A DNA stretch of 64,000 nucleotides from an uncultured Spirochaetales bacterium (GTDB taxonomy: Bacteria > Spirochaetota > Spirochaetia > DSM-27196 > DATKUC01), in the NCBI GenBank assembly GCA_964553615.1, contig CAZKMA010000021.1, forward strand, positions 4,402 to 68,401, in the 5' to 3' direction. The translations under genes and the position numbers were made by a program. This document shows, piece after piece, positions 1-64,000 of the stretch. Within the stretch, counting starts at the first letter, position 1. Each line of letters opens with the position of its first letter. The notes beneath the pieces are model-generated. The model was not told the DNA's origin and made no database searches. It was given only the letters and a program-made list of their open reading frames with translations.

Positions 1-74
1 TGCCGGCCATACTCTTCTATTTTTCGGCCCAACGGTACATCGTGAAGGGTGTGACCCAGGGCGCGATCAAGTAG
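1..74 (+). CDS. carbohydrate ABC transporter permease, 3' end only (gene begins upstream of window)
   Basis: Frame 3 reads PAILFYFSAQRYIVKGVTQGAIK followed by TAG at 72-74. The QRY[IF]VKG.T.GA[IV]K tail is the typical C-terminus of MalG/BPD-type sugar ABC permeases. Confidence 0.6.
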   Translation, partial: PAILFYFSAQRYIVKGVTQGAIK

Positions 75-129
75 ACTCATCGGTTGTCCGGCCGCTGAAC
101 GACGCGCGCTTCTGGAGTATGATGGGGGA

Positions 130-1737
130 ATGGAGAACAAGCGCCTTTCGGGGTCAACGCACGGCAATAAACCGATAAGGAATTCATCCCACGGCACGCG
201 CGCACACACGGCGCCAGAGCCGTTTCGCGTAAAGCAGCGGGATCGGCAGTCAATTGAGCTGAAGTTTCGCTACATGCTCAGCCGCGAGCTCCGGCGCAAT
301 CGTCAGACATCGGATGTGAGCATCTATTTTTTCCTTCCGTACTCATTCAACGTCGGTCCGGATAACTACGACCGCAGTTCCTTTTATGACGATTTGAAGC
401 TCTATCTTCGTTTCAATACCCCGACCCTTACGGCCCAGGAGCTTCTGTCCCGTGAGTCCCGCATATCGCCCCTGGTCCGGGTTGAGCGCATGATACGCGC
501 CGCCCGAAGAGAGGGAAAGTCGATAGACAGCCGGAATTGCGTGTACGAGGGCAAGCTCCTCGGATGTATCTACAAATCACTCCTGCGGGATGTATTCGGC
601 AGCGCAGCCGCGGTATCTCCGCTTGGCCGGGAGACTTCCGTCTCTGGAGTCCGTGAATCCTTCAAGGAGATTCGCGACATTGCGCGGAGATTTCACCGTG
701 CAACCTCCGCAATAGAACAAAGGGTGAACGACGCCGATCCGGATCTTGTTCAGCACATGCGGATGATAGATGAGCATCTTTCGCTGCTGATCGAGAAATA
801 TGCGGCCACGCTCTTTCAGCGTCTTCGTGGTGGTGCGTCACGGGAGTTGCGGCATCAGTTGTCCCGTATTATTGCCAAGGAGATCGGTTACCGTGAGAAC
901 GCCGGCTATCCGACTGTCATCCGCGGCAGGCCCGATGAGGCAAAATTGGAGGAACACATCTACCGGGAGAAGATCCTGAAACGGTACGCTTCCGAAGTGC
1001 TGTTCTTTGATGTCAGACGCCGCAACACCGGGAAAGGCATGGAGCAGGTGCTTTACGCAGTGGCTGCCGGAATTGCCATGATTTTTGCAACCGGAATGGC
1101 ATTCCTCGGGCAATCCACCTACGGAAGGCTCACGACCTCGCTCTTCATCGTTCTGGTTGTGAGCTACATGCTCAAGGACCGGATGAAAGACTTTTTCCGG
1201 GATGCCTTTCGAAAAAGACTCGGCAGCCATTTTTTCGATCGAAGCGCACGGCTCTACGATTCACGGCACAGACGGAAACTTGCCATTGTCAGGGAAAGGA
1301 CCTCGTTTATTGCAGAGACGCGTATTGATCCTGTCGTCCGGGAGCTCAGGAATCGCGGAACCTTCGAGCGGGCGCTTGCGCGCACCACCGCCGAATCCGT
1401 ATTTCGTTACCACAAGAGGATTGTCCTGTTCACCAGGACTATGAAAGGAATTCACCGACGAATATCCGGGGTAGCCGACATCAGCATCATAGACCTGGGA
1501 GGCTTCCTTCGCGGTCTGGCGTCCCAACGCGGCCTCATTCCCTCGTTGGACGACAAGGGATCGATCGAGCTCAATCCGGTAAAACGGATCTACCACCTCA
1601 ACATGATTGTTCAAATGAAGACCGGTGATTCCGAAAGACAGTATCGCTACCGGATGATCATGGATGCGGGCGGCATTGTGCGCATCGAGCCGGTGGAAGG
1701 CGTGGATCCGATAGGCGGGGAACCGGTCGATTCTTAA
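130..1737 (+). CDS. hypothetical membrane protein (535 aa), no family recognised
   Basis: Long uninterrupted ORF. It has a charged N-terminal half, two central hydrophobic helices (VLYAVAAGIAMIFATGMAFLG and LTTSLFIVLVVSYML) and an Arg-rich C-terminal half. Opposite-strand ORFs inside it are shorter and look like shadows. Confidence 0.6.
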   Translation: MENKRLSGSTHGNKPIRNSSHGTRAHTAPEPFRVKQRDRQSIELKFRYMLSRELRRNRQTSDVSIYFFLPYSFNVGPDNYDRSSFYDDLKLYLRFNTPTLTAQELLSRESRISPLVRVERMIRAARREGKSIDSRNCVYEGKLLGCIYKSLLRDVFGSAAAVSPLGRETSVSGVRESFKEIRDIARRFHRATSAIEQRVNDADPDLVQHMRMIDEHLSLLIEKYAATLFQRLRGGASRELRHQLSRIIAKEIGYRENAGYPTVIRGRPDEAKLEEHIYREKILKRYASEVLFFDVRRRNTGKGMEQVLYAVAAGIAMIFATGMAFLGQSTYGRLTTSLFIVLVVSYMLKDRMKDFFRDAFRKRLGSHFFDRSARLYDSRHRRKLAIVRERTSFIAETRIDPVVRELRNRGTFERALARTTAESVFRYHKRIVLFTRTMKGIHRRISGVADISIIDLGGFLRGLASQRGLIPSLDDKGSIELNPVKRIYHLNMIVQMKTGDSERQYRYRMIMDAGGIVRIEPVEGVDPIGGEPVDS

Positions 1738-1763
1738 TCCGAGTAATTTTATCAGCTAAACAC

Positions 1764-1793
1764 TTGACCATACCTCGTCTCTGTCGCTATATT
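1764..1793 (+). promoter_or_regulatory. sigma70-like promoter upstream of marR-wrbA (TTGACC-18 nt-TATATT)
   Basis: TTGACC at 1764-1769 and TATATT at 1788-1793, with an 18-nt spacer. It lies in the gap upstream of the MarR gene. Confidence 0.45.
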
Positions 1794-1808
1794 GTTCAAC
1801 ATAGAACA

Positions 1809-1822
1809 GTTCGATGTCGAAC
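1809..1822 (+). promoter_or_regulatory. perfect palindrome GTTCGAtgTCGAAC, candidate MarR operator
   Basis: A 6+2+6 inverted repeat sits about 16 nt downstream of the predicted -10, directly upstream of a MarR-family gene. A related half-site, cgaac/gttc, flanks it. Confidence 0.4.
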
Positions 1823-1928
1823 TAAATGCATGTCGAATGTTCTTTTGCCCGTCATCCTGGTGACGGACCGGAACGCTGCTGTTACGCGCGGACAGCAGCG
1901 GCCGGACCAGGGCGGAAAAGGAGTTGCT

Positions 1929-2393
1929 GTGGGAACGAAGTATCAGGGAACAGAGCAGGAAGTGCTGGCCTTGAATACGTTCATACGACTTCAGCGTGCC
2001 GTGGGCGCCGTGGAAGGGTACCTCGGCCGGACGGATCCCTTCCCCGACCGGTTGACCGTAAGCCAGTTCGGCGTTCTCGAAGCGCTGCTCCACCTGGGGC
2101 CGTTATGCCAGAATGAGCTTGGGGCGAAAATCCTGAAGAGCAAGGCGAACATAACCGTTGTCGTCGATCATCTGGAGCGGGCCGGGCTCGTTTTGAGGGC
2201 CCCTCACCCGACAGACCGGCGAATGGTGCGTGTCGAGTTGACTCCCGAAGGGCGCAAATTGATAACAGAGATCTTTCCCGCTCGACTCCGGTCGATCGTG
2301 GAAGCCTTCAGCGTTCTGAGTTCCACCGAACAGGTGCAGCTTGGGACTCTGTGCAGGAAACTAGGTATTGGACTACAGGAGAGAGGAGACTGA
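1929..2393 (+). CDS. MarR family transcriptional regulator
   Basis: Winged-helix MarR pattern (LTVSQFGVLEALLHLGPLCQNELGAKILKSKANITVVVDHLERAGLVLRAPHPTDRRMVRVELTPEGR). I prefer the in-frame GTG at 1929, preceded by AAAGGAG, over the track start at 1764, which would include the promoter. Confidence 0.85.
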   Translation: MGTKYQGTEQEVLALNTFIRLQRAVGAVEGYLGRTDPFPDRLTVSQFGVLEALLHLGPLCQNELGAKILKSKANITVVVDHLERAGLVLRAPHPTDRRMVRVELTPEGRKLITEIFPARLRSIVEAFSVLSSTEQVQLGTLCRKLGIGLQERGD

Positions 2394-2396
2394 GAT

Positions 2397-3005
2397 ATGA
2401 AGATAAAGGTAATTTTCTACTCGACATATGGTCACATGTTGCAGATGGCAAAGGCCGCAGCCGAAGGTGTAAAAGAGGCCGGTGCGGAGGTCGAGCTGCT
2501 TCGCATTCCGGAGACGCTTCCGAATGAAGTTCTGGAACAGATGGGCGCGCTCGAGGCCCAGAAGCAGTTTGCCGACATTCCGCTGGCAACGGTGGAATCG
2601 CTCGCGGAAGCTGATGGTTTCATTTTCGGCGTCCCGACCAAGTATGGAACGATGGCATATCAGGTGAAACAGTTCCTGGATCAGACCGGTCAGCTGTGGG
2701 CAACCCAGGCACTCGGGAACAAGCCTGCCGCGGTCATGTCGAGCACGGCGACTCAGCACGGGGGACAGGAGATGGCACTCATCTCAATGTATGTTTCGCT
2801 CATGCACCACGGCATGATACCCGTGGGACTGCCGTATTCTTACCAGGGGCAGATGGGCGTTGACGAAGTTGTCGGTGGATCACCCTACGGCGCAACAACA
2901 AGCACCGGCGGAGACGGTTCCCGCATGCCGAGCAAGCGCGAGCTGGACGGAGCCCACTACCAGGGAAAGAGACTCGCGGAGATCGCGAAGAAATTGAGTG
3001 CCTGA
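2397..3005 (+). CDS. wrbA: NAD(P)H:quinone oxidoreductase, WrbA type (flavodoxin-like)
   Basis: MKIKVIFYSTYGH...GFIFGVPTKYGTMAYQVKQFLDQTGQLW...STATQHGGQE matches WrbA along its full length. It starts 3 nt after the marR stop. Confidence 0.9.
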   Translation: MKIKVIFYSTYGHMLQMAKAAAEGVKEAGAEVELLRIPETLPNEVLEQMGALEAQKQFADIPLATVESLAEADGFIFGVPTKYGTMAYQVKQFLDQTGQLWATQALGNKPAAVMSSTATQHGGQEMALISMYVSLMHHGMIPVGLPYSYQGQMGVDEVVGGSPYGATTSTGGDGSRMPSKRELDGAHYQGKRLAEIAKKLSA

Positions 3006-3029
3006 GCGCGGACACATCTCCAGCAATGA

Positions 3030-3067
3030 GGGCCGATCGGCGAAACGCCGACCGGCCCATTTTTTTT
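3030..3067 (+). terminator. Rho-independent terminator after wrbA
   Basis: A 13-bp GC-rich stem (gggccgatcggcg / cgccgaccggccc, one mismatch) with loop aaa, followed by a T8 run at 3060-3067. Confidence 0.85.
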
Positions 3068-3127
3068 CCGAAGGTCTTCGGCACGCCGCTCTTGGCCAGT
3101 TCCGAAGTCATCTGCTACTATCAATTC

Positions 3128-4381
3128 ATGCAATTCTCTCAATTCGGTGAAAAGCTTGCCGGCCATTCGGGGATACTCCAGCTCATGGACGATCTCGGCA
3201 AGGCGTTGCAGGGGCCTGAGAAGGTACAGATGCTCGGCGGAGGAAACCCGGCGCATCTGCCGCAGATGAATGCGCTCTGGAGAGCGCGGATGGGCGAAAT
3301 CCTTGCCAATCAGGATGAGTTCGAGCATATGGTTGCGGACTACGACACGCCCCGCGGAAAGGACGCATTTCTGGAGTCGATCGCCGGGTTCCTCCGACGA
3401 CAGTACGGATGGGCAATCGGCCCGGAAAATGTCGCAGTTACCAATGGCAGCCAGAGTGCGTTTTTTTTCCTCTTCAACATGCTTGCGGGCCCGTATCCGG
3501 ACGGAACCAACCGCAGGATTCTCTTTCCGCTGGTACCGGAGTACATCGGGTATGCGGATCAGGGTGCTCACGACGATATGTTTGTCGCGGCCATGCCTAA
3601 AATCGACGAGCTGGAGGATCGTTCCTTCAAATACCATGTGAACTTTGATCAGCTCCCGATCGACGACACGGTTTCTGCCATCTGTGTTTCGCGGCCAACA
3701 AACCCGACCGGAAATGTTCTGACCGACACTGAAGTTCTTCATCTGGCTTCGCTTGCCGAGGAACGCGGAATTCCACTTCTTGTAGATAATGCGTACGGCA
3801 TGCCGTTCCCCGGCATCATATTCACGGACGCTTCTCCGGTATGGAACAGGAACATTGTGCTCAGCATGAGCCTTTCCAAGCTTGGACTCCCGGCGGTCAG
3901 AACAGGTATCGTCGTGGGACGTGAGGACATCATCCAGGCGCTTTCGAGTGTAAACGCAATTGCGAGTCTCGCGAACGGGAGCCTCGGGCAGGTTCTTACG
4001 AAGCCCCTGTTCGACGATGGGAGTATCGTTTCCCTCGTTTCGGAGGTTGTGCGTCCGTTCTACGAAGCGCGCGCGAAGCAGGCACGATCCTGGATTCGCG
4101 AATATTTCCCCGCCGATCTGGACTACGCCGTACACGTGTGTGAGGGATCTCTCTTTCTCTGGATCTGGTTCCGGGGACTGAGCGGCACCTCACGCGAGCT
4201 GTACGAACGGCTGAAGCGGCGGGGTGTTATCATTGTGCCCGGGGAGTACTTCTTTTTCGGCATTGAGGAAGACTGGCCGCACAGGAGACAGTGCATACGC
4301 GTAAACTACTGTCACAACGAAGAATCCGTGCGGACCGGCATCAAAATAATTGGCGAAGAGGCGCAGAACCTCTCCCGATGA
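3128..4381 (+). CDS. avtA: valine-pyruvate aminotransferase-like PLP aminotransferase
   Basis: MQFSQFGEKLAGHSGILQLMDDLG...LGGGNPAHLP...YDTPRGKDAFLESIAGFLRRQYGW...SLSKLGLP (PLP-Lys context) resembles AvtA. The start is moved to the ATG at 3128 because the track start at 3026 overlaps the wrbA terminator. Confidence 0.8.
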   Translation: MQFSQFGEKLAGHSGILQLMDDLGKALQGPEKVQMLGGGNPAHLPQMNALWRARMGEILANQDEFEHMVADYDTPRGKDAFLESIAGFLRRQYGWAIGPENVAVTNGSQSAFFFLFNMLAGPYPDGTNRRILFPLVPEYIGYADQGAHDDMFVAAMPKIDELEDRSFKYHVNFDQLPIDDTVSAICVSRPTNPTGNVLTDTEVLHLASLAEERGIPLLVDNAYGMPFPGIIFTDASPVWNRNIVLSMSLSKLGLPAVRTGIVVGREDIIQALSSVNAIASLANGSLGQVLTKPLFDDGSIVSLVSEVVRPFYEARAKQARSWIREYFPADLDYAVHVCEGSLFLWIWFRGLSGTSRELYERLKRRGVIIVPGEYFFFGIEEDWPHRRQCIRVNYCHNEESVRTGIKIIGEEAQNLSR

Positions 4382-4388
4382 GGCAAAC

Positions 4389-5399
4389 ATGGTCGTAGTA
4401 ACCGGAGCGACCGGTCATCTTGGTGGCGTCCTCGTGCGGCGCCTGATCGATGCCGGTGAAACCGTCAGAGTAATTACCCGAAGGCAGAGCGTGATGAGCG
4501 GACTCGAAGGCCTTCCCGTGGAGATACACGACACCGGCCTGCTCGACACGGCCGCTCTCGAACGTGCGTTTTCCGGCGCCTCGGTCGTGTATCACGCTGC
4601 AGCACTGATCTCCTTCGCCGGCGGCAGTACGGAAGAGCTTCACCGTGTGAACGTCGACGGGACGCGAGCCGTCCTGGACGCCGCACGGAATGCCCGCATC
4701 GGACGGTTCGTCCACGTAGGCTCAATAGAGACCTTTCCCCTTACCCTTGGTAAGTTCCCGATTACCGAAGCTTCCGGGATAGATCCCCTCCATACGGTGA
4801 TGGAATACGGGAAGACGAAGGCGCTTTCGACGCAGATGGTGCTCGACGCCGCCGCGGACGGACTCGATGCGGTCGTTGTCTGTCCGACGAGTTTCCTCGG
4901 GCCGCCGGATTTTCGTCTTTCGCCCGTCGGGAGACTGATCCGTGACTTTGCGCTTGGACGGCTTCCTGCCGTGGTTGACGGCGGTTTCGACTTCGTTGAC
5001 GTCCGGGATGTGGCAGATGGAACGCTGCGTGCAGCAGAGTTCGGGAGAACGGGAGAGTGTTACCTCCTTTCCGGAAGATACACGACTCTTCCGCAGATGA
5101 TGGAGATGCTCAGGGAAATGACGGGCCTTTCGGGGCCAAAGCTCTGCCTCCCGACGCGCCTCATTCTGCCGTTCATGCCGCTCGTCGAGATGTATTACCG
5201 GATTGCGGGCAGGCCACCGCGTTTCACCCGGGACAGCCTGCACATTGTTTCTCTTCATGCCACGGTGGATTCGTCCAAGGCGAGAGACGAGCTTGGCTAC
5301 AGTCCGCGACCGCTCACTGTCACACTGTCGGACACGCTTTCATGGTTCAGACAGGCCGGAATGATCCCTCCGGAGGTGGCTACCACAGAAACGGAATGA
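4389..5399 (+). CDS. NAD-dependent epimerase/dehydratase (dihydroflavonol reductase / HpnA-like SDR)
   Basis: Rossmann motif VVVTGATGHLGGVLVRRL at the N-terminus, and a YGKTK catalytic Tyr-x3-Lys. The ATG at 4389 follows the avtA stop. Confidence 0.8.
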   Translation: MVVVTGATGHLGGVLVRRLIDAGETVRVITRRQSVMSGLEGLPVEIHDTGLLDTAALERAFSGASVVYHAAALISFAGGSTEELHRVNVDGTRAVLDAARNARIGRFVHVGSIETFPLTLGKFPITEASGIDPLHTVMEYGKTKALSTQMVLDAAADGLDAVVVCPTSFLGPPDFRLSPVGRLIRDFALGRLPAVVDGGFDFVDVRDVADGTLRAAEFGRTGECYLLSGRYTTLPQMMEMLREMTGLSGPKLCLPTRLILPFMPLVEMYYRIAGRPPRFTRDSLHIVSLHATVDSSKARDELGYSPRPLTVTLSDTLSWFRQAGMIPPEVATTETE

Positions 5400-6138
5400 C
5401 CGCGCGGCGTTCTGGAGGGTAATCGGGAAAGTTCGCATGGTACCAGCGATGATGTGAAATGCCTCGCGGCAGGAGATTTGCTATCGTAAAGACCGCGAAA
5501 GAGAGACCTGCAACTGACCACGTTGCAAGCGCAAAACCGCACCATTGGATGATTTCGCCGAAGTAGTTCGGACTCGATACATAGGTGAACATCCATCCGC
5601 GCGGAATCCGGTAGGTGCGATCTCCGGGCTTCCGGAGGGAGCGCAGGATTGCGTCCGACCTGATGTGGATTACCATTCCGGCAAGGAATATCGCTACTCC
5701 TCCGATAAACCTCGGGTCCCCGAGCCACGCGCTGCCATAGTTGATCCCGCTGTCAAACAGGTAATAACCGTTCACGTAACCGTTTGCCGTATTGTAGACC
5801 ATGGCCATGACAATCAGGATGACCGGGAAATTCCGTGGGCCCGCCTCCTTCAGCATGAATGGATAGATGAAGGTCCGGTAGACGTAGTGTACCAGCCAGA
5901 GGACAAGGAAGACGAGGGGCAGCAGGCCATGGTATGTGCCGAACAGTGCCATGAGCGCTATCACAAAGACCGCAGGTGACTCCATGATGAGCCATGCCCA
6001 GTGTGGCTTCAACGCAAGCCCCCACCCGCTCCGCATGTATCGTCCGTACGGGGCCGTCAGAAAAAAGAGTGCAACAAAAGTAAGGACGGCCGCTGCGAAT
6101 ATCGCCCAGAGCACTATGTGGTACAGATCGACGTGCAT
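5380..6138 (-). CDS. 3-oxo-5-alpha-steroid 4-dehydrogenase (SRD5A/DUF1295-like) family membrane reductase
   Basis: Polytopic protein ending ...YRIPRGWMFTYVSSPNYFGEIIQWCGFALATW...HHRWY...FPDYPPERRAVIPFLW, the hallmark C-terminal block of the steroid 5-alpha-reductase family. Its 3' end overlaps the convergent epimerase gene by 20 nt. Confidence 0.8.
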   Translation of the reverse strand: MHVDLYHIVLWAIFAAAVLTFVALFFLTAPYGRYMRSGWGLALKPHWAWLIMESPAVFVIALMALFGTYHGLLPLVFLVLWLVHYVYRTFIYPFMLKEAGPRNFPVILIVMAMVYNTANGYVNGYYLFDSGINYGSAWLGDPRFIGGVAIFLAGMVIHIRSDAILRSLRKPGDRTYRIPRGWMFTYVSSPNYFGEIIQWCGFALATWSVAGLSFAVFTIANLLPRGISHHRWYHANFPDYPPERRAVIPFLW

Positions 6139-6261
6139 AGCTCCCCCGTCCCGCTACCATACTCCGTGGAGCAGTGGTGCGGCAAGCGGATGTGCCGCGA
6201 ACGCAGACAGCTGCGGGCGCTGCAGTTGACATTTCGTGCGCTGTGCCGGTAGCATGCCGCC

Positions 6262-6717
6262 ATGATTCCGGAAAAAGTACGCACGGTGCTGGATGCCCAC
6301 GGTCTTGAGCCCCTCGAGTTTGAACCGGGCAGCACGCCCACTGCAGAGACGGCGGCGGCGAGGATTGGTGTCCTGGTGGGGCAGATTGCGAAATCCATTC
6401 TCGTTCGTGGCAAGGACGGAGTCTTCCGCATGGCCGTTCTTCGCGGCGACCGGAGGATCTCCTCTGCTCGATTCAAGGCCATTACCGGAGCAAAACATTC
6501 AATGGCCTCCGCCGAAGAGACTGAACGGGTAACCGGATTTCGCCCGGGGGGCGTGTGTCCGTTTGCCGTAAACGGTCTGGAAATCTACCTGGACCGAGGT
6601 CTCGCGGAGTATCCGCTTATCTATCCTGCGGCAGGAACGGACGCCACCGGTGTTCCCATGTCTTTCCAACAGATGGTGGAAATTACCGGCGGAACAGTCT
6701 GCGATCTGGCTGACTGA
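6262..6717 (+). CDS. YbaK/EbsC-type aminoacyl-tRNA editing (deacylase) domain protein
   Basis: 151 aa with ...GQIAKSILVRGKDG...TGFRPGGVCPF...IYLD, typical of YbaK/ProX-like trans-editing domains. Confidence 0.7.
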   Translation: MIPEKVRTVLDAHGLEPLEFEPGSTPTAETAAARIGVLVGQIAKSILVRGKDGVFRMAVLRGDRRISSARFKAITGAKHSMASAEETERVTGFRPGGVCPFAVNGLEIYLDRGLAEYPLIYPAAGTDATGVPMSFQQMVEITGGTVCDLAD

Positions 6718-6826
6718 CTCAAAATCCTGCGGCTCCTGCCGTTACACACTTTTCTCCATCACGCTGCAACTATTTCCGGACGCTCGCGGTCAGTAGTTGT
6801 ATCCCCACCGTAAGACGGAGCGTGCG

Positions 6827-8410
6827 ATGGATTTTACGAATTTCCTGCTGGTTTACCCGGAGACCCCCGACACGTACTGGAGTTACAAACATGCTATTTC
6901 CTTTGTAGGCAAGAAGGCGCTGATGCCGCCGCTCGGACTTGCCACAATTGCCGCAATGATTCCCGAACGTTACTCGGTGCGGCTTGTCGACATGAATGTA
7001 GAACCGCTTACAGACGACGACCTGAAAAGCGCAGATCTGGTTCTGCTTTCCGCCATGCTCGTGCAGAAGACTTCGTTTCAGGAAGTTGTAGCCCGATGCA
7101 ACAGGGTAGGCGTTCCCGTTGCGGCCGGTGGTCCCTATCCCACATCCTGTCCCGACGAAATGAGCGCGGTCGACTTTCTTGTTCTGAATGAGGGCGAAAC
7201 AACGTTTCCGCGGTTTCTCGACGACTGGCTTGCGGGTCAACCGCAACGGGTCTACGAGGATGCCTCCCGGCCGGATATTCGGACCGCGCCGATCCCGCGG
7301 TTCGACGTCATCGACATGGACCGTTACGACACGCTTCCGCTTCAGTTCTCGCGCGGCTGTCCGTTTCACTGCGAGTTCTGCGACATTGTGCACCTCTTCG
7401 GCCACACTCCGCGCACGAAGACCCCGGAGCAGTTCATACGCGAGCTGGATGCGGCATATCGCACCGGATTCCGGGGAAGTCTTTTCATTGTGGATGACAA
7501 TTTCATAGGAAACAAGCACGCGGTGAAGCGTCTGCTGCCCGCGATTGAAGCCTGGCAGCAGAAGCACGGGATGCCGTACCAGTTAGCTACGGAAGCGAGC
7601 CTGAATCTTGCCGCGGACGACGAGCTGCTCGCCATGATGGAACGAGCCGGCTTTGTCATGGCGTTCATTGGAATTGAGTCCCCGGTAGAGGAATCACTGA
7701 ATCTGGTTGGGAAGACTCAGAACCTGCAGAATGACATGGCACAGGCGATACGGAAGATCCAGAGCCACGGCATTGAAGTAACGGCAGGCTTTATCGTCGG
7801 ATTCGATACCGATCCGATCGACATTTTTGACCGGCAGATCCGGTTCGTGGAGGAACTTGCGGTGCCGGTGGCGATGGTCGGACTCCTGATGGCGCTTCCG
7901 CATACGAAACTCTGGGAGCGGCTGGATGCAGAAGGCCGCATCCTTTCCCGGTCGGACGGGAACAACACTCACGGTTCACTCCTCAATTTCAGGACTACCC
8001 GCGATCCGGTGGAACTTGTCCGTGGTTACCGCCGGGTTCTCGGAACAATATACCGTCCGCGCAACTACTTCCATCGGTGCATCGAACTGCTTCGGAGGCT
8101 TCCGGCAATTCGACCCGCACACGGCTCGGGGAACCGGATTCACTATAGGGAATTGCGGGCGCTGGCGCGGTCACTGGCCGTACAGACCTTCTCGAGATAC
8201 GGATTCAGCTATCTTGGATATCTCGTTCATGCACTGATCGTGAAGCCTTCACAGGTGGTCAGGATTTTTACGCTGGCCATCCAGGGACACCATTTCTTCA
8301 CTATTACACGTGCAATGCTCCAGGATCTCCCGCAGGTTGCCGAAGCGCCGGCGAAGAGGGAAAGGGCTCGCCGCAGCAGCAGTGCACAACCCGTCAGTGT
8401 TCGCCTTTGA
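6827..8410 (+). CDS. B12-binding domain radical SAM protein (DUF4070-type C-terminus)
   Basis: N-terminal cobalamin-binding-like fold (LGLATIAAMIP...DLVLLSAML). It also has the radical SAM CxxxCxxC motif (FSRGCPFHCEFCDI) and a long helical C-terminal extension. The ATG at 6827 is preferred. Confidence 0.85.
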   Translation: MDFTNFLLVYPETPDTYWSYKHAISFVGKKALMPPLGLATIAAMIPERYSVRLVDMNVEPLTDDDLKSADLVLLSAMLVQKTSFQEVVARCNRVGVPVAAGGPYPTSCPDEMSAVDFLVLNEGETTFPRFLDDWLAGQPQRVYEDASRPDIRTAPIPRFDVIDMDRYDTLPLQFSRGCPFHCEFCDIVHLFGHTPRTKTPEQFIRELDAAYRTGFRGSLFIVDDNFIGNKHAVKRLLPAIEAWQQKHGMPYQLATEASLNLAADDELLAMMERAGFVMAFIGIESPVEESLNLVGKTQNLQNDMAQAIRKIQSHGIEVTAGFIVGFDTDPIDIFDRQIRFVEELAVPVAMVGLLMALPHTKLWERLDAEGRILSRSDGNNTHGSLLNFRTTRDPVELVRGYRRVLGTIYRPRNYFHRCIELLRRLPAIRPAHGSGNRIHYRELRALARSLAVQTFSRYGFSYLGYLVHALIVKPSQVVRIFTLAIQGHHFFTITRAMLQDLPQVAEAPAKRERARRSSSAQPVSVRL

Positions 8411-8473
8411 ATACGCTCGGGGAAGGTGATAGGATGTTCACCATAGAGTCCGTTAGTGGCAAAAGGAGAAATC

Positions 8474-8815
8474 ATGGGGTCGGTTCCTTCCGCGGCTGCA
8501 CAGATCATGGTGACGGTAATTCCAATTGTTGCGATCGTCCTGGGATCTGCGGTTGTTTTTTTCTACCTCCTGTGGCGGCACAAACAGCGTATTCTCATGA
8601 TAGAGAAGGGGATGTCACCTCATCAGCCGTTCGATATGTTGTCTTTCAGTCTGCTGGCGGGCCTGCTGAATTTTGGTGTTGGGTTGGTGCTGTCGATCTT
8701 CTTCCTCGTGAAGGAGGGAGCGAGCTACAGCCTGCTGGGCGGACTCATACCGTTTTCAATTGGTTTGAGTCTTCTCGCATTCTATCGGGCGAAGCGGGCG
8801 AACAACGACAGATGA
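8474..8815 (+). CDS. small polytopic membrane protein (3-4 TM) preceding an ECF sigma factor
   Basis: The ATG at 8474 is preceded by AAAGGAG. The protein is hydrophobic (IMVTVIPIVAIVLGSAVVFFYLLW...LLAGLLNFGVGLVLSIFF...). Its stop overlaps the sigma start in ATGA (8812-8815). Confidence 0.65.
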   Translation: MGSVPSAAAQIMVTVIPIVAIVLGSAVVFFYLLWRHKQRILMIEKGMSPHQPFDMLSFSLLAGLLNFGVGLVLSIFFLVKEGASYSLLGGLIPFSIGLSLLAFYRAKRANNDR

Positions 8816-9372
8816 CTCCGGACAGGAATCCGGACATCGCGGATGTCGATATCGTAAAGAGAGTGGTTCAAGGAGAAACCGAACTGTTCCGGCATATCGT
8901 TACGCGATACCAGCGGCGTGTTATCGCCATGGGTATACGTTTTCTTCATAATCGGGAAGCGTCCGAAGACTATGCGCAGGAGGTATTCATCCGGGTCTAT
9001 CGCAATCTCCATACGTTTCGGGGCGAGTCGCGGTTCTATTCCTGGCTCATGCGCATTGCCTATCACATGGCAATCGACGCCAGCGCCTCCCGGAAACGGA
9101 CCGACAGCCTCGGGGACTTCGAACCGCAGGATGGCGCGGACACTCCCGAGCAACAACTGCTTCGGCGCCAGGCGGCGGGGGCCATCCGGGACGCAATGAA
9201 AGAGCTTTCTCCCTATCACGCAGTGTGCATTGACCTGTATTTCTTTTTCGATCTCCGCTACGAGGAGATCAGCAACATGACCGGTTATCCCCTCAACACC
9301 GTTAAGTCCCATGTCAGGCGTGCAAAGGTCAAGCTGAGGCAGATTCTCGACGATTCGGTATCGGAGGTATGA
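8812..9372 (+). CDS. ECF (sigma-70 family group 4) RNA polymerase sigma factor
   Basis: Region 2 (EDYAQEVFIRVYRNLHTFRGESRFYSWLMRIAYHMAID) and region 4 (EISNMTGYPLNTVKSHVRRAKVKLRQ) are both present. The longer track ORF from 8407 is rejected because it overlaps the membrane protein gene. Confidence 0.9.
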   Translation: MTPDRNPDIADVDIVKRVVQGETELFRHIVTRYQRRVIAMGIRFLHNREASEDYAQEVFIRVYRNLHTFRGESRFYSWLMRIAYHMAIDASASRKRTDSLGDFEPQDGADTPEQQLLRRQAAGAIRDAMKELSPYHAVCIDLYFFFDLRYEEISNMTGYPLNTVKSHVRRAKVKLRQILDDSVSEV

Positions 9373-9373
9373 A

Positions 9374-9880
9374 ATGAACTGTGAAGATGTACGCGCCCTG
9401 TTTTTCGAACTCGACAAAGGCGAGTCCCTGCCCTCCGCAATACGTGAACACACCGAAACCTGCGAATCGTGCCGGTTGACGATTGCGCGCATGAGCAATG
9501 CAATGAACATGATGCCGGACCAGGTCGGCGCAGACTGGGCCGTGGATGAGCTGTTTGTTACGCATTTCACCGACTCGGTCATGGACATGGTGTATCAGGA
9601 GCGGTCCGCCGATGGCGCCGCGAAGCGCGCGTCCAACAGGTCTCTTGCGAGCTGGGTTGTGGCGGGAGTAATAATCCTCGCCGCAATGCCCCTCATCTCC
9701 TTCAGTAATTCATTCAGGTGGCTTTCCGGAGCCTACGGAAACAGACTCGATTTCCCCATCCACCTGATTTTCGGCATCATTGTCGCGGTGTACAGCTTGC
9801 TCTTCATCGGGTCCCATCTGAAGGAGATATCTCGCTGGCTCCACCTGAAGCCATACACGATATCATCGGAATCCAGCTGA
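9374..9880 (+). CDS. zinc-binding (HxxxCxxC) anti-sigma factor, membrane anchored
   Basis: Starts 1 nt after the sigma stop. The N-terminus MNCEDVRALFFELDKGE...EHTETCESC carries the ZAS-type H-x3-C-x2-C motif. C-terminal TM helices are present. Confidence 0.75.
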   Translation: MNCEDVRALFFELDKGESLPSAIREHTETCESCRLTIARMSNAMNMMPDQVGADWAVDELFVTHFTDSVMDMVYQERSADGAAKRASNRSLASWVVAGVIILAAMPLISFSNSFRWLSGAYGNRLDFPIHLIFGIIVAVYSLLFIGSHLKEISRWLHLKPYTISSESS

Positions 9881-9883
9881 CCC

Positions 9884-10732
9884 TCAGTGCGCACCGAAGA
9901 TGGATTCGAGGGCATTCCTCATGACACCGGCGTCGGCATCCGCGCCCGTCCAGTACTTGATTCCAATAATACCCTGATTCACGAGCATCTCGAGCCCGTC
10001 GATGACCGTGCATCCGCAGGAATCCGCCGCCTGAATCAGGTTGGTACGTGGCGGGTTCGGAATCACGTCCGAAACGACCATCCGCTGTTTCAACGATTCG
10101 AAAGCAATGTCCAGGTGCGCATCGCCGTCCGGATACAGTCCGATGGAAGTTGCGTTAATCACGACATCGCAGACGTCCGGAACTGCAAAGGTGTGGTCCC
10201 AGACGACCAGTTCGGCAGCCACATTCAGCTTTCTCGCAAGCAGATCCACCAGTTCCTCACCGCGTTTTCTGGTCCGATTCACCACGGTAATATGCGCGGC
10301 GCCCGCGAGGGCAAGTTCAACCGCAATTGCGCGGGCCGCACCGCCTGCCCCGAACAGGACCACTCTCTTCCCGCGTGGACTCGTGCGCGACTCCAGGGCG
10401 CGCAGAAAACCCTTACCGTCGGTATTTTCCCCAATGAGTGAGTTTCCCCGGCGGACCACGCAGTTCACTGCACCCATCACCTGTGCCGATTCTCCGAGCC
10501 CATCAAGATGCTCTATTACCGAAATCTTGTGCGGGATGGTGCAGTTGAAGCCGGCGAATCCCATTGCTCGTGCCCCTCGAACTGCAGTCCCCAGATCCGA
10601 CGGGTCCACCTCTATTGTGAGGTATCGCCAATCCAGGCCCAGGTGCCGATATGCCGCCTCCACCATTGGTTGTGTCGGGTTCTCGGCCACCGGTTTACCG
10701 AAGACTGCGGTCAGTTCCTGTTTGAAGTTCAT
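9884..10732 (-). CDS. aroE: shikimate dehydrogenase
   Basis: MNFKQELTAVFGKPVAENPTQPMVEAAYRHLGL...FNCTIPHK...NTDGKGF...VLFGAGGAARAIA matches AroE. The ATG at 10732 is chosen. The 440-aa track ORF runs upstream across the DRTGG gene and is not credible. Confidence 0.9.
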   Translation of the reverse strand: MNFKQELTAVFGKPVAENPTQPMVEAAYRHLGLDWRYLTIEVDPSDLGTAVRGARAMGFAGFNCTIPHKISVIEHLDGLGESAQVMGAVNCVVRRGNSLIGENTDGKGFLRALESRTSPRGKRVVLFGAGGAARAIAVELALAGAAHITVVNRTRKRGEELVDLLARKLNVAAELVVWDHTFAVPDVCDVVINATSIGLYPDGDAHLDIAFESLKQRMVVSDVIPNPPRTNLIQAADSCGCTVIDGLEMLVNQGIIGIKYWTGADADAGVMRNALESIFGAH

Positions 10733-10802
10733 GTGAGTTCCCCCTTCGTCATTGTAACGGGGGTATGGTCTGCTGTACCATTGTCGCTTACAGAGGTCAA
10801 AT

Positions 10803-11144
10803 GTGAATATCGAAGACATCATACAGGCGGTCGACGGCAGCGTGATCTGTGGTGCCGGCTCTCCGGCTACGGTACAGTACGGCTTCGCGTCCGACCTGAT
10901 GAGCGATGTCCTGACCATCACCGCAGACAGCGTGCTCCTCATTACCGGACTCGCATCCATCCAGACAATCCGTACCGCCATTGTTGCTGATATCGGATCT
11001 ATCCTCTTTGTCCGCAACAAGCGCGTAACCTCAGACATGAGCGACCTCGCAGCCGAAAACGGCCTTATTCTCATTTCAACAACCGCTTCCATGTTCAAAT
11101 CCAGCGGCATCCTCTTTGCCCGTGGATTGAAGCCGGTATATTGA
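10803..11144 (+). CDS. small DRTGG-domain protein
   Basis: GTG start. ...GFASDLMSDVLTITADSVLLITGLASIQTIRTAIVADIGSILFVRNKRV...LILISTTASMFKSSGILFARGL matches the ~110-aa stand-alone DRTGG proteins of anaerobes. Confidence 0.7.
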   Translation: MNIEDIIQAVDGSVICGAGSPATVQYGFASDLMSDVLTITADSVLLITGLASIQTIRTAIVADIGSILFVRNKRVTSDMSDLAAENGLILISTTASMFKSSGILFARGLKPVY

Positions 11145-11265
11145 ACTTTACCTCCTGATCCGGGAGGCAAGACGGAGAAGTCAGCCATAGTGCCCAAAAT
11201 CCTCACTAAATGCGTTAGAATTTATGCGCACAACACGACTTTCATGTTGATAGGAGGAGTAGACT

Positions 11266-12966
11266 ATGAAACGAATCGCAGTGCTGTTGTTCTGTTTGGT
11301 TGCGCTGTCGTTTTCGTCCTTCGCCCAGGCGAACGGCTCGTCCGACATCACCAATTTCGCACTCGACTGGGGAGTAAACAGTGCAAACTCAGTGCTTCCC
11401 TTGCCGGAGACGGCGTACAGTTATCTCTATCCGGAGACAGCGTACCGCTACAATCCGAGCGTTCTTACCGATGTGAGGCGCGTGTACATCATGCCACATG
11501 TATACCTATCCGCGAATCACAATCAGCCCACCTACACCCGGCGCGATGCCACGATCGGCGCTCTCGGGGGCACTGAGACCACCACCAGCACCGGCCGGCA
11601 AATCGTACCGGATGCAACAGCCTTCATGCCGATCAGCAGTACGATATTTTCCGGGATCTCGGCCAGTTATACGAACAGAGGCGGAGAGACTACCGTGGTA
11701 GACGACCGGTACACTTCTGCCACGTCGAGCATTACCACCGTAAGCGGGAAGTCGCTTACCAGCGGATTCTCCGTACAGCCGTACTTCGCAGCAAAGCTCA
11801 GCGGTCTTGACATCGGTTTTTCGCCGCTGGTGGTCTACCAGAACTCCCCCGGGGACAAGGTGTTCAATACAACAACCGATGCCGCGGCGAATGGCGGGAA
11901 GACCTACTACACTGCCGGTGCAGGGGCAAGCCACCCGACAAGCACAAATATTCAACTCTCTGGAACCATCGGTGCCCGGAAGAGGACGGATGCACTGGAC
12001 ATCGGACTCGCATTCAATGCATCCTACCGCAGCTCCGACAAATCCAGTGTGTGGTATGCGGCAGATACCACCGGGAACACCTTTGCGGATACGATTGTGA
12101 CGGGTCAGAGTTACTACACGAACACGACGTGGGGTCTGGGAAATGCAGCATACGCCAATATGGACAAGGGAACATCCCTGAGTCTTGCGGTAACCCCGAG
12201 TGTTGTTTACACGGTGTCACCCGCGCTGAAGATCATCGGGATGGTGCAGTGGCAACCATACAACACGGTCCGGACACAGCAGTACCTGCGCACGACGGCG
12301 ACCGACAGGAGTGATTATCAGGAACACCAGACCTACGGTTTGTTGAACCTTGTTGCGGTGGGCGGCATCGAGGTCGTTCCGTTCGGCGGTGCGTCTCTCC
12401 GCGTGGGAATTGGATATACCTCCAGTAACTGGGAGAATCTGATCGCCGTTCAGACCAGCGCGGCGGGAACAAGTACGTTGACCGCGGGCAATCCCGGTTA
12501 TCCGGAGTTTGCACTCGGTGCGCAACCCGACAATCAGGTCGTTCAGAACGCGGGCAACTCAGATGCGTACGCGTCCAATGCAATTCTCCTTCTGACCGGA
12601 TTCCGGTGGGACATTACGCCGCGAATTACCGTCTTCAGCCGACTGGGAGCGACCCTCGAGTTCAAGAAAATCATCTATCGCGTCTTCAACACGAGCGACA
12701 ACAAAGTGTGGGAGGAGGTTTCTCCGTCAACTGATTTCTCGCTCGGTGCCGACCCTCTGCTTGGTGTTGCGGTGAAGATATCGGACAATGCTATCATTTC
12801 TCTCAGCGCACCAAGTGGCACGGGGAATATTTCAGTCTCGAGTCAGACGATCGGAGACGGCATTCCGCAGACGGGGGGAACCGCGACGACGACGACCACG
12901 ATCGACAGCACGACCTCCAGGAGTGGCGACTTTACCGTAGACTTGAACTTCATTCTCGGACTCTGA
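11266..12966 (+). CDS. secreted outer-membrane beta-barrel/porin-like protein (566 aa)
   Basis: Signal peptide MKRIAVLLFCLVALSFSSFAQA. The protein is rich in Thr/Ser/Gly/Asn/Tyr with alternating amphipathic stretches and no long hydrophobic helices. The family is not identified. Confidence 0.6.
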   Translation: MKRIAVLLFCLVALSFSSFAQANGSSDITNFALDWGVNSANSVLPLPETAYSYLYPETAYRYNPSVLTDVRRVYIMPHVYLSANHNQPTYTRRDATIGALGGTETTTSTGRQIVPDATAFMPISSTIFSGISASYTNRGGETTVVDDRYTSATSSITTVSGKSLTSGFSVQPYFAAKLSGLDIGFSPLVVYQNSPGDKVFNTTTDAAANGGKTYYTAGAGASHPTSTNIQLSGTIGARKRTDALDIGLAFNASYRSSDKSSVWYAADTTGNTFADTIVTGQSYYTNTTWGLGNAAYANMDKGTSLSLAVTPSVVYTVSPALKIIGMVQWQPYNTVRTQQYLRTTATDRSDYQEHQTYGLLNLVAVGGIEVVPFGGASLRVGIGYTSSNWENLIAVQTSAAGTSTLTAGNPGYPEFALGAQPDNQVVQNAGNSDAYASNAILLLTGFRWDITPRITVFSRLGATLEFKKIIYRVFNTSDNKVWEEVSPSTDFSLGADPLLGVAVKISDNAIISLSAPSGTGNISVSSQTIGDGIPQTGGTATTTTTIDSTTSRSGDFTVDLNFILGL

Positions 12967-12985
12967 AGCGGACATATGTTGCCGG

Positions 12986-13017
12986 AGCCTGTTCCCACGC
13001 GGGACAGGCTTTCTTCC
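12986..13017 (+). terminator. Rho-independent terminator after the OMP gene
   Basis: Stem agcctgt(t)ccc / gggacaggct with loop acgc, followed by the T-rich ttcttcc. Confidence 0.55.
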
Positions 13018-13069
13018 GTGACATATCCTTTCTTTGGGTGTAGTATTTTTACCAACCGGGGGGTGAAGG

Positions 13070-13552
13070 GTGAAAACGAGGTTTCTTGGACTCCTGCTTC
13101 TGGCGTTGAGCGCAGGAGTGGCGTTCGCACAGTCCGAAATGAGTGTCACCGTCAAGGAGACTCAGGTAAGGGATCGTCCGTCTTTTCTCGCAAAAAGCGT
13201 GGCGAAGGTTGCATACGGCGACAGGCTTACGGTGATGAGCAAGCGGAGCGGCTGGGTTCAGGTCAAGGTGCCTGCAAACGGCATGGAAGGCTGGGTCAGC
13301 GCGTCCGCGCTCACGGAAAAAAAGATAGTCTTTCAGGCCGGGGCGTCGAACGTCGACAAGACTGCGTCGAGCAGTGAGGTCGCACTTGCCGGTCGGGGAT
13401 TCAACAAAGAGGTCGAGGCGAAGTATAAGTCGGCCAACGATCTGGACTACACGTGGGTTGACCGGATGGAAACCTTCGGTGAGCCGACGAGCGCACTGGT
13501 GGCATTTATGGAGGCAGCAGGTCTCCATTACGGAAACGGGGGTGACAAATGA
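13070..13552 (+). CDS. secreted bacterial SH3 (SH3b) domain protein
   Basis: GTG start and signal peptide MKTRFLGLLLLALSAGVAFAQ. The SH3_3-like core is VRDRPSFLAKSVAKVAYGDRLTVMSKRSGWVQVKVPANGMEGWVSASAL. Confidence 0.7.
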   Translation: MKTRFLGLLLLALSAGVAFAQSEMSVTVKETQVRDRPSFLAKSVAKVAYGDRLTVMSKRSGWVQVKVPANGMEGWVSASALTEKKIVFQAGASNVDKTASSSEVALAGRGFNKEVEAKYKSANDLDYTWVDRMETFGEPTSALVAFMEAAGLHYGNGGDK

Positions 13553-14487
13553 AAAGGCTGCGTCCTCTTGGTTCCCGTCATGGCCGGCCGGTCGTTCTCT
13601 TTGGGATTGCCGCGGTGATAGTCTTGGCGCTTGGCAGTTGCACGAGTTTTTCGCTCGGCAACATTGGATCGCGAATTGTGTCCGGCGATATTACGCAGGA
13701 GCAGGCGAGCTCGGTGCAGAAGACCGTGACCGCAGTACAGAAGAGTACCGAGGATATTACGCCCGAGCAGGAATACTACATCGGGCGCGCCGTTGGTGCG
13801 GTTATCCTCCGGAAGTACAAACCCTATGACGATCCAAAGGCAGATACCTATATCAACACCCTTGGACAGGCCCTCTCGCTCGTTTCGGATCGCCCCGAAT
13901 TGTACCTCGGGTACCGATTTCTCATCCTGGACTCCAACGACATCAACGCGCTTTCCACGCCGAGTGGATTGGTTTTCATAACGCGCGGTCTGCTCAGGCT
14001 CGCTCACACGGAGGCCGGTGTTGCCGCGATCCTTGCGCATGAGATCGGTCACATAGAGGACAAGGATGCTATCAAGGCTATCAAGACCTCCCGCGTAACC
14101 GCGGCGCTGACGAATGCCGCAATTACGACCGCGCAGTTTGCCACCAGCCAGGACGTGGCAAAGCTCACATCGGTGTTCAGCGATTCAATCAACGACATAA
14201 CACAGAAGCTCGTGAACAGCGGTTATTCCCGGGGCGCGGAGCTGGAGGCCGACCATCAGGCGGTCCGGATTCTCGAGCGAGCGGGCTATGATCCGCACGC
14301 GCTTATCGATGTGCTCGAGCAGATGAAGACCCACCTGAAACCGGGTGGTCTGGACTTTGCGAAAACCCACCCGAGCCCGGATGTGCGCATAGAAGCTGCA
14401 CAGAAAGATATCGGTAATTATGTCGCGCCGGGGTACGACAGCACGGTGACTCGAAAACGGTTTGAAGCAGCAATGAACGGCATCTGA
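13549..14487 (+). CDS. M48 family zinc metallopeptidase, lipoprotein
   Basis: Overlaps the SH3b gene by 4 nt (ATGA). It has a lipobox-like LALGSC and the HExxH motif in AILAHEIGHIEDKD, plus a downstream E (GAELEAD). The architecture is Ste24/BepA-like. Confidence 0.85.
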   Translation: MKRLRPLGSRHGRPVVLFGIAAVIVLALGSCTSFSLGNIGSRIVSGDITQEQASSVQKTVTAVQKSTEDITPEQEYYIGRAVGAVILRKYKPYDDPKADTYINTLGQALSLVSDRPELYLGYRFLILDSNDINALSTPSGLVFITRGLLRLAHTEAGVAAILAHEIGHIEDKDAIKAIKTSRVTAALTNAAITTAQFATSQDVAKLTSVFSDSINDITQKLVNSGYSRGAELEADHQAVRILERAGYDPHALIDVLEQMKTHLKPGGLDFAKTHPSPDVRIEAAQKDIGNYVAPGYDSTVTRKRFEAAMNGI

Positions 14488-14501
14488 TTCGAGGTGGGCG
14501 T

Positions 14502-16679
14502 ATGATGGAAAAAGGCGCGGCTATGCGACCCCGGCTTCTCCGCGGTGTTCTTATTGGAGCCGGGGCGGGAATCCTTGCGATCATTATCTGGTTGAGCGGA
14601 ATCCTTGCCGGTTTCGAATCACCGACCTGGGATGCGCGGGTCAGAATGTTCGCTCACCCCGATGCGGCAACGAGCCAGGTCGTTCTGATTCTGCTGGATC
14701 AGAACAGTTTCGACTGGGGCAAGAGCACGAACGGCTGGTCGTGGCCATGGCCACGCGAAGTCTACGGCGCAATTGTGGATTTCTGTAACCGTGCAGGTGC
14801 AAAGTCACTCGCGTTCGACGTGCTCATCGCCGATCCATCGTCCTACGGCGTTGCAGACGATCAGGCACTCGGAGCGTCGATCAAGGATTACGGTCGGTTC
14901 GTCGCAGCCGCGTTCCCGGGAAATGAAAAGGGAGGCGCCACCGCGTGGCCGAGTGGAGTACCGGTTCCGGGTCTCTCCGTCAACGGACTGCAAAGCTGGC
15001 TTTCCCCGTCCATTCAACCTGTGCTCCGTGACCCCTATGTCCTGTTTCCTATTCCTGAGATGGCGCGAAATAGCCGCATGCTGGGTGCCGCAAGCTTCAC
15101 GAAGGACCCCGACGGTGTGTACCGTCGCGGGAGACTCTTCACCCTCTTCGACGGGCGGGTCGTTCCTTCGATTGCTCTTGCCATGTACGCGGCGGCGGAC
15201 TCTTCCGTTCCACAGATCTCGATTCGTCCGGGGACCCTGGTGGTCGACGGCAGAAACATTCCGATCAACAGCACAGGGCAGGCTCTTCTGCATTATGTAA
15301 CCCGGACCAACACCCACAAGAGCTACTCCGCCGCGGCAATTATCCAGAGCGACATTCAGCTCCAATCGGGAGAAAAACCGAACATCGATCCGAAAGAGCT
15401 TGCAGGCAAGTATGTGCTGTTCGGGTTTTCCGCTCCCGGTCTGCTCGACCTCCGTCCTTCGCCGATCGATCCGATTGTTCCCGGTACCGAGATCCACGCG
15501 ACGATGCTCGACAATCTCCTGTCGAACTCGTTCATGCGCGACATGCCGGTCTGGGAGACCATGGCACTGTTTCTGCTCTTCGGAATAGCTGCCGGAGTAG
15601 CGGGATCGGTCGTCGCCGGTGTTGTTGCCACCCCACTGCTCTTTATCCTCGTACTCGCCGCGCCGGTTGGTCTGAGTTTTCTCTTTTACGGCGGCGGTGT
15701 GTGGATGCCGCTCATCGGGATGGAGCTCGGGGGCGTGCTCGCGCTCGTGGGTGCAAATGTCTTGAACTATGCCACCGAGGGGCGTCAGCGGCGCTACATC
15801 AAGAACGCGTTTCAGCAGTATCTGAGTCATGCAGTTATCGATCAGCTCATTGCCCATCCGGAACGCCTTACGCTTGGCGGTGAGCGTCGCGAGCTCTCGA
15901 TATTCTTTTCCGATCTGCAGGGATTCACCGGCATTTCCGAAGGTCTTTCGCCTGAAGAGCTCACCGCGCTCCTGAATGACTATCTTTCGGCAATGACCGA
16001 CATTATTCAGGAGGAGGGCGGCACCATCGACAAGTACGAGGGAGATGCCATTATCGCCTTCTGGAATGCTCCGGTACCTCAGGAAGACCACGCAATCCGG
16101 GCGGTTCGCGCTGCTCTCCGGTGTCAGGCGGCGCTCGCAGAGCTCAGGCCCGCATTCAGGGAGCGCGTGGGCAAGGACCTTTTCATGCGTGTGGGAATTA
16201 ACACCGGGCCCGCGGTCGTCGGAAATATGGGTTCTCACACCCGGTTCGATTACACGATGCTCGGTGACGCAGTGAACCTGGCGTCGAGGCTGGAAGGAAT
16301 CAACAAGCAGTTCGCCACCTACACCATGATATCTCAGGCAACTCTGAACGCCATAGACGGCGCGTTTCCCGCGCGCGAGCTTTCACGCGTAGCAGTGGTC
16401 GGGCGCAAGGAGCCGGTGGTCGTCTACGAGCCGATGTTCCAGGAGGAGTATGCGGCCGCCACGGAAAGTCTCGCCGCCTTTGCGGAAGCGCTTCCCCTGT
16501 TCTATGAAGGGCGTTTCCTCGAGGCGGCCGAAAAGTTCGAGGATTGCCCGGACACTGATCCCGCCGCGCGAATGTACGCGAAGAAATGCAGACAACTTGC
16601 CGAGCAATACGGCAGCACATCGACATCGGACGATCCGCCTTCCGACTGGACCGGCGTCTGGATCATGACGGAGAAGTAG
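14502..16679 (+). CDS. CHASE2 sensor domain-containing class III adenylate/guanylate cyclase
   Basis: An N-terminal TM is followed by a ~330-aa periplasmic region (CHASE2-like: ILLDQNSF...WPWPR), then three TM helices. The cyclase core follows (LSIFFSDLQGFTGISE...DKYEGDAIIAFWNAP...RVGINTGPAVVGNMGS..RFDYTMLGDAVNLASRLE). Confidence 0.9.
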   Translation: MMEKGAAMRPRLLRGVLIGAGAGILAIIIWLSGILAGFESPTWDARVRMFAHPDAATSQVVLILLDQNSFDWGKSTNGWSWPWPREVYGAIVDFCNRAGAKSLAFDVLIADPSSYGVADDQALGASIKDYGRFVAAAFPGNEKGGATAWPSGVPVPGLSVNGLQSWLSPSIQPVLRDPYVLFPIPEMARNSRMLGAASFTKDPDGVYRRGRLFTLFDGRVVPSIALAMYAAADSSVPQISIRPGTLVVDGRNIPINSTGQALLHYVTRTNTHKSYSAAAIIQSDIQLQSGEKPNIDPKELAGKYVLFGFSAPGLLDLRPSPIDPIVPGTEIHATMLDNLLSNSFMRDMPVWETMALFLLFGIAAGVAGSVVAGVVATPLLFILVLAAPVGLSFLFYGGGVWMPLIGMELGGVLALVGANVLNYATEGRQRRYIKNAFQQYLSHAVIDQLIAHPERLTLGGERRELSIFFSDLQGFTGISEGLSPEELTALLNDYLSAMTDIIQEEGGTIDKYEGDAIIAFWNAPVPQEDHAIRAVRAALRCQAALAELRPAFRERVGKDLFMRVGINTGPAVVGNMGSHTRFDYTMLGDAVNLASRLEGINKQFATYTMISQATLNAIDGAFPARELSRVAVVGRKEPVVVYEPMFQEEYAAATESLAAFAEALPLFYEGRFLEAAEKFEDCPDTDPAARMYAKKCRQLAEQYGSTSTSDDPPSDWTGVWIMTEK

Positions 16680-16684
16680 TCGGC

Positions 16685-18073
16685 ATGATCACATTTCTCC
16701 TGGACCGGATAGTCCGCGCAATGCAGGGCGGCGGAAATCCGTACGCGGTCTCTCTGATGAGCCGTGCAGGGCGGCGCGCCTGGTACCGAGGACGAACCGA
16801 GATTCAGGATTCCGAGACTGAATTCGGTGCGGGGCTGCTCTATCACCTCCAGGAGAAGAGGCTCGTCCCGTCCATGCGATGGGCGGCGACCCATTCGCCT
16901 TACTACCGTGAGCTGTTCGCCCAAAATCACGTAACCCCGCGGGATATCCGCTCGATCGCCGATCTTCGCGCTCTTCCGTTTACAGAACGCGAGCACCTTG
17001 CGGAATGGAGACGATTTCTCGCGGTACCCGAAGGTGAGGTGTACCGTATTGTCACCTCTGCCGGTACCCGCGGAACCGCCCGGACCACAGCCTTCACCGC
17101 GGCGGACTGGCATCGGGTCTGTTCCGCCCGTTCCGTTGCAATCGGGAGCCTGCTTCCGCGATCGGTCTGGCACCACGGCCGACCAAAGGCGCTCTTGATT
17201 TCTCAACCCGCCATACCCATGTGGGCGGACGCGGAATCTACCGCCGATGCCCTCAGACTGCTCGGATTCGACGTGCTGACCGTGCCGGATTCTGAGCCGG
17301 AGGAGGCCGTGCGCTGGATAGTGGATTTCGAACCGCCCGTAATTGCCGGGACGCCTCTTTCTCTGTGGAGCACTGCCCGCTGTGCGTCGGAGGTTCGCGC
17401 TTCCTTCAAACCTTCGCTTATCCTCGGACTCGGTGAACACGCGACACCTGCGGTTCGTGCACAGACCGAGTCTCAGTGGGGTCTGGCGCCCGTGGAAGGG
17501 TACGGAAGCGCTGAAATTGGCGGAATCCAGACCATATCCCTTCCGAACTGCCGTGGTGTTCATCTGAATGGTCTCGACTTCATTTGTGAAGTGATAGATC
17601 CCGACACGGGAGAGGCGGCTCCACTCGGCGAACTGGTCATTACGACCATGCTCCGGAAGGCTATGCCCCTGATCCGTTACCGTACCGGGGACACGGTTCG
17701 CCTTGTGCAGCACAATTGCAGGGTTCCATTTCCGTCAGTCGAGATTGTCGGCGACGACGATTCGCTCCTCTGGGGAGGGGTGCGTATCTCCGCATCCGAG
17801 CTCGTTGCGCGGCTTCAAACGCAGATCGGTTTCGCCGGAAAACTGGAATTGACGGCGGAATGGGTGGATGGCCGGGAACTTCTGACCTGCACCGTGGAGG
17901 GAGATCCTGATGAGCGTGGCGCGGCAGAACGCGTTCGAGCCGGAATAGAAGCAGCGTATCCGGGGATATCGGAAGACCGCCGGGAAGAGTCGAGATTCGA
18001 AGTCCGGGTGAGAGATCAGTTGCGGAGCCAGGTGAAATCCTACCGTATTCGGGATTTCAGATCGTTGCAATAG
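16685..18073 (+). CDS. adenylate-forming enzyme, phenylacetate-CoA ligase/coenzyme F390 synthetase-like
   Basis: PaaK-like order of motifs (HSPYYRELF...DIRSIADLRALPFTEREHL...YRIVTSAGTRGTARTTAFT...EGYGSAE...YRTGD). The P-loop is atypical, with TRGTAR where TTGKPK is expected. The ATG at 16685 lies 5 nt after the cyclase stop. Confidence 0.7.
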   Translation: MITFLLDRIVRAMQGGGNPYAVSLMSRAGRRAWYRGRTEIQDSETEFGAGLLYHLQEKRLVPSMRWAATHSPYYRELFAQNHVTPRDIRSIADLRALPFTEREHLAEWRRFLAVPEGEVYRIVTSAGTRGTARTTAFTAADWHRVCSARSVAIGSLLPRSVWHHGRPKALLISQPAIPMWADAESTADALRLLGFDVLTVPDSEPEEAVRWIVDFEPPVIAGTPLSLWSTARCASEVRASFKPSLILGLGEHATPAVRAQTESQWGLAPVEGYGSAEIGGIQTISLPNCRGVHLNGLDFICEVIDPDTGEAAPLGELVITTMLRKAMPLIRYRTGDTVRLVQHNCRVPFPSVEIVGDDDSLLWGGVRISASELVARLQTQIGFAGKLELTAEWVDGRELLTCTVEGDPDERGAAERVRAGIEAAYPGISEDRREESRFEVRVRDQLRSQVKSYRIRDFRSLQ

Positions 18074-18084
18074 AGGAGGATGCG

Positions 18085-18684
18085 GTGGACGCAGCAAAGA
18101 GTGTTCTCCTTTTCTCGAGCGGCATCCGTTACCCCAGCCCGTTTGCACGGCTTCAGCTTGCTCGGATCATATCCTCAATGGAGGCTGTTTCAGTACGGAA
18201 GACCTCGCGTCTCGATCGTCTCGGGCGGCTCGAAACAGCGGATACACCCGGAGTAGTGCTGCACGTCGGACACTCAACGCCGAACCAGGGAAACGGAGAT
18301 GCAGAGGCATTCATTGACGACTATCTGTTGCAGGGGGGTGGTGTTCTTGTTGTTGGAGGATCCGCTGCACCGAACGTCGATTCAAAAACTACCATACGGC
18401 AGGCGATACTCGTGCACCAGATCAACGAGTTTTCGCGAGTGTTCGATCAGACTGCAGACTTCACCATTGAGGAGACGCTCGTTCCCGCGATTTCCGGGAT
18501 CTCATACGATGTTCATTTCGCGGGATTCGACGCAACCGGAAACAGCGTTCCTGCGGTCTGGACCCGCTATCGCGGCAAAGGACGAATGTGCGGGATCGCA
18601 TTCGGAAACCGATCCGTAACCCTCAGGAACCCGCAGGTGCGAGGCATTATTCATCAGGCACTCAGATGGATGCTCATGACCTGA
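18085..18684 (+). CDS. hypothetical protein, possibly ThuA-like/class-I amidotransferase-like fold
   Basis: GTG preceded by GAGGAGGA. It is the last gene of the operon. Only weak resemblance (VLLFSSG...GGGVLVVGG...KGRMCGIAFGN) supports the fold suggestion. Confidence 0.5.
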   Translation: MDAAKSVLLFSSGIRYPSPFARLQLARIISSMEAVSVRKTSRLDRLGRLETADTPGVVLHVGHSTPNQGNGDAEAFIDDYLLQGGGVLVVGGSAAPNVDSKTTIRQAILVHQINEFSRVFDQTADFTIEETLVPAISGISYDVHFAGFDATGNSVPAVWTRYRGKGRMCGIAFGNRSVTLRNPQVRGIIHQALRWMLMT

Positions 18685-18685
18685 A

Positions 18686-19096
18686 CTACGGATTCTGCCC
18701 GCTCTGAGCTTTCCCGTTCTGCTGTTGTTTGAGGTAATCCTGCAGGATCTGAACGAGCTCCTGGAGCGTCTCTTTCGGAATCTGATTCAAACGGGCTTCC
18801 ATCTGAGAAGCGAGTTTCTTCAGTTCAGCCGTTGATTCCTTTGTCTTCTGAATGTCTCCGATGAGGGACTCCATCGTTGCGCGGAGCTCGCTCAGACTCT
18901 TCACGTCCGACTTGACCTTGCGCACCTCGTTCGTGTTTTCGGCAATACCTGCGCGGGTCTCCTCCTGTACGGTGGCCAGGTGTGTGTCCACGTACTGGGT
19001 AGTGGCGAGGAATCCAAGAAATCCGGTGGAAGCACAACTCGAGAGCAGGAGGCTGAGAGAGATCGCACCGACGGCCATGGAAAGAGAAAGCTTCAT
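18686..19096 (-). CDS. coiled-coil lipoprotein
   Basis: Signal plus lipobox (LSLLLSSC), then a heptad-rich, Glu/Lys/Gln-rich sequence to the C-terminus. Confidence 0.7.
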   Translation of the reverse strand: MKLSLSMAVGAISLSLLLSSCASTGFLGFLATTQYVDTHLATVQEETRAGIAENTNEVRKVKSDVKSLSELRATMESLIGDIQKTKESTAELKKLASQMEARLNQIPKETLQELVQILQDYLKQQQNGKAQSGQNP

Positions 19097-19146
19097 GGTT
19101 CACCTCCGAAACGGTTCCTATTCCTATCATGGAGCAACCGCAGGAC

Positions 19147-20094
19147 TCAAGTGGAGATGAGTGTATTGACGGCTTCCGTCGCTGCGGCAATCTGCGTGGC
19201 CGGGTCTTCGGGCAGGACACGAAAGGGCGTCCCCATCGCAGAGAGAAGGGAACCGTACGTCTCCAGTTGTTCTCCCGCGGAGCGTGGATCGATGAGAGTC
19301 AGGTCGTAGTGGTCGCGCTCTGCCGCCTGCTGAAGCAGAAGCAGGGTCCGTGAATCAATGTCCGGGAATCTCGCACGCGCCTCGACGCCGATGCGAAGTG
19401 CGGATGTCGCGATGATCAGCACGCGATCGGCCTGACGTGCGAGCGCAGCTTCGGATGCATGCTGGGCGCGCAGAATGATGGAAAGATCCGAAGGTTCTAT
19501 TGACCGGTTGTGGTATTTCTCCCAGAAAATCTGATAGGCAGGTACAAAGAGCGTTTCAAAATGCTGAGCCACCGCGTGCGCGAACCCATCGCTCTCTGAT
19601 ATTATCTGGACCCGTTTCAGGAAGTAGGGACGGACCGGTTCCGGGATATACTTCCAGTACCGCATAGGGGAAGTTCGAATATCGGTTGCCGAAACGGGGA
19701 ACTGCGTTCGTGACGGATCCACTGCAATGAATGTTGCCCCAAGATCTGAAGCAAGCTGTATTCCGTACTGTTCAGACGCAAATACGAAGGAAATGGGGCC
19801 GCTCACGTGCGATCGGATAGTGTCCGCCCAGATACCCGTTGACCCGGGAACATCCTTCCGTGCTTCCGGGACTGCTTCGGTAATATGGACCATCTGAACG
19901 CCCGGAAAGAGTTCCTTCATCCACGAGTATCTCAGGCTTCCGGGAATCGGTTCGTTCGGAAGGGTGCATACGAGTACCGTCAGCTCATCGCAATAGCTGC
20001 GTGCAAAGTTGACCAGGTAGAGATGCCCGTAGTGGGGAGGCATGAAGCGGCCAATGACCACGCCACGAGTGGGGGTGTGGGACGTTGTTTGCAT
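19147..20094 (-). CDS. nadR: NadR-type nicotinamide-nucleotide adenylyltransferase with degenerate ribosylnicotinamide-kinase-like domain
   Basis: N-terminal cytidylyltransferase motif GVVIGRFMPPHYGHLYLV (H-x-G-H). The C-terminal half aligns in layout with the NadR kinase domain, but the P-loop position reads IISESDGFA, with no GK[ST]. Confidence 0.7.
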   Translation of the reverse strand: MQTTSHTPTRGVVIGRFMPPHYGHLYLVNFARSYCDELTVLVCTLPNEPIPGSLRYSWMKELFPGVQMVHITEAVPEARKDVPGSTGIWADTIRSHVSGPISFVFASEQYGIQLASDLGATFIAVDPSRTQFPVSATDIRTSPMRYWKYIPEPVRPYFLKRVQIISESDGFAHAVAQHFETLFVPAYQIFWEKYHNRSIEPSDLSIILRAQHASEAALARQADRVLIIATSALRIGVEARARFPDIDSRTLLLLQQAAERDHYDLTLIDPRSAGEQLETYGSLLSAMGTPFRVLPEDPATQIAAATEAVNTLIST

Positions 20095-20139
20095 AACCGG
20101 TCAACTATAGTAACATTAATCCCGGGGAGGGGGAACATC

Positions 20140-21123
20140 ATGCACGAAGATCGCACATACCTTATTGGATTCGACCTCGGCGGTACGAAGATGCTCGGCT
20201 GCCTTCTGGACCGGAAACTCGACATCGTGGCGCGAAACAAACAGAAGGTTGGAGACGGTTCCAGCGCCGAGCAGGTGTTCACCCGGATCCTGAGCTGCAT
20301 TCACAATCTGCTCGAGACGGCGAAGGTCGACATTTCTCAAGTTGCAGGAGCCGGAGTAGCTATCCCCGGGCCTATCGATCTTGCGAACGGTGTTGTGCTG
20401 GAGACCCCGAACCTCGGATTCCGCAATTTTCCGCTGAAGAAGCGACTGGCTGCGGAACTTGGAATTCCCGTCATCCTTGAGAATGATGTGAACGCCGGGA
20501 CGTACGGCGAGTACGTGAAGGGGGTCGCAAAGGGTATGAAGCACCTCCTCGGCGTATTTCCCGGAACGGGGATTGGCGGCGGGATCATCATAGACGGGAA
20601 ACTCTATCGCGGGGCAACCGGCGGCGCCGGCGAGGTTGGCCATATGATCATACAGGTAGACGGCAGACTTTGCGGCTGCGGCCAGTACGGTTGCCTCGAA
20701 TCGGTTGCGTCCAAAACGGCAATCTCGAAGGATGCAGCAATGCTCGCCGCGACCGGCAGCGCGCAGACCATGGCCAAGCTCGCCGGAAGCGACATCTCGA
20801 AGATGAAGAGCAGTGTTTTTTCCAAAGCGATTGTCGGAGGCGACAAATCCATTGCACGTCTTGTAGACCGTTCCGCGAGCTTCCTCGGGATCGGGCTGGC
20901 CAATCTTGTGAACATTTTCAATCCCGAGGCAATAGTCCTTGGCGGCGGACTCGTTGAGCGATTCGGGAAATCGTACGTGGCGATTGTTGAGCGGTCCATG
21001 CAGGAGCACGCTATGCCGTATCTGGCGAAGGGCGTGAAGCTTCTGGAAGCACAACTGGGCGATGATGCGGTGGCGATTGGAGTCGGATCGCTCCTGTCGG
21101 ATCATCTTGCCGATCGGAAATAG
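20140..21123 (+). CDS. ROK family sugar kinase (glucokinase-like)
   Basis: YLIGFDLGGTKM (ATP-binding DxGGT). ROK signature with zinc cysteines (GEVGHMII...CGCGQYGCLE). The ATG at 20140 is preceded by a G-rich RBS. Confidence 0.85.
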   Translation: MHEDRTYLIGFDLGGTKMLGCLLDRKLDIVARNKQKVGDGSSAEQVFTRILSCIHNLLETAKVDISQVAGAGVAIPGPIDLANGVVLETPNLGFRNFPLKKRLAAELGIPVILENDVNAGTYGEYVKGVAKGMKHLLGVFPGTGIGGGIIIDGKLYRGATGGAGEVGHMIIQVDGRLCGCGQYGCLESVASKTAISKDAAMLAATGSAQTMAKLAGSDISKMKSSVFSKAIVGGDKSIARLVDRSASFLGIGLANLVNIFNPEAIVLGGGLVERFGKSYVAIVERSMQEHAMPYLAKGVKLLEAQLGDDAVAIGVGSLLSDHLADRK

Positions 21124-21134
21124 CACGTAAAAAC

Positions 21135-22685
21135 ATGGAAGCGAAACGTCCGCACGGCTACAAGACAGTAGCGGTCATCGATATCGGCTCGACGGCAATC
21201 CGCATGGTCATAGCGGAGATCGACCCGGAAGGGGACTGGCGAAGGCTTGACCGGGCAGCGAAACCGCTCCCGCTCGGACGGGATGTATTCATGTCCGGAT
21301 ACCTCAGCCGGGAAACAATGCTCGGGGCGGTGAAAATTCTGACCGGATTTCTGGAACTGCTGTCCGGCTGGCACATAAGCCCCAGAGACGTGCGGGTAAT
21401 TGCGACCAGTGCCATCCGCGAGGCACGGAATCGGGATACCTTTGTTGACAGGGTTTCCATCCGGACCGGACTCCGTATCAACATCATAGAAGGCGTCGAA
21501 GAGAACCATCTCACCTATCTCGCGGTCCAGCATGCCGTAACCAACATGCAGGGACCGTTCGCCCGTTCGAGCTCCCTGATCATCGAGGTCGGTGGCGGGA
21601 CGACCGAGGTCATGATGCTGGATCGAGGAAAGATGGTCGCGGCGCACTCTTTCCGCATCGGGACTGTACGGATCGAACAGACGGTGAGGCCACGCTGGGA
21701 ATCCGGAAGCCAGATGGAAGAGTATCTCCGCGAAAATCTTCGGGGAACTCTGGAGATAATGAACACGGAGTTGAAGCTTGCGCGCATCCACTACTTTGTG
21801 GCAGTCGGTGGAGATGCACGCCTTGCCGCCTCCAATGTTGGGCGTCAGGAAGCGGAACATTACTGGCTCATCGACAAGAAGGCATTTAACGATTTCCTGA
21901 CGGAACTCGAAGAGCTTTCGGTCGATCAGATTGTGAGCAAACTCGCTGTAACATATAACGAGGCGGAAGGACTCGTGCCGGCACTTGTCATCTATCGTCT
22001 TTTTCTCGAGGCCACGAGCGCTACCCAGCTCATTGTTCCGGACGTCAGTATCCGAGAAGGAATGCTCGTCAGTTTCGCGCTCGGAACCGCGAAGGATGTC
22101 GAACAGCAGCTGTATGGCCAGGTCATCACATCCGCGATGAGTATTGGCCGAAAGTATCATTCGGACGAGAAACACGCGCTGCACGTCCGGAATCTGGCAC
22201 TATCATTTTTTGATCAGTTCCAGGCCGAACACGGGCTGGACGGACACTCCCGCCTTCTCATGGAAGTTGCGGCCATCCTGCACGACATCGGGAACTTCGT
22301 GCGCGCGAGTGGCCACCACAAGCATGGGCAATATCTGGTCGCGAATTCGGAGATTTTCGGGCTGTCGCGGGACGATATACGGATCATCTCCAACGTAATT
22401 CGCTATCATCGAAAATCAATGCCGTTGGCATCGCACAGTACCTTCATCTCTCTTCGCCAGGAACAACGGATTGTGGTTCAAAAGATTGCGGCAATGCTTC
22501 GCATTGCCGACGGACTGGATCGCAGCCATCTGCAGCGCGTGAAGTCAGTCCGGATCGAGGTGAAGGAGGGCGATCTCCTGGTCCACTGTGAGAACCACGG
22601 AGATATCTCGGTGGAGAAATACGGCATGCCGGCAAAGGCACAGATGTTCGAGGATGTGTTCGGATACAATGTTGTGATCACATAA
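21135..22685 (+). CDS. ppx: exopolyphosphatase / GppA phosphatase with C-terminal HD domain
   Basis: Ppx/GppA ASKHA fold (VAVIDIGSTAIRMVIAEI...ATSAIREARN...EVGGGTTE) and an HD region (AAILHDIGNFV..SGHHKHG). Confidence 0.9.
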   Translation: MEAKRPHGYKTVAVIDIGSTAIRMVIAEIDPEGDWRRLDRAAKPLPLGRDVFMSGYLSRETMLGAVKILTGFLELLSGWHISPRDVRVIATSAIREARNRDTFVDRVSIRTGLRINIIEGVEENHLTYLAVQHAVTNMQGPFARSSSLIIEVGGGTTEVMMLDRGKMVAAHSFRIGTVRIEQTVRPRWESGSQMEEYLRENLRGTLEIMNTELKLARIHYFVAVGGDARLAASNVGRQEAEHYWLIDKKAFNDFLTELEELSVDQIVSKLAVTYNEAEGLVPALVIYRLFLEATSATQLIVPDVSIREGMLVSFALGTAKDVEQQLYGQVITSAMSIGRKYHSDEKHALHVRNLALSFFDQFQAEHGLDGHSRLLMEVAAILHDIGNFVRASGHHKHGQYLVANSEIFGLSRDDIRIISNVIRYHRKSMPLASHSTFISLRQEQRIVVQKIAAMLRIADGLDRSHLQRVKSVRIEVKEGDLLVHCENHGDISVEKYGMPAKAQMFEDVFGYNVVIT

Positions 22686-22699
22686 GGGCAAGTTTAATT

Positions 22700-24868
22700 A
22701 TGGAAAATGTAGTTCGCAGGTACAAGAAGCACGAAGGGGGCCGCTACTTCAATCGGGAGTTGAGCTGGATCGAGTTCAACCGTCGGGTGTTGTCCGAGGC
22801 TATTCGACAGGACATCCCCCTTCTGGAACGGCTTCGATTTCTCTGCATTGTGGCATCAAATTTCGACGAGTTCTTCATGGTCAGGGTGGCATCTCTGAAG
22901 CGGCAGATTCAGACCCGGAACAAGGTTGTATGTCCGTCCGGAATGAGCCCCGAAGAGCAGTTGCGCGAAGTCATACAGCGAGTCCGAGAAATGGTTGCAA
23001 CGAAGTATGATTGCCTGCTGAACGACATCATGCCGAAACTCGGAGATGCCGGCCTTCTGCTCAAGACACCGGAGACGTATTCGCCGCAACAGAAGAGATA
23101 TCTGGAGGAGCTGTTTCGGGAGGAGATCTTTCCCGTTTTAACCCCCGTCCGATGCGAGCTTGGCAAACCTCTTCCCTATTCGGGAAATCTCCGGCTTCAT
23201 GCGGCGTTTCTGCTTCGACCGATCGTACGCGAACATCTTCTTATTCCCGAAGCGGGGGAGCTTTCGTTTGCCATTGTGCAGATTCCATCCGGTATACCGA
23301 GGATTCTCTACCTGCCGGATTCTGAAGGCTCAGTCTCTTTCGCTCTGCTCGAACACGTGGTTGTCGAACATGCAGCCCAGCTGTTCCCGGGTTACGAAAT
23401 TGTTGAAGACATCTTCTTCCGTGTAACACGCGACGCCGACCTGGGCGTGGACGAAGAACGCGATGAAGACTTTGTCGAGGCGATGACTCAGGTCCTCGAA
23501 TCTCGCCGATCCGGAATGGCAGTACGATTGAGCCTGAACAAACCCACTGCACGCTTGCGAAACATCCTTACCGAGGCACTTGGCCTGGACCCGTCCGAGG
23601 TGTATGTCAAAACAGACCCGATGGATCTGAGTACCTTCATGGAGCTGGTGGAATTACCGGGCTTTGATCATCTTCGGAACGAGAAGTGGATTCCGCAGGA
23701 TTCGCCCTATGTTCCCGAGGAAAGCTCCATCTGGGATGCAATCAAGAAGCAGGACATTCTTCTTCATCATCCCTTCGAATCGTTCGGTCCCGTAATTCGT
23801 CTGGTGCGGGAGTCTGCCGAGGATCCGGCTGTTCTTGCAATCAAAATGACACTGTACCGTACCAGCGGAACGTCGCCTATTGTGCACGCGCTGGAGCTCG
23901 CCGCTGAAAATGGGAAACAGGTGACCGTTCTCGTTGAACTCAAGGCACGATTTGATGAAGAGCAGAATATCGAATGGGCCCAGCGGCTGGAACGCGCAGG
24001 GGTCATTGTGGTGTACGGCATTGCGCGCTTGAAAGTGCACGCAAAGGCGCTTCTTATTATCCGGCGGGAGGAGAAAGGGATAACCCGTTACGTCCACCTC
24101 GGCACCGGCAACTATAACGACAAGACCGCGCGACTGTACACCGATCTTGGCCTCCTGACCGCAGATGATGATCTCGCCTACGAGGTTGGTCTGTTCTTCA
24201 ATTCCATTACCGGTTATTCCGCAATTCCCGCACTCAGTAAGCTCGTCATGGCGCCCACAGCGCTGAAGGGACGGTTGCTGCAGCTCATTGACCGGGAAGC
24301 TCAGAGGTCGACTCCGGAAAATCCCGGGGTGGTTATCCTCAAGCTGAATGCCCTTGCGGATCCGGACATCATAGAGGCGCTCTATCGCGCATCGGGCCTC
24401 GGAGTCAGAATCTCTCTCATCGTTCGTGGAATCTGTATGCTCGTTCCGGGAGTGCAGGAGATGAGCGAAAACATTACCGTCATGAGCGTCGTGGACCGGT
24501 ATCTGGAGCATTCGCGTCTCTACTACTTTTACAACGGCGGAGCCGAGGAAATATTTTGCGGCAGCGCGGATCTCATGCCGCGGAACCTCGAAAGACGCGT
24601 GGAGCTGCTGTTCCCTGTCGAAGATGCCGGACTGAAGAAGCGTATCAAGAAGGTTCTGGACACCTACCTGACCGACAGCTCGAACTCTCACATACTCCAG
24701 AAGGATGGAAGTTACGTCAGACGGGTGCCGGGGAGTGGCCCGGCAAAGCGATCTCAGCAGGTGCTCTACGATGCCGCCCGCAGCAGGGCGGACATCGTAG
24801 CTCCGGTCAATCGGAAAGAGTTCAATGTTCGCCGCAAGCCTTCCGCCTCCGGCCGTGCGCATGTCTAG
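22700..24868 (+). CDS. ppk: polyphosphate kinase 1
   Basis: YFNRELSWIEFNRRVLSEA at the N-terminus. Two PLD-like HKD-type domains (KVHAKALLI, YLEHSRLYYF). Full-length PPK1 layout. Confidence 0.95.
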   Translation: MENVVRRYKKHEGGRYFNRELSWIEFNRRVLSEAIRQDIPLLERLRFLCIVASNFDEFFMVRVASLKRQIQTRNKVVCPSGMSPEEQLREVIQRVREMVATKYDCLLNDIMPKLGDAGLLLKTPETYSPQQKRYLEELFREEIFPVLTPVRCELGKPLPYSGNLRLHAAFLLRPIVREHLLIPEAGELSFAIVQIPSGIPRILYLPDSEGSVSFALLEHVVVEHAAQLFPGYEIVEDIFFRVTRDADLGVDEERDEDFVEAMTQVLESRRSGMAVRLSLNKPTARLRNILTEALGLDPSEVYVKTDPMDLSTFMELVELPGFDHLRNEKWIPQDSPYVPEESSIWDAIKKQDILLHHPFESFGPVIRLVRESAEDPAVLAIKMTLYRTSGTSPIVHALELAAENGKQVTVLVELKARFDEEQNIEWAQRLERAGVIVVYGIARLKVHAKALLIIRREEKGITRYVHLGTGNYNDKTARLYTDLGLLTADDDLAYEVGLFFNSITGYSAIPALSKLVMAPTALKGRLLQLIDREAQRSTPENPGVVILKLNALADPDIIEALYRASGLGVRISLIVRGICMLVPGVQEMSENITVMSVVDRYLEHSRLYYFYNGGAEEIFCGSADLMPRNLERRVELLFPVEDAGLKKRIKKVLDTYLTDSSNSHILQKDGSYVRRVPGSGPAKRSQQVLYDAARSRADIVAPVNRKEFNVRRKPSASGRAHV

Positions 24869-24947
24869 CTCTTTCGGTATAAGCGACCGTGTTGATTTTT
24901 CGGCCTCCAGGTTGCGGATGTCTCGCCGTACCGTTAAAGTGACGAAT

Positions 24948-25370
24948 ATGGACCGTGAAGCATTACGCGAGGATCTCGAACACGCAATCAAGCTCACATT
25001 TTCCCGTTCCGGAGGCGCGGGAGGCCAAAACGTAAACAAGGTGAATACGCGAGTTACCGCGCGGGTTGAAATAGCCTCCCTGAAGTCGCTCTCTCCGGAT
25101 CAGATTGAGCGGATTCGCTCAGGGCTCTCCAATCGAGTGAACGAATTGGGAGAGCTCGTCATTCATGTAGGCGAAGAGCGATCCCAGCTCCGGAATCGCC
25201 AGATTGCAGTCGAACGGTTGGTTGAGCTACTCGTCTCATTCGGGAGACGACCACGAACGCGACGGCCTACCCGGCCCAGCCGTGCATCTCGCGAAACCCG
25301 GCTCCGAGGGAAGCGAAAGCAGAGCGTCAAGAAGCATCTTCGCAGCAATCATGGGCTGGACGAACAATGA
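24948..25370 (+). CDS. arfB: alternative ribosome-rescue factor ArfB (peptidyl-tRNA hydrolase, GGQ domain)
   Basis: RSGGAGGQNVNKVNT GGQ motif plus a basic C-terminal tail (RRPRTRRPTRPSRASRETRLRGKRKQSVKK). The ATG at 24948 is preferred over the track start, which overlaps ppk. Confidence 0.9.
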   Translation: MDREALREDLEHAIKLTFSRSGGAGGQNVNKVNTRVTARVEIASLKSLSPDQIERIRSGLSNRVNELGELVIHVGEERSQLRNRQIAVERLVELLVSFGRRPRTRRPTRPSRASRETRLRGKRKQSVKKHLRSNHGLDEQ

Positions 25371-25402
25371 CACTTCAAGTATTGCATTGAGAGGGGGGGG
25401 AG

Positions 25403-26260
25403 ATGGCCCATTGCGTTGTACCGGAAGCCGAGGAGATTCTAGACGTCGAGTTCAAGGTTCTCGACCATGGGTTTGTTCGACTTGTCGATTATATGGGGGG
25501 CGACGAGCGCATTGTGCAGGCGGCGCGTGTCTCCTACGGAGCAGGAACAAAATCCTACCGCCAGGACCGTGCACTCATAGATTACCTGTTGAGAAATGAG
25601 CACACATCTCCGTTTGAACAGGTCAGCCTCACTTTTCATGCCAAGATGCCCATTTTTGTCGCGCGACAGTGGGTCCGGCACCGTACGGCGCGGCTGAACG
25701 AGATTTCCGGTCGGTACAGCGTTATCAAGGACGAATTCTACGTGCCGGAGGGCGACAAGATCGCCATGCAGAGCGAAGACAACAAGCAGGGCAGGGAGAC
25801 GGCGCCGATGGCGGAACCGCTTCAGGAGAAGGTGCGAGATTCGATTACGGCGGGCCAACGGGCGGCCTACGAATCGTACGAGGAGTTGCTCGCCACTGGT
25901 CTGGCGCGGGAGATAGCGCGCATCAACTTGCCGCTCAGCACGTACACCGAATGGTACTGGCAGATAGATCTGCACAACCTTTTCCACTTCCTTCATCTTC
26001 GGATGGATCCGCACGCCCAGTTCGAGATCCGTGAATATGCACGCACCATGTTCGATATCGCGACGAGGGTGTGCCCCGCCGCGTGCGCATCGTTCCAGGA
26101 GCACATCCTTGGCTCGGTTAAGCTGTCACGATCGGAGTTTGAGCTGGTAAGGCAGATGTCGGACGATGATACGGTTCGCCGACTCGCCGCGGAGAGTAAT
26201 ATTTCGGGCCGTGCGCTCGATCGGCTGATCGAAAAGATGAAGGGGAATTCTTCACCCTGA
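25403..26260 (+). CDS. thyX: FAD-dependent thymidylate synthase
   Basis: ThyX motif RHRTARLNEISGRYS and the surrounding conserved blocks (HTSPFEQVSLTFHAKMPIFVARQW). Confidence 0.95.
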   Translation: MAHCVVPEAEEILDVEFKVLDHGFVRLVDYMGGDERIVQAARVSYGAGTKSYRQDRALIDYLLRNEHTSPFEQVSLTFHAKMPIFVARQWVRHRTARLNEISGRYSVIKDEFYVPEGDKIAMQSEDNKQGRETAPMAEPLQEKVRDSITAGQRAAYESYEELLATGLAREIARINLPLSTYTEWYWQIDLHNLFHFLHLRMDPHAQFEIREYARTMFDIATRVCPAACASFQEHILGSVKLSRSEFELVRQMSDDDTVRRLAAESNISGRALDRLIEKMKGNSSP

Positions 26261-26394
26261 ATCACGGAATAAGTGGATTTGATGTTGTTTCTTTGTGCAT
26301 AATTTATCCAAAAAACAAAAAGAGAACAATATCTCATTTTCTGCTTGATTCATTGAGGATTGTGTTGTATCCTCCTCTAACGAGGAGACATGTT

Positions 26395-26883
26395 ATGGCT
26401 GAGGAAACGATTGTCGAAAAATCACAGTTTCTGACGTTCACGCTCGATCAGGAGCAGTATGCGATTGACGTGGCAAAAGTGAAGGAAGTCCTTGAGTATA
26501 CGAACGTTACACGCGTACCGCGAACCCAGGAGTTTATGCGCGGCGTAATAAACTTGCGCGGCAGCGTCGTTCCGGTAATCGATTTGCGGATGAAGTTTGG
26601 AATGGACAAGACGGAAACGACCATCGACACGTCTATTGTTGTTGTAGAGGTGGAGATAGACGGTGAAACAGTAGTCCTGGGTACGCTGGCAGATTCCGTC
26701 CAGGAGGTCGTCGATCTGGACAGGAATCAGATAGAGCCGGCGCCGCAAATCGGGACAAAGATCAATACCAGCTTTATTCAGGGAATCGGCAAACAGGATG
26801 AGCACTTCATTATCATTCTCAATATTGACCGGGTTTTCACGGATGCGGAAATCCTGAATGTCGCCGAACACGCGACGGCATGA
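26395..26883 (+). CDS. cheW: chemotaxis coupling protein CheW
   Basis: QFLTFTLDQEQYAIDVAKVKEVLEY..VTRVPRTQEFMRGVINLRGSVVPVIDLR is a canonical CheW domain. The ATG at 26395 follows an AT-rich promoter region. Confidence 0.9.
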   Translation: MAEETIVEKSQFLTFTLDQEQYAIDVAKVKEVLEYTNVTRVPRTQEFMRGVINLRGSVVPVIDLRMKFGMDKTETTIDTSIVVVEVEIDGETVVLGTLADSVQEVVDLDRNQIEPAPQIGTKINTSFIQGIGKQDEHFIIILNIDRVFTDAEILNVAEHATA

Positions 26884-26903
26884 TTTTACCGGCATAAGCC
26901 GGA

Positions 26904-27731
26904 TTATCTGACGAGTGCAGACAGGAGTGCCGCTATCACGGCGCCTGTCGCGCAACTCGCAATATTCACCACGTCGTTGTTCACGCCTGATAGCCCGCGG
27001 ATACGTATGTTCTTTGTGCCATCTCCACGGGTTTTTCGTTCGGTTATTCTGCCGGTGGATTCATCCCGGTACGTCGCCTGGATGGTGGCACCGATCACGC
27101 TGTCCACGATTGAGCCCGCGAAACCACTTCCTGTAACAATTCCCACAATCAAGAGGTCGCGGGGCCGGAACGACCAGCTGTTCGTCGCGAGGAGTCCTAT
27201 TCCGTAGATGAGGCCGATGAACAGGGCGCCGAGGAGCGCCGCGACTGTTCCGAATGCCGTTACTCCACCGGACATTCCGGCGGGAACGGCGCGGCCGGAG
27301 ATTATGGACACGGGACGTTGCCGGGAAAGCATTCCAATCTCCGTGGCCCAGGTGTCGGCGTTCGCCTCGGCAAACGATGCGGCAAGTGCGGCGAGCCATA
27401 TGGTGTTGCCGCTCAGCGCGTAGATTGTTGCGGCAAGGAACCCGATGCCGCCGTTCGCCATGACCTGCAGACTGTCTCTGCGATCGCCTTTTTCAATCAT
27501 GACCGCAGACGATTCCTTCCGTGCCCTGCCAATCCTGCTGAGAATCGAGGAAGAGAGGAAGAACGCGCCGAGGACAGTCCACGCCGACCAGCCGGAGAAT
27601 ATGAGAATCCCGGCGCTTACGAGGAATCCGACTGCGGCTCCTCCCGCGGTAACCGCCTTTCTCCAGTATGCGCCTGCGGCCAGCAGAAGATTTACCGCGA
27701 CGATCGTTACAAATGAAACTGGCGATAGCAT
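26904..27731 (-). CDS. DUF92/TMEM19 family membrane protein (VTE6 phytyl-phosphate kinase family)
   Basis: Polytopic Gly/Ala-rich protein with the DUF92-like blocks ...FAEANADTWATEIG... and ...GVNNDVVN.... Its start overlaps the upstream kinase gene's stop by 1 nt. Confidence 0.65.
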   Translation of the reverse strand: MLSPVSFVTIVAVNLLLAAGAYWRKAVTAGGAAVGFLVSAGILIFSGWSAWTVLGAFFLSSSILSRIGRARKESSAVMIEKGDRRDSLQVMANGGIGFLAATIYALSGNTIWLAALAASFAEANADTWATEIGMLSRQRPVSIISGRAVPAGMSGGVTAFGTVAALLGALFIGLIYGIGLLATNSWSFRPRDLLIVGIVTGSGFAGSIVDSVIGATIQATYRDESTGRITERKTRGDGTKNIRIRGLSGVNNDVVNIASCATGAVIAALLSALVR

Positions 27732-28414
27732 CAGACCCTCGCCAGGTTGAACAGCACGGTGGTCAGAATGGGCACGGTCAGATTGTCCAGGCCGAATGGT
27801 GTCAAAACCTCAATAGCGGTGGCAGTTGCCGCCACTTTGACCGATGTCAGAATGATTGAGTCAATTCCGCCGGCGAAGGAAAAGACCGAGAGTACTCCGA
27901 TTGATACGAGGAGGGATGCCAGAAACATGGCAACCGTTCCGCGAACAGATTTGAAGGTCCCAAAACCGAAGACTGTGAATCTCAGCCTGGAGCTTCTCCT
28001 GCCGATCAGCGCCGCCATTCCGTCTCCCCATCCCATGATCAGGACTCCGAGAGCGCCGGTATAGACAGGGAATACTCCTCCGAAAGTCAGGAATACCAGC
28101 ACGAGAAGGGAAACCGGATAGTAGATTGTGCCGAGACTTGCACGTGCCGCCTCGGAATCCAGTGCGGAAAACAGAGGCCGTTTCAGCGCGAACAGATTGA
28201 ACGCAATGAAGAACAGCGGGCCAATCGCCGCCACCCACGGTTTGTGGTGGAAGAGCATTGCAATGATCCACCAGTGTGCAACTCCAATGTGAACGATCTT
28301 CCGTCCCGTGTCGCCATCTATCTGATTTCGGTGGATGAGAATTTGAACGAAGCCGAGAAGAGAAAATATGAAAACAAATGAAACGAGGATGCCAAGAATG
28401 TCACGCATACCCAC
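27731..28414 (-). CDS. CTP-dependent polyprenol (phytol/dolichol) kinase family membrane protein (VTE5-like)
   Basis: Polytopic. RKIVHIG and the C-terminal MGWGDGMAALIGRR motif are typical of the phytol kinase/dolichol kinase/CDS-related family. Confidence 0.7.
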   Translation of the reverse strand: MGMRDILGILVSFVFIFSLLGFVQILIHRNQIDGDTGRKIVHIGVAHWWIIAMLFHHKPWVAAIGPLFFIAFNLFALKRPLFSALDSEAARASLGTIYYPVSLLVLVFLTFGGVFPVYTGALGVLIMGWGDGMAALIGRRSSRLRFTVFGFGTFKSVRGTVAMFLASLLVSIGVLSVFSFAGGIDSIILTSVKVAATATAIEVLTPFGLDNLTVPILTTVLFNLARV

Positions 28415-28470
28415 GCATTGTAGCGAGCTTGCACAAGCGGTGCAATTGATCTATTCTGAAGGGGATTCCA

Positions 28471-29217
28471 ATGGCAGTTCAAGATAAACAAAAACGGCTG
28501 GCTGTGCTCATCGATGCAGATAACACCCAACCATCAATCATTGAGGCATTGCTCGAAGAGATCGCCAAATACGGCGTATCGAGTGTGCGCAGGATCTACG
28601 GAGACTGGACGAGTCCCAATCTCAAGGGATGGAAAGACGTTCTTCTCGAGTATGCAATCCAGCCGATTCAACAATTTGCATATACCCGTGGCAAAAACGC
28701 CACCGACAGCGCGATGATCATCGACGCGATGGACTTGCTGTACACCGACAAATTTGACGGTTTCTGCATCGTCTCGAGTGACAGTGATTTCACGCGTCTG
28801 TCGGCGCGCGTACGCGAGTCGGGACTCACCGTCTACGGGTTCGGCGAACAAAAGACTCCGAAGGCGTTTGTCGGTGCATGCGACAAGTTCATCTATACCG
28901 AAATTCTTCGAAAGCGGGATGAAAAAGAGCCCGAAGTTCGCAAGGCACCAAGCTCGAAAGAGCTGAAGAGCGACACGCGGCTGGTCACGCTGCTACGAAA
29001 TGCGGTTGAGGACTCTGCCGACGAGAACGGATGGGCGCACCTGGGTACGGTCGGTCAGAATCTTGCAAACCGCGCTCCTGAGTTCGATCCCCGGAACTAC
29101 GGCTACAAGAAGCTTGGAGATCTCATTCGAGCGACCGGCCTGTTCGAAATTGATGAGCGATCCGCAGAAAACTCCCCGGCAAAAAATCTGTATGTGCGGG
29201 ATATTCGACGGCGGTAA
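28471..29217 (+). CDS. NYN (LabA-like) nuclease domain + OST-HTH/LOTUS domain protein
   Basis: N-terminal LAVLIDADNT...GKNATDSAMIIDAMDLLY...FCIVSSDSDFTRLSARVRESG (NYN/DUF88). C-terminal WAHLGTVGQNLANRAPEFDPRNYGYKKLGDLI (OST-HTH). Confidence 0.85.
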   Translation: MAVQDKQKRLAVLIDADNTQPSIIEALLEEIAKYGVSSVRRIYGDWTSPNLKGWKDVLLEYAIQPIQQFAYTRGKNATDSAMIIDAMDLLYTDKFDGFCIVSSDSDFTRLSARVRESGLTVYGFGEQKTPKAFVGACDKFIYTEILRKRDEKEPEVRKAPSSKELKSDTRLVTLLRNAVEDSADENGWAHLGTVGQNLANRAPEFDPRNYGYKKLGDLIRATGLFEIDERSAENSPAKNLYVRDIRRR

Positions 29218-29220
29218 CGA

Positions 29221-29649
29221 ATGGCATTCATGAAAAGACGCAGTAGCCGATCGGATGAGCGGGCGCGTTTGATCGAGCGCGGATTTCGACTGCGATCGCT
29301 CGACATTCTTGCAATTGCCCTGGCGCTCGGTGTGGTTGTGCTCTTTTCCGTAAACGCGTACACCGGATCAGGAAACAGCAGCGAGGTAATTGTCCAGGCG
29401 GATGGGAAGGACTTTCTCTATCCGCTCAATCAGGATACCGAGTTCAAGGTAACCGGTCCCATCGGAAAAACTACCATTCAGATCAAGAACCATTCCGTCC
29501 GCGTTGTTGATTCGCCCTGTCGCGACAAGATCTGCATTGCCGCGGGGTGGCTCTCTCACACCGGTCAGTGGACTGCCTGTCTTCCCAATCGTGTCTTTGT
29601 CAGAGTTGAGGGTGGAAAGCCGGCCACGGTGGATGCTCAGACCTTCTGA
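29221..29649 (+). CDS. NusG domain II-containing protein (DUF1312-like), N-terminal TM anchor
   Basis: A TM helix (ILAIALALGVVVLF) is followed by ...IVQADGKDFLYPLNQD...IKNHSVRVVDSPCRDKICI..GWLSHTGQWTACLPNRVFVRVEG, the C-x3-C...C pattern of NusG_II proteins found next to flavinylation genes. Confidence 0.7.
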   Translation: MAFMKRRSSRSDERARLIERGFRLRSLDILAIALALGVVVLFSVNAYTGSGNSSEVIVQADGKDFLYPLNQDTEFKVTGPIGKTTIQIKNHSVRVVDSPCRDKICIAAGWLSHTGQWTACLPNRVFVRVEGGKPATVDAQTF

Positions 29650-29785
29650 TCCGACCGCCCTTTGACGTCTGGGCACACGCAGTTGCGGACCTGTCTTTCA
29701 GCACTATCATCCTTTTTGTAAGCAATCTCAATTGCATTTCACCTGGTTACCTCCATGCCGCAGTCAACGTCCATCTCGAAATGGT

Positions 29786-29814
29786 TTGACATATGCCGAG
29801 AAACAGGATAGGAT
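29786..29814 (+). promoter_or_regulatory. sigma70-like promoter of the FMN_bind gene (TTGACA-17 nt-TAGGAT)
   Basis: Consensus -35 TTGACA at 29786-29791, a 17-nt spacer and TAGGAT at 29809-29814, about 45 nt upstream of the ATG. Confidence 0.55.
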
Positions 29815-29859
29815 AAAATTATACCCAATTCACATCATAGCTTACCACGGGAGGAGAAT

Positions 29860-30693
29860 ATGAAGCGGCTAATGGTAGTCATGCTGTTGCTCGCAGTCGC
29901 ATTTGCGGCGTTTGCGAACGGCGAGAAGGAGAAGGGCGCTATCGGCTCTTCTGGGGCCCTGAAGGACGGAAGCTATTTTGCGACCTACACGACCGCAGAC
30001 AATCACGGCTGGCAGCCGTTCATGCGGATCGAGGTTGCCGGAGGTAAAATCGCTTCGGTTGCATACAACTATGTGAGTCCGGACGGAAAGATGTTCAAGA
30101 CTCAGGACAATCAGTACAACACAACCATGCTGAAGTTTGCCGGAACGAATCCTGAGAAGGCATACCCGGAGCTTGAAAAGCGGATAATATCCGCCCAGTC
30201 CGGCAAGATAGACGCGGTAACCGGGGCTACGCACTCGAGTGAAACCGCCATGGAGCTTGCTTCCGATCTTGTTTCTCGCGCCGGGACAGGAAATACCGCC
30301 GATCTGGTTCTGCCTATGACGGGAATGTATACGGCGGAAGACAAGCCGGACGAGCACGGCGGGTGGATCGGTCATCTTGAGGTGACATTCGGCGATCAGG
30401 GGAAGGTCACGAAGGTGGTCTACGACGAGGTCAAGAAAGAGAATAACAAGATTGTCGCCTACAAAAGCAAGGACATGGAATACGAGAAGAACTTCAAGGC
30501 CAAGAGCGGCATCAGTCAGGGAGAAGCTTACACCAGGCTGAGTGCCGAGCTGACGGCGACCGCCAAACTGAATACCGTTGATGCGGTCACGGGTGCCACA
30601 GGAACGAGTGAGCGGTTTAACGCGCTTGTGGAAAATATCAAGATGCAGCGGACAGGTGTTGCGCCTTCGGCAATAAAGGCGATGCTCAAGTAG
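29860..30693 (+). CDS. secreted protein with two FMN_bind domains (PplA-like flavinylation substrate)
   Basis: Type-I signal peptide (LLAVAFAAFANG). There are two repeats, each containing the ApbE target motif D-A-V-T-G-A-T (DAVTGATHSS at 30211-30240 and DAVTGATGTS at 30580-30609). Confidence 0.85.
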   Translation: MKRLMVVMLLLAVAFAAFANGEKEKGAIGSSGALKDGSYFATYTTADNHGWQPFMRIEVAGGKIASVAYNYVSPDGKMFKTQDNQYNTTMLKFAGTNPEKAYPELEKRIISAQSGKIDAVTGATHSSETAMELASDLVSRAGTGNTADLVLPMTGMYTAEDKPDEHGGWIGHLEVTFGDQGKVTKVVYDEVKKENNKIVAYKSKDMEYEKNFKAKSGISQGEAYTRLSAELTATAKLNTVDAVTGATGTSERFNALVENIKMQRTGVAPSAIKAMLK

Positions 30694-30719
30694 CCTGGAA
30701 TTGCTCCGCAGAGATCGCC

Positions 30720-30769
30720 ATGGCCGTTGTCCTCCGATGTCCTGCACCGGAGGCAACGGCCATTCTTTC
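30720..30769. terminator. long hairpin between convergent FMN_bind and apbE genes (probable bidirectional terminator)
   Basis: atggccgttg(t)cctcc ... ggagg caacggccat forms a ~15-bp stem with one bulge, followed by tctttc on the + strand. Confidence 0.55.
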
Positions 30770-30788
30770 GGCGTGTGTTCTCAGACTC

Positions 30789-31925
30789 TCAGTTTGTTAC
30801 GTTGTCCGCCTTTTCTATCTGATCAATGGTGGAAACGGGGGGCGTATAATTCGGACCGGCTGCTGCGGTGGAAATATCCTCGATGTGGTAATCGGAGTTG
30901 GTGAGGGTGAACTTCCCATCCAGGCCGGGAGTGTAGTAGACCTTCTTGTTGTCGGTCACAAATATGGCATCGACACCCTTCATGTCACGGATCAGTTTAT
31001 AGCCATTTTCAAGCCCAAGCACGAATACCGATGTCGAAAGTCCGTCACAGATCATGGATACGTTGCTGTAGATCGTGGTGCTGGTCAGATGGTCCTGCAC
31101 CGGATAACCTGTCTTCGGGTTGATAATGTGGTGATACATGACTCCGTTCCTGATGAAGTAACGTTCGTACGGTCCCGAGGTAACGACCGACATATTTGTT
31201 GCGTTAACGATACCGAGGTAGCCACCGCGCGGGGCAAACGGTGTCTGGATTCCGATGCGCCAGGGCTTCCCGTCTGGTTTCGCGCCCATTACCAGGATGT
31301 TGCCGCCGAAATCGAGGATGGCGTGTTTGACCCCTTCCTTGATGAGAATCTGTTCAGCCTGGTCTGCAGCGTATCCCTTGGCGATGCCACCCAGATCGAT
31401 TCCCATCCCTTTCTTCTCCAGATACACGGAGTGATCGGCTTCATTCAATTTTATCCAGTGCCAGTTCACCAGAGGAAGCAGTTTCTTGATCTCTTCCGGG
31501 GATGGAAGTTGTTCATGATCGGTGCCGATGCCCCATAGTTTTACGATGGGTCCGACCGAGATATCGAAGGCACCGTCAGTCAACTTGCTGAATTCGAGTG
31601 CCGTCTTTATTACGTCGAAGACGTCTGGGGTTACCTGTACCGGTTTGATGCCGGCATTCCTGTTTATTTCGACAACTTCGCTGCTGTTTCCTTCCGTTGT
31701 CATGCGGTTATGAATGTCGCGCACGCGGGCAAACGCTTTTTCGAGAACCGAGGGGTCTACCCGATCGTACACGGTCATGGTAATGGTGGTGCCAAGAAGC
31801 AGTTCCGTGCGGGAAAATGGCTTCGTGGATGTCCTGCTGCCACATCCAGTGACCAATACCAGAGTGAGGGTAGCCACGCCCAGCAGCGCAGCCGTTGTCC
31901 AGCGAAACGGTGTTACTCTGTTCAT
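30789..31925 (-). CDS. apbE: FAD:protein FMN transferase (ApbE/Ftp), lipoprotein
   Basis: Lipobox LVLVTGC. ApbE blocks are present (TMTVYD...RDIHNRMT...GAFDISVGPIVKLWG..., GIAKGYAADQ, VVTSGPYERYF). It also has a ~40-aa C-terminal extension. Confidence 0.9.
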   Translation of the reverse strand: MNRVTPFRWTTAALLGVATLTLVLVTGCGSRTSTKPFSRTELLLGTTITMTVYDRVDPSVLEKAFARVRDIHNRMTTEGNSSEVVEINRNAGIKPVQVTPDVFDVIKTALEFSKLTDGAFDISVGPIVKLWGIGTDHEQLPSPEEIKKLLPLVNWHWIKLNEADHSVYLEKKGMGIDLGGIAKGYAADQAEQILIKEGVKHAILDFGGNILVMGAKPDGKPWRIGIQTPFAPRGGYLGIVNATNMSVVTSGPYERYFIRNGVMYHHIINPKTGYPVQDHLTSTTIYSNVSMICDGLSTSVFVLGLENGYKLIRDMKGVDAIFVTDNKKVYYTPGLDGKFTLTNSDYHIEDISTAAAGPNYTPPVSTIDQIEKADNVTN

Positions 31926-31938
31926 GATAGAACTATTA

Positions 31939-32029
31939 GTACCATATTTATCGAATTGAGGTCAATGTATTACTCTTTTAGCAAGTAAAAAGTGATAACT
32001 GACTTGCGTTAATTCGATAAACATGGTAC
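31939..32029. promoter_or_regulatory. 19-nt inverted repeat pair (GTACCATATTTATCGAATT / AATTCGATAAACATGGTAC) in the apbE-ndh divergent promoter region
   Basis: The arms at 31939-31957 and 32011-32029 match at 18/19 positions as reverse complements and are separated by 53 nt. Each arm overlaps the spacer and -10 of a predicted outward-facing promoter. Confidence 0.6.
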
Positions 32030-32091
32030 GATAATTTTATACCGAAACATCACCATCTTTTTGGGAAACCAAAATCAGCGGAGGCCGCAGT

Positions 32092-34269
32092 ATGGCAGAG
32101 AAGACACGTATTGCTGTGTTAGGAGCCGGTTACGCCGGCATAGCTGCTACGAAACTGCTCTACAAGAGGTACAAGAAGAACCCCAACGTAGAGATCAGTA
32201 TTATCGACCGGAACCCGTACCACACCCTCATGACGGAGCTTCACGAAATTGCCGGGTCCAGAACCGAGCCTGGGGCAGTTCAGGTGAGCCTGGCGAAGAT
32301 CTTCGGCGGGAAACGCATGAAGGTCGTCATTGACGAAATCGATACGATTGAGTTCGAACAGAACAAACTTGTGTCGAAATTAACTGAATACCCCTACGAC
32401 TATCTCATCATCGGCGCCGGCGCTGAGCCGGAATTCTTTGGAACGCCCGGTGTCCAGGAGCATTCCTTTACCTGCTGGTCCCTGGAGGATGCAATTCGCA
32501 TTCGCGTCCACGTAGAAGACATGTTTCGCGAGGCAGCCAAGGAGCCGAACGAGTCGAGGCGCAGAGAACTGCTGACATTTGTACTGGCTGGGGCGGGGTT
32601 TACCGGCGTTGAGCTTGCCGGAGAACTTCTCGAGCGGCGCGATGTGTTGTGCGAGCAATATCATATCAACCCCAAAGAGGTCCGGGTCGTCATTGTTGAA
32701 ATGAAAGACACGATCCTGCCAATTCTGCCGGAATGGCCACAGAAGAAGGCTGAAAAGTACCTCCAGAAACGTGGCGCAGAAATCATGCTCAATGCTCCGG
32801 TAGCGGAGGCTTCAGAGGGTTCTGTACGGGTTGCCGGCGATCACGACCTCGAGATCCGTACCGAAACCTTTATCTGGACCTGCGGAGTTCACGGGTCCGA
32901 GTTCACTTCGAAGATTGAGCTGACCAAGGGGAACTGTTCGCCTGACCACGGAGCGGTTGCTTCAATCGAGGGTATTCACGGCATGGCCGGATGCCATTTC
33001 GACGACGACGAACGGTATGTCGTCGGAGAGCGCGGTCGGATCAGTGTAAACAAATACTGTCAGTCCGTGGACTTCGACAACGTCTATCTCGTCGGGGACG
33101 TCATGTGGTACGTTATTGGCGACAAGGTCGTGCCGCAGATAGTCGAGACGGCGTTGCAGTCAGGAGAAGTCACTGCCAGGAATATCATCACGGATATTGA
33201 GGGTGGTGAGAAAGAGGGCTTCAATCCGAAGTACCACGGATTCATGGTTTCAATCGGCGGGCGGTATGGTGTAGCTCACGGCATGGGGATGTCGTTTTCC
33301 GGGTTCATGGCCATGTCTGCAAAGCACCTCATTAACCTGCATTATCTGCTCGGACTTGCGGGAATTAACGCCGTGTGGGAATACATGCAGCACGAGTTTT
33401 TCACAATGAAGGACCGGCGCAGTTTTATCGGTGGACACCTGTCATGGAAGATTCCGTCCTATTGGGCCTTTCCGCTTCGATTGTGGCTCGGCGGAAAATG
33501 GCTTTACGAGGGAATCAAGAAGGTCACCGAAGGCTGGCTCAATCCCGGCAAGGAGGGACTCGCGCACGTATGGTCAGGAGCCATTCGAATGCCTGGTGTG
33601 AGTTTTGCTGCCGAGGCAACGTCCGCAGCAACGGCTGCGACGGGGGCAGCGGCGGGACACGTTGCGCAGGCGGCAACGAGTGCTGCGGCAAATGCGACCT
33701 CGGCAGCGACGGCGGTTGCACAAGCTGCACCGGCAGCCGCTCAGGCGGCGGCTGACGCAACATCGGCAGCAACTGGGGCAGTAGCCGGCGCGGTAGCCGG
33801 TGCGGCACACACTGCCGCAGCTGCGGCCTCCTCCTACGGGCAGGCACTGAGCGGCCCATGGGGCGTGTACACCTGGTTTGCCCACAATGTCCTCAGCGCT
33901 TCGCCGCTGCTGGCGTTTCTTCTGCAGGCCGTCGTTGTCATAGTTGAGATCGGCCTTGGACTTGCGTTCGTTGGTGGAGCCTTCACCTGGCTTGCCGCTG
34001 TCGTATCCATTCTCATTGGCGTAATGTTCATCGCCTCAGGATGGGGAAGTCCGGAGCTGCTCTGGTACATGTTCGGCGCTCTCGTCATGATGGGTGGTGC
34101 CGGGCGCGCTCTCGGCCTCGATCACTGGATCATGCCGTGGCTGAAGGGCTGGTGGAACGGTACCCGGTTTGCCAAGCGCACCTACCTCTACACCGATGAA
34201 CCGCACGATCGATGGAACGGAAAGCGAGCAAGTCGACCGCAATCCAACATTTCTGTGTCATCACGATAG
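32092..34269 (+). CDS. ndh: type II NADH dehydrogenase (NDH-2) fused to a C-terminal DoxX/DoxD-like membrane domain
   Basis: Two Rossmann motifs (IAVLGAGYAGIA and FVLAGAGFTGVELAGEL) and the NDH-2 C-terminal blocks up to ~aa 430. These are followed by WLGGKWLYEGIKKVTEGW, an Ala-rich linker and then ...VEIGLGLAFVGGAFTWLAAV...MMGGAGRALGLDHW, which is DoxX-like. Confidence 0.8.
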   Translation: MAEKTRIAVLGAGYAGIAATKLLYKRYKKNPNVEISIIDRNPYHTLMTELHEIAGSRTEPGAVQVSLAKIFGGKRMKVVIDEIDTIEFEQNKLVSKLTEYPYDYLIIGAGAEPEFFGTPGVQEHSFTCWSLEDAIRIRVHVEDMFREAAKEPNESRRRELLTFVLAGAGFTGVELAGELLERRDVLCEQYHINPKEVRVVIVEMKDTILPILPEWPQKKAEKYLQKRGAEIMLNAPVAEASEGSVRVAGDHDLEIRTETFIWTCGVHGSEFTSKIELTKGNCSPDHGAVASIEGIHGMAGCHFDDDERYVVGERGRISVNKYCQSVDFDNVYLVGDVMWYVIGDKVVPQIVETALQSGEVTARNIITDIEGGEKEGFNPKYHGFMVSIGGRYGVAHGMGMSFSGFMAMSAKHLINLHYLLGLAGINAVWEYMQHEFFTMKDRRSFIGGHLSWKIPSYWAFPLRLWLGGKWLYEGIKKVTEGWLNPGKEGLAHVWSGAIRMPGVSFAAEATSAATAATGAAAGHVAQAATSAAANATSAATAVAQAAPAAAQAAADATSAATGAVAGAVAGAAHTAAAAASSYGQALSGPWGVYTWFAHNVLSASPLLAFLLQAVVVIVEIGLGLAFVGGAFTWLAAVVSILIGVMFIASGWGSPELLWYMFGALVMMGGAGRALGLDHWIMPWLKGWWNGTRFAKRTYLYTDEPHDRWNGKRASRPQSNISVSSR
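33607..33834 (+). repeat. Ala/Thr/Ser low-complexity coding tract inside the ndh fusion gene
   Basis: Translates to AAEATSAATAATGAAAGHVAQAATSAAANATSAATAVAQAAPAAAQAAADATSAATGAVAGAVAGAAHTAAAAASS. The nucleotides are GCN-rich with reiterated gcagc/gcggc units. Confidence 0.8.
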
Positions 34270-34320
34270 TCTGCATTGTAGAACCCGGAAAATCTTAGTA
34301 CATTACATAACGGGAATCAT

Positions 34321-34346
34321 GCGGCCGGAATCCTCCGGCCGCTTTT
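34321..34346 (+). terminator. Rho-independent terminator after ndh
   Basis: Perfect 9-bp stem gcggccgga / tccggccgc with loop atcc, followed by TTTT. It lies only 38 nt upstream of the next ATG. Confidence 0.8.
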
Positions 34347-34384
34347 AGCAAATACGTGGCACACTGCTGCGGACGGGATGGAGA

Positions 34385-35512
34385 ATGACGCACTTCTGGG
34401 ATGACTTCCCGGCTATTCAACATGATCTGGAACGTGTCCATGATGTCATTCTGGACAATGTTCGCAGCCGGAACGTGACTATCACCCGCGCATTGACAAA
34501 TCTTGCGAATCGGAACGGAAAGTTGCTCCGGCCCGGGTTCGTGCTGTTGAGCGCTCGCCTGAAGGGCGACCTCATGAACGGAAATGACGGCAACGGGACG
34601 ATGGGCAATTTCGTGGAAAATGGCGATTTCGTCGGAAACGGCGGTTTCGTTGGAAACGGTCATGGATTTTCGGCCGAAGCAGCGGAATCCGGTCGTGGTG
34701 CCCGCACAGTTGCCGAAATACGGCCACTTCCGGAGAAGATCTACAAAATTGCCGCGTCCGTCGAGATGCTGCACATGGCGACCCTCATTCACGACGACGT
34801 GATAGACGAGGCCAACAACCGCCGCGGTCAACCGACGGTTCACGTCGAATACGGCAAGAAAGAGGCCATTCTGATGGGTGACTACCTCTTCAGCCGGACC
34901 TATCGGCTTCTTGCCGACAATACCAGCATCGAGAACGCAAAACGGCTTGCTCTGGTCGTGAGCCAGATTGTAGCCGGCGAAATCGATCAGTCTATTCCCG
35001 GCGAGCAGATCAGCTACGGACCGCGAACCTATATTCGCCGAGTCGTCGGAAAGACTGCCACCCTCATAGCCGATAGCTTCTATCTCGGAGCTTCGGAAGC
35101 CGATATGGGCCTTGCCCGGAGTACCTATCTCAGGCGGATTGGATACAGCATCGGGATGGCGTTCCAGATAATCGACGATATTCTCGATTTCACCGGTTCG
35201 GCCGATGTGCTCGGGAAGGCGCCGGGTTCCGACCTCCGTCAGGGAGTTGTGACGCTGCCACTCATCTACGCAATGCGCGCAAACGGCAAGGACGTTATCT
35301 GGAAAAGACTCTACACCCCGGAGAGGCTTACGAGTTCCGACTTGACCGCAATTATCGAGGCAATAGACCGGGAGGGCGGGTTCGCCATGGCCCGGGACAA
35401 AGCGGAGCAGTATACCCGCCGTGCTCTACGCCAGATCGCGTTTCTCCCACGCGGCGAGAACAAAGACGTACTGGCAGCGGTGGCCAGAAAGCTTCTCGAT
35501 CGTACCTACTGA
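34385..35512 (+). CDS. long-chain polyprenyl diphosphate synthase (hepta/octaprenyl type) with Gly/Asn/Phe repeat insertion
   Basis: FARM LIHDDVIDEANNRRG and SARM FQIIDDILDF are both present, as is KLLRPGFVLLSARL. A ~50-aa insertion precedes the FARM helix. Confidence 0.9.
   Translation: MTHFWDDFPAIQHDLERVHDVILDNVRSRNVTITRALTNLANRNGKLLRPGFVLLSARLKGDLMNGNDGNGTMGNFVENGDFVGNGGFVGNGHGFSAEAAESGRGARTVAEIRPLPEKIYKIAASVEMLHMATLIHDDVIDEANNRRGQPTVHVEYGKKEAILMGDYLFSRTYRLLADNTSIENAKRLALVVSQIVAGEIDQSIPGEQISYGPRTYIRRVVGKTATLIADSFYLGASEADMGLARSTYLRRIGYSIGMAFQIIDDILDFTGSADVLGKAPGSDLRQGVVTLPLIYAMRANGKDVIWKRLYTPERLTSSDLTAIIEAIDREGGFAMARDKAEQYTRRALRQIAFLPRGENKDVLAAVARKLLDRTY
34604..34675 (+). repeat. in-frame 18-nt tandem repeat (3 good copies + 1 degenerate) inside the polyprenyl synthase gene
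   Basis: ggcaatttcgtggaaaat / ggcgatttcgtcggaaac / ggcggtttcgttggaaac / ggtcatggattttcggcc encode GNFVEN GDFVGN GGFVGN GHGFSA. Confidence 0.85.
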
Positions 35513-35535
35513 CAATTCCACCGGGAGTCCGCTGT

Positions 35536-37089
35536 CTACTCCGGGTATTTTCGCCGTATTTCCCTGAAGGTGTCCTGGACTCCAACGAGCAGGTCCACCA
35601 GAACGGGGTCGAAATGCTTCTCGCGATCACCGACAATGTCTGCCATCGCCTGTTCGTGACTCCAGGGTTCCTTGTAGGGCCGTTTTGATGTCAGAGCATC
35701 GTACACGTCGGCCAGTGCCGTTATCCGGGCGGAGAGCGGGATCTCTGAACCAGCAATTCCGTGCGGGTATCCTGTGCCGTCCCACCGCTCGTGGTGATGC
35801 AGGGCGATTCGTGAGGAGAGAGTCAGGAACGATTGCTTACCGAGCTCCTGGTCCGCCTCGTTCAGGATGTTCCAGCCCCAGATTGTGTGTTTCTTCATGA
35901 TTGTCCACTCCTGCGGCGTCAGGGTCGCCTCTTTCAGGAGGATGCTGTCCGGAACTCCAACCTTTCCTATGTCGTGCAGCATGGACGAGAGAAAGATGTC
36001 ATCGATGTACTCGTCGGAGATGTTGAATTTGTATGGCTGGTGCCGGTAGACCTCGGCCGCAAGCGCGCCATTGTATTCGGATATCCTGTACAGATGTTTC
36101 CCGGTTTCCAGGTCACGGTACTCGGCAAGCGCGGCGAGGGATTTCATGGCGGTGGACTGGGTTTTTTGCAGCACCGAGGTCGTTGCCTGGAGTTTTTCGT
36201 TCACGACCCGATGTCGTTCCAGTGTTTCCTGAAGGTCTTCATTCAATCTGAGATAGTTGCTTACATCGAACAGGACTCCCAGCGTGTTCCTCCCTACGAG
36301 CGTTGCCGCATTCTGGACAATGCGGGTCTCTCCTTCCCCGGTGCGGATATGGGCGTTGATTGATCCGGGTTGATCCTGCAGAATTCGAAGCATTCCCTCC
36401 TGCCACAGATCATCTCCGACGAAGAACGGTCCGTGCTCGTTCACCTCGTCGATGTTGCCGTACTTGAACGTCCGCAGAAAGACCTGATTTGCCGTAACAA
36501 AGCGACCGGCCGGGTCGGTGACGTACATCGGAACGTTCAGCATGTTCATGAGGCGGCCAAGAACGCCGGGCGTCAGTGAATCCGGTTCGTCACTCTTGCG
36601 GCGGAGCATTCGGGTTTCCTTGCGGAGCATTCCGACGGTTGTCAGATCCTGAGCCTTGGATGCGAGGAATCCGAGCATGAGCGCATTCTGCTTGAGAAAT
36701 CGGCGCGGGGATTCGCACTTCACGAGAATGGCGCCGTTCGCATCGCCCACCGGGTTTTTCAGCGGATAGTAAAGGGTAACATCCTTCTGGAATTTCTGCG
36801 GGAATATGCTCTGCGGAACAGGCGATTTCCCGTTCAGAACCGCGGGTCCGCGCGGGAAGAGCGCCGCCTGCCGTGAAGGGAGCAGAAAACTGAAGTCTAC
36901 CGGTTTTTCCCCGTCAGGGCTGTCGAAGTACACAATTCTCGTCGAGTGAACGTCAGGGAATCGTTCAATCCAATCGAGAAGCCTTTTCATCTTCTGCGAA
37001 TGGGACAATTCGCAATCGAGTTCTTCGAACAGGTCCAGCAGCTGTTCCAGCACGCGTGTCATCCGATTCCACTCCCCTCTCATTACCAC
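35536..37089 (-). CDS. HD-GYP domain cyclic-di-GMP phosphodiesterase with N-terminal sensory (GAF/PAS-like) regions
   Basis: The C-terminus has HDIGKVGVPDSILLK...HHERWDGTGYPHG...ALADVYDALTSKRPYK, a canonical HD-GYP. The start is uncertain (GTG 37089, ATG 37083 or ATG 37062). Confidence 0.85.
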   Translation of the reverse strand: MVMRGEWNRMTRVLEQLLDLFEELDCELSHSQKMKRLLDWIERFPDVHSTRIVYFDSPDGEKPVDFSFLLPSRQAALFPRGPAVLNGKSPVPQSIFPQKFQKDVTLYYPLKNPVGDANGAILVKCESPRRFLKQNALMLGFLASKAQDLTTVGMLRKETRMLRRKSDEPDSLTPGVLGRLMNMLNVPMYVTDPAGRFVTANQVFLRTFKYGNIDEVNEHGPFFVGDDLWQEGMLRILQDQPGSINAHIRTGEGETRIVQNAATLVGRNTLGVLFDVSNYLRLNEDLQETLERHRVVNEKLQATTSVLQKTQSTAMKSLAALAEYRDLETGKHLYRISEYNGALAAEVYRHQPYKFNISDEYIDDIFLSSMLHDIGKVGVPDSILLKEATLTPQEWTIMKKHTIWGWNILNEADQELGKQSFLTLSSRIALHHHERWDGTGYPHGIAGSEIPLSARITALADVYDALTSKRPYKEPWSHEQAMADIVGDREKHFDPVLVDLLVGVQDTFREIRRKYPE

Positions 37090-37149
37090 TATCGGGTTAG
37101 GAGCGATCTCGATTGACAGGAAATTATTGTGTTTTGGTCATGATTCGGT

Positions 37150-37959
37150 TTATGGAAGGCGGTACAGTGCTCCGAAGTCTCTATACAGCTGCCCGGCAAG
37201 GAATACATGGGGATTCATGTACACCTGTGACCTCATTCTCATGGGGGAATTGACTATCTCGGTCCGCCCGTTCTCCACCCGGGTATACATGGCCGGGTGG
37301 ATCAGGTTCATGTGCTCCACCACAATGCCTCGTGCATAATTCTGATGAACATAGTCTATTGTGCCGTCGGAATGCACTCCGAGCACAATGCCGGCATGGG
37401 TCAGCGGATCGTCCCACTTCCCGTCTTCGTTGCTGTCGTACGTGTTGTCCCAGAAAATGATGTCTCCGGTCTGCGGGTACCGGGTCGTATAGAGCAGCCC
37501 CCGAGCTTTTGCTATCCGATAGAGGCGGGTTACGCCATTGCCTGTGACATTGTTGAAGTAGGGCATGAGATCGATGCCGGCCTTAAAGTAGATGGCAAGG
37601 ATAGTTCCGGTGCAATCGTAATTGAAGCGGTGGCCGTCAATGAGCAGGTTCGTCCGGCCGAGCATCCACTTCGCCGCCGCCAGGATGCGTCTCTGCCTTT
37701 CCGAGAGGGATTTGGTGCCGGCGGTGGTGTACGCCGCGGGGACCGTTGCGCTGCCGGCGGATTGCGCCCCGGCGTACTGTCCGAACAAACCCGTATCGGA
37801 GGGCATAATCATCACGCAGGATCCGAGGAGCGCTGCACCAGCTGCGACTGACACCGCGGTAAACGCGGATCTGAAGAAGCGCTGCAGCTTCAAAAGCGCA
37901 GTCCTGTGGCGCGGATTCTTGTGCCCATCGTCTGTACTTCCCACGCAATCTGCAGACAT
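37150..37959 (-). CDS. NlpC/P60 (C40) family cell-wall peptidase lipoprotein
   Basis: Lipobox ALLGSC. The catalytic Cys context is FNYDCTGTILAIY and the His context is THAGIVLG..DGTIDYVH. Confidence 0.7.
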   Translation of the reverse strand: MSADCVGSTDDGHKNPRHRTALLKLQRFFRSAFTAVSVAAGAALLGSCVMIMPSDTGLFGQYAGAQSAGSATVPAAYTTAGTKSLSERQRRILAAAKWMLGRTNLLIDGHRFNYDCTGTILAIYFKAGIDLMPYFNNVTGNGVTRLYRIAKARGLLYTTRYPQTGDIIFWDNTYDSNEDGKWDDPLTHAGIVLGVHSDGTIDYVHQNYARGIVVEHMNLIHPAMYTRVENGRTEIVNSPMRMRSQVYMNPHVFLAGQLYRDFGALYRLP

Positions 37960-38003
37960 TTCTGATCCTCCGACTACAGTATCGTCTGTCGGGCCGTTTC
38001 CCG

Positions 38004-38603
38004 TTAACCCGGGTCGCTCCGGTATCCAATGCCTATCAGAAACGATTCGAAGGACTCCTTTCGGCTGGACTTCGGTTTGAAGGGTTTTGCACTGTTGAAC
38101 CGTTCGCGAAAGAGTTTCAGAAAGGTCTGTTCATCCCCCCCCTGGAAGATCTTCACCATAAGGTTCCCGCCCCGTGTCAGATGACCGACCGCAATCTCCA
38201 GTACCATGTCGACCAGGGCGCTTGATCGAGCGGTGTCTACGGTTCGGTTTCCCGTGGTCGACGGGGCCGCATCGCTCAGGATTACGTCGAAGGGTCCTTG
38301 CCTGGACAACCATCCCTGCGCTTCCGGACTGAAAACATCTCCCTGCAGGAACTCCAGATTGTCGGGTATTCCGGGGAGGTTGAGAGGATTAAGGTCTATC
38401 GCAAAGACTGGTCCAGGTGACACTATGCCTGCGCTGTATGCGCTCCAGCTTCCGGGTGCGGCTCCCACGTCGAGCACCCTGTCTCCGCGCTTCAGAATCC
38501 GGTATCGTTCCTGAGCTTCCTGCAGCTTGTAGACGGATCGGGCCGGATAGCCTTCCCGGTGAGCCCTGCGGGTGTAGTGATCCGGTTCGTCACGTCCTGC
38601 CAT
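38004..38603 (-). CDS. rlmE: 23S rRNA (uridine2552-2'-O)-methyltransferase RlmE/FtsJ
   Basis: YPARSVYKLQEAQERYRILKRGDRVLDVGAAPGSWS...DVILSDAAPSTTGN...MVKIFQG is full-length FtsJ. It contains an internal G8 (C8 on +) tract at 38135-38142. Confidence 0.9.
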   Translation of the reverse strand: MAGRDEPDHYTRRAHREGYPARSVYKLQEAQERYRILKRGDRVLDVGAAPGSWSAYSAGIVSPGPVFAIDLNPLNLPGIPDNLEFLQGDVFSPEAQGWLSRQGPFDVILSDAAPSTTGNRTVDTARSSALVDMVLEIAVGHLTRGGNLMVKIFQGGDEQTFLKLFRERFNSAKPFKPKSSRKESFESFLIGIGYRSDPG

Positions 38604-39590
38604 TCAATCTGCCTGTGCAAGTGCGGAAAGGAAGGTAAATGCCCGGTCGGAGAATCCCGGTAGATTCTCATGGCCAAAGTCCGGGTAGATCTCGATCTGT
38701 TTGGCAGACATGATGCGGTTGTATACCGCGAAATGCGTGGACGGCGGGCACACATCGTCCTGGAGGCCGGACGCAAGCAGTACATCAGCGCGGATGCGGT
38801 GAGCGAGGTGCTGAATATCGATGTAGCCGAGCCGAGCAAATATCTCCTTCTCCCGACTATGGGTCGGGTCAAAGCGGCGGAAATACTCCTTGAGCTCGAC
38901 ATACGCATGGTCGACGAGGTCCATCTCCCAGACTCTCTGGTAGTCGCACAGGAATGGAAAGCGTGCGACTGTCTTTCGTATCCGGGGTTCGAGAGCCGCA
39001 CAGACCAGGGCCAGTGCCCCGCCCTGGGACCCTCCGGAGGTCCCGACGCGCGTCTCATCGATCTCCTCCATAGCCATGACAATGCGGGCAAGCTGGGCTG
39101 TGTCAAGGAAGATCTGCCGGAACAGCATCTTTTCGGGAGCGTCGTCCAGACCGCGAATGATGTGTCCCCGCAACGTATTACCACGGATCCCACCACGATC
39201 CTCCGAGAGCCCTCCCTGACCTCGCGCGTCCAATGCCGCGACCGTAAATCCTGCAGCGACGTAGCCGAGTTTTTCCGACCAGTCCCCGGCGTCTCCGCTG
39301 TAGCCGTGGAAAAGCAGCAGTGCCGGACCGGAGCCGCGCGATGAAGCTGGGGCGGAAGCTTTTGGCCGAAGGAGTTGCGAGTGAACCCGCGCGCCGCCAA
39401 CTCCAGTGAAGTACATGTCGAAACACTCAACATTCGGCGCCTGAAAAGCCGCCGGTATCAGTTCGAGCTCATCGGGCTGAACCTTCAGTTCTTCCAGCGC
39501 GCGGTCCCAGTACTGGTCCGCATCCGCAGGTTTGGGGTTACGACCACGGTAGGTCCTCAGCTCGGGAAGCGGCAGATCAAGCATCGGCAT
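38604..39590 (-). CDS. acetyl xylan esterase / cephalosporin-C deacetylase (CE7, AXE1 family)
   Basis: LPELRTYRG...DFDQYW-like N-terminus. It also has FHGYSG, the nucleophile elbow GGSQGG, and C-terminal ...IYPDFGHE. Confidence 0.85.
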   Translation of the reverse strand: MPMLDLPLPELRTYRGRNPKPADADQYWDRALEELKVQPDELELIPAAFQAPNVECFDMYFTGVGGARVHSQLLRPKASAPASSRGSGPALLLFHGYSGDAGDWSEKLGYVAAGFTVAALDARGQGGLSEDRGGIRGNTLRGHIIRGLDDAPEKMLFRQIFLDTAQLARIVMAMEEIDETRVGTSGGSQGGALALVCAALEPRIRKTVARFPFLCDYQRVWEMDLVDHAYVELKEYFRRFDPTHSREKEIFARLGYIDIQHLAHRIRADVLLASGLQDDVCPPSTHFAVYNRIMSAKQIEIYPDFGHENLPGFSDRAFTFLSALAQAD

Positions 39591-39592
39591 GA

Positions 39593-40780
39593 CTATTCTC
39601 CTATGGGTAGAACATAACTCTTCAAGGGAGGAATTCCGTTGAAATAGACCGAGCTGTAACTCTGAGTATACGCCCCGGCGGTGAAGATGTAGACCTTGTC
39701 TCCCGCACTGGTCGAACTCGGCATCTTGTACTTGAAATCCTGGTACATGACATCCATGGAGTCGCAGGTCGGTCCAGCAAGAATGATTTCCTCAGCCTCT
39801 CCCTGGCCTTCAAAGTAGATCGGGTATTTTATCGCCTCTCCAATCGACTCGATAAGACCGCCGAAGAGGCCGACATCGAGGAAGGTCCACCGGTAGAGAT
39901 TGTTTTTAGACTTCTTGGATATTCTGATAATTTCTGATACAATCACGCCGGCGTCCGCCGTCATTGCCCGGCCGGGTTCCATGTAGATTTCCGGGAAGTT
40001 GTCTCCGAAATCCTCGATAAGGAAGCGCTTGATTTCGCTCGCGTACACATCCAGAGGCAGGGTCGGAGATAGGTAGCTCGCAGGGAATCCGCCGCCGAGG
40101 TTGATCATCTTGAGGGAAATCCCTTCGTCCGCCTCGAGTGCGTCAAACAGGTACTTACAGCGGGCAATGGCGTCATCCCACTGACCGATATCCCGCTGCT
40201 GAGATCCGACGTGAAACGAAAAGCCGTACGGCTCGAGTCCCGCGTTGCGCGCTTCAATGATAAGGTAGTATATCATGTCCGAGTGGGCACCGAACTTTCT
40301 GGACAGCGGCCAGTCAGAGCCGGTACCCTCGGTCAACAGTCGAAAGAAAACCTTCGAACCGGGGGCGTGCTCTACGATATTCGCCAGATCTTCCTGGGAA
40401 TCCGTCACAAAGAGGCGAATACCCCGATCGTAGAAATACCTGATATCGCTGCTCTTCTTGATAGTATTTCCGGAGCTCATCCTCTCGGGCTCCACACCGA
40501 GTCGAAGCAGTTGGTCAAGCTCGAAGCGGGTTGCGACGTCGAAGCATGACCCGAGCTCGTTGAGCAGCTGAATAACTTCGTCCTGCGGATTCGCCTTTAC
40601 CGCGTAGTAGATCTGAGCAAACGGAAGCGCGTTCTTCATCTCGCCATACTTCCGGCGAATTGCTTCCAGGTCGATTATGAGGCAGGGAGTTTCCTTGTCC
40701 TTGGCGAACTCCTTGATCCTGTTGAAGCGTTCGCGCGTCATGTAGCGATCCAGAGGAAAGTAGTAATTTTCCTTGATCAT
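39593..40780 (-). CDS. ornithine (Orn/Lys) decarboxylase, alanine-racemase-fold PLP enzyme
   Basis: IYYAVKANP (PLP-Lys), HVGSQ, GGGFP and the C-terminal CDSMD active-site Cys block. The ATG at 40780 is preceded by AGGAGG. The upstream extension in the track ORF is rejected. Confidence 0.85.
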   Translation of the reverse strand: MIKENYYFPLDRYMTRERFNRIKEFAKDKETPCLIIDLEAIRRKYGEMKNALPFAQIYYAVKANPQDEVIQLLNELGSCFDVATRFELDQLLRLGVEPERMSSGNTIKKSSDIRYFYDRGIRLFVTDSQEDLANIVEHAPGSKVFFRLLTEGTGSDWPLSRKFGAHSDMIYYLIIEARNAGLEPYGFSFHVGSQQRDIGQWDDAIARCKYLFDALEADEGISLKMINLGGGFPASYLSPTLPLDVYASEIKRFLIEDFGDNFPEIYMEPGRAMTADAGVIVSEIIRISKKSKNNLYRWTFLDVGLFGGLIESIGEAIKYPIYFEGQGEAEEIILAGPTCDSMDVMYQDFKYKMPSSTSAGDKVYIFTAGAYTQSYSSVYFNGIPPLKSYVLPIGE

Positions 40781-40874
40781 GATGCCTCCTGTCCACGGGT
40801 GTAACCAGCATACAATAGAGAAAAACTCTACGCATGTCACTCCGTCCAAAACTGAATTACCACCCGCGTCAGTC

Positions 40875-40903
40875 TTGACTGCCTGACGGTCAATCCTTAC
40901 ATT
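40875..40903 (+). promoter_or_regulatory. sigma70-like promoter (TTGACT-17 nt-TACATT) placing the TSS at or next to the rhomboid ATG (possible leaderless mRNA)
   Basis: -35 at 40875-40880 and -10 at 40898-40903. The ATG at 40910 is 6 nt after the -10, with no Shine-Dalgarno in between. Confidence 0.35.
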
Positions 40904-40909
40904 CTGAGC

Positions 40910-41557
40910 ATGAGCAAAAGCTCCGGATTGCAGCGGCCGTTCGAGTACCGCGAGTACAACGTAACCATAATTCTCATTGCAGCAAATGCATTGGTCTTTC
41001 TGCTGAACAATGTTGCTCCTCAGACACGCCTCGAAATGTCTCTGGTGTCGCCGGCGGTGCTGGGCTACAACGTTCATACGCAGTTCTGGCAGCTTCTGAC
41101 CTACATGTTCGTACATGCAAACTTCTCACACATTTTTTTCAATATGCTGGGACTTTTCTTCTTCGGTCTTCAGCTGGAGCGGAGAATCGGCAGCACCGAG
41201 TTTCTGATCTTCTACCTTGTGTCCGGTATCGGCGCGGGTCTTATCTCACTGCTCATCTTCTGGCTGACCGGAGCGCCGACTGTATTGCTTGGCGCGTCGG
41301 GCGCGGTGTTTGCGGTGCTCCTTGGATTTGCCACCTACTTTCCAACCGCCATGATCTACGTGTTCGGCATTATTCCTATTCGTGCACCCATTCTGGTCCT
41401 CATCTATACCGCAATAGAGCTCTTTTCACAGTTCTTCGGCGCACGTTCCGGCGTTGCGCATCTGACTCATCTTGCGGGTTTTGCCGTTGCCTATCTCTAT
41501 CTTGTTGCGCGTCTTGGGATCAATCCAGTTCGAGAGTTCATGAATTCGCGCCGATAA
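40910..41557 (+). CDS. rhomboid family intramembrane serine protease
   Basis: HANFSHIFFNM, the catalytic GASGAVFAVLG (GxSG) and the downstream AHLTHLAGF histidine, across six TM segments. Confidence 0.9.
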   Translation: MSKSSGLQRPFEYREYNVTIILIAANALVFLLNNVAPQTRLEMSLVSPAVLGYNVHTQFWQLLTYMFVHANFSHIFFNMLGLFFFGLQLERRIGSTEFLIFYLVSGIGAGLISLLIFWLTGAPTVLLGASGAVFAVLLGFATYFPTAMIYVFGIIPIRAPILVLIYTAIELFSQFFGARSGVAHLTHLAGFAVAYLYLVARLGINPVREFMNSRR

Positions 41558-41563
41558 TAAGGC

Positions 41564-42265
41564 GTGAGTTATTTCCGCATCCATCATCGGCTGATACCTG
41601 CCATAGCGCGGGTACTGTGTATTTGTCTCTTTCTTGCATATTCCCCCGCATTACTCTCTGCGTCCGGGGACACGCTGCTTATTGCTGAGTTCTCGGCGGA
41701 GACTCACCCCCTTATCCGGGATACAGCCGCGCCCCCGACCCGGGATGAAATAATCCGGTCCCTGCTGCATGAGGCGCAGTACGTCTTTTCGGGAATGGTG
41801 TACGGTTTCAACTTTGTGTATACTCCGGCCGACCCGGCCAGGAAAGTCTCCGACGCATTTGATCTCAAACTGATTGCCGAGATCCCGTGGGGCGATCCAC
41901 GGATGTCCGTTCTCGATACCCGGACCGCAAACGGTCTGTTCTTCGCCCGAATCACCTACCGTCCGGCGGACTTCCAGGTGGCACGGTGGGAGGCATGGCA
42001 GAGCAACTCCAATGCGCATGCCTCCGGGGAAGGGAAGGCTTCCTATCTCAAGGGATCGCCTGCACGCAGGACTGCGGTGGAAGAGGCGGTGAAAAACGCA
42101 ATCAGGCGGTACGTGAGCGGGAGAATTTACAGCAGACCCCGCGAGATTTCCGGCAGTCTGGCCCTTCTCGACGCACCGCGCATCATAGTGCAGACCGGCA
42201 ATTACGTGGCAACGGTACGGATTGCCCTCGACGTTCGATCGGTCAAACCGTATACGGTCTTCTGA
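41564..42265 (+). CDS. hypothetical secreted protein (233 aa)
   Basis: GTG start 6 nt after the rhomboid stop. An N-terminal hydrophobic signal-like segment is present (VLCICLFLAYSPALLSASG). No family recognised. Confidence 0.55.
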   Translation: MSYFRIHHRLIPAIARVLCICLFLAYSPALLSASGDTLLIAEFSAETHPLIRDTAAPPTRDEIIRSLLHEAQYVFSGMVYGFNFVYTPADPARKVSDAFDLKLIAEIPWGDPRMSVLDTRTANGLFFARITYRPADFQVARWEAWQSNSNAHASGEGKASYLKGSPARRTAVEEAVKNAIRRYVSGRIYSRPREISGSLALLDAPRIIVQTGNYVATVRIALDVRSVKPYTVF

Positions 42266-42697
42266 TTACAGGACAAGGGCAGAGGCAACAAATGCAAGGC
42301 CCCCGCCGACCAGCATTCCGACAGCAATCTCGAGTACTGAGTGCCCAATCATCTCGGAGATTTTTGTCTCTTCGTGCGCACCGAGTCTGTCAAGCACACG
42401 GTTGAAGCGAATGGACAGGCTCTGGACGTGTCCTCGCAATCGGTATGCGTCGAATATTACAATCACCGCGAAGGCCGCGGTGACTGCAAAGATATCAGAA
42501 CCGATGCCGTTCTTCATTCCGATGAGTACCGTCAGAGCCGTTACGAACGCGGAGTGCGCACTCGGGATTCCTCCGGCTGTGGCCAGATATTTCCACTCTA
42601 GCTTCCCGTCCTTGATTGAGTAATACACGAGCTTGAACACCTGGCATGCCACCTGGACTACACCAGCGGTAATGAGCACGGCGGGGAAACTGTTCAC
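42266..42697 (-). CDS. divergent PAP2 family membrane protein (DUF212)
   Basis: ...ATAGGIPSAHSAFVTALTV...FDAYRLRGH...GHSVLEIAVG matches the acid phosphatase/vanadium-haloperoxidase-related DUF212 pattern. Confidence 0.8.
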   Translation of the reverse strand: MNSFPAVLITAGVVQVACQVFKLVYYSIKDGKLEWKYLATAGGIPSAHSAFVTALTVLIGMKNGIGSDIFAVTAAFAVIVIFDAYRLRGHVQSLSIRFNRVLDRLGAHEETKISEMIGHSVLEIAVGMLVGGGLAFVASALVL

Positions 42698-42706
42698 CCG
42701 ATCCTC

Positions 42707-44227
42707 CTACAAAAGTCGGTTTCGAATTTCTGCGCTTACATAGTCCAGGATTGCCACGGTAATTGCAATAAACCAGACGGCGATTCCTGCAGAACGATAG
42801 TCCAGAAGCCGAATATACTGCACCAGGAGGAATCCTATTCCACCGCCGCCAACTAACCCGATGACGGTGGACATTCGCACGTTGATATCCCAGCGGTAGA
42901 TCGAAAACGATATAAAGGGCGATATCATCTGCGGAATCACCGCATACATGATGGTCTGGAGCCTCCCGGCGCCGGTGGCCTGGATTGCTTCGATCGGGCC
43001 GTGGTCAATTCCCTCAATGGCCTCGGAATAGAGCTTTCCAAGCGCCGCGACCGAATGCAGCGTCAGCGCGATAATGCCGGCGAATGGTCCGAGACCAACC
43101 CACACCACCGCAATCAGCGCCCAGATCAGCGGTTCGATTGATCGGACAATATTGAGAATGGTTCGTGTTATGAAATAGATGGTCAGGGTTATCCAGGACG
43201 CGGACATTATGTTCCGTGCTGCAAGAAACGCAATGGGAATTGAGAGCAGAATACCGAAGAATGTCGCCATCATTCCCATCATGATTGTCTCGACCATGCG
43301 TGCAACGGTAAGTTTGAGCGGCTCGCTCGGGAGAGGCGGACCTGCACGGAAGATCTGCCGTGCCTCTACTATGTGGTACTGCGGCCCCTTTGCGCTGGGC
43401 GGCATGATCGCGTACGGCATGGCGAAGGTGACCGAAAAACGGCCCTTTGCATCGGTCACTACGCTCAGGTATTTTCCGTTTTCTCTCGGCTGGAAATCGT
43501 TTCCGAGCGGATCGATCCACCAGATTCCTGTCCGGGTATCCGGTTTGAAATTCCCGCCACGCAGGTGGATACGCGTCCCCGGCACGATCTGGTTGTCCTG
43601 GTCCCTGGAGGACAGATTGCCGTTCGTCGGCTCGGCAATGACGTAGGGTTTGTCGGCAATCGGCTGATTGACGGGCGGCGCAGGATACTGGTTTCCGATG
43701 AGTATCTTTGCTCCTGCTTTTACGACATTGTCCTTGTACGTAATTGCCGCTTCCCACGGCCAGAGCACCTTGGACAGCGGCCCCCATGCCTTCGGCGCTT
43801 CGGTGACCATTTTCCCTACGTTGATCTCCGAAATTTGCCATCCGAGCGCAAAGAATGCAACGAGCACTGCAATGAATACCCCGGCACCTGTTTTACGCCG
43901 TCTTTTTGCCGTACGATAGGCGTCCCACGCCGTCCAGAGCCACGCAACGAGCGTTGCGACAACGACCAGTCCCACGAAGAATGGACGGCGACCAATCGCT
44001 TTCGCGAAAATGTCCCATCCTCCGGACACGCGTGGCGCAAGGTCTATTGTTCTCCAGACCAGAAGCGCAATTATGGACATCAGAGAGCCAATGATGAGCA
44101 GTCCGCGTCCGACCTGCCGGTTCAAAATCTGTCCGAGCCCGGGGAATATGAGGGACGCAATTCCCGCAACGGGTGCAGGTGTAAGGGGTCGAACAGTGTC
44201 GTCGTTTCTCAGCTTCTGCTGCTTCAT
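42707..44227 (-). CDS. phnE: phosphonate ABC transporter permease PhnE with ~240-aa N-terminal membrane/periplasmic extension
   Basis: The C-terminal 260 aa are canonical PhnE (RSIEPLIWALIAVVWVGLGPFAGIIALTLHSVAALGKLYSEAIEGID..PIEAI.ATGA). The N-terminal half adds 3-4 TM helices and a beta-rich soluble segment. Confidence 0.85.
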   Translation of the reverse strand: MKQQKLRNDDTVRPLTPAPVAGIASLIFPGLGQILNRQVGRGLLIIGSLMSIIALLVWRTIDLAPRVSGGWDIFAKAIGRRPFFVGLVVVATLVAWLWTAWDAYRTAKRRRKTGAGVFIAVLVAFFALGWQISEINVGKMVTEAPKAWGPLSKVLWPWEAAITYKDNVVKAGAKILIGNQYPAPPVNQPIADKPYVIAEPTNGNLSSRDQDNQIVPGTRIHLRGGNFKPDTRTGIWWIDPLGNDFQPRENGKYLSVVTDAKGRFSVTFAMPYAIMPPSAKGPQYHIVEARQIFRAGPPLPSEPLKLTVARMVETIMMGMMATFFGILLSIPIAFLAARNIMSASWITLTIYFITRTILNIVRSIEPLIWALIAVVWVGLGPFAGIIALTLHSVAALGKLYSEAIEGIDHGPIEAIQATGAGRLQTIMYAVIPQMISPFISFSIYRWDINVRMSTVIGLVGGGGIGFLLVQYIRLLDYRSAGIAVWFIAITVAILDYVSAEIRNRLL

Positions 44228-45033
44228 TTTTCACCATCCTCTTCTGCTGCACTCATCCCAGTCAGCGGCCCGGTGTTTACCCGGACGGCCTCCTCGCCGT
44301 AGATTTCCTTGAACTGATCATCCGTCATCTTGCGGATGTCGTCGCGGGTGCCTTCGTACACGACGCGGCCGTCGCGCAGGCCGATAACCTGCGTTGAATA
44401 TCGCTGCACGAGGTCCAGGTAGTGAAGACTGCATATGATGGTCATGCCCTCTTCCCGGTTCAGCGTTTCCAGATAGCCGAGGATGGTGTGCGCAAGCACC
44501 GGATCGAGACTTGCCACCGGCTCATCGGCAAGAATGATTGAGGGCTGTTGCATGAGTGCTCGGGCAATTCCCACGCGCTGCTGCTGGCCTCCGGAGAGCT
44601 CGCTGGCCCGCTTCCGCGCCTGATCGGTCAATCCAACCCTCCTGAGTGCCTGCGTTGCCAGTTCACGGTCCTCCCGGGGGAATCGGTGAAGCAGACTTGT
44701 GAGGGTTCCGACGTACCCGAGCCGACCAGCCAGAACGTTTGTAAGAACACTCGACCGCCGAACCAGGTTGAAGTGTTGAAAGATCATTCCAATGCGGCGT
44801 CGTATGGTTCTGAGACCGGCGGAGTCGGCGGCTGTGACATCTGTTCCATCCCATATTATCTGGCCGCCGCTCGGCTCAATGAGCCGATTTATGCAGCGCA
44901 GAAGGGTTGATTTCCCCGATCCCGACAGTCCGATGACGACCAGGAATTCACCTTCCTTCACGGTGAAGCTTACATCCTGAAGGGCGCGCGTGCCGTCGTC
45001 ATACACTTTGGTGAGATTGCGTATTTCAAGCAT
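44224..45033 (-). CDS. phnC: phosphonate ABC transporter ATP-binding protein
   Basis: Walker [10 protein letters not shown], signature LSGGQQQR and Walker B ILADEP, with a PhnC-type N-terminus ([16 protein letters not shown]). It overlaps phnE by 4 nt. Confidence 0.9.
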
Positions 45034-45066
45034 GAAGTGTATCCGCTCCTATGGTTGTTGTTGGAA

Positions 45067-45103
45067 TAAAAAAGAAAGGCCACCCCGGCATGACAGGGTG
45101 TGG
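45067..45103 (-). terminator. intra-operon hairpin + U-run after phnD (attenuating terminator)
   Basis: On the minus strand, ccacaccc..ggggtgg is followed by cctttctttttta. A second hairpin (tggacggc...gccgtcca) lies just upstream of it. Confidence 0.45.
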
Positions 45104-45164
45104 AGCCGTCGGGGTAGCCTCGGACGTAATTGGACGGCAGCCAGGCGGCGGCCGTCCAGCGCCG

Positions 45165-46070
45165 TTACTTCATGAGATCTTCGATCTTGACTCCCGATGC
45201 CTGCAGCACTTGCCGGAACGGATCGTAGAAGCTGTCCCCCTGCTTTTCCAACCCGGTCCACTGATATGCCTGATTCAGCGCCTTCTTGCCCTCTTCGGTC
45301 TTTGAAATTGCGAGCAGCGCATTGGTGAGCTGGTCCTGGATGTCCTGCGGCACTCCAGGCGAAAACTGAACACCATCGTTCGGTATGTTAACGGAGACGT
45401 TAATGACCTTGACCTTGTCGTTTACGTCCGGATGGTCCTTCTTTATGCTTTGTCGCGCATCTACGAACGTCGCGCCGGCATCCACGTCTCCGTTGTAGAC
45501 AGCGGTGGCGACAGCGGTATGTCCGCCGGCGTCCACAATGCGCTTCAGATCCGTGTCCGGATTAATTCCGTTCGCCCGCATTGTGAGCTCGGGAATGATC
45601 CATCCGCTGGTAGAGAGCGGGTCAGGCCGTGCAAACGTTTTCCCCTTCAGATCTGCAAGGGTATTGATTCCACTGTTCACGTTTGCAATGATCTGACCAT
45701 TGTAGTACGGCGATCCGAACCTGACCGCTACAAGGGCGGCCTTTGCAACGCCACGGTCGGCGGCCAGAACGTATGCAAACGTGGCAAGCGAGGCCATGTG
45801 GGCCTTTGGCGGCTTGCTCGACAGCGCTTCGATGACGCCCGCATAGTCGGTAGCCACCATTACCTTCACATAGAGACCGGTCTGCTTGAGAATAAGGTCC
45901 GCAACCGAGTTCCCTCCGGCTACGATCTTCTGCGTATCCCCCGACGGTACGAACGCCCAGATGATGGGGTTCTCTTCACTTCCGAGCTTTGGCGGCTCTT
46001 TTGCCCCCGAAGCCATGGCGAGCCCGGCTACTGTTGCCAGCATAACGAGCACGACGAATACTCTCTTCAT
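45165..46070 (-). CDS. phnD: phosphate/phosphite/phosphonate ABC transporter substrate-binding protein
   Basis: Signal peptide MKRVFVVLVMLATVAGLAMA and PhnD-like blocks (FVPSGD...ATFAYV...GWIIPE). The ATG at 46070 is preceded by AGGAGG. Confidence 0.85.
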   Translation of the reverse strand: MKRVFVVLVMLATVAGLAMASGAKEPPKLGSEENPIIWAFVPSGDTQKIVAGGNSVADLILKQTGLYVKVMVATDYAGVIEALSSKPPKAHMASLATFAYVLAADRGVAKAALVAVRFGSPYYNGQIIANVNSGINTLADLKGKTFARPDPLSTSGWIIPELTMRANGINPDTDLKRIVDAGGHTAVATAVYNGDVDAGATFVDARQSIKKDHPDVNDKVKVINVSVNIPNDGVQFSPGVPQDIQDQLTNALLAISKTEEGKKALNQAYQWTGLEKQGDSFYDPFRQVLQASGVKIEDLMK

Positions 46071-46116
46071 GGCGAAACCTCCTGTGTTGTCTTGAGGACC
46101 CTGTAACCTCTCCATG

Positions 46117-47025
46117 TTATGAGAGTATTAGTGTAACAGGGAATTCCAGAATACAACAGGCTCCATTTTCATTTCGCAGCGTTAGTGACCCGTGAAAATG
46201 GGAGGCAATATCCCGTAAACACGAGAGGGAGTTCCCGACCTCTGCGGTGTCGCGCACGAACGTATCCGGAAATCCTGGCCCGCGATCGCAAAATCGGATT
46301 GTAAGCCCGTCTTCTTCGGCTGTGAGCTCGAGCGAGAACCATGGTGGAGCGTCTTTCTGTCTGCCGTACGCGAGCATATTCGAGGTCATTTTCGCAACAG
46401 CAAGTCCCAACTGAATGGCGGTTTCCGGTTCAACCGTGCAGCGATCAAACTCCGTCTCCCATTCGCCCTCTATTCCGGGTGGAAACAGATCCGGGATGAT
46501 CGTCTGGAAGTACGCGCCAAGCTCGGTTCGCGACGGAACCTGCTGGCCGTATGCACTCTCGTACAGGAGTGGGAGTATTGCGCTCGAAGAGGTGCTATCT
46601 GATCTGTCCAGCAGGGAAATCGTCTGGCGTACAGTGGCGCCGATCCTGCTGCGCAGGTAGTCCCGCTCTCCGGAAGTCTTCAAGAGTACCGATTTCAGAT
46701 CCGCCCTCTCCTGAAGAGTACGCACCAGTGTTCCAACGAGTATCCCGATGATCATGATGGCAACAAGGGGAACCATATAGTGCAGAAGGAGACTGCCGAG
46801 GGCTACACGGTCCGTCCGGGAGGCAATTACCAGGGTAACCGGCACGTTGATGACGGAAAGGAAACCGCCGGCCCAGATTCGTGAGGTCGCCGCCAGGGAA
46901 ACCGGAATCAACGCCAGGAATGCCGCCGGTATTGGCCAGGATGCAATGAGCGGGAAGAGCATGACGAATGCGATGTAGAGGATCAGTGCAACTGCAAAGC
47001 GCCAGTAGGCGCGTGACCAGTTCAT
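46117..47025 (-). CDS. membrane histidine-kinase-like protein (HisKA_2/HWE layout) lacking the phospho-acceptor His
   Basis: Four N-terminal TM helices. The DHp position reads ERDYLRSRIGATVRQTISLL where E[IL]HHRVKNNLQ.I.SLL is expected. The N-box Asn (MTSNMLAYG) and G1 (CDRGPGFP) are present. Confidence 0.65.
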   Translation of the reverse strand: MNWSRAYWRFAVALILYIAFVMLFPLIASWPIPAAFLALIPVSLAATSRIWAGGFLSVINVPVTLVIASRTDRVALGSLLLHYMVPLVAIMIIGILVGTLVRTLQERADLKSVLLKTSGERDYLRSRIGATVRQTISLLDRSDSTSSSAILPLLYESAYGQQVPSRTELGAYFQTIIPDLFPPGIEGEWETEFDRCTVEPETAIQLGLAVAKMTSNMLAYGRQKDAPPWFSLELTAEEDGLTIRFCDRGPGFPDTFVRDTAEVGNSLSCLRDIASHFHGSLTLRNENGACCILEFPVTLILS

Positions 47026-47026
47026 G

Positions 47027-48292
47027 CTATAGAGTCACCCGAATCCAGGTACCGAGTCCCGGCCGTGTACGTATTTCCAGCATTCCGCCGAGTTCCTTCA
47101 CGTTGCGGCCCACCCGCATAAGCTCCGTGCTCGGCCCATCCAGAGGGGCTGGGCCGTTCAGCCGGGCGTCGATGCATTCAATGCAGTTTTCTGATTCACA
47201 ATCAAAGCAGTATTCGAGGCCGGGCCCCGTATCCTGCACGGTTATTGACGCGCGTTCTCCTGCACGCTCAATCTCCGCGCGAATGACCGGGAGTTCACCT
47301 CGGGGAGGTAATTCGGCGACTGACGTACAGGAAGTACGAAGAACATCTTCTACAACGCTGAGGATCTTTGCGCGGGACCCCAGATAGGTCGGCTCGGCCG
47401 TTGGTTTGAACTGGAACACAATCTGTTTCCCGAACTTCGGGTCCACGCGGAAGATATAGATGGCGGACTCTGTGAGCATATTGAGATCGAGGATCTCCTG
47501 TTCGGTGTGGGAGGGTGCGGTAGTTACGTAACGAACCAGGTCGATGCGTCTGCTGATCCGTGCGACGACGTCTTCCAGGCGATCCAGCTTGTTCATATCC
47601 GGTGCATCATTCGAGTCTCGCAGTGCCTTCAATTCCCTTGTTGCCGCACTCGCCAGGTTCAAATCATTCTTCAGGTCGTGGGCAAGACCGGCGGTGTTCT
47701 TGCCGAACTCGACAAACGGCATATCTACCGCCATCTGATTTCTCAGTGCATCGCGCTCAGCGGTTGCATTTCGAAGGTCCTCCTCAAAGACGAGCCAGAG
47801 AAACATGACCACCACGGCGACCAGAATCACACCCGAAAGAAAGTTGCTGAACTCATTGTGATGAATGAGATTTCCCGCGACAAGCGCGCCGAGAGTGAGC
47901 GCTCCTATCACGCCGATCTTGATCCAGCGTCCGCGGTCGAGGAGACCGTATTTCAAGAGCAGGAAAGTGCCGATGGCGATGATTGTCTCACCTCCGGCCG
48001 CCACATCTCTCAGACTCATGATGTAAATGAGCCCTTCAACGATCAGCACTGAGACCTGAATGTACTTGCCGGCATTTTTCTCCGGAGCCAGGAACAGGAC
48101 GATGGCGAGAACGGTCGGAATGCCAACCCCGATGATTGTCGGGGAGAGCAGGATTTCCAGAATTGTTTTGTGGTTGTACAGGAGGTACCCGAACGCATCG
48201 ACGGCCATGGCGCCACCGAAGAAGAATATGAGCAGCACATTGATCTTCTGGTACTTCGTCAGACCGCCACGGGTTCGTGATCTCTCCATCAA
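47027..48292 (-). CDS. membrane sensor histidine kinase with H-box but atypical ATP-binding domain (4-Cys insert)
   Basis: Five to six TM helices and an H-box AGLAHDLKNDL. The N-box position reads VVEDVLRTS, with no Asn. G1 is QDTGPGL, followed by CFDCESENCIEC. There is no GxGxG G2 box. Confidence 0.7.
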   Translation of the reverse strand: MMERSRTRGGLTKYQKINVLLIFFFGGAMAVDAFGYLLYNHKTILEILLSPTIIGVGIPTVLAIVLFLAPEKNAGKYIQVSVLIVEGLIYIMSLRDVAAGGETIIAIGTFLLLKYGLLDRGRWIKIGVIGALTLGALVAGNLIHHNEFSNFLSGVILVAVVVMFLWLVFEEDLRNATAERDALRNQMAVDMPFVEFGKNTAGLAHDLKNDLNLASAATRELKALRDSNDAPDMNKLDRLEDVVARISRRIDLVRYVTTAPSHTEQEILDLNMLTESAIYIFRVDPKFGKQIVFQFKPTAEPTYLGSRAKILSVVEDVLRTSCTSVAELPPRGELPVIRAEIERAGERASITVQDTGPGLEYCFDCESENCIECIDARLNGPAPLDGPSTELMRVGRNVKELGGMLEIRTRPGLGTWIRVTL

Positions 48293-48353
48293 TGCTCATT
48301 ATATGGGCGCAATTTTGAATGTAAAGAGGAGATCAACCGTTCCACGAAGGACG

Positions 48354-50045
48354 CTAGAGCAGATTCCGTTCGCGGAGTCTCTTCGCAATTTGATCGAAGC
48401 TGATCCCGTACTGCTCGGCGATGTCCCTGGCGAAACTCTTGCCTTCCGGGGGACCGCTGCGGATGTGGTAGGTGCGAACGGCGGACGCCGATCCGGCGTC
48501 CTCCCGGATTCCGGCAACGAGACTTCCCAGGCGGCTTTTCCCCTGAAACTCCCGGTTCAGAGACTCGATCCGTTCAGCCAGCCCGTGAAGGTGGGTGGCA
48601 AAGATCCCGCGTGTACCGAGCACGCACAGGGCCCGAACGATATCCTCGGCAAGGTATTCGCCCTCTCCCGGGCTCGTGCTGGTCAGAGATTCGTTCAACA
48701 GAATGACCGAACGACTGGTAATCTCTTCAAACATGCGTGCAAACCGTTCTGCCTCTTCGCCGAGCCTGCCGGTATTCAGCAGCCCGCGTTCTTCCGCAGG
48801 GAAATGAGTCACAATCCAGTCGGCCGGGCTCAATGCAGCCGAACGTGCAGGAACGAAGATGCCGCACTGGGCAAGTACCTGGAGTAAGCCGATTCCTTGA
48901 GTGAAGGTTGTCTTTCCGCCCTGGTTGGGCCCGGTGAGAATCTGGATTCTGCTCTCATCGTTGAAATATGCGCTATTCAGCACCAGGTCTTCTGAAATGT
49001 CGGGCGGGGCCTGCCCATGCGCATCGTGGGGCACAAGACGGAGAGCCAGGACGATATTGTAAAAGTCCGCAGCTTCCAGATGGCGGTCGTCGATGGGCCG
49101 GATCGCCGGCTTGCACACCGGGAGCCCCGCCTTCTCGATTGTCTGGAGCAGGGTCAATGCTCCGAGGTAGAATGCCGCTTCATGCTGGAGCGTTTTCAGG
49201 ACTGCAGTGTTCGTCGTGATGTAGCGGTTGAGAACCCGGACCATGGGCCGGACGGTGGAACCAAGAAGCTGCTCCAGATCCTGAAACAACGGCGCAAGAG
49301 GGACCTTGAGCCGCGGATCGTGTGCGTATTCGTCTGGAACCGGGGATGAATGCAGTGGAGTGGAAGTCTTGAATGCGTCGTCATCCGGCCGTCCGAAGAG
49401 TCGGGGAAGCAGAGACTTCTCCTGGTACTCCTGTTCGTTGATGGAGATCAGCGTCGCATCCACCGGACGAAGACGTTCGTCCAGATTAATGCCGATCGTG
49501 ACGCTTCGCTTGCGGCGCAATCCCTCCCGCAGGGTCGGAAGCTCCCGACGAAGGCTCACGAACTGGTCCGTGCGCGTCGTTTTCTCCAGATGGTCACGCA
49601 GGAGAAGCAGACCCTGCGAACGGACCTCCGAATCAACGTGATGAAATGCCTCGTGGAGAGTATCCAGACACTCCACGTACAGTTCGAGCTCGCCGAGTCG
49701 CCAGATAGCCTCCTGAAGGGGAGAGCGGGAATCCCGCCGCGTATCCGCGAAAAGCGCAATCTCGCTGATTTTCGGAATAATCTGATGGAACGCGGTCGCT
49801 ATTGCGGGAGATCGGTACAGGTCCTCGAATATGTCCTGGCGGTATCGAATTACGGCTTCTTCTGTCGGTGGCGAGGAGAGGATCTCGAGTACGTGCTGGT
49901 AGTTTATCCCCTCCCGGCTCATTCTCCGGGCAATCTCATCGAGCCCGAGGTCTTTTACGGTCTCATCGGCCAATTGCCGGGAATTGACGCGAGCCTCCGC
50001 CTGTTGTGGAAAGAGGAGACTTGTTCGAAACGCATCTTGTCGCAC
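48354..50045 (-). CDS. MutS-related ATPase (MutS domains III + V only; no mismatch-binding or Smr domain)
   Basis: Walker A TGPNQGGKTTF, then Walker B ILLNE and TH..L as in the MutS ATPase domain. The helical N-terminal core is MutS_III-like. GTG start. Confidence 0.8.
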   Translation of the reverse strand: MRQDAFRTSLLFPQQAEARVNSRQLADETVKDLGLDEIARRMSREGINYQHVLEILSSPPTEEAVIRYRQDIFEDLYRSPAIATAFHQIIPKISEIALFADTRRDSRSPLQEAIWRLGELELYVECLDTLHEAFHHVDSEVRSQGLLLLRDHLEKTTRTDQFVSLRRELPTLREGLRRKRSVTIGINLDERLRPVDATLISINEQEYQEKSLLPRLFGRPDDDAFKTSTPLHSSPVPDEYAHDPRLKVPLAPLFQDLEQLLGSTVRPMVRVLNRYITTNTAVLKTLQHEAAFYLGALTLLQTIEKAGLPVCKPAIRPIDDRHLEAADFYNIVLALRLVPHDAHGQAPPDISEDLVLNSAYFNDESRIQILTGPNQGGKTTFTQGIGLLQVLAQCGIFVPARSAALSPADWIVTHFPAEERGLLNTGRLGEEAERFARMFEEITSRSVILLNESLTSTSPGEGEYLAEDIVRALCVLGTRGIFATHLHGLAERIESLNREFQGKSRLGSLVAGIREDAGSASAVRTYHIRSGPPEGKSFARDIAEQYGISFDQIAKRLRERNLL

Positions 50046-50055
50046 ACTATAAACT

Positions 50056-50090
50056 ACAGCAGCACCGTGCTGCTGTCAAAAGACAGCAGC
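50056..50090. promoter_or_regulatory. two mutually exclusive perfect hairpins sharing the segment GCTGCTGT
   Basis: acagcagcac/gtgctgctgt (50056-50076) and gctgctgtc-aaaa-gacagcagc (50069-50090) overlap in the central arm. They lie between the BON stop and the MutS-like start. Confidence 0.5.
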
Positions 50091-50140
50091 GGAAAACAAC
50101 TGCGTCGAGGTATAGGCGTGAGCAGGCGTGCAAACCGCGG

Positions 50141-50395
50141 TCAGGCGGTTCTGGAATTCGTCCGGTTCTTAACTGCGAGGTCGTTCTGGACCTCAATATC
50201 GGGCCCGGCCGCTCCCCGAGAGGTTCGCGACACATGCTCCTTTTCTTCTTCCGTGTTCACGGATCCGAAGATGTGGAGGACCGATTTCTTGCGAAAGAGC
50301 GAGCCAACTTTCCGTTCTTCGATGTTGACATTTGTTGAGTGAATCAGGGGATCGTTGGCCAGCTCATCCAGTATGCGTCTGATGAGCTCGTTCAT
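50141..50395 (-). CDS. BON domain protein (84 aa)
   Basis: MNELIRRILDELANDPLI.STNVNIEE......L.GSVNTEEEKE...........V.NDL fits the BON pattern. The ATG at 50395 is preceded by AGGGGGA. Confidence 0.65.
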   Translation of the reverse strand: MNELIRRILDELANDPLIHSTNVNIEERKVGSLFRKKSVLHIFGSVNTEEEKEHVSRTSRGAAGPDIEVQNDLAVKNRTNSRTA

Positions 50396-50481
50396 AGTAT
50401 TCCCCCTGAGATTATTATAAACCTCAATGGCGGAATGCGCACGAAAAAACACGTTCCGCGGTTCCAGGCATCTGCTCCGTG

Positions 50482-50510
50482 TTGACAGCGAAACAGCTTC
50501 CGAAGATAAT
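50482..50510 (+). promoter_or_regulatory. near-consensus sigma70 promoter for tRNA-Val (TTGACA-17 nt-GATAAT)
   Basis: TTGACA at 50482-50487 and GATAAT at 50505-50510, with an exact 17-nt spacer, about 40 nt upstream of the tRNA 5' end. Confidence 0.65.
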
Positions 50511-50549
50511 ATCCTCGTATGACCGTCCGAACCGGGGAGCGGTTTTCGT

Positions 50550-50621
50550 GGGCGATTAACTCAGTGGGAGAGTGCTTCCTTCACACGGAAGAAGTCAGCA
50601 GTTCAAATCTGCTATCGCCCA
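50550..50621 (+). tRNA. tRNA-Val (anticodon CAC)
   Basis: Manual cloverleaf fold. Acceptor GGGCGAT/ATCGCCC, D arm ACTC-AGTGGGA-GAGT, and anticodon arm CTTCC-TTCACAC-GGAAG. Variable loop AAGTC, T arm AGCAG-TTCAAAT-CTGCT, discriminator A. The 3' CCA is not encoded. Confidence 0.9.
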
Positions 50622-50695
50622 CGAAGGCCGTAGCCTCCCCGGCCCAGTCTGCAAATCCCTCAATGATTCATGGCCACACCTGCTGCCCACCGACG

Positions 50696-50704
50696 TGATA
50701 CAAT
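50696..50704 (+). promoter_or_regulatory. extended -10 element (TGaTACAAT) upstream of the SDR gene
   Basis: TG at 50696-50697 and TACAAT at 50699-50704, 22 nt upstream of the TTG start at 50726. No good -35 is present. Confidence 0.35.
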
Positions 50705-50725
50705 GTTCGTACGGGAGACAAGCCA

Positions 50726-51547
50726 TTGGCAGATCAGGCATTGCGCGGCAAAGCAGTAGTTGTGACCGGTTCGAGCCGCGGCATTGGACGCGAGACGGCA
50801 CTTCGTTTGGGACTGCTCGGTGCCGGTGTCGTCATAAACGGCCGTGATACGGCTGTGCTCGAAAGGTCACGGGATTATCTTCTCCAACACGGCGTAGATG
50901 TGAATGTCTGCCAGGGCGATGTGACCAATCCTGAGGACTGTCGACGGCTGGTAGAGACGTGCGTAACCCGCTATGGAAGACTCGATGTATTGGTAAACAA
51001 CGCGGGAGTATCCATGCGAGGCACGTTTTCCGACCTCGTTCCTGAGGTGGTCGATCGCGTGTTGACCACAAACATTGCCGGAGCAGTGCTTCCATCCGTT
51101 GCTGCAATGTCCGAGCTCCGCAGGTCCGGCGGCTCGATCGTCTTCATCTCAAGTCTCGCGGCACTGCGCGGTTTCCCCGGAGTCTCTATCTACTCGGCGG
51201 CAAAGATGTCACTGACCGCAATTGCCCAATCCCTCGAAGCTGAGTTGTATGGTTCGGGCGTCCATGTCGGGATCGTCTATCTCGGTTTCACCGAGAATGA
51301 TCCCGAAAAGCGTTCCCTCTCCTCCGACGGATCGGAGATTTCCGTTCGGAGGAGGGCGCACATGACACAGGCTCAGGCTGCCGAACGTATTGTCAGCCTG
51401 GTGCTCCGGAGGAAACGGACTAGTGTCCTGACCATCGAGGGCCGACTTCTGGGTTTGCTTCAGAGGATGTTCCCGCGGCTCGTTCAGTTTGTCATGAACC
51501 GGTCCGGGGGGAAGATTCACCTGGAGGCAAACCATGACCGACCTTGA
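50726..51547 (+). CDS. short-chain dehydrogenase/reductase (SDR)
   Basis: TTG start. VVVTGSSRGIGRETA (TGxxxGxG), NNAG, and catalytic S...YSAAK. Confidence 0.85.
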   Translation: MADQALRGKAVVVTGSSRGIGRETALRLGLLGAGVVINGRDTAVLERSRDYLLQHGVDVNVCQGDVTNPEDCRRLVETCVTRYGRLDVLVNNAGVSMRGTFSDLVPEVVDRVLTTNIAGAVLPSVAAMSELRRSGGSIVFISSLAALRGFPGVSIYSAAKMSLTAIAQSLEAELYGSGVHVGIVYLGFTENDPEKRSLSSDGSEISVRRRAHMTQAQAAERIVSLVLRRKRTSVLTIEGRLLGLLQRMFPRLVQFVMNRSGGKIHLEANHDRP

Positions 51548-53066
51548 CAGTTGGATTGCAGATCGCACCTTTCATCACTCACAGTTTCAAAATGTTGGTG
51601 ATCTTGTTGCCCGGAAGGAGGCTCTCGGGGTCACCATTAGCCTCTGTTTCCCCGCGTTGAACGAAGAAAAGACCATTGGCCGGGAGATTCGCGTGCTGAA
51701 GCGTGAGTTTATGGAGCGCCATCGCCTGATCGACGAGATTGGCGTTGTGGACAGTGGCAGCACCGATCGGACGCGAGAGACAAGTGAGCGCGCCGGTGCG
51801 ACAGTATTCCTTGCTTCGGACTATCTCCCCGAGTTTGGACCCCGACGGGGAAAAGGCGAGAATCTCTGGAAGAGTCTCTATCTCTTTTCCGGCGATATTA
51901 TTGTGTGGGTTGATTCCGATATCCGGAATATTCATCCAAAGTTTGTTTACGGCCTGCTTGGACCTCTTCTGGAATATCCGGAGATAGGCTACGTGAAGGC
52001 GTTCTATCGTCGTCCTGTTCAGTCCGGCAGACGGATGGTTCCTGGAGGCGGCCGCGTAACCGAGCTGCTGGTTCGACCGTTTCTCAATCTTCTCTACCCC
52101 GACCTGGCGCTTCTCGCGCAGCCGCTTTCCGGCGAATATGCGGGCCGTCGGGCAATTCTCGAGCAGGTACCGTTTTTCAGCGGGTACGGCGTCGAGATCG
52201 GGCTTCTCATTGACATTGAACACCGGTTCGGGTTGCGGGCAATGGCACAGGTGGACATGGACGAGCGCGTTCACCGGAATCAAAATATTGAGAGTCTGCG
52301 CCGAATGTCCTACGTCATTCTCTCGGTGCTCATTAAGCGGTCGGAGCAGCTCGGCAAGCTTGCGCTGCTCGAAGGACTCGGGCACCAGATGAACATCGTA
52401 CAGCGCCAGGGAACGCACTATCTTCGTGCAACCGAGGAGGTGCACGGCGTCGAGCGTCCACCAATGATTACGGTGCATTCGTATCAGGAGCAGCGTGGCA
52501 TCCAGGAAGACGACACCACATTGATCGGAACCTTCATACAGTCCAATTCGACCATCGTTCCCGCAATCAGTGATCTTCTGGACACCGCCATTGTTCGACT
52601 CACCCTGTCCGCATCCGAGCGGGACGCGGCGCTCGGCGAACTCGTCGACCTTGTTCCCGACGATGTTCTGACCGGCAGTCGTTCACGGATTCTCGCCGGG
52701 CTGCTCGAGCGGGAAGAGCGGATGACAACCGGAGTAGGGCAGGGACTCGCGATACCGCACCTGGTCAGTTCGGAGATCCGTTCGCTGACCCTGGTAATTG
52801 GCGCTTCATCCACGGGGGTGGATTTCAACTCCCTGGACCAGATCCCGGTGAAGCTCATCTTCGTCATTCTTGCACCCGAAAACATGCGTTCCCGGTATCT
52901 GCAGGTTCTCGCGGGGCTTGCCCGACTCCTGCGGGAGGAGCAGATAGTTCAACGGGCGTTGACTTCTTCAACTGCAGAAGAGCTCATTGCTCTCATGAAA
53001 AAGTATGAGGCGCTCATCCGCCTGAAACGTGAGCTCGAACCGGGATCGCCCTCCCCGGGAACATAA
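51534..53066 (+). CDS. gpgS: glucosyl-3-phosphoglycerate synthase-like GT81 glycosyltransferase fused to a PTS EIIA(Ntr/Fru)-type domain
   Basis: N-terminal 330 aa: ISLCFPALNEE...RGKGENLWKSL...IIVWVDSDI...VKAFYRRP...GGGRVTELLVRPFLNLLYPDLA...QPLSGEYAGRR...GYGVEIGLLID (GpgS blocks, DxD). C-terminal 150 aa: TGVGQGLAIPH...VKLIFVILAP (PTS_EIIA_2 with the phosphorylatable His). It overlaps the SDR gene by 14 nt. Confidence 0.75.
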   Translation: MTDLDSWIADRTFHHSQFQNVGDLVARKEALGVTISLCFPALNEEKTIGREIRVLKREFMERHRLIDEIGVVDSGSTDRTRETSERAGATVFLASDYLPEFGPRRGKGENLWKSLYLFSGDIIVWVDSDIRNIHPKFVYGLLGPLLEYPEIGYVKAFYRRPVQSGRRMVPGGGRVTELLVRPFLNLLYPDLALLAQPLSGEYAGRRAILEQVPFFSGYGVEIGLLIDIEHRFGLRAMAQVDMDERVHRNQNIESLRRMSYVILSVLIKRSEQLGKLALLEGLGHQMNIVQRQGTHYLRATEEVHGVERPPMITVHSYQEQRGIQEDDTTLIGTFIQSNSTIVPAISDLLDTAIVRLTLSASERDAALGELVDLVPDDVLTGSRSRILAGLLEREERMTTGVGQGLAIPHLVSSEIRSLTLVIGASSTGVDFNSLDQIPVKLIFVILAPENMRSRYLQVLAGLARLLREEQIVQRALTSSTAEELIALMKKYEALIRLKRELEPGSPSPGT

Positions 53067-53186
53067 AACTGACTTTCTGAATAGTCTATATGGTCTATAT
53101 TTATCCGATTACTCTTGCGAAACATGCATATTTGGGTTATGCTTTAGGTTCAACATGCAACCCGTTGGGGTTAGGGGCAATTCTTC

Positions 53187-53381
53187 ATGAACGATGCAAT
53201 CGTTTATATGGAAGGCACCGAAAAGTCCTTTCCCGGTGTTCATGATCTCGATAATTGTCGTTTCGAGTTGCTTCCCGGAGAGGGCCATGCGCCGGTGCGC
53301 CGGTTTGTCGACACCGGTTTCCACTGGTACGGCAAGACCAACATAGACGATTCTCCAATCAAGTCACTTCTCTATAACTGA
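53187..53381 (+). pseudogene. relic of a sugar-type ABC transporter ATPase (N-terminal ~35 aa recognisable, Walker A lost)
   Basis: IVYMEGTEKSFPGVHDLDNCRFELLPGEGHAPV parallels the RbsA/MglA-type start L.M.GI.KSFPGV.ALDNV...L.PGE.HAL.GENGAGKST. The sequence then diverges and stops after 64 codons. It lies in an AT-rich patch. Confidence 0.5.
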
Positions 53382-53403
53382 GTTTCCCGTTTCCAGGCCA
53401 TGC

Positions 53404-53438
53404 GGGCTGTCCGGTTTATTCCGGGCAGCCCCTTTTTT
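53404..53438 (+). terminator. Rho-independent terminator after the relic ORF
   Basis: Stem gggctgtccgg / ccgggcagccc (11 bp, one G-U pair) with loop tttatt, then a T6 run at 53433-53438. Confidence 0.75.
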
Positions 53439-53593
53439 CGGCTTGCTGCGTGTGCGCGGCATCCGGCTCCGGGCGAAGCCGCGCCTTGCAGGGCGGTCCA
53501 TCCGTGAGCAGGAGCTCCAACAGGAATCATGGACATGTTTTCCGGAAATGCATCACAAAAATCCCGTCACGTGCGTCTTATACTGGGAAGACA

Positions 53594-54145
53594 ATGAATG
53601 CAGACAATGACCACGACATGACACGTTCACGAATTGAGAAAACGTACCGCGAAGGCAGGAAGGGTTTCCTGCGCCGCGCGCGGCGTGCAGCCGGGTCACT
53701 GGTAGATGCGGAGGATGTTGTTCAGGATGCGTTTCTGGCGGCACTTGCCAACATCGACGCGCTGACTCTCGTGAACAACGCAACCTCGTGGGTCTACACC
53801 GCAATACGGAATCGAGCAATCGATTTGTGGAGACGCAGCAGGACCCGGGAGGCGTCGGGGCAAATTGACATTGCCGACGAGACGCTCTCGGAAATAGCGT
53901 TTGCCACCGGGCTTCGTCCAGACGACGCATTCATTCTGGGGGAACTCTCGGATGCGCTTGTGGATGCGATAGACGCGCTGCCTGAACCGCAGCGGGCGGT
54001 TATCCATGCACAGGTATTTGAAGGAACAACGTTTCGAGAGATTTCTGAGCAATCCGGGATTCCGATTGAGACATTGGCGGCCCGAAAGCGCGCTGCAGTG
54101 CGTGCGCTGGGTCTGGCCCTTCGTGGCTGGATCGAGGAAGACTAA
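53594..54145 (+). CDS. ECF RNA polymerase sigma factor
   Basis: Region 2 DAEDVVQDAFLAAL...WVYTAIRNRAIDLWRR and region 4 LPEPQRAVIHAQVFEGTTFREISEQSGIPIETLAARKRAAVRAL. The ATG at 53594 is preferred over the track start at 53450. Confidence 0.85.
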   Translation: MNADNDHDMTRSRIEKTYREGRKGFLRRARRAAGSLVDAEDVVQDAFLAALANIDALTLVNNATSWVYTAIRNRAIDLWRRSRTREASGQIDIADETLSEIAFATGLRPDDAFILGELSDALVDAIDALPEPQRAVIHAQVFEGTTFREISEQSGIPIETLAARKRAAVRALGLALRGWIEED

Positions 54146-54170
54146 GACGAGCCGCATGGAGGAGGAGACT

Positions 54171-54539
54171 ATGGTACGAGAACACGGGGATGGGCGCCGG
54201 CGGCGGCACCTTGATTGGCAAAGCCGCGGAATCGGCGTGAAAATTGGAATTATCATTGCAGGGATCTGCGCAGCCGGAGGGTTCTTTGTCCTTTTCGGAT
54301 ACGTGGTAGTGTGGCTCTGGAACTGGTTGATGCCGGCTATCTTCAATCTCCCGGCTATCGGTTTCTGGCAGGCATGGGGGCTCCTTGTCCTTTCGAGCAT
54401 CCTGTTCAAAGGCCATCCATCGGCAAATCAGTATCGCCATGACCGACGCCGCAAGCGGGCGCTTCGGGAGCGCCTCCACGACTTCGAGAACAACAACCGG
54501 CCGGAAGATGGGATTGCCGGAGCGGACGGTGTGGTCTGA
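54171..54539 (+). CDS. small membrane protein (2 TM, basic termini) downstream of the ECF sigma; possible non-canonical anti-sigma
   Basis: The ATG at 54171 is preceded by GGAGGAGGAG. The TM helices are IGIIIAGICAAGGFFVLFGYVVVWLW and FWQAWGLLVLSSILF. The ATG at 54156 is an alternative start. Confidence 0.55.
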   Translation: MVREHGDGRRRRHLDWQSRGIGVKIGIIIAGICAAGGFFVLFGYVVVWLWNWLMPAIFNLPAIGFWQAWGLLVLSSILFKGHPSANQYRHDRRRKRALRERLHDFENNNRPEDGIAGADGVV

Positions 54540-54590
54540 CGGCGGTGCACGTCTGTCCGTGGTGGCTCGGATCGCTTCCGGCGATTCCGA

Positions 54591-54650
54591 GCCGGCGGCT
54601 ATCGAAGCCGGCGGCAATCGAGCCGGCGGCTATCGAAGCCGATGGCGGCG
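54591..54650. repeat. 15-16-nt tandem repeat, 3 full + 1 partial units (gccggcggcWatcga[a])
   Basis: The units are at 54591-54606, 54607-54621 and 54622-54637, with a partial unit at 54638-54650. They lie in the convergent gap between the membrane protein and rluA-family genes. Confidence 0.8.
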
Positions 54651-54656
54651 TGGTAG

Positions 54657-55412
54657 TTACACCGGCGCGAGATGGTCGTACTTTGTGAGCACCTTCAACA
54701 GATAGGCAAAGTCTTTGGGATACGGTGCCTCGAATGAACAATCTCGATCGAAAAGACGGAACGCAAGAGAGTGCAGATGAATTGATGGGCGCAGGATGAT
54801 TGCCCGCTCTTCCTCATCCACTGCTTTCCGGTACCCAGGCTTCAGGCGGGACAGGAAGGGAAACTCGCCGCGGTAGAGCGGATCGGCCAGGAGCGGGAAA
54901 CCCTCTCGCGTCAGGTGAGCGCGGATCTGGAGTCGACGGCCCGTAAGCGGCACACAGCTCAGCAGCGAAAAGCGCGAGGAGGACGCAAGCGTTGATACGA
55001 CAGTGGTGGCCGGTCGACCCTTGCGGGTGTCAACCACCGAACGGAAAACCTGCGTGTGGGTGGTATCCGACTTGACGGCGGTGAGTCGAACCGGCCAGAC
55101 AATTTCGTGGTCAACGAACGCAGACCGTCCCCATACGACTGCATGAAAGATCGCGGTAGTCTCCGACTTCCGGAATCGCTGGGCAAGGTCCTTGAAAACC
55201 GGAAAAGACCTGGCTGCAACCACAATTCCACTGATGTCCGTATCCACACGGTTGCAGAGTCTGCTCCCCGGTGCGTAGCTTCCGAGCAGCAAGGAGAGGT
55301 TCGGCGCACGTACGTCGTTTTCCGTGGAGATGGCAACTCCGGCGGGCTTGCTCAGGACGATCAGATCATCGTCCTCGTGAAGGATCATCTCTTCAATGCG
55401 CGGCTGTTTCAT
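54657..55412 (-). CDS. RluA family pseudouridine synthase
   Basis: ILHEDDDLIVLSKPAGV...RVDTDISGIVVAA (variant of HRLDxxTSG with the catalytic Asp)...LTGRRLQIRAH...LHS. Its start overlaps the amylosucrase stop (ATGA). Confidence 0.8.
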   Translation of the reverse strand: MKQPRIEEMILHEDDDLIVLSKPAGVAISTENDVRAPNLSLLLGSYAPGSRLCNRVDTDISGIVVAARSFPVFKDLAQRFRKSETTAIFHAVVWGRSAFVDHEIVWPVRLTAVKSDTTHTQVFRSVVDTRKGRPATTVVSTLASSSRFSLLSCVPLTGRRLQIRAHLTREGFPLLADPLYRGEFPFLSRLKPGYRKAVDEEERAIILRPSIHLHSLAFRLFDRDCSFEAPYPKDFAYLLKVLTKYDHLAPV

Positions 55413-57361
55413 ATTGTACCCCGGCGCATGAGCCAGACGGTCTGATACGGTTCCAGAACCAGCGGTTCGACTGCCGAATGCGGCGAGTTCGTAATAAGAT
55501 CCGTAAACGAAATTCCTTCTCCCTCCGCTCGCAGAATACTTCCCGGGAAGTTGATTTTCTGCTCGCCAAAATTCGCCAGCACGAACAACCGCGACGCAGC
55601 ATGTTCTCGGACAAAGCCGAGGACGTGAGGATTCCTGGTATCTGGAAACTGTGTCGGAACGGAAGCTGCAAACACCGGGTGACCTTTCCTTATCCGGATC
55701 ATCTGCTCGAGCCTGGTAAAGACTCTGCCGACCGGACTGTGAGGCTCGGCGCGGAGTCGGTCGCGCTCCGGATCGTATTTCGGGCGATGAACCCAACGTG
55801 AGTCGTGCGCCTTGACCGGGTCTTTCGTGAACGAGTAGTCATTGAGGGTGGCAAGTTCGTCTCCAAGGTAGATCAGCGGAATTCCGCCGACCGCGAGGAT
55901 GATGCTGTGAACGAGAATTATCCGGCGAACCGCGAGTTCGACCTCGACCTCAGTCTCTTCTGCCAGCGCTTTCTCGAGTCCCGATAGAGATGCGCAGGTG
56001 CCTGAAATGCGGCAGTCTCGTGTTTCGGGATTATACTGGAACGGCATTCCGCGCGCAAAGCTTCCCGGGAAAACACCCGTGTAAAAGTCGTTCAGAAACA
56101 TGCGGTGGTCGAAACCATTTTTCCCCATAGCGGCCGCGTCTTCGTCGGAAAAGGTCCAACCGATATCATCGTGACATCGCACGTAGTTGACCCACGAACA
56201 ACTGTTCGGAATTTCAAAACGCTTCTGCATCGAGTAGCGCAGTAAGTCTATCTCCCGCGTGGCGAGTCCCTCCCACAGGAGAGCCATGAGAAGCGGATTG
56301 TAAGAGAGGGCACATTCATCCTTGCTGATGTACTGTTCCACCTCATCAGGGTGCACAATAGCCTCGGACTTGAACATGAGCGACGGACAGGCAAGCGCTG
56401 AGACCGCGTTGAACGCCTGAATGAGCGTGTGCGCCTGCGGAAGATTCTCACACGTGGTGCCCTCCTCCTTCCATGTAAAGGCAAGCGCGTCCAGTCGAAG
56501 AACATCCACGCCGCAGTTGGCGAGGAAGATCATCTCCTCGCACATGCTGCGGAACACTTCCGGATTATGATAGTTCAGATCCCACTGGTAACTGTTGAAG
56601 GTTGTCCACACCCACTTCTGCACATCTTCACGGTAGGTGAAATTTCCACGCCGAACCTGGGGGAATATTTCCCGAAGGTTTTTTTCGAACCTGTCAGGCA
56701 TGGTCCTGTCCGGAAAGAGGAAATAGTAATCCTCGTAGGCCGGGTCGCCCTGCAGCGCTCGAACCGCCCACTCGTGTTCATCGGAGGTGTGATTGAAAAC
56801 AAAATCCACTACCAGGCTGATTTCTGCACCGTGGAGCTTATCCGTGAGCGTGCGAAGATCCGCTATGGTTCCGAGATTCGGTTGCACTGCGCGGTAGCTG
56901 GAGACTGCGTAACCTCCATCGTTTTCCCCTTCAGGACAGGCAAAGAACGGCATGAGATGGAGATACGTCACGCCAAGTTGCTTCAGGTAAGGAATGCGGT
57001 CTTGCATTCCTGCAAGGTCTTTGGCGTACAAGTCGACATAACAGACCGCACCGAGCATCTGCTCGGACGTGAACCATGACGGAGACTCCTCCCGAATACG
57101 GTCAAGAGATCTCAGCTCTTTCGGCCTTGCAGACCAACCATTCAGTGCGGTCTTGAGTATTCGTTCAAGGTGGTAGAAAAAGTCGAATTGATTTCCATAG
57201 AGTCCGAGGAGCAACCGGAACAGTCGTTCGAAGTGATGCTCGAGCCGTTGCGCAAATAGCTGGAAGCTTTGCAGCTCCGCTTCCGGCAGATTTTCTCCAA
57301 GGCGGGGCAGGAGGCGATCAAGGGTCCGTCGTGCATCGGGAGACATGACCCTATTAAACAA
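55409..57361 (-). CDS. amylosucrase (GH13 sucrose glucosyltransferase)
   Basis: Collinear with my recollection of Neisseria amylosucrase over the whole length: VCYVDL.A.DL.G...IPYL..LG.TYLHLMP.F.CPEG..DGGYAVSSYR, VVDF.FNHTS.EHEWA, TFNS.QWDLNY.NP.VF, LR.DA.AF.WK..GT.CENLPQAH, NYVR.HDDIGW. Confidence 0.9.
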   Translation of the reverse strand: MFNRVMSPDARRTLDRLLPRLGENLPEAELQSFQLFAQRLEHHFERLFRLLLGLYGNQFDFFYHLERILKTALNGWSARPKELRSLDRIREESPSWFTSEQMLGAVCYVDLYAKDLAGMQDRIPYLKQLGVTYLHLMPFFACPEGENDGGYAVSSYRAVQPNLGTIADLRTLTDKLHGAEISLVVDFVFNHTSDEHEWAVRALQGDPAYEDYYFLFPDRTMPDRFEKNLREIFPQVRRGNFTYREDVQKWVWTTFNSYQWDLNYHNPEVFRSMCEEMIFLANCGVDVLRLDALAFTWKEEGTTCENLPQAHTLIQAFNAVSALACPSLMFKSEAIVHPDEVEQYISKDECALSYNPLLMALLWEGLATREIDLLRYSMQKRFEIPNSCSWVNYVRCHDDIGWTFSDEDAAAMGKNGFDHRMFLNDFYTGVFPGSFARGMPFQYNPETRDCRISGTCASLSGLEKALAEETEVEVELAVRRIILVHSIILAVGGIPLIYLGDELATLNDYSFTKDPVKAHDSRWVHRPKYDPERDRLRAEPHSPVGRVFTRLEQMIRIRKGHPVFAASVPTQFPDTRNPHVLGFVREHAASRLFVLANFGEQKINFPGSILRAEGEGISFTDLITNSPHSAVEPLVLEPYQTVWLMRRGTI

Positions 57362-57499
57362 CAGAACCGTTGCCGTTTCAAGTTGCTTCCGGTTTCCGAC
57401 GCCGGGACGTCATTTTTTCCGTTGGACTTCCGGAAAACGGGCGCAGTGATTATCGTTTTCAGATATAATGGTGAATCGGGGCGCTATAACGCGGTTGAT

Positions 57500-59140
57500 A
57501 TGAGCACATGGACAGTTCCCGGAGCGGTCTTCGGCTTCGGCAGTACAGTATTTCTCTTCGGCGTATTCCTGTATCTCTATATTCGCGAACATCGGCAACC
57601 GCTATTCTGGTTGACCATTGCGTGGGGTCTCTACGGTGTCCGCTATGTTATAGAGTTGCTGGAGATAGTGATTGGTTCGTCCACGCTGGAGCGGACACTC
57701 ATTCAGGTTCTCGTCATCCTCAGCGCCAACTTCCTCGTGCTCGGCACTCATACCCTTACCGGCCGGAGAGGGACTTTCCGTTTGACCGCCGTCTCTCTGG
57801 TTGCCGTTGTATTTGTTATTGGGTTCTCCTTTTTCCCGGGGCTCAATCTTGCTTCAACTTTGCTCGCCTTTGCTTTTACCGGTAGTCTGTACATCTGGAT
57901 CGGGGTAGTGTTCCTTGGTGTTCAGTCGGAGGCTTCTATCGGGTCCCGAGCCACGGCCGTGTTGTTTATTCTCTGGGGGCTCCATAAGTTTGACTATCCG
58001 TTTCTCCGGCAGCACCCGGTCGCTGCGGGATGGGGTTTCCTTCTCGCTGCGCTTCTGGGCATGGGCACCGCAATCTCGATTCTCCTGCACTATCTGGATG
58101 TGAGCAAGAACGCACTGGTCCGGAGTGAAAAGCTGTACAGGTTGCTCTCCGAACGTGCTCACGACATGATATTCCGGTACACTTTCGACCCCAGTCCGTC
58201 TTTTGAGTATGTGAGTCCGTCCAGCACAACCCTCGTCGGCTACTCGCCGGAGGAACATTATGCAGATCCTTCGCTTGCCGGCAAAATAGTGCATCCCGAC
58301 GATCGAGCCATTTTTACCTCGATACCGCAGTCGAACACGGGGGATATCCGCACCTTCCGCGTCATTCACCGGGATGGACGTGTTATCTGGCTCGAACAGT
58401 TATCCACGATCCTGCGCAACGAAAAAGGACGAACCATTGCGGTCGAGGGAACAATCCGGGATGTCTCGACGCGTGTTGAAAGGGAGGAGATGCTGCGCCG
58501 AGGCGAAGAACATCTGCATAGCGCTGTGCGCGAAAAGGATACGCTTCTTCAGGAACTCCATCATCTGGTAAATAATAATCTGGCCATCATACTCAGCCTT
58601 GTAGATTTCGAGATGCGGAAATACGGTGGCGCGGTCATGCCGGCACTTCGGAAAATCCAGCGCCGCGTAATGTCCGTTGCGTTGATCCACTCGCTTCTCT
58701 ACAACGGCAAGGATTCCCGGAGTCTGGATTTCCGGCAATATTGTCAATCTCTCGTGGAACATATCCGGGTAACATATCCGAAACCCTCGGCACGGCATGA
58801 GATCGTCGTTTCGATTGCCGCAGGAAATCTGGATATCGACCGGGCGAAGTCGTGTGGACTGATCATATCGGAGCTCGTCCCGAATGCGCTCGAACACGCG
58901 TTCGGGACCGGTGAGACTCAAGGAAGGGTGGAAGTCACATTCTCATGCGAGTCCGAAAGGTGTACTCTTGTCGTCTGTGATAACGGCTGTGGTTTCCCGC
59001 CGGACTTTGACTGGCGTCGGAAAACGAACTCCGGCCTCTTTATCGTGAGTTCCCTGTGTGACCAGCTCGACGCTCACATGAACATTCAATCAACACCCGG
59101 TCTTCGCGTGGAAGTTTCATTTCCCAGGAAAGGGAGGTAG
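57500..59140 (+). CDS. 7-TM sensor histidine kinase (PAS + HisKA_2 + HATPase_c)
   Basis: Seven N-terminal TM helices and a PAS region (MIFRYTFDP...HPDD...GRVIWLEQ). The H-box is ELHHLVNNNL, the N-box ELVPNALEHAF and G1 CDNGCGFP. The first in-frame ATG not overlapping the amylosucrase gene is chosen. Confidence 0.85.
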   Translation: MSTWTVPGAVFGFGSTVFLFGVFLYLYIREHRQPLFWLTIAWGLYGVRYVIELLEIVIGSSTLERTLIQVLVILSANFLVLGTHTLTGRRGTFRLTAVSLVAVVFVIGFSFFPGLNLASTLLAFAFTGSLYIWIGVVFLGVQSEASIGSRATAVLFILWGLHKFDYPFLRQHPVAAGWGFLLAALLGMGTAISILLHYLDVSKNALVRSEKLYRLLSERAHDMIFRYTFDPSPSFEYVSPSSTTLVGYSPEEHYADPSLAGKIVHPDDRAIFTSIPQSNTGDIRTFRVIHRDGRVIWLEQLSTILRNEKGRTIAVEGTIRDVSTRVEREEMLRRGEEHLHSAVREKDTLLQELHHLVNNNLAIILSLVDFEMRKYGGAVMPALRKIQRRVMSVALIHSLLYNGKDSRSLDFRQYCQSLVEHIRVTYPKPSARHEIVVSIAAGNLDIDRAKSCGLIISELVPNALEHAFGTGETQGRVEVTFSCESERCTLVVCDNGCGFPPDFDWRRKTNSGLFIVSSLCDQLDAHMNIQSTPGLRVEVSFPRKGR

Positions 59141-59142
59141 CT

Positions 59143-59532
59143 GTGGCAGAGCCTGCGATCATTCGAGTGCTTGTCGTTGAAGACGAAGCGTTGATCCGGA
59201 TGACACTCCGGTTCATGCTCGAGGACCTCGGTTGTGAGGTGGTCGGGGAAACTTCCTACGGCGAGGATGTGCGCATGATGTGCGAGGAGGTATCTCCGGA
59301 GGTGGTATTCATGGACATCCGGCTCAAGGGAACTATGGACGGAATCCAGGCGGCCGGCCAGGTGAACGAAGCAGGCAATGCTGCGATTGTCTTCATGAGC
59401 GCCTACGATTACGCCGGAAGAACTCAGGCCGGCAATCTGAGGAATGTCGTGGCCTTTGTCGGAAAGCCGTTTCTGCAAGAAGACATCGAAACCGTACTTC
59501 CGGCAGTTCGGAAACTCAGGAGTACGGATTAG
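59143..59532 (+). CDS. stand-alone response regulator receiver domain (CheY-like)
   Basis: GTG start 2 nt after the kinase stop. VLVVEDE...VVFMDIRL (phospho-Asp)...VFMSAY...GKPF. Confidence 0.85.
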   Translation: MAEPAIIRVLVVEDEALIRMTLRFMLEDLGCEVVGETSYGEDVRMMCEEVSPEVVFMDIRLKGTMDGIQAAGQVNEAGNAAIVFMSAYDYAGRTQAGNLRNVVAFVGKPFLQEDIETVLPAVRKLRSTD

Positions 59533-59545
59533 CGGTGCATCTGTC

Positions 59546-59875
59546 TCACTCGCCCGGACTATCTTCGAATACCACTGCAGTGCCGTATGCCATGAGTTCC
59601 GAAGCACCCTGCATCATGGAAGTCGTCGTGAATCGTACCGCAACCACCGCGTTGGCACCGAGCTCCTTTGCGTCTTCCATCATCCGGTCAAGGGCCTGCT
59701 CGCGGGATTCCGCCATCATCTTCGTGTAGTCGACTATTTCTCCGCCGACCAGGTTCTTGAATGCCGCCATCAAATCCCGCCCGATATGTCGGGCACGAAT
59801 TGTGTTTCCGCGTACGAGTCCAAGGACCCGGCCGATTCGCTTCCCGGGAATAGTTTCGGTGGTTACCAGAATCAT
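59546..59875 (-). CDS. ybjQ: YbjQ/UPF0145 family protein
   Basis: MILVTTETIPGKRI..VLGLVRGNTIRARHIGRDLMAAFKNLVGGEI.DYTKMM.ESREQALDRM...A.ELGANAVV.VRF matches YbjQ over its full length. Confidence 0.9.
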   Translation of the reverse strand: MILVTTETIPGKRIGRVLGLVRGNTIRARHIGRDLMAAFKNLVGGEIVDYTKMMAESREQALDRMMEDAKELGANAVVAVRFTTTSMMQGASELMAYGTAVVFEDSPGE

Positions 59876-60306
59876 CGGATCACCTCTTTATATCGATCGT
59901 TGCGGGATTCCCGTATTCTATCCGAAATGGTAATACCGAGTAAGATCAGAAAACCCGTAACCGCGACAGCCACGATCCCCTTGACCCAGATGTCGGCTCT
60001 GTCCGTGGTGAACAGGGTAATAATCGCATAGACCAGCAGTAACACGTAGGAACCGATGAAGAGTCCGAAGCCGACCGAACTGCCGATCTTTCGCGTGGTC
60101 TTCTTTGCCACCGCATCGTACCACTCTACCGGTCTTTCGGGTGCAGTAGTGCTTTCCAGACGGCGGCGAAGTCTGAGCAACTCGACGTATTCGTTCCTCA
60201 GGTCATATGAGCCTTCCACCTGTGACATGACCTCCGCTATTTCCTGCTCCGGCAGCTCGTTGTCTACGAGCGCCTGGATCTTGAGCTTCAGTTCTTCGAT
60301 TTTCAC
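59872..60306 (-). CDS. membrane-anchored anti-sigma factor (no zinc motif)
   Basis: Overlaps both neighbours by 4 nt. N-terminal LVDNELPEQEIAEV anti-sigma-like helix and two C-terminal TM helices. Confidence 0.6.
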   Translation of the reverse strand: MKIEELKLKIQALVDNELPEQEIAEVMSQVEGSYDLRNEYVELLRLRRRLESTTAPERPVEWYDAVAKKTTRKIGSSVGFGLFIGSYVLLLVYAIITLFTTDRADIWVKGIVAVAVTGFLILLGITISDRIRESRNDRYKEVIR

Positions 60307-60875
60307 TGCGACTCCTCCTTCAGAAGGACTTTCTTCAGATTCATTCGCGCGTTGTACAACCGTGACATGACGGTTCCAACCGGAATCTCCAGAATTTCGG
60401 CCATTTCAGCATAGGTCGAATTCTCAAAATGCTTCAGAATGATGATTTCCCGATGCTCGCTGCTGAGCTCTCCGAGCGCCCGGTGAAGCGCAGCATTCTC
60501 CTGCTCGGCAACCAATGCCGCGTCAGGGTCCGGCGTAACGTCCGACAGAAGTGCATCCTGGTCTCCCAGGTTCACGGTGCGACTACGTCGTTTCCGGTGC
60601 GTTGATGTGAGGTTGCGGGCAATTCGGTACAGCCACGGGTAGAAAGGTCGACAGACTTCGAACGAGGCGAGCGCGCGGTAGGCACGATAGAACGCCTCCT
60701 GCGTAAGGTCCGCCGCGTCCTCCGGGTTGCCCGTAAGATAGTAAATCGCCCGGTGCAGGCGCGGTCCGCATTCTCGAACGAGCACGCCGAACGCATTGCG
60801 GTCTCCCCTCTGTGCCCGCTGGATGAGCTCCGACTCACTGAGTGCGCTTTTATCGAGCATCTGTGTGCTTGCCAT
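60303..60875 (-). CDS. ECF RNA polymerase sigma factor (RpoE-like)
   Basis: LIQRAQRGDRNAFGVLV...PEDAADLTQEAFYRAYRAL.SFE....FYPWLYRIARN (region 2). YAEMAEILEIPVGTVMSRLYNARMNLKK (region 4). Confidence 0.9.
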   Translation of the reverse strand: MASTQMLDKSALSESELIQRAQRGDRNAFGVLVRECGPRLHRAIYYLTGNPEDAADLTQEAFYRAYRALASFEVCRPFYPWLYRIARNLTSTHRKRRSRTVNLGDQDALLSDVTPDPDAALVAEQENAALHRALGELSSEHREIIILKHFENSTYAEMAEILEIPVGTVMSRLYNARMNLKKVLLKEESQ

Positions 60876-60878
60876 CTG

Positions 60879-62543
60879 CTACCGCCGGATTGCGAAGGAA
60901 CGCTCGTAGCGACGGTCGGCATAACGCAGGACTGAATGCCTGAGAACGAGCCATGCACCAAACGCTGCGGTGGCCGCGACAAAATTGGCAATGGATCCGG
61001 ATACACCCGCGTACGCCGCGACACCGGTAATCAACGCCAGCCCGAGGAGCCCGAGGATGACCAGTCCCATTGAGAGTAATACATTCATGTTCTGTTTCAT
61101 TGCCTGTTGGGGATGACTCCAGTCGGTCAACGGCCGGCGAAGATCTCCATAGACAGTAATAAAAAAAAGCATGAGGAGAATTGGAATCCCGGCCACAACA
61201 AGCGAGATTGCTTCCAGTAGCGTGAAGCTCAGAAGAACCGACACAATGACGCTGTTGAGCGCGAACGCCGGGTAGAAGAGCAGGAAATAACATCCAAGTT
61301 TTCCGCCGACCTGCGTCGAACCCGGCAGAGGAAGACTCAGGCTGAAGGAGATATTCCGTCCTTCCCGAGAGATACTCGTGGCGGAGACTGTGTTGAATCC
61401 AGCCATCATTGAGAGGACCGCGAGTGTTATCGGTGCCGTGAAGGGGAAGCTTCGGATGGTTGGAACCATCGAAGCGAGGAGATCCTGCGGTGTAACGAGA
61501 ACAACGATGATCAAAACCAGCGGAATTGCCAGCACCTCGCCAATAGCCTCGAAGAGAAATGCGGAATTTGAGGTGAGGATGAAGAACTCCCTCGCGATAA
61601 GCGCTCGCACTACCGATCGTCGCGGGCGTACACTCTCCGTTGCGCGGTGTGCGTTTCTTCCCCGCGATTCGCCCTGACTGGTAAGCTGCGAAACATAGTT
61701 TGTGCGAACAATGGTCAAAACGCCCACGACAACAGCAATCTGAAAGACCACGAAGAGCATCAGAGCCAGTGGTGAGACGAACGCATCCGCGCCCCAGGAT
61801 GCGGGAAATACGGCTCGCTCGATTCTCGAGAAGACATCCGCTGCTGTCTTCATTGCGGCCGTCGGCTGCATCCCCGCAAGACTCCCCATCATCGTTCGCG
61901 AAATGGCTACCTGGAATGCTATCAGCAGAAGGAAGAGAACGCCCATTCCCGAAGCTTCGAGCGCAACACGATGTTTGCTCACGTTCACTGCTCGCGTAAT
62001 AGTGAAGACCAGAAGCAAGGCGAGGTTTACCGGCAGCAGACCGCCGAGCAGCATAGCAACTGCCGTGGCAACAATTCCGAGAAGGGATATTCCTGCGCCG
62101 ATGAAGTACACGCACACTGCCGGCACAAATGCGGCGAGGTAGATTGGGAAACTGTAGGCATAGAGAAGAAGATAGTTAACGCCGACTATGCGTCCGGGAG
62201 GAATGGGCAGTGCAAGCAGCATCCTCCCGTCGCGGGCAAGGTAGAAGACACTGAGGCCAAGCGGAAAGAGAGCGACAAATGTGAGCACCCACGCAACGAG
62301 CAACCCGGCAAACAGAACGAGTTCCTCGTTTCCTGTCGAGCGGCCGATCGCGAATATTGCCACATAGTTATTTATGAGGAAGAAGACCATGACCGCAGCC
62401 CCGACTGCGATTCCGAGCGCTGCCAGCGGCACAACCCATAGCTGGTCCTGACTTCGCAACTGCCTGAGCTTCGCACGCGAGAACCACGTGGTCGCCTCTA
62501 TCTTAGCCTTCAGAAGTGACAGTGTGCTGATCGAATTTTCCAT
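60879..62543 (-). CDS. large polytopic permease of a putative ABC exporter (about 12 TM)
   Basis: 554 aa, almost entirely hydrophobic helices. Its start overlaps the upstream ABC ATPase gene by 41 nt. It resembles the 'putative ABC exporter' permeases paired with DrrA-like ATPases. Confidence 0.7.
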   Translation of the reverse strand: MENSISTLSLLKAKIEATTWFSRAKLRQLRSQDQLWVVPLAALGIAVGAAVMVFFLINNYVAIFAIGRSTGNEELVLFAGLLVAWVLTFVALFPLGLSVFYLARDGRMLLALPIPPGRIVGVNYLLLYAYSFPIYLAAFVPAVCVYFIGAGISLLGIVATAVAMLLGGLLPVNLALLLVFTITRAVNVSKHRVALEASGMGVLFLLLIAFQVAISRTMMGSLAGMQPTAAMKTAADVFSRIERAVFPASWGADAFVSPLALMLFVVFQIAVVVGVLTIVRTNYVSQLTSQGESRGRNAHRATESVRPRRSVVRALIAREFFILTSNSAFLFEAIGEVLAIPLVLIIVVLVTPQDLLASMVPTIRSFPFTAPITLAVLSMMAGFNTVSATSISREGRNISFSLSLPLPGSTQVGGKLGCYFLLFYPAFALNSVIVSVLLSFTLLEAISLVVAGIPILLMLFFITVYGDLRRPLTDWSHPQQAMKQNMNVLLSMGLVILGLLGLALITGVAAYAGVSGSIANFVAATAAFGAWLVLRHSVLRYADRRYERSFAIRR

Positions 62544-63261
62544 CGGTTAGCTCCAGAAAAAGTCTTTCAAGCGTAGCGTTCTCTTCTCCGGCAGAACTGC
62601 GCAACTCTTCGAGCTGGCCGACCGCAATCATGCCCCCCCGATGAATGATACCAACCTGATCGCAGAGCCGCTCGGCCACATCGAGTACGTGGGTCGAGAA
62701 GAATACGGTCTTTCCGCGTTTGCACAGGCTGCGCATCTTCTCCTTCAGGAGAAAAGCCGAACGTGGATCCAACCCGACAATAGGCTCATCCAGAATGAAG
62801 ACATCCGGATCGTGGAGCAGAGCCGCAATAATGGAGACCTTCTGCTTCATGCCGTGGGAATAGGAGGCAATTCGATCCGGAAGCGCATCTTTCAATTCAA
62901 ACTCTTCGGCAAGTTTTTCTATGATTACGCGTTCGGCGTTTCCAACCCCGTAGACATCTGCAATGAACGAAAGAAATCGGAGCCCGCTCATGTTTTCGTA
63001 GAGCGCAGGCTCATCGGGCACATATCCGATCCTTCGCTTCACCTCAATGGGGTTCTTCAGAACGTCGATATCCTCGACACGCACGGATCCACTATCCGGC
63101 TTCAGTAACCCGATGAGGGTCTTGATCGTCGTTGTCTTTCCCGCTCCGTTTGGCCCCAGGAACCCGAAGAGCTCCCCGCGCTGGACAGTGAGACTCAGCC
63201 CATCCAGCGCGCGGGCCCCACCGCGGACGTACGTCTTTGTGACGTCCCTCAGTTCAATCAT
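62503..63261 (-). CDS. ABC transporter ATP-binding protein (ABC-2/DrrA-like)
   Basis: Walker A GPNGAGKTT, signature YSHGMKQK (variant of LSGGM.QR), Walker B FILDEP and an H-loop STHV. The RBS is GGAG. Confidence 0.9.
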   Translation of the reverse strand: MIELRDVTKTYVRGGARALDGLSLTVQRGELFGFLGPNGAGKTTTIKTLIGLLKPDSGSVRVEDIDVLKNPIEVKRRIGYVPDEPALYENMSGLRFLSFIADVYGVGNAERVIIEKLAEEFELKDALPDRIASYSHGMKQKVSIIAALLHDPDVFILDEPIVGLDPRSAFLLKEKMRSLCKRGKTVFFSTHVLDVAERLCDQVGIIHRGGMIAVGQLEELRSSAGEENATLERLFLELTDGKFDQHTVTSEG

Positions 63262-63608
63262 CTTCTACTCCAGTTCTGAACTTGGAATGTGCTCCCGTGC
63301 AGCATCCGTCATTGCACCAATGCGTGCGGGGACAGGCAGGATCACCGGAATCGCCGCCGGTCGCTGGCTGATGAAAATCCACTGGAGCCTTCGACTCATT
63401 CAGATGTCTATATTACTCCTATGCGTCCGGATTATTCATGTTCTCTTTCCACGTTTTTTTGTGCTCCCGGAATCCCGGCCTTCGGCCGACCGTGTTGGTC
63501 GACGGCGATGTTCCGGGCGCGCGGAGGTGATTTGAAGGAGATAGGTGACAGGTCTGCGCCGTGGATTTGTGTGAGTCTCAAAATGCCGATTCCCGACCTC
63601 GCACATGC

Positions 63609-63640
63609 GGGCCAGGATAATTCCTGGCCCGGGCGTTTTT
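63609..63640. terminator. GC-rich hairpin (9-bp perfect stem) with T-run on the + strand, 60 nt downstream of the minus-strand SBP gene
   Basis: gggccagga-taat-tcctggccc, then gggcgttttt. Strand assignment is ambiguous because the T-run is on +, yet the only nearby terminating gene is on -. Confidence 0.4.
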
Positions 63641-63689
63641 ACAAAATGCTCTTGCCGTATTTCGCCCGATCTATGCGGTCGTCGTTGTA

Positions 63690-64000
63690 CTATCGACCTT
63701 CACCAAGCTGGTGAATTATCCTGTCCGGATTGAACTTCTGCGGGATAAGACCCAGCTGCACCATCGTGGCAACCGAATCGACATAGCGTGGAACATCGAG
63801 GGTGCCGTACCCGGCGGGCGAGGTGTAGAGCGCGATGGTTGAAAGCAAAGCATCTTTCAGATACGGCTTCTGGCTCTCGTTGGCGCCGGTAATGTATTTC
63901 ATGGCAATCCCAACCGCCTCGTCCGGGTGGGCTGCGGTATAGGCCATAGCCTTCCTTGTAGCGTTGAAGAACCGGTCAAGAACCGGCCCCCGTTGGGCAA
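63690..64000 (-). CDS. ABC transporter substrate-binding protein, NMT1/THI5-like (nitrate/sulfonate/taurine type), 3' part only
   Basis: The frame stays open to the window edge (AQRGPVLDRFFNATRKAMAYTAAHPDEAVGIAMKYI...). The F..A..KA..Y...NPDEA block is typical of NMT1-like SBPs. The gene starts beyond 64000. Confidence 0.65.
   Translation of the reverse strand, partial: AQRGPVLDRFFNATRKAMAYTAAHPDEAVGIAMKYITGANESQKPYLKDALLSTIALYTSPAGYGTLDVPRYVDSVATMVQLGLIPQKFNPDRIIHQLGEGR

Follow-up and report, generated by a model that had tools for sequence, protein, structure and literature searches.

Two genes that lie end to end in an uncultured Spirochaetales bacterium encode membrane proteins resembling histidine kinases, each of them lacking motifs that the other keeps. 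The locus raises the question of whether these proteins, here called A and B, are the halves of one split kinase, subunits that work together in another way, or neighbors with separate roles. The DNA analyzed is a stretch of 64 kb (contig CAZKMA010000021.1), referred to as the window, and the organisms compared throughout are uncultured and accessible by their sequence alone. The genes and their surroundings are the following:

48354..50045, reverse strand: MutS domain V-only protein of 563 aa, upstream of A in three of three pair-bearing lineages
48298..48325, reverse strand: sigma-70-like promoter match TTTACA-16-TATAAT, 11 of 12 positions, a consensus match only
47027..48292, reverse strand: gene A, open reading frame of a membrane protein, 421 aa from a TTG start
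46117..47025, reverse strand: gene B, open reading frame of a membrane protein, 302 aa
42707..46115, reverse strand: phnD, phnC, phnE fusion, downstream of B
42266..42697, reverse strand: DUF212 protein (divergent PAP2), the downstream neighbor conserved in every lineage, the canonical outgroup among them
57269-59140: canonical PAS-HisKA_2 kinase, 10 kb from the pair
59143-59532: nearest response regulator, paired with its own kinase

The junction between A and B, read directly, is ...CTA TAG C ATG..., with B starting after the stop of A and a spacer of 1 nt, as a first-pass annotation of this DNA had stated. Its remarks that the next genes are phnDCE and that no response regulator is adjacent also hold, none being present within about 8 kb of the pair in any lineage examined. 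In the database copy, A begins at an ATG at 48289 and has 420 aa, the 3' end of the promoter match lying 9 nt ahead of this ATG. An AGGAGG precedes the ATG at 46070, which is the likely true start of phnD, and this gene would probably have a ribosome-binding site of its own. An Rfam scan of 42000-51000 gave only one tRNA and one sub-threshold sRNA match, and no STAS, anti-anti-sigma, or sigma-factor gene is found beside the pair.

Motifs kept and lost in the two proteins

Protein A has about five hydrophobic helices within aa 1-168, followed by a DHp-like region and a CA domain that is degenerate. Its motifs are these:

47660..47707, reverse strand: H-box FGKNTAGLAHDLKNDL (aa 195-210), aligned with the ZraS H-box AGVAHEIRNPL
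47318..47359, reverse strand: degenerate N-box SVVEDVLRTSCTSV, Asn to Asp and Asn to Thr in the family alignment
47219..47233, reverse strand: G1 box DTGPG (aa 353-357), kept in the motif alignment
47174..47209, reverse strand: Cys4 insert CxxCx4CxxC, CFDCESENCIEC, at the start of the ATP lid
47111..47173, reverse strand: degenerate lid IDARLNGPAPLDGPSTELMRV, from the motif alignment with the family

The phospho-acceptor residue of A is His204 (codon CAC, 47678-47680). According to a 113-member family alignment, from which all the motif counts for A are taken, the H-box column contains His in 109 relatives; the residue is Gln in P0002, L020, and P0003. The first N-box column is Asn in 100 of the 113 and Asp in window A. 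The second one, a Mg-ATP ligand by homology with EnvZ and HK853, is Asn in 108 of 113, and Thr is seen only in window A, P0002, and P0003. A G2 box is absent from A, where GPSTEL stands at the site of GSGxGL (GxGxG in 105 of 113 relatives), and LNGPAP takes the place of IGxTTK in the F-box/TTK. The lid has the length of the canonical F-box/TTK/G2 segment (e.g., EVFDIGVTSKPEGSGFGLYNV), with every nucleotide-binding residue replaced. Outside the clade of A, the relatives that lack a full G2 all keep a partial one, the complete loss being confined to the three clade members. Window A stays below the Pfam gathering thresholds for HisKA (15.3 versus 26.9 bits) and HATPase_c (15.1 versus 26.4 bits), and P0002, an orthologue, exceeds the HATPase_c threshold at 30.5 bits. 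Among curated proteins, A and its canonical relatives match AtoS and ZraS best, and RetS is among the weak PDB matches of A. The AlphaFold2 model of A, based on a three-sequence alignment, is of low confidence (mean pLDDT of 46.5). Judged by its motifs, the predicted protein bears all the marks of a pseudokinase.

Protein B is smaller, with three to four hydrophobic helices, a HisKA_2-like helical hairpin without His, and a HATPase_c domain, its motifs being:

46627..46668, reverse strand: H-box equivalent ERDYLRSRIGATVR, without His in three alignments
46363..46401, reverse strand: N-box AVAKMTSNMLAYG (AKMTSNMLAYG), Asn kept, upstream Glu replaced by Lys
46216..46287, reverse strand: G1 box DRGPG (46273-46287) and reduced G2 VGNSLSCL (46216-46239), placed by alignment

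The only His residues of B are 82, in the membrane part, and 276 and 278, in the CA domain, with none between aa 83 and 275. The alignments place the segment ERDYLRSRIGATV against the H-box region in the HisKA_2 kinase encoded in the window (REKDTLLQELHHLVN) and in EL346 (AEVQHRVKNHL). In the three alignments, the phospho-His column is occupied by Ala or Arg in B, depending on the alignment, and by Glu or Ala in its orthologues, never by His. When isolated B hairpins were searched against Pfam at E<=10, HisKA_2, HisKA_3, and HWE were not found. The full protein matches EL346 (PDB code: 4r39) with E=6e-7 over profile positions 134-324, which comprise the DHp and CA regions, and its best match within the window is the HisKA_2 kinase (hhalign probability of 92%). 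By these alignments, B belongs to the HisKA_2 type, as EL346 does, and lacks the phospho-acceptor His.

The nucleotide-binding side of B differs between the window and the other lineages. The Lys of window B lies four residues ahead of the N-box Asn, where the orthologues read TELTAN, and the G2 is GNSL in the window versus GTGL in the orthologues. For HATPase_c, window B reaches 24.0 bits (E=5.6e-5) against a cut-off of 26.4, versus 28.8-33.8 bits for the orthologues; for HATPase_c_2, it reaches 22.2 bits against 27.4, versus 31.6-31.9 bits, above the threshold, for the orthologues. Moreover, window B carries two 9-aa deletions relative to the orthologues, one in each hairpin helix, which as a pair would keep the hairpin matched. 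The AlphaFold2 model of B, also from a three-sequence alignment, is of low confidence (mean pLDDT of 52.9), and a Foldseek search of this model against the PDB returned nothing at E<=0.001. Window B is thus itself eroded, and its competence to bind ATP is uncertain.

These results bear on what the first-pass annotation had said of the two proteins. Its description of A as having a good H-box, lost N-box Asn residues, and no G2 is borne out, with His204 aligned to the His of ZraS, and the same is true of the missing H-box His in B. However, the label "H-box only" for A passes over the G1 box, which is also kept, and the "ATPase motifs" ascribed to B are right for the N-box Asn and G1 but too generous for a site with a Glu to Lys change and a reduced G2. 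The losses are indeed reciprocal and complementary in this genome: no intact acceptor His is found in B and no complete ATP site in A. The proteins had also been called paralogues, and this does not stand in any close sense, the profile-profile probability being 7.7%, with weak similarity in the CA domain, and A being HisKA/NtrB-like versus HisKA_2-like for B.

The parent family of A and the history of the pair

A profile search with A gave 821 relatives at E<1e-3 and 124 at E<1e-10, most of the latter aligned end to end and about 400-460 aa long; no specific Pfam or NCBIfam model was found for this family. Canonical members have an H-box of the form xGxAHExxNPL and a lid of the form FxxTTKxxGxGLGL. 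Between G1 and the F-box, 59 of the 113 aligned relatives carry a four-Cys motif CxxCx(3-8)CxxC, with 2-4-2 spacing in 39 of them, and the number of Cys per lid is 0-2 or 4-5, never 3. The family is an orphan one, with no adjacent response regulator in the window, L001, L010, L014, L015, or L016. By alignment, A is a divergent member of this uncharacterized spirochete family of HisKA/NtrB-type kinases of about 420 aa. P0082 and P0113 are fully degenerate paralogues whose genes run into the start of a gene for a canonical kinase of the family, and these constitute a predicted second degenerate branch, translationally coupled to a canonical paralogue. P0066, P0073, P0085, and P0153 also fall in the degenerate subgroup. 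The 64-kb window holds no canonical paralogue of A.

A possible further member of the family is TP0981 of Treponema pallidum, which lies beside TP0982 and TP0983; a literature search gave no paper mentioning TP0981. Another protein weighed as a relative, AtcS of Treponema denticola, was rejected, as a LytTR regulator is encoded next to it, it is confined to two species (PMC12070737), and no sequence link had been demonstrated.

The first-pass annotation expected the two genes to co-occur in other genomes, and they do, tightly coupled in every lineage where the pair was found. There are three such lineages, formed by the window and L006, by L001-L004 with L020/L021, and by L005, with a spacing of 1-7 nt from stop to start. 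Both frames are intact and collinear across these lineages, even where identity falls to 40%. All three A orthologues have Thr at the second N-box Asn and have lost G2, and in both lineages other than that of the window, the His of A is replaced by Gln (CAG), with the flanking H-box residues kept. On the other side, the CA core is 49-61% identical in the clade, and the Cys4 motif and G1 are invariant in its three members; by this conservation, the A protein is not in decay.

The closest fully canonical relative of A, P0007, has the His, both Asn, G1, Cys4, and G2 intact and is found at the same locus (kinase, DUF212, TP_0983, rhomboid), alone and without B. Then, the arrival of B coincides with the decay of A, an order of events that is read directly from the genomes, as are the synteny, the coupling of the genes, the membership of A in its family, and the motif states. 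In a rough, un-bootstrapped tree, the pair-bearing lineages are one clade, so the link between the gain of B and the decay of A rests on a single evolutionary event. Word-indexed homologue searches gave no more than three relatives of A and two of B, every B in them lying next to an A-clade gene, and L001 was the sole lineage recovered by scanning genome and metagenome contigs. The window and L006 show only 0-3 differences per gene (one synonymous and three non-synonymous in A), which is too shallow for dN/dS. The phnDCE genes are a lineage-specific insertion between B and DUF212. They were considered as a conserved functional partner and rejected, since L001, L020, and the outgroup L010 do not have them; the probable ribosome-binding site of phnD also speaks against such a link.

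Possible modes of action of the pair

We regard it as an even call that A and B are two subunits of a conserved, co-translated membrane signaling module made of two different degenerate members of the HK superfamily. Such a pair would most likely be a non-classical "pseudokinase" signaling pair rather than one split kinase. Under this proposal, A would come from the Cys4-lid kinase family and would have become a pseudokinase in the branch that acquired B, losing the Mg-binding Asn and the entire G2/TTK phosphate-binding lid, with the acceptor His being dispensable. Its membrane domain, DHp surface, CA fold, G1, and Cys4 site would stay under selection, and B would keep a nucleotide-binding CA domain with no acceptor His. 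A could sense through the membrane domain and/or the Cys4 site, which is probably metal-binding or redox-responsive, and would signal to B by direct contact, with the ATP-binding domain of B as the output. The conserved output would not be a classical His-to-Asp relay. From the alignments and the gene order, we infer a physical A-B complex, the direction of signaling, the role of the Cys4 site, and the activity of B.

In a bolder form of this proposal, which we hold to be doubtful, neither subunit would use an acceptor His. The Cys4 site in the former lid of a dead A would gate an ATP-dependent activity of B, whose output would be something other than His-to-Asp transfer, for example, O-phosphorylation or nucleotide-dependent binding. 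The parent family would then be one of spirochete-wide lid-sensor kinases that repeatedly yield pseudokinase-kinase pairs.

The first-pass annotation had offered an obligate heteromeric kinase, in which the CA domain of B would phosphorylate His204 of A in trans and an unlinked response regulator would follow. The motif sets of the window are complementary in this sense (the His of A; the Asn and G1 of B), the genes are 1 nt apart, and FasB/FasC works in such a way, with the His on the pseudokinase partner (PMC12675982). However, this mechanism needs the His of A, which is Gln in both other pair-bearing lineages. Because this replacement occurs there and the loss of the Asn and G2 is common to all, whatever function the pair has conserved must be independent of phosphorylation at this residue. 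As a conserved mechanism, phosphorylation of A by B is not supported by the alignments; since the lineage of the window keeps the residue, a classical relay could operate in this organism. Also, the DHp of A is of the HisKA type versus the HisKA_2 type in B, with no detectable similarity between them, and we know of no precedent for a mixed HisKA/HisKA_2 four-helix bundle. Together with the weakened ATP site of window B (Glu to Lys; GNSL) and the lack of a response regulator linked to the pair in any lineage, this makes the split kinase rather unlikely. The other option offered, a pseudokinase regulator acting in trans, comes nearer, as a pseudokinase fits better than the heteromer, but the evidence favors A and B acting together. 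Nonetheless, both proteins could be independent decoys of the RetS or RocA kind, each modulating another genuine kinase, with adjacency serving co-regulation only; the targets proposed are canonical family paralogues for A and HisKA_2 kinases (57269-59140) for B. Other degenerate members of the A family lie directly ahead of a canonical family kinase, the best in-window match of B is a canonical PAS-HisKA_2 kinase with its regulator 10 kb away, and modulation of this kind is established for RetS-GacS and RocA-CovS (PMC12189002, PMC12675982). On the contrary, a spacing of 1-7 nt kept across lineages only 40% identical suggests stoichiometric co-production, the window lacks the canonical paralogue that A would target, and the word-indexed searches gave B only beside A-clade genes, which renders the decoys unlikely.

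Two further possibilities concern the nature of B and the fate of both genes. B could be a Ser/Thr or Tyr kinase of the anti-sigma-factor type (HATPase_c_2) that would O-phosphorylate A or another substrate. Its orthologues are above the HATPase_c_2 threshold, SpoIIAB is among the weak PDB matches of B (E about 0.1), and the N-box of B, ...TxNxxAYG, resembles what we take to be the anti-sigma kinase form. However, the match to EL346 is far stronger and includes the helical hairpin, no gene of the STAS or anti-anti-sigma type or linked sigma factor accompanies the pair, and anti-sigma kinases are small and soluble, whereas B is membrane-anchored with a DHp-like hairpin; we find this improbable. 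As for the idea that A and B are non-functional relics, two kinase genes in decay, it could be invoked because both window copies fall under Pfam thresholds, catalytic residues are missing from both, and the comparison with L006 offers too few differences to reveal purifying selection. It is nevertheless highly improbable, given frames that are intact and collinear down to 40% identity, many invariant motifs with a CA core 49-61% conserved, and deletions in B that hit both hairpin helices and would keep the hairpin matched. The preferred reading is still that of two subunits acting as one signaling module.

Comparison with known systems

Heteromeric and pseudokinase sensor kinases are only starting to be recognized, and few are known (FasBC, RetS-GacS, RocA-CovS). 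The locus described here would offer a natural series, from a canonical lone kinase to a degenerate kinase with an acquired His-less partner and to lineages with and without the His, which would allow a test of which kinase parts a heteromer needs. It also exposes an uncharacterized spirochete kinase family, whose all-or-none Cys4 insert is a candidate for a metal or redox switch that is part of the kinase and controls its activity. The same family also includes another type of pseudokinase-kinase pair, which is independent of A-B.

Among proteins of solved structure, the best match to B is EL346, a LOV HisKA_2/HWE kinase from Erythrobacter litoralis (PDB codes: 4r39 and 4r3a), with which B has the hairpin and CA domain in common. 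A short ATP lid and a minimal G2 are present in both; however, EL346 is a soluble protein that senses through a LOV domain and possesses the acceptor His, whereas B is membrane-anchored and has none. In the case of A, the H-box and lid patterns of its canonical relatives are common with those of AtoS and ZraS (NtrB class), although these have no Cys4 lid insert, carry other sensor domains, and work with NtrC-type regulators, the A family being orphan. A replaced acceptor is known from DivL of Caulobacter, in which His is changed to Tyr and the H-box is kept for protein-protein recognition, and from other natural kinase-like regulators that lack the His. Unlike A, DivL keeps its CA domain; its targets are CckA and DivK, and no B-type gene is adjacent.

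In RetS-GacS of Pseudomonas aeruginosa and RocA-CovS of Streptococcus, a kinase-like protein that has no kinase function of its own binds a genuine kinase and modulates it (PMC12189002, PMC12675982). A would resemble RetS and RocA as a degenerate membrane kinase-like protein under selection as a binding or regulatory subunit. However, their partner is a competent His kinase encoded elsewhere, whereas the partner of A is His-less and translationally coupled to it. In FasB/FasC of group A Streptococcus, part of the three-component system FasBCA, the heteromer is shown experimentally: the proposed pseudokinase, with a dispensable CA domain, carries the phosphorylated His, and the other protein provides the kinase domain (PMC12675982). 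The regulator gene fasA follows fasBC, whereas no regulator is linked to A-B, a pair known from sequence alone, in which the His of A is Gln in two of three lineages and the two proteins come from different DHp families. Despite these differences, FasBC and A-B would share the same general arrangement, with adjacent genes for membrane kinase-like proteins, one of which is a proposed pseudokinase.

Organization of the A-B locus

The membrane histidine-kinase-like proteins A and B are encoded in tandem, both on the minus strand, and the junction of the two genes reads CTA TAG C ATG, with a spacer of 1 nt. P0001, a near-identical database copy of A, starts one codon later, at ATG 48289 (420 aa), and residues of A are numbered from this start. 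A protein with MutS domain V only is encoded 5' of A, and phnD, phnC, a phnE fusion and then DUF212 follow 3' of B. The phnD start is probably the internal ATG 46070, preceded by AGGAGG, which would leave 46 nt between B and phnD instead of coupling them.

Features of the locus and its surroundings
42266-42697, minus: DUF212, divergent PAP2 phosphatase-like membrane protein (also L010 5522-5962 and L001 10350-10781)
42707-44227, minus: phnE-like permease, 506-aa fusion, BPD_transp_1 only at aa 330-496
46117-47025, minus: gene B, ORF of 302 aa
47027-48292, minus: gene A, ORF of 421 aa counted from TTG
48298-48325, minus: near-consensus promoter match TTTACA-16-TATAAT, ending 9 nt before the ATG of A
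48354-50045, minus: MutS domain V-only protein, adjoining A upstream
50550-50621, plus: tRNA gene (Rfam, 66 bits)
51534-53066, plus: 510-aa glycosyltransferase-2/PTS EIIA-2 fusion, ORF length and position matching the annotation of L006, a contig near-identical to the window
57269-59140, plus: canonical PAS-HisKA_2-HATPase_c kinase, 623 aa
59143-59532, plus: single-domain response regulator, 129 aa, beginning 2 nt after this kinase

No Shine-Dalgarno sequence is present between the promoter match and the ATG of A, and the mRNA of the pair may have little or no leader. In each of the three lineages with the pair, the MutS domain V-only protein (553-563 aa, its N-terminal ~360 aa without assignment; L001 6279-7940; L005 2-1291) is encoded directly 5' of A; it is missing at the canonical outgroup locus L010. 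N-terminal to BPD_transp_1, the phnE-like fusion has a membrane segment with weak DUF5683/DUF6677 matches and ~250 aa without a family match. DUF212 is the constant downstream neighbour of the kinase locus in outgroup and clade and, given this adjacency, often within 10 nt, the kinase-locus gene and DUF212 may form an operon.

The closest canonical relative of A, P0007, has every motif intact, and its gene lies directly 5' of DUF212, TP_0983 and a rhomboid gene, with neither B nor the MutS-like gene. L001 and L020 share the arrangement MutS_V, A, B, DUF212, and the window has MutS_V, A, B, phnDCE, DUF212. From these gene orders, the simplest history would be a canonical kinase beside DUF212, then gain of B and loss of the ATP site of A, and finally an insertion of phnDCE confined to the window lineage. 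The phnDCE genes, noted by the first-pass annotation, do adjoin the pair here, but they are not a conserved partner. All sequences come from metagenomes, and the lineages with the pair go back to one origin.

A pseudokinase branch within a family of Cys4-lid kinases

In word-indexed searches A seemed almost unique; a full profile search retrieved 821 relatives at E<1e-3 (124 at E<1e-10), mostly of 400-460 aa and matching end to end. Those with names belong to Spirochaeta lutea, Alkalispirochaeta and MAGs of Spirochaetia, and the names are generic only; Pfam and NCBIfam have no specific curated model, the best curated matches being the NtrB-class kinases AtoS, ZraS and PrsK. Canonical members are orphans, with no adjoining response regulator in five neighbourhoods.

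Motif conservation among 113 well-aligned members of the A family
H-box His: 109
First N-box Asn: 100
Second N-box Asn: 108
G1 Asp: 102
Full GxGxG G2: 105 (partial in the remaining ones outside the A clade)
CxxCx(3-8)CxxC between G1 and F-box: 59

The four-Cys motif has 2-4-2 spacing in 39 of its 59 carriers, among them A itself (CxxCx4CxxC; 47174-47209, minus; ATP lid between G1 and F-box; relatives P0007-P0150). In the 102 members with a locatable G1, the lid segment contains 0-2 Cys in 42 and 4-5 in 60, never three, and this all-or-none count is the pattern expected of a metal-binding tetrad. The kinase lid may thus contain a built-in site for metal binding or redox sensing, of which no description was found in the literature searched. 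Also, in P0014 (419 aa, Logan contig) the H-box His is replaced by Gln, with N-box, G1 and G2 intact and two lid Cys left, an independent His loss within the family.

In the window genome, Pfam matches are weak for A (HisKA 15.3 bits, HATPase_c 15.1 bits) and for B (HATPase_c 24.0 bits), whereas orthologues of both exceed the HATPase_c threshold. The H-box of A, FGKNTAGLAHDLKNDL, matches that of ZraS residue by residue, and His204 aligns with the acceptor His of ZraS. A has SVVEDVLRTSCTSV as its N-box and retains G1 (DTGPG), and the segment in place of F-box/TTK/G2 is of normal length, with the sequence IDARLNGPAPLDGPSTEL. For A, the earlier description of a good H-box, lost N-box Asn and no G2 holds. 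By homology with EnvZ and HK853, the second N-box Asn would be the Mg-binding residue.

In a rough neighbour-joining tree without support values, A groups with P0002 (57% identity; lineage including L001-L004, L008 and L020/21) and P0003 (40% identity; lineage L005). Within the 113-member alignment, only this A clade has Thr at the second N-box Asn and no G2 remnant whatsoever; the first Asn position is D, N or T. The H-box His (CAC) is retained in the window lineage only, being Gln (CAG) in P0002, L020 and P0003, and the remaining H-box is conserved as PF(V/I)EFGKNTxGLxxD(L/M)KxD(L/I). Moreover, CA core identity (49-61%) exceeds DHp identity, G1 and Cys4 are invariant, and drift is confined to the lid beyond Cys4. 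Judged from sequence, the A clade forms a branch of pseudokinases within the family, and overall A shows no decay, contrary to the rival reading of A and B as non-functional relics.

Protein B and a second type of kinase pair

B has His at 82, 276 and 278 only, an N-box Asn (AKMTSNMLAYG) and G1 (DRGPG), and its phospho-acceptor column is Ala or Arg in each of three alignments made independently, two by MAFFT (one with orthologues, one with the genuine in-window HisKA_2 kinase) and one by HMMER against EL346. The first-pass account of B, with N-box Asn and G1 kept but the H-box missing, therefore holds. The two proteins, which it called paralogues, are not close ones, the profile-profile match of their CA domains being weak (probability 7.7%). 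The B profile matches EL346, a HisKA_2/HWE-type LOV kinase (PDB 4r39/4r3a), with E=6e-7 across helical hairpin and CA domain, and the PAS-HisKA_2 kinase at 57269-59140 with a probability of 92%. The latter is the closest relative of B inside the window and a candidate cross-talk partner. The orthologues P0005, P0006 and that of L001 retain TELTAN, DGGPG and GTGL; compared with them, window B shows Glu to Lys, GTGL to GNSL, and two 9-residue deletions, one per hairpin helix (46483-46713, minus), which look like a matched shortening that would keep both helices in register. Provisionally, in a non-exhaustive search, B relatives were seen only beside A-clade genes.

A degenerate subgroup separate from the A clade (P0066, P0073, P0082, P0085, P0113 and P0153) lacks G1, G2 and Cys4 in all six members, and the His, retained in P0066 alone, is R, Q, E, I or M in the others. 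In the two readable neighbourhoods, the genes of P0082 and P0113, in which His, G1, G2 and Cys4 are all missing, run into the start codon of a family kinase that has the Cys4 lid and is canonical throughout, carrying FGQNTAGLVHDFRNDV, ENIIRNSCE, DNGPGI, CRGCQRRSCLDC and GSGIGM. This pair type (L017 4575-7285; L018 5001-7648; L019 1273-2912) has Fe-ADH and 7TMR-DISM genes upstream. It is independent of A-B, so translationally coupled dead/live kinase pairs have arisen at least twice in the family, making a functional partnership of A and B likelier than chance adjacency.

Alternative models for the A-B pair

In one rival view, A and B are independent RetS/RocA-like decoys, and the target of B would be, for example, the HisKA_2 kinase with its regulator (57269-59532). 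As another rival, B would be an anti-sigma-type O-kinase. The complementary defects from which the first-pass annotation derived an obligate heteromeric kinase or a trans-acting pseudokinase regulator are real in the window genome, and trans-phosphorylation of A H204 by B would be a lineage-specific possibility. As a conserved mechanism, however, the split kinase is opposed by the comparative data: the H-box His is absent, and hence dispensable, in two of the three lineages, the DHp regions of A and B come from different families, and, as annotated, the pair has no linked response regulator. For this reason, a co-translated heteromeric module is favoured, in which a physical complex would form. 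A would be a sensory pseudokinase retaining the membrane domain, DHp surface, CA fold and Cys4 site, and B a presumably active nucleotide-binding output subunit; signalling would run from A to B, with Cys4 as a putative metal or redox site.

A published system of the split kind is FasBC of group A Streptococcus, where the pseudokinase FasC bears the phosphorylated His and FasB gives the kinase domain (PMC12675982). By analogy, it lends support to the split-kinase model, the window pair showing a similar complementary split of motifs.

Follow-up and report, generated by a model that had tools for sequence, protein, structure and literature searches.

A glycosyltransferase domain of family GT81 and a PTS EIIA domain are joined in a single protein, and this union belongs to one ancient, conserved family. 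The fusion architecture suggests that a carbon/nitrogen phosphorelay turns glucosylglycerate production on and off. The window, by which we mean the whole 64-kb stretch of DNA that was analysed, probably comes from a spirochaete that lives in saline or anoxic habitats. Our main reading is that synthesis of the glucosyl-3-phosphoglycerate synthase (GpgS) type would be switched through phosphorylation of His409 in the fused EIIA domain, and to this reading as a whole we assign a probability of about 0.6. An earlier sequence-only reading had placed the open reading frame exactly where we find it; the product has 510 aa (Table 1). All of its claims about the anatomy of the locus were borne out, and its functional reading is a plausible one.

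Table 1 Features of the fusion locus and its surroundings, in window coordinates
Feature	Coordinates	Strand	Remarks
Candidate sigma-70-like promoter	50482..50510	+	TTGACA-17-GATAAT, 11/12 matches; upstream of SDR gene; consensus only
Classical SDR oxidoreductase gene	50741..51547	+	268 aa; ATG; alternative TTG at 50726 gives 273 aa
Shine-Dalgarno sequence GGAGG	51523..51527	+	6 nt 5' of ATG 51534, within the 3' end of the SDR gene
GT81-EIIA fusion gene	51534..53066	+	510 aa plus stop; ATG start, TAA stop
GT81 glucosyl-3-phosphoglycerate-synthase-type catalytic domain (predicted)	51540..52478	+	aa 3-315
Inter-domain linker	52479..52577	+	aa 316-348; weakly conserved; partly helix in model
PTS_EIIA_2 domain, EIIA-Ntr type (predicted)	52578..53003	+	aa 349-490
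64-aa ORF	53187..53381	+	gene call; between fusion gene and terminator; operon membership uncertain
Terminator-like hairpin	53404..53431	+	11-bp stem, 9 G-C pairs, then T run; consensus only
GH13 amylosucrase-like gene	55409..57361	-	650 aa; Alpha-amylase E = 3.5e-43 and Amylosucrase_C-like domain

The product of the fusion gene is a genuine single polypeptide. The identical 510-aa ORF is present in two assemblies, an ENA/NCBI contig and a Logan contig. Full-length homologues with both Pfam domains number at least 113 (40-67% identity) and occur in Spirochaetia including Salinispira pacifica, in Eisenbacteria, and in Calditrichia. Carriers of the fusion include Salinispira pacifica, with protein WP_455381906.1, and Eisenbacteria CP070702.1. 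In a tree of the GT domain, the fused proteins form approximately one clade, with one unfused interloper inside it. The AlphaFold model of the two-domain protein is confident across the junction (pLDDT 91.4, pTM 0.87), and in the homologue alignment the mean identity of the linker is 27%, compared with 63% for the GT part and 33% for the EIIA part. The sequence-only reading had named a sequencing frameshift as the event that could have created the fusion. The contig is metagenome-derived, but nothing was found in favour of two neighbouring genes having been joined during assembly or sequencing; against it stand the two assemblies, more than 110 independent clusters of matching architecture and length from several phyla, the clade formed by the fused proteins, and the confident junction in the model. 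An artefact is thus ruled out, and its residual probability is negligible. The other concern raised at that stage, that neither domain might be recognised by an HMM, also fell away, because both domain HMMs scored above their cut-offs; the GT81 and EIIA matches are strong by HMM and by structure and lie far beyond chance. The fusion is nevertheless a minority form: among GTDB species representatives, the 80 best GT81 loci include 6 with the fusion. No description of a GpgS-EIIA fusion was found in the literature searched, although absence there is not proof of absence.

In the predicted catalytic domain, all residue blocks known from characterised glucosyl-3-phosphoglycerate synthases were shown to be present, which agrees with the earlier claim of GpgS (GT81) blocks with a DSD metal site. 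Its NCBIfam NF010496 score is 371.5 bits, with the cut-off at 262 (aa 3-315, profile positions 4-306 of 307), Pfam Glycos_transf_2 also matches this part of the protein, and the DSD motif is formed by D127-S128-D129 (nt 51912-51920). The GT81 motifs P40-A-L-N-E44, G106-K-G-E, D127-S-D129, G171-G-G-R-V-T-E, Q196-P-L-S-G-E-Y, G217-Y-G-V-E, and R245-x-H-R-N-Q are invariant or nearly so in the 113 homologues, including the DxD site and H247 of HRN. In PDB alignments, the strings PALNE, GKGE, and GGGRVTE are the same as in mycobacterial GpgS; going by the mycobacterial GpgS structures, we take GGGRVTE to be the 3-phosphoglycerate-binding loop and PALNE and GKGE to be nucleotide-sugar motifs. The characterised GpgS enzymes (CAZy GT81; M. 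tuberculosis Rv1208, M. hassiacum, Rhodopirellula baltica) have the same GT-A fold, with target-normalised TM scores of 0.86-0.93 in Foldseek comparisons of the AlphaFold model with the M. tuberculosis and M. hassiacum proteins and 41-44% identity to mycobacterial GpgS, and share with the fusion protein all nucleotide-sugar, metal (DxD, His), and 3-PGA-binding motifs. In contrast to the characterised or crystallised GpgS proteins, the fusion protein has about 195 additional C-terminal residues (linker and EIIA), and its gene has no GpgP gene beside it.

A different donor would make the domain a mannosyl-3-phosphoglycerate synthase (MpgS), or a dual Man/Glc enzyme, on the pattern of the Rubrobacter xylanophilus enzyme, with mannosylglycerate as the product. 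The best-scoring solved structure, by both sequence and fold, is indeed MpgS of Rubrobacter xylanophilus (3f1y/3o3p), a member of the same GT81 family (3f1y E = 4e-66; Foldseek E = 1e-29), and in roughly half of the fused family the motif reads DAD, as it does in the Rubrobacter enzyme. Another PDB sequence match, to 7pdo, has E = 2.4e-64. Moreover, NF010496 gives this MpgS 353 bits, so that a match to this profile indicates GT81 membership and not the donor sugar, and we dropped the equivalog match as proof of glucose specificity. However, the identity to true GpgS (41-44%) exceeds that to MpgS (37%), which lacks an EIIA domain, and in the PDB alignments the strings PALNEE, DSGSTD, QPLSGEYAG, GYGVE, and HRN agree with GpgS and not with MpgS, which has PSRN, DADSED, GYAVE, and NRH. 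In addition, relatives of the fusion gene cluster with MggA/MggS-like, GH13_18-like, and glucosylglycerate-hydrolase-like genes. A mannosyl enzyme is very unlikely on this balance, and from the GpgS-like motifs and the gene context of the relatives we infer glucose as the donor.

For the C-terminal domain, too, the analysis showed a PtsN-like EIIA, with Arg and His of the phosphorylation site in canonical form, in agreement with the earlier proposal of a PTS_EIIA_2 domain with a phosphorylatable His in LAIPH. Its Pfam PF00359 score is 88.5 bits, with the cut-off at 27 (E = 5.3e-25), and the match covers 141 of the 144 positions in the profile. His409 (nt 52758-52760), the last residue of LAIPH, is aligned to the phospho-His73 of E. 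coli PtsN (1a6j) and also to IIA-Ntr of Neisseria meningitidis (2a0j), while Arg393 (nt 52710-52712) is the equivalent of PtsN Arg57; both residues lie in the stretch 'RE...TG.G.G.AIPH'. The fold is the same, with a Foldseek TM of 0.92 and an rmsd of 1.5 A between the EIIA part and 2a0j. By analogy with PtsN, the fused EIIA would be a regulator of enzymes rather than a donor of phosphate to sugar. Unlike PtsN, it is covalently joined to its presumed target, its gene lies outside an rpoN-type operon, and Tyr455 stands where PtsN has His120. Tyr455 was ruled out as a fusion-specific signature, because Tyr is also found in 33 of 100 stand-alone PtsN-like relatives. Such stand-alone proteins, of about 150 aa, share 33-39% identity with the EIIA domain, and of the EIIA modules elsewhere the most similar ones belong to Na+/H+ exchangers (Na_H_Exchanger proteins). 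The scores fall below the PtsN equivalog cut-offs (TIGR01419, 66.3 vs 138.7 bits; NF008145, 47.6 vs 221 bits), and the domain should therefore be called EIIA-Ntr-like in fold and motif and not be filed as a PtsN orthologue.

These low equivalog scores would also fit an EIIA that has dropped out of phosphotransfer and now works independently of phosphorylation, as a module for dimerisation, binding of small molecules, or protein docking, for which the Band 3 cytoplasmic domain and other orphan EIIA_2-like domains offer models. Evolution has been much faster in the EIIA part than in the GT part, none of the fused loci has a phosphodonor gene nearby, and in the deepest fused branch the active-site motif is degenerate, with the Arg lost and 'AIPH' changed to 'AFFH', so that phosphorylation may not be family-wide. 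Nevertheless, His409 is kept in 112 of the 113 homologues across phyla and Arg393 in 85, the Arg and 'AIPH' are both intact in 83 of the 113 including the window protein, and the signature 'RE..T..G.G.A[IVL]PH' occurs in all 83 sequences with at least 44% identity. Without phosphotransfer chemistry, it would be difficult to account for the retention of these residues. PTS genes, furthermore, are usually unlinked to their regulatory targets anyway. We consider loss of phosphotransfer quite unlikely.

Under the preferred reading of phosphorelay control, the GT81 domain would transfer glucose from NDP-glucose to 3-phosphoglycerate, and the resulting glucosyl-3-phosphoglycerate would commit the cell to making glucosylglycerate, an anionic compatible solute, or one of its derivatives, for example mannosylglucosylglycerate. 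A regulatory PTS would reversibly phosphorylate His409 by means of its HPr/NPr~P, and the state of this residue would report the PEP/pyruvate ratio as well as, by way of an EI-Ntr-type enzyme, the glutamine/2-oxoglutarate ratio. Phosphorylation may then alter the packing of EIIA on the GT domain and in this way switch catalysis. During combined salt stress and nitrogen shortage, glucosylglycerate would replace nitrogen-rich glutamate as the counter-ion of K+. PEP is formed two steps downstream from 3-PGA, the acceptor. Given this proximity and the exchange of glutamate for glucosylglycerate, a PTS-type sensor would carry exactly the relevant information. Accumulation of glucosylglycerate under nitrogen limitation, where it replaces glutamate as K+ counter-ion, has been reported (PMC5381378), and K+ homeostasis is under PTS-Ntr control (PMC13104625). 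This link of glucosylglycerate to nitrogen limitation and K+ balance makes phosphorelay control more plausible, as do the near-universal retention of His409, the canonical PtsN signature kept in the clade of the window protein, and the confident two-domain model. Because no phosphodonor gene is found in the window or in 87 related loci, because the EIIA domain falls below the PtsN equivalog cut-offs, and because the HMM leaves the sugar donor of the supposed glucosylglycerate pathway unfixed, the control is something that we infer.

The whole 64-kb window was annotated with Pfam, and no gene for EI, HPr/NPr, HprK, or PtsN was found in it; a phmmer search with three HPr/NPr queries returned no significant HPr-like ORF in the 87 related loci. 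The earlier remark that no GpgP gene is visible nearby was confirmed twice in the window, since Pfam revealed neither a HAD/MpgP-type nor a His_Phos_1-type (mycobacterial GpgP) phosphatase and tblastn found none of the GpgP, MggA, MggB, GH63, and PF04008 partner families. The phosphodonor and a dephosphorylating or elongating partner enzyme would then be encoded elsewhere in the genome. Treponema denticola is described by Gonzalez et al. 2005, as cited in PMC2937029, as having a PTS without permeases and regulatory PTS proteins, and genes homologous to gpgS, mggA, and mggB have been reported in Spirochaeta (PMC3736172). Pairing of unfused GpgS with a stand-alone EIIA in the gene neighbourhood was largely negative, as an EIIA ORF lies within 10 kb in only 2 of 74 unfused loci, and the one in locus L034 is 6.5 kb from GpgS in a P-II/Mrp antiporter cluster. 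Genes that would process glucosyl-3-phosphoglycerate are adjacent in many relatives. Three fused genes (L007, L011, L012) adjoin an MggS/MggA-type GT4, a HAD phosphatase, and a GH13_18-like phosphorylase; the Eisenbacteria fused gene is followed by genes for a second GT81-like glycosyltransferase and an MscS-like channel; and unfused relatives adjoin His_Phos_1 (GpgP-type) phosphatases and MGH1/GH63 glucosylglycerate-hydrolase-like genes. The loci of the relatives are gene clusters of the glucosylglycerate/mannosylglucosylglycerate type. A neighbour cluster, F13, proved to be an artefact made of antisense ORFs of GT81 genes.

The same neighbourhoods bear on what becomes of the product. Glucosyl-3-phosphoglycerate may prime a larger molecule, either a diglycoside of the mannosylglucosylglycerate type or an MGLP-like polysaccharide, with the SDR acting on an intermediate. 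The lack of a GpgP gene nearby would fit such a role, as would the MggA/MggB-like cassette of the L007/L011/L012 branch, and GpgS primes MGLP in mycobacteria (PMC3240985, PMC2581804). The SDR gene (adh_short E = 4e-46; NF004825 208.8 bits, just below the cut-off of 215) overlaps the start of the fusion gene by 14 nt, as had been noted before and as the coordinates bear out, and the two genes are probably translationally coupled. An orthologue with 59.5% identity occupies the same position in the nearest relative (L003); the coupling and this conservation would likewise fit the priming role. This is the only such case, however; in the vicinity of other fused genes, SDRs show about 26% identity, a level that reflects generic SDR similarity, so that the linkage is specific to one small lineage and the SDR is ruled out as a general partner of the fusion. 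Moreover, the 64-kb window contains no further glycosyltransferase or HAD partner, and there are no adjacent polysaccharide genes. We regard the priming role as unlikely, while granting it some real weight. Priming would be compatible with the proposed EIIA regulation.

The principle of a PtsN-type module that controls a non-PTS protein has precedents. EIIA-Ntr regulates GlmS in Salmonella through direct binding (PMC5024086), and the fusions of EIIA_2 with Na+/H+ exchangers, which carry the closest modules found, again belong to a context of ion and osmotic homeostasis. The difference is that GlmS is an amino-sugar enzyme bound in trans and the exchangers are membrane transporters, whereas the presumed target here is a cytoplasmic glycosyltransferase for a compatible solute, held in cis. 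Direct joining of a PTS EIIA to a biosynthetic glycosyltransferase would make the fusion a rarity, and the database label 'glucosyl-3-phosphoglycerate synthase' alone hides the regulatory half of the fused proteins. How glucosylglycerate synthesis is switched on under nitrogen limitation and salt stress has been called elusive (PMC5381378), and its control under nitrogen stress is unexplained in bacteria such as cyanobacteria, enterobacteria, and mycobacteria; the ultimate targets of PTS-Ntr are still debated (PMC13104625). A conserved fusion of single origin between an EIIA-Ntr-type domain and GpgS joins both questions in a concrete, biochemically testable hypothesis, and at least Salinispira pacifica is available as a cultured carrier for experiments. 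We speculate further that the fusion could be a 'Rosetta stone', revealing that PTS-Ntr-type phosphorelays directly gate the synthesis of glucosylglycerate as a nitrogen-free K+ counter-ion; this wider claim is tentative, and we would sooner expect it to fail than to hold. If it is true, the two best-known outputs of PTS-Ntr, nitrogen status and K+/osmotic homeostasis, which are mechanistically unconnected, would meet in one enzyme, and the idea could extend to regulation of unfused GpgS in trans, by free PtsN or HPr, in other bacteria such as cyanobacteria, enterobacteria, and mycobacteria.

With regard to transcription, the region contains two promoter-type sites, where shuffled sequences would yield 1.3, and the terminator-like hairpin is likely to mark the end of the SDR-fusion transcription unit. 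The amylosucrase-like GH13 gene, which had been reported to lie 2.3 kb downstream, is 2343 nt from the fusion gene and has an Amylosucrase_C-like domain. GH13 genes occur in 21 of 87 GT81 loci, where they are mostly of a sucrose-phosphorylase-like type of about 570-590 aa. The GH13 gene is possibly linked in function to the fusion through sugar supply or recycling, and we regard this link as no more than suggestive.

We found that the fusion gene encodes one protein in which a GT81 glycosyltransferase of the glucosyl-3-phosphoglycerate synthase (GpgS) type is joined to a PTS_EIIA_2 domain, and we consider this architecture real (probability about 0.95). Residues 3-315 match the NCBIfam model NF010496 (glucosyl-3-phosphoglycerate synthase) end to end (371.5 bits, cut-off 262), Pfam places Glycos_transf_2 at residues 36-168, and the DSD motif is D127-S128-D129; among solved structures, the N-terminal part matches the GT81 Rubrobacter mannosyl-3-phosphoglycerate synthase (MpgS) 3f1y at E = 4e-66 and the GpgS of M. 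hassiacum and M. tuberculosis at E of about 1e-62 to 1e-64. The C-terminal part carries PTS_EIIA_2 at residues 349-490 (Pfam, 88.5 bits vs cut-off 27, E = 5.3e-25) and matches the nitrogen-regulatory IIA structures 2a0j (E = 4e-14) and 1a6j (E = 2e-11); aligned to E. coli PtsN, His409, the last residue of LAIPH, falls on the phospho-His and Arg393 on Arg57. The domain, motif and neighbour checks all agree, and therefore the descriptive statements of the sequence-only reading are correct, namely the ORF position with GpgS blocks and DSD in the N-terminal part, a phosphorylatable His in a C-terminal PTS_EIIA_2 domain, an SDR gene overlapping the 5' end, and an amylosucrase 2.3 kb downstream, which is a GH13 gene with an Amylosucrase_C-like domain.

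Features of the window around the fusion gene and elsewhere in the 64 kb
Feature	Window position	Strand	Remarks
CHASE2-domain adenylate/guanylate cyclase gene	14502-16679		725 aa
ROK-family gene	19885-21123		before ppx-ppk1
ppx (Ppx-GppA) and ppk1 (polyphosphate kinase) gene pair	21135-24868		
ECF-type sigma factor genes (three)	8407-9372; 53450-54145; 60303-60875		
Sigma-70-like promoter candidate	50482-50510		11/12 consensus match; consensus match only
SDR gene	end at 51547	+	adh_short E = 4e-46; 14-nt overlap with fusion start
Shine-Dalgarno-like GGAGG	6 nt before fusion ATG	+	
GT81-EIIA fusion ORF	51534..53066	+	510 aa, ATG start, TAA stop
64-aa ORF	53187-53381		between fusion gene and hairpin; called as gene in public contig; no domain match on record
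Terminator-like hairpin, strong	53404-53431		consensus match only
GH13 gene with Amylosucrase_C-like domain	2343 nt downstream of fusion gene	opposite to fusion gene	

The alternative to be weighed is that a sequencing frameshift joined two genes, and against it the fusion stands: gene calls on two contigs, one from ENA/NCBI and one from Logan, give the identical protein, and of 120 homologous clusters listed, 113 are full-length with both Pfam domains (483-545 aa, 40-67% identity). Their source-given names include Spirochaetia, Salinispira pacifica, Sediminispirochaeta, Eisenbacteria and Calditrichia. The GT81 motifs do not vary across the alignment, His409 is retained in 112/113, Thr399 in 111/113 and Arg393 in 85/113, and mean identity to the query is 63% in the GT part vs 33% in the EIIA part and 27% in the linker. 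An AlphaFold2 model from this alignment reached a mean pLDDT of 91.4 and a pTM of 0.87, which for a two-domain protein suggests a defined mutual arrangement in the model. In Foldseek searches the model matched GT81 structures with a target TM of 0.86-0.93 and Neisseria IIA-Ntr with a TM of 0.92 and an rmsd of 1.5 A, and none of the matches was a solved structure spanning both domains.

As to how common the combination is, GTDB (one genome per species) holds at least 581 GT81 relatives; in the best 80 the match reached an EIIA domain in only 6, and therefore the fusion is a minority architecture. The other 74 are unfused proteins of about 320 aa with a GT domain 50-58% identical. GT domains from 119 fused, 74 unfused and 2 reference sequences were placed in a neighbour-joining tree (a distance tree without support values), where all fused sequences form a single clade with one unfused intruder, locus L051, which groups as the sister of the Calditrichia subclade. 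The pattern is what a single ancient fusion with later spread across phyla would give, with perhaps one secondary loss. The L051 contig is labelled as a Candidatus Nanoarchaeia MAG, and its GT81 gene lies in a bacterial-type HAD/GT4/GH13 cassette; its nested position suggests that the EIIA domain was lost secondarily, and mis-binning of this contig is possible.

Databases name the fused proteins 'glucosyl-3-phosphoglycerate synthase', and a few JGI records mention a IIA component. Full-text literature searches found neither a GpgS-EIIA fusion nor a glucosylglycerate-PtsN tie, and a 2026 PTS-Ntr review mentions no fusions, glycosyltransferases or compatible solutes. Within the literature searched, this combination of a known enzyme with a known regulatory domain appears to be undescribed.

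The EIIA domain has an EIIA-Ntr-like fold and motifs, yet it scores under the NCBIfam PtsN equivalog cut-offs, and the label of PtsN orthologue was rejected. A search with residues 316-510 against 1.84 billion cluster representatives gave 2872 matches at E <= 1e-10, and the best 150 of these contained three conspicuous groups: the fusion family itself, many stand-alone PtsN-like proteins (about 150 aa, 33-39% identity), and proteins of 770-900 aa that are Na+/H+ exchangers (PF00999) with tandem C-terminal EIIA_2 domains. Among the matches listed, the exchanger modules (P0123, P0126, P0127, P0143) are the most similar outside the fusion family, and they provide a second example of ion/osmotic homeostasis proteins that carry PtsN-type modules. 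The signature RE..T..G.G.A[IVL]PH is kept in 83/83 fused proteins at least 44% identical to the query, window protein included, and the deepest fused branch reads SG..T..G.N.AFFH, with the His retained. Tyr455 in place of PtsN His120 was rejected as a fusion-specific trait by comparison with stand-alone relatives.

The NCBIfam equivalog match was not accepted as proof of glucose specificity, because NF010496 also gives 353 bits on Rubrobacter MpgS. The product of the GT81 domain is nevertheless quite likely to be glucosyl-3-phosphoglycerate, because the domain is nearer to true GpgS (41-44% identity) than to MpgS (37%), because PALNEE, DSGSTD, QPLSGEYAG, GYGVE and HRN match GpgS where MpgS differs, and because relatives have a gene context of the glucosylglycerate or mannosylglucosylglycerate (MGG) type.

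For this context, ORFs from 87 loci around GT81 genes were clustered for recurrent partners and representatives annotated. GT4 neighbours resemble MGG synthase (NF041101, 232-251 bits, full length, under cut-off), a HAD phosphatase of about 310 aa sits between two GT4-like genes, GH13 neighbours are sucrose-phosphorylase-like (213-231 bits), MGH1/GH63 neighbours are glucosylglycerate-hydrolase-like, and His_Phos_1 phosphatases of the mycobacterial GpgP type directly adjoin GT81 in 11 unfused loci. In the fused branch of L007, L011 and L012 the order is GT4-like > HAD > GT4 > GH13 < GT81-EIIA; L013, at a contig end, shows a GH13 gene alone beside the fusion gene, and in Eisenbacteria the genes after the fusion encode another glycosyltransferase, GT81-like, and an MscS-like channel. 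These clusters agree with the GpgS/MggA/MggB pathway published for Rhodopirellula baltica, homologues of which were noted in Spirochaeta (PMC3736172), and thus glucosylglycerate-type solute metabolism is the setting of the family at large, the window copy excepted. Near that copy lie only the SDR gene and the more distant GH13 gene: full Pfam annotation and tblastn with the partner families found no GT4, HAD, MGH1/GH63 or His_Phos_1-type partner in the 64 kb, and the earlier remark that no glucosyl-3-phosphoglycerate phosphatase gene lies nearby thus holds across the window. The promoter candidate and hairpin bracket the SDR gene, the fusion gene and the 64-aa ORF, and an ortholog of the SDR gene occurs only in L003, the closest relative (59.5% identity).

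Several other neighbours were recorded. A PF04008 ('Adenosine_kin') gene of about 160 aa (L006:14346-14828, L007:14914-15396; similar genes in L010, L012 and L013) adjoins 5 fused loci from two subclades and 0/74 unfused loci. In 28 loci, an unfused GT81 gene is immediately preceded on its own strand by an M20/M28 peptidase-like (DapE-like) gene coding for about 390-430 aa (e.g., L015:1794-2978, L050:8633-9925), an unexpected partner of a GpgS gene. A protein of about 470-550 aa is constant in the GT81/HAD/MggS-like GT4 cassette (L007:4551-5960, L012:2967-4415, L050:11096-12751); with no significant Pfam/NCBIfam match, or a sub-threshold Glyco_trans_4_4 only, it is a candidate GT-B enzyme, so far uncharacterised, in the MGG-type pathway.

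The sequence-only reading also proposed direct phosphorelay control for the synthesis of glucosylglycerate or a related glycoside. Because the Arg/His site is conserved, the EIIA domain may still accept a phosphoryl group from HPr/NPr~P, and its phosphorylation would change GT81 activity; we regard such a phospho-His mechanism as moderately likely. The donor side of the claim found no counterpart, as EI/HPr/HprK/PtsN genes are absent from the 64-kb window, and no HPr-like ORF occurs in any of the 87 loci. Two glycolytic steps separate the acceptor substrate of GT81, 3-PGA, from PEP, which supplies the PTS with phosphoryl groups. Known biology fits the proposed control: glucosylglycerate builds up when nitrogen is limiting and takes over from glutamate as K+ counter-ion during salt stress (PMC5381378), PTS-Ntr has links with K+ homeostasis and with the sensing of carbon and nitrogen (PMC13104625), EIIA-Ntr regulates the enzyme GlmS through direct binding (PMC5024086), and Treponema denticola has PTS proteins without permeases (Gonzalez et al. 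2005, cited in PMC2937029).

A further weak point of the proposed control is that a stand-alone EIIA ORF lies within 10 kb in only two of the 74 unfused loci. The one in L034 (2624-7558, Treponema sp. MAG) is a PtsN-like gene (3004-3471) whose neighbours are a P-II-like gene and genes for Mrp Na+/H+ antiporter subunits (MnhE, Proton_antipo_M), 6.5 kb upstream of the unfused GpgS gene. In the window, a ROK-family gene precedes the ppx-ppk1 pair. For E. coli, a preprint (10.1101/2021.10.15.464621) ties the production of polyphosphate to PtsN. Of the three ECF-type sigma factors, one is encoded directly after the fusion operon, and the small ORFs behind its gene may code for anti-sigma factors; a CHASE2-domain cyclase gene is also present.

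Follow-up and report, generated by a model that had tools for sequence, protein, structure and literature searches.

Five genes on the minus strand of a spirochaete genome probably form one operon that is autoregulated by its own sigma factor, and in which an ABC exporter has been recruited as an output. Among the loci examined, sequence comparison identifies two independent modules that are joined only in this spirochaete lineage and occur separately elsewhere. The first would consist of a DrrA-type ATPase and a fused 12-TM ABC-2 permease. The second would be a trio distributed throughout the Spirochaetota, comprising an RpoE/SigW-like ECF sigma factor, a hairpin anti-sigma factor without a periplasmic domain and a YbjQ protein, which elsewhere is predicted to have its own promoter.

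In the window, which is the whole stretch of 64,000 nucleotides that was analysed, the ORF listing gives the genes on the minus strand in the order ABC ATPase (62503-63261, 252 aa), permease (60879-62543, 554 aa), sigma factor (60303-60875, 190 aa), anti-sigma factor (59872-60306, 144 aa, with a GTG start) and ybjQ (59546-59875, 109 aa). Read directly in the sequence, the junctions are a 41-nt overlap between the ATPase and permease genes, a 3-nt gap between the permease and sigma genes, and 4-nt overlaps of the sigma gene with the anti-sigma gene (GTGA) and of the latter with ybjQ (ATGA). Shine-Dalgarno-like sequences precede the starts of the permease (GGAG), anti-sigma (AGGAGG) and ybjQ (AGAGG) genes. 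If the sigma factor starts at the second ATG, 15 nt downstream, the permease-sigma gap is 18 nt instead of 3. An assembly chimera at this junction was ruled out, because two independent assemblies (L002 and L003) span it identically.

The surroundings of the five genes were also defined. Convergent to them, a HisKA_2/PAS histidine kinase and a single-domain response regulator are encoded on the plus strand (57269..59532; profile matches). On the upstream side, the window contains the 3' end of a gene for an NMT1-type substrate-binding protein on the minus strand (63690..64000), with 49-52% identity to syntenic genes. Between this gene and the operon stands a G+C-rich hairpin (63608..63631; 10-pair stem, 8 GC), which may insulate the operon. 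Termination of minus-strand read-through at the hairpin is not assured, because its T-run is on the plus strand only, and transcripts of the upstream gene may continue into the operon, since a U-tract is absent from the minus strand.

For the ATPase, matches to ABC_tran (1.1e-29) and to the DrrA subfamily (TIGR01188, 1.1e-68, below the TIGR01188 trusted cutoff) were identified, which class it by sequence as DrrA-like, of the ABC-2 type. The permease gave no direct Pfam match and is linked by transitive homology (E about 1e-21) to proteins matching PF16949 (ABC_tran_2). AlphaFold predicts an all-helical structure (pLDDT 88.9) that has about 12 long helices and only short loops. The best Foldseek matches of the model are ABC-2/type V exporters, with a probability of 0.9-1.0 but weak E-values (0.06, TM about 0.4). 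The best full-length fold match is 8k1n_C, a chain with the deposition title 'mycobacterial efflux pump', and NosY, Wzm, CcmB and PmtCD rank next; the search output does not name the pump, which we take to be Rv1217c-Rv1218c. Model and homology together characterize the permease as a predicted fused double-6-TM (about 12 TM) ABC-2/type V exporter and a distant PF16949 member. The pair thus shows the composition of ABC-2/type V exporters, a DrrA-like nucleotide-binding subunit with 2 x 6-TM membrane domains of the ABC-2 fold. It resembles DrrAB and Rv1217c-Rv1218c in its ATPase and in the fold of its permease, whereas the sequence similarity of the permease remains below the Pfam thresholds.

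The sigma factor contains the Sigma70_r2 (5.1e-17) and Sigma70_r4_2 (1.2e-14) domains only, and its length lies within the range of about 170-200 aa of ECF (group 4) sigma factors. It scores 101 bits against TIGR02937 (cutoff 42.9), with RpoE, SigW and SigY as the best equivalogs. Among solved structures it is closest to AlgU (5e-28), SigW (3e-25) and RpoE (5e-22), and it has orthologues of 41-51% identity in all GTDB trio loci. The putative cognate anti-sigma gene follows immediately, and this pairing is kept in all related loci. On these sequence criteria the protein is an ECF sigma factor of the RpoE/AlgU/SigW type.

For the anti-sigma factor, alignment and hydropathy revealed the anti-sigma-domain motif QALVDNEL and two TM helices. 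In the AF2 model, helices extend over residues 3-14, 20-32, 34-52, 60-67, 72-100 and 106-143, and alignment, hydropathy and model place a periplasmic loop of about 5-8 residues between the TM helices and the C-terminus in the cytoplasm. The cytoplasmic tail, DRxRESRxDxYK, is among the most conserved segments of the protein. A class-I-type anti-sigma factor is therefore predicted, with an N-terminal domain of three or four helices, a TM hairpin and a conserved C-tail. No Pfam domain, RseA_N-type domain included, was matched, and the resemblance of the N-terminus to the MucA/RseA N-domain is weak (profile-versus-PDB, E 0.57-0.75 over 42 residues). Unlike the zinc-binding anti-sigma factors (ZAS, PF13490), the window protein has no H-x3-C-x2-C; it reads SQVEGSYDLRNEY at the position where P0006 and P0018 have H-VQS-C-YN-C. 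The latter two are family members that keep the zinc motif. The family comprises 139 representatives at E<=1e-10, and some family members match PF13490. The descriptions in the first-pass annotation of five chained genes with these domains and junctions, of a 12-TM permease, of an RpoE-like sigma factor and of a membrane anti-sigma factor lacking the zinc motif were all confirmed by the ORF listing, domain searches, model and alignment, and the tight junctions resemble those of a single operon.

Evidence for autoregulation comes from the upstream regions of the relatives. TGAATA-N16-GTA is located directly upstream of the sigma gene in 15 of 16 of their loci, and it was seen independently in L018/L046, L030, L042, L044 and L052, which were not used for training. 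From 14 such sites, each immediately in front of an orthologous sigma gene, a PWM was derived. Its best match in the 64-kb window, on both strands, is CATGAATAATCCGGACGCATAGGAGTAATATAGAC on the minus strand at 63406..63440 (18.5 bits), with TGAATA at 63438-63433 and GTA at 63416-63414. This candidate sigma-dependent promoter lies 145 nt upstream of the ATPase ATG, with an implied leader of about 143 nt. A score of 18.5 bits was reached in 5 of 300 random 64-kb windows, or about 1.3e-7 per position, and the chance of such a match in the 428-nt region upstream of the operon, on the correct strand, is about 6e-5. The search for an ECF-type promoter upstream of the operon thus returned a candidate in the form of a motif match. 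A feedback of the sigma factor through the exporter promoter, as proposed in the first-pass annotation, fits these data, the conserved sigma-upstream motif being found in the window only upstream of the ATPase gene.

Since only 3 nt separate the permease stop from the trio, and the family motif precedes the ATPase gene, the five genes probably share one sigma-autoregulated mRNA. Against this stand several features of the site. The promoter is a motif match, its -10 sequence GTAATAT can also be read as a housekeeping-type -10, and its 18.5 bits fall short of the 20.5-29.9 bits that all training sites but one attain (13 of 14; L004 has 16.7). Further, the 143-nt leader is far longer than in the near-leaderless arrangement of the relatives, and placing a promoter upstream and the trio downstream of an ABC pair already in place needs at least two events. 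The same low score, its occurrence in random windows and the independence of the modules everywhere else examined would suit two abutting transcription units, where the exporter has its own promoter, the trio is transcribed from an unrecognised promoter in the 3' coding region of the permease gene, and the upstream motif is coincidental. This is unlikely, given a permease-sigma gap of 3 nt (at most 18 nt) and the low probability of the top window match falling by chance upstream of the operon. In addition, the permease gene, 3' end included, contains neither a PWM match of >=10 bits nor a sigma-70-like site on the minus strand; a weak, divergent promoter in its 3' end may lie beyond the reach of the PWM scan.

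Among the loci examined, the linkage of exporter and trio is specific to this lineage. The trio was identified in at least 24 other Spirochaetota loci and in two distant family members. It is complete and in the same gene order in all 17 of the GTDB Spirochaetota loci, as well as in all metagenome loci of sufficient length. In most relatives it is divergent from LptF/LptG-like genes. In tblastn searches of up to 8 kb around each of the other trios, no homologue of the ABC ATPase or permease was detected, and the exporter is absent from all other trio loci with upstream sequence. Conversely, the trio is absent from all six permease-homologue lineages examined (29-50% identity). ABC pairs without a trio are present in L023-26, L031-34, L054 and L055, and the ATPases of the stand-alone pairs in L023-L034 are 69-73% identical to that of the window. 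The order NMT1 ... ATPase-permease-(RR-HK)-pseudouridine synthase is common to the window and these relatives, the NMT1-type gene being syntenic with those that precede the ABC pair in L023 and L031. In the syntenic relatives nothing separates the ATPase-permease pair from the same response regulator/kinase and pseudouridine synthase genes, and in the window the trio therefore occupies an insertion-like position. The exporter would be at its ancestral chromosomal position, between the NMT1 gene and the response regulator/kinase/pseudouridine-synthase block. A conserved linkage of transporter and sigma factor was accordingly not found. Of the two observations that had been named as speaking against the proposed arrangement, this one was made, while the other, an internal promoter directly upstream of the sigma gene, gave no match.

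These results also bear on the suggestion that transporter activity is the signal, as in Bce-type flux sensing. In an ECF analogue of BceAB-BceS, the hairpin anti-sigma factor would dock onto the ABC permease and release the sigma factor in response to transport. Like intramembrane-sensing kinases, the anti-sigma factor has a very short loop in place of an extracytoplasmic domain, and its gene and the permease gene belong to one tightly coupled unit. As in BceRS-BceAB, the gene of an ABC exporter adjoins that of a membrane regulator which has a minimal extracellular loop and may induce the exporter. However, the regulator is an anti-sigma/ECF pair and not a two-component system, its genomic pairing with the transporter is not conserved, and the permease has an ABC-2/type V fold, in contrast to the FtsX/MacB-type fold of the 10-TM BceB with its large extracellular domain. 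The same anti-sigma architecture and invariant TM and tail residues recur in at least 24 loci that lack a neighbouring exporter and are unchanged whether the exporter is present or absent; no lineage-specific change in the window protein was evident in the family alignment. The six homologue lineages, in turn, have the exporter without the trio. Flux sensing is thus very improbable, and the suggestion was not borne out.

Other known systems also resemble the predicted autoregulated operon. In Bacillus subtilis, YxlF and YxlG of the sigY operon form an ABC transporter. The sigY-yxlCDEFG operon contains an ECF sigma factor and its anti-sigma factor YxlC (PMC4105308). Both operons join an ECF sigma factor, an anti-sigma factor and an ABC transporter under autoregulation by the sigma factor, which for the window is predicted, and SigY is among the best NCBIfam matches of the window sigma factor (3.5e-30). 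In B. subtilis, however, the sigma gene is first and the transporter last, whereas the transporter comes first in the window; further, the transporter linkage here is confined to one lineage and is not a family property, and ybjQ is not part of the sigY operon.

With E. coli rpoE-rseABC and P. aeruginosa algU-mucABCD, the trio shares the order of sigma factor, anti-sigma factor and accessory gene in an apparently autoregulated operon, and an envelope theme, given its LptF/LptG-like neighbours. RseA and MucA, however, are single-pass proteins with a periplasmic domain, to which RseB/MucB bind and which DegS/AlgW cleave. The window anti-sigma factor is a two-TM hairpin without this domain and therefore has no RseB/MucB-binding or DegS-cleaved region. 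No RseB-like gene was identified at the window locus, and the third gene codes for a cytoplasmic YbjQ instead of the periplasmic RseB. The promoter motifs also differ, RpoE/AlgU-type promoters having GGAACTT-N16-TCAAA.

The first-pass annotation had overlooked YbjQ as an invariant, coupled partner of the sigma/anti-sigma pair. The protein matches YbjQ_1 (PF01906) clearly, with 9.7e-40 and 135.8 bits (cutoff 23) over residues 1-102 of the 103-position model. The family includes E. coli YbjQ and the B. cereus proteins 1VR4/2GTC. PDB homologues of the window protein are 2gtc, 1vr4 and 1y2i, with matches to structures deposited with five chains, and the UPF0145 protein is cytoplasmic and probably pentameric. 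Across trio loci YbjQ is 67-80% identical, compared to 39-58% for the sigma or anti-sigma factor. In every locus examined with a full-length ybjQ, the anti-sigma stop overlaps the ybjQ ATG (ATGA), from which translational coupling is predicted. By gene context, YbjQ and not the exporter is the conserved partner of the pair. A literature and database look-up found no established function for any member of the family.

YbjQ might be a regulatory subunit of the anti-sigma factor, a cytoplasmic counterpart of RseB/MucB whose pentamer binds the C-tail and gates anti-sigma inactivation, with the exporter irrelevant to signalling. The ATGA coupling, the strong conservation of YbjQ and the conserved cytoplasmic tail are consistent with this, as is the position of ybjQ, which fills the slot that rseB holds after the anti-sigma gene in rpoE-rseABC. 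On the other hand, the proposed interaction derives from gene context, L013 retains sigma and anti-sigma factors despite the loss of most of ybjQ, and L017 and L018 have divergent tails together with a normal YbjQ. Homologues are also widespread without sigma factors; E. coli ybjQ is coupled translationally to the amidase gene amiD, and not to an anti-sigma gene as in the window and its relatives. A regulatory subunit is possible but doubtful. It concerns the role of YbjQ and is compatible with the single autoregulated operon. The wider proposal of an undescribed ECF design, in which a UPF0145 pentamer on the C-tail gates intramembrane inactivation and the module of this lineage captured an ABC exporter under its promoter, is rather unlikely.

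In the autoregulated operon, the anti-sigma domain would keep the sigma factor at the membrane until a membrane or envelope cue inactivates the anti-sigma factor, presumably by intramembrane proteolysis, to which a TM1 with its invariant Gly-Ser-Tyr and a very short periplasmic loop would be suited. Free sigma factor would then raise transcription from 63440-63406, amplifying sigma factor, anti-sigma factor and YbjQ, and in this organism the exporter would be a further output that is induced. YbjQ, produced in stoichiometric amounts with the anti-sigma factor, could act as a cytoplasmic co-regulator on the C-tail or as a conserved effector.

Exporter and sigma factor would have become linked recently, by an operon fusion in this lineage, and would not represent a conserved design for flux sensing. 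The value of the finding is mainly corrective. It would still illustrate cleanly how an efflux pump can be wired in nature into an autoregulated ECF circuit. The hairpin anti-sigma factor, without a periplasmic domain but with a conserved cytoplasmic tail, is an unusual design whose activation mode is worth testing. For the widespread YbjQ/UPF0145 family, which has had crystal structures for many years but no function, the predicted coupling to an anti-sigma gene throughout the trio family provides a concrete, testable context, pointing to envelope or membrane stress, often beside LptF/G-like genes. If YbjQ does gate the anti-sigma factor, this would be the first function for this long-orphan family.

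The five genes of the exporter operon are encoded on the minus strand and were located exactly at the positions given in the first-pass annotation. They code for an ABC ATPase of the DrrA subfamily (62503-63261, 252 amino acids), a permease (60879-62543, 554 amino acids), an ECF sigma factor (60303-60875, 190 amino acids), an anti-sigma factor (59872-60306, 144 amino acids) and a YbjQ protein (59546-59875, 109 amino acids). In this order, the first two genes overlap by 41 nt, the permease and sigma genes are separated by 3 nt, and the last two junctions are overlaps of 4 nt each (GTGA and ATGA); ribosome-binding sites are recognisable before the starts of the permease, anti-sigma and ybjQ genes. 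A second ATG, 15 nt downstream, is an alternative start of the sigma gene which alters nothing material. The junction between the permease and sigma genes is identical in L002 and L003, both assembled independently from the same organism. In L002, the sigma gene (1820-2390) is split by a frameshift into pieces of 155 and 33 amino acids, which probably stems from a fault in the reads or the assembly and not from biology.

For the permease, no direct match was identified in Pfam or NCBIfam, but the protein is homologous to others matching PF16949. Its hydropathy indicates about 12 transmembrane segments, and the AlphaFold model is all-helical and confident (pLDDT 88.9, pTM 0.81). The best Foldseek matches, with weak E-values, all have the ABC-2/type V exporter fold: a mycobacterial efflux pump with 12 TM segments, NosY, Wzm, CcmB, PmtCD and ABCG proteins.

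Permease homologues of 29-50% identity were identified in six lineages, and in all six the ATPase-permease pair occurs without the trio of sigma factor, anti-sigma factor and YbjQ. In the relatives' loci L031 and L032, an NMT1 binding protein gene precedes a ROK gene on the opposite strand, the ATPase and permease genes, a convergent pair coding for a response regulator and a HisKA_2 kinase, and a pseudouridine synthase gene. The same NMT1 gene is present upstream in the window, the downstream block of regulator, kinase and pseudouridine synthase is also the same, and the trio is located precisely in the interval that separates the permease from the response regulator. On the evidence of these shared flanks, the exporter is in its ancestral place and has been joined to the trio in the lineage of the window only; a conserved neighbourhood of exporter and trio, as looked for in the first-pass annotation, was not borne out. 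In L031, the 3' ends of the permease gene and the same response regulator gene overlap by 11 nt, and in the window the stops of ybjQ and the convergent regulator gene are 13 nt apart (59532-59546), so that the trio appears to sit in a former zero-length convergent junction. No terminator-like hairpin was found between these two stops. A PhyR-like partner switch by the adjacent kinase and response regulator was rejected, because this pair follows the ABC genes and not the trio in synteny, and because the regulator has a receiver domain only.

In three more distant loci with an ABC pair, from two lineages of permease homologues, a gene for a bPH_5 protein (169 amino acids, bacterial PH-domain) is present directly 5' of the ATPase gene and coupled to it (L033:5482-5991, L034:742-1251 and L054:3777-4286); this gene is absent from the window. 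The window also contains a second ECF sigma factor (within 53450-54145, plus strand) beside a glycosyltransferase-2/PTS_EIIA_2 fusion (51534-53066). This region (51534-54145) has its sigma factor in synteny in relatives without the trio.

The sigma factor of the trio is a standard ECF sigma, with AlgU, SigW and RpoE as the nearest solved structures. The anti-sigma factor has an N-terminal QALVDNEL-type anti-sigma domain with weak likeness to the N-domain of MucA/RseA; the H-x3-C-x2-C motif is missing and is kept by two relatives. Two transmembrane helices with a linker of about 5-8 residues follow, the first with an invariant Gly-Ser and a nearly invariant Tyr, and the C-terminus is a conserved cytoplasmic tail, DRxRESRxDxYK. 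The family comprises 139 representatives (E <= 1e-10), mostly full-length with about 144 amino acids. YbjQ is a clear member of PF01906, and PDB entries of its homologues hold five chains.

When an alignment of anti-sigma homologues was used as query, 17 Spirochaetota species genomes and a dozen metagenome contigs were identified. The order sigma, anti-sigma, YbjQ is kept in all of them with the sole exception of L013, and is also present in two much more distant family members. By tblastn, no homologue of the ABC ATPase or the permease was found within up to 8 kb around the other trio loci. Instead, most trio loci are divergent from genes for LptG-like and LptF-like permeases (L006-L012, L014-L017, L019-L020, L042-L044 and L048; for example L011:4704-7354, minus strand); in most, a DnaJ-domain gene and aroA come next. 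The first-pass annotation had proposed that the exporter itself provides the signal, in a flux-sensing arrangement like that of Bce-type systems. Since the architecture and the invariant residues of the anti-sigma factor are the same in all loci without the exporter, this proposal is without comparative support; moreover, the permease is not BceB-like and the unit does not belong to the Bce-type modules. It is considered very improbable that the exporter senses flux.

In every locus with a full-length ybjQ, its ATG overlaps the stop of the anti-sigma gene by 4 nt. This ATGA coupling, together with the high degree to which YbjQ and the anti-sigma tail are conserved, suggests that YbjQ might be a cytoplasmic co-regulator acting on this tail. 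However, in L013 (8001-8502) ybjQ has decayed to a 26-residue C-terminal remnant after the anti-sigma gene, the only such case among the trio loci, and the anti-sigma tails of L017 and L018 are divergent, which leaves this role possible but rather doubtful. L013 is one of the trio loci that do not adjoin Lpt-like genes. In E. coli K-12 (L053, NC_000913.3, 904593-905743), ybjQ overlaps by 4 nt with amiD, which codes for a peptidoglycan amidase (Amidase_2). In the distant trio locus L052 (5033-8637), lgt and an Amidase_2 gene are located directly upstream of the sigma gene and a PIG-L deacetylase gene downstream. From these neighbours, a link of YbjQ to a cell-envelope theme is possible. No functional study of YbjQ/UPF0145/DUF74 was found in a literature search, and no YbjQ-linked ECF group is described in the ECF re-classification (main text; PMC7826278).

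A few bases before the sigma start codon, the motif (G)TGAATA-N16-GTA(G)TA was identified in 15 of 16 orthologous loci. From 14 sites directly upstream of orthologous sigma genes a matrix was built, and the motif recurs in loci outside this training set (L018/L046, L030, L042, L044 and L052). It resembles SigW-type promoters, which have the sequence TGAAAC-N16-CGTA, and is unlike the conserved housekeeping-type promoter of the LptG-like gene (TTGCAT-N17-TGnTACGAT), with which it is arranged back-to-back on the opposite strand. The GTG start of the LptG-like gene lies only about 7 nt past this promoter, and the lpt mRNA therefore looks leaderless.

When the whole 64-kb window was scanned on both strands with the matrix, the single best match was found on the minus strand at 63440-63406. 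It precedes the start codon of the ATPase gene by 145 nt. Its score of 18.5 bits was attained anywhere in only 5 of 300 random windows, and within the 428-nt region preceding the operon about 6e-5 such matches are expected. This supports the proposal of the first-pass annotation that the sigma factor, acting at the exporter promoter, feeds back positively on its own expression. In relatives without the trio, the ABC pairs have no such motif, and the permease gene contains no match above 10 bits. An unrecognised internal promoter of the trio is unlikely, being disfavoured by the 3-nt gap between permease and sigma genes and by the position of the motif. The second match in the window (1434-1400) is located within a 535-amino-acid open reading frame and a 21-bit match in L037 within a thiolase gene; both were taken as chance.

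A match to a generic ECF-like promoter, as sought in the first-pass annotation, was indeed found (GGAAC-N17-CGGTC, minus strand, 63514-63488), some 50 nt further from the ATPase gene than the TGAATA motif, but it was not adopted as the operon promoter because it is conserved in no relative. It could serve another ECF sigma factor. Neither the loci retrieved nor sigma N-termini show homology to the 428-nt region, which therefore retains no trace of a duplicated 5' end of the sigma gene. Scans for sigma-70 promoters and terminators gave nothing informative on the minus strand, no Rfam matches were found in 59000-64000, and the 150-nt leader has no unusual structure (z = -0.37).

Taken beyond the presence of the motif, these data make it reasonably probable that all five genes form one sigma-autoregulated transcript with the exporter as a recruited output. 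Transcription would start near 63405 and cover the five genes. The anti-sigma factor would sequester the sigma factor at the membrane until a cue from the membrane or envelope inactivates it; intramembrane proteolysis would be a plausible route, because of the helix-destabilising Gly-Ser in the first transmembrane helix and the minimal loop. The released sigma factor would then amplify its own operon and, in the organism of the window, also induce the ABC-2 exporter. A co-regulatory role of YbjQ would be compatible with this.

By analogy, the pair would work like RpoE-RseA and AlgU-MucA, although the periplasmic anti-sigma domain with its RseB partner, which defines these systems, is absent. 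The gene content resembles that of sigY-yxlCDEFG from B. subtilis (PMC4105308), but the gene order differs and the linkage in the window is not conserved. Circuits of this kind are known, and the arrangement in the window represents a lineage-specific variant; the merit for follow-up lies in the conserved trio of sigma factor, hairpin anti-sigma factor and YbjQ.
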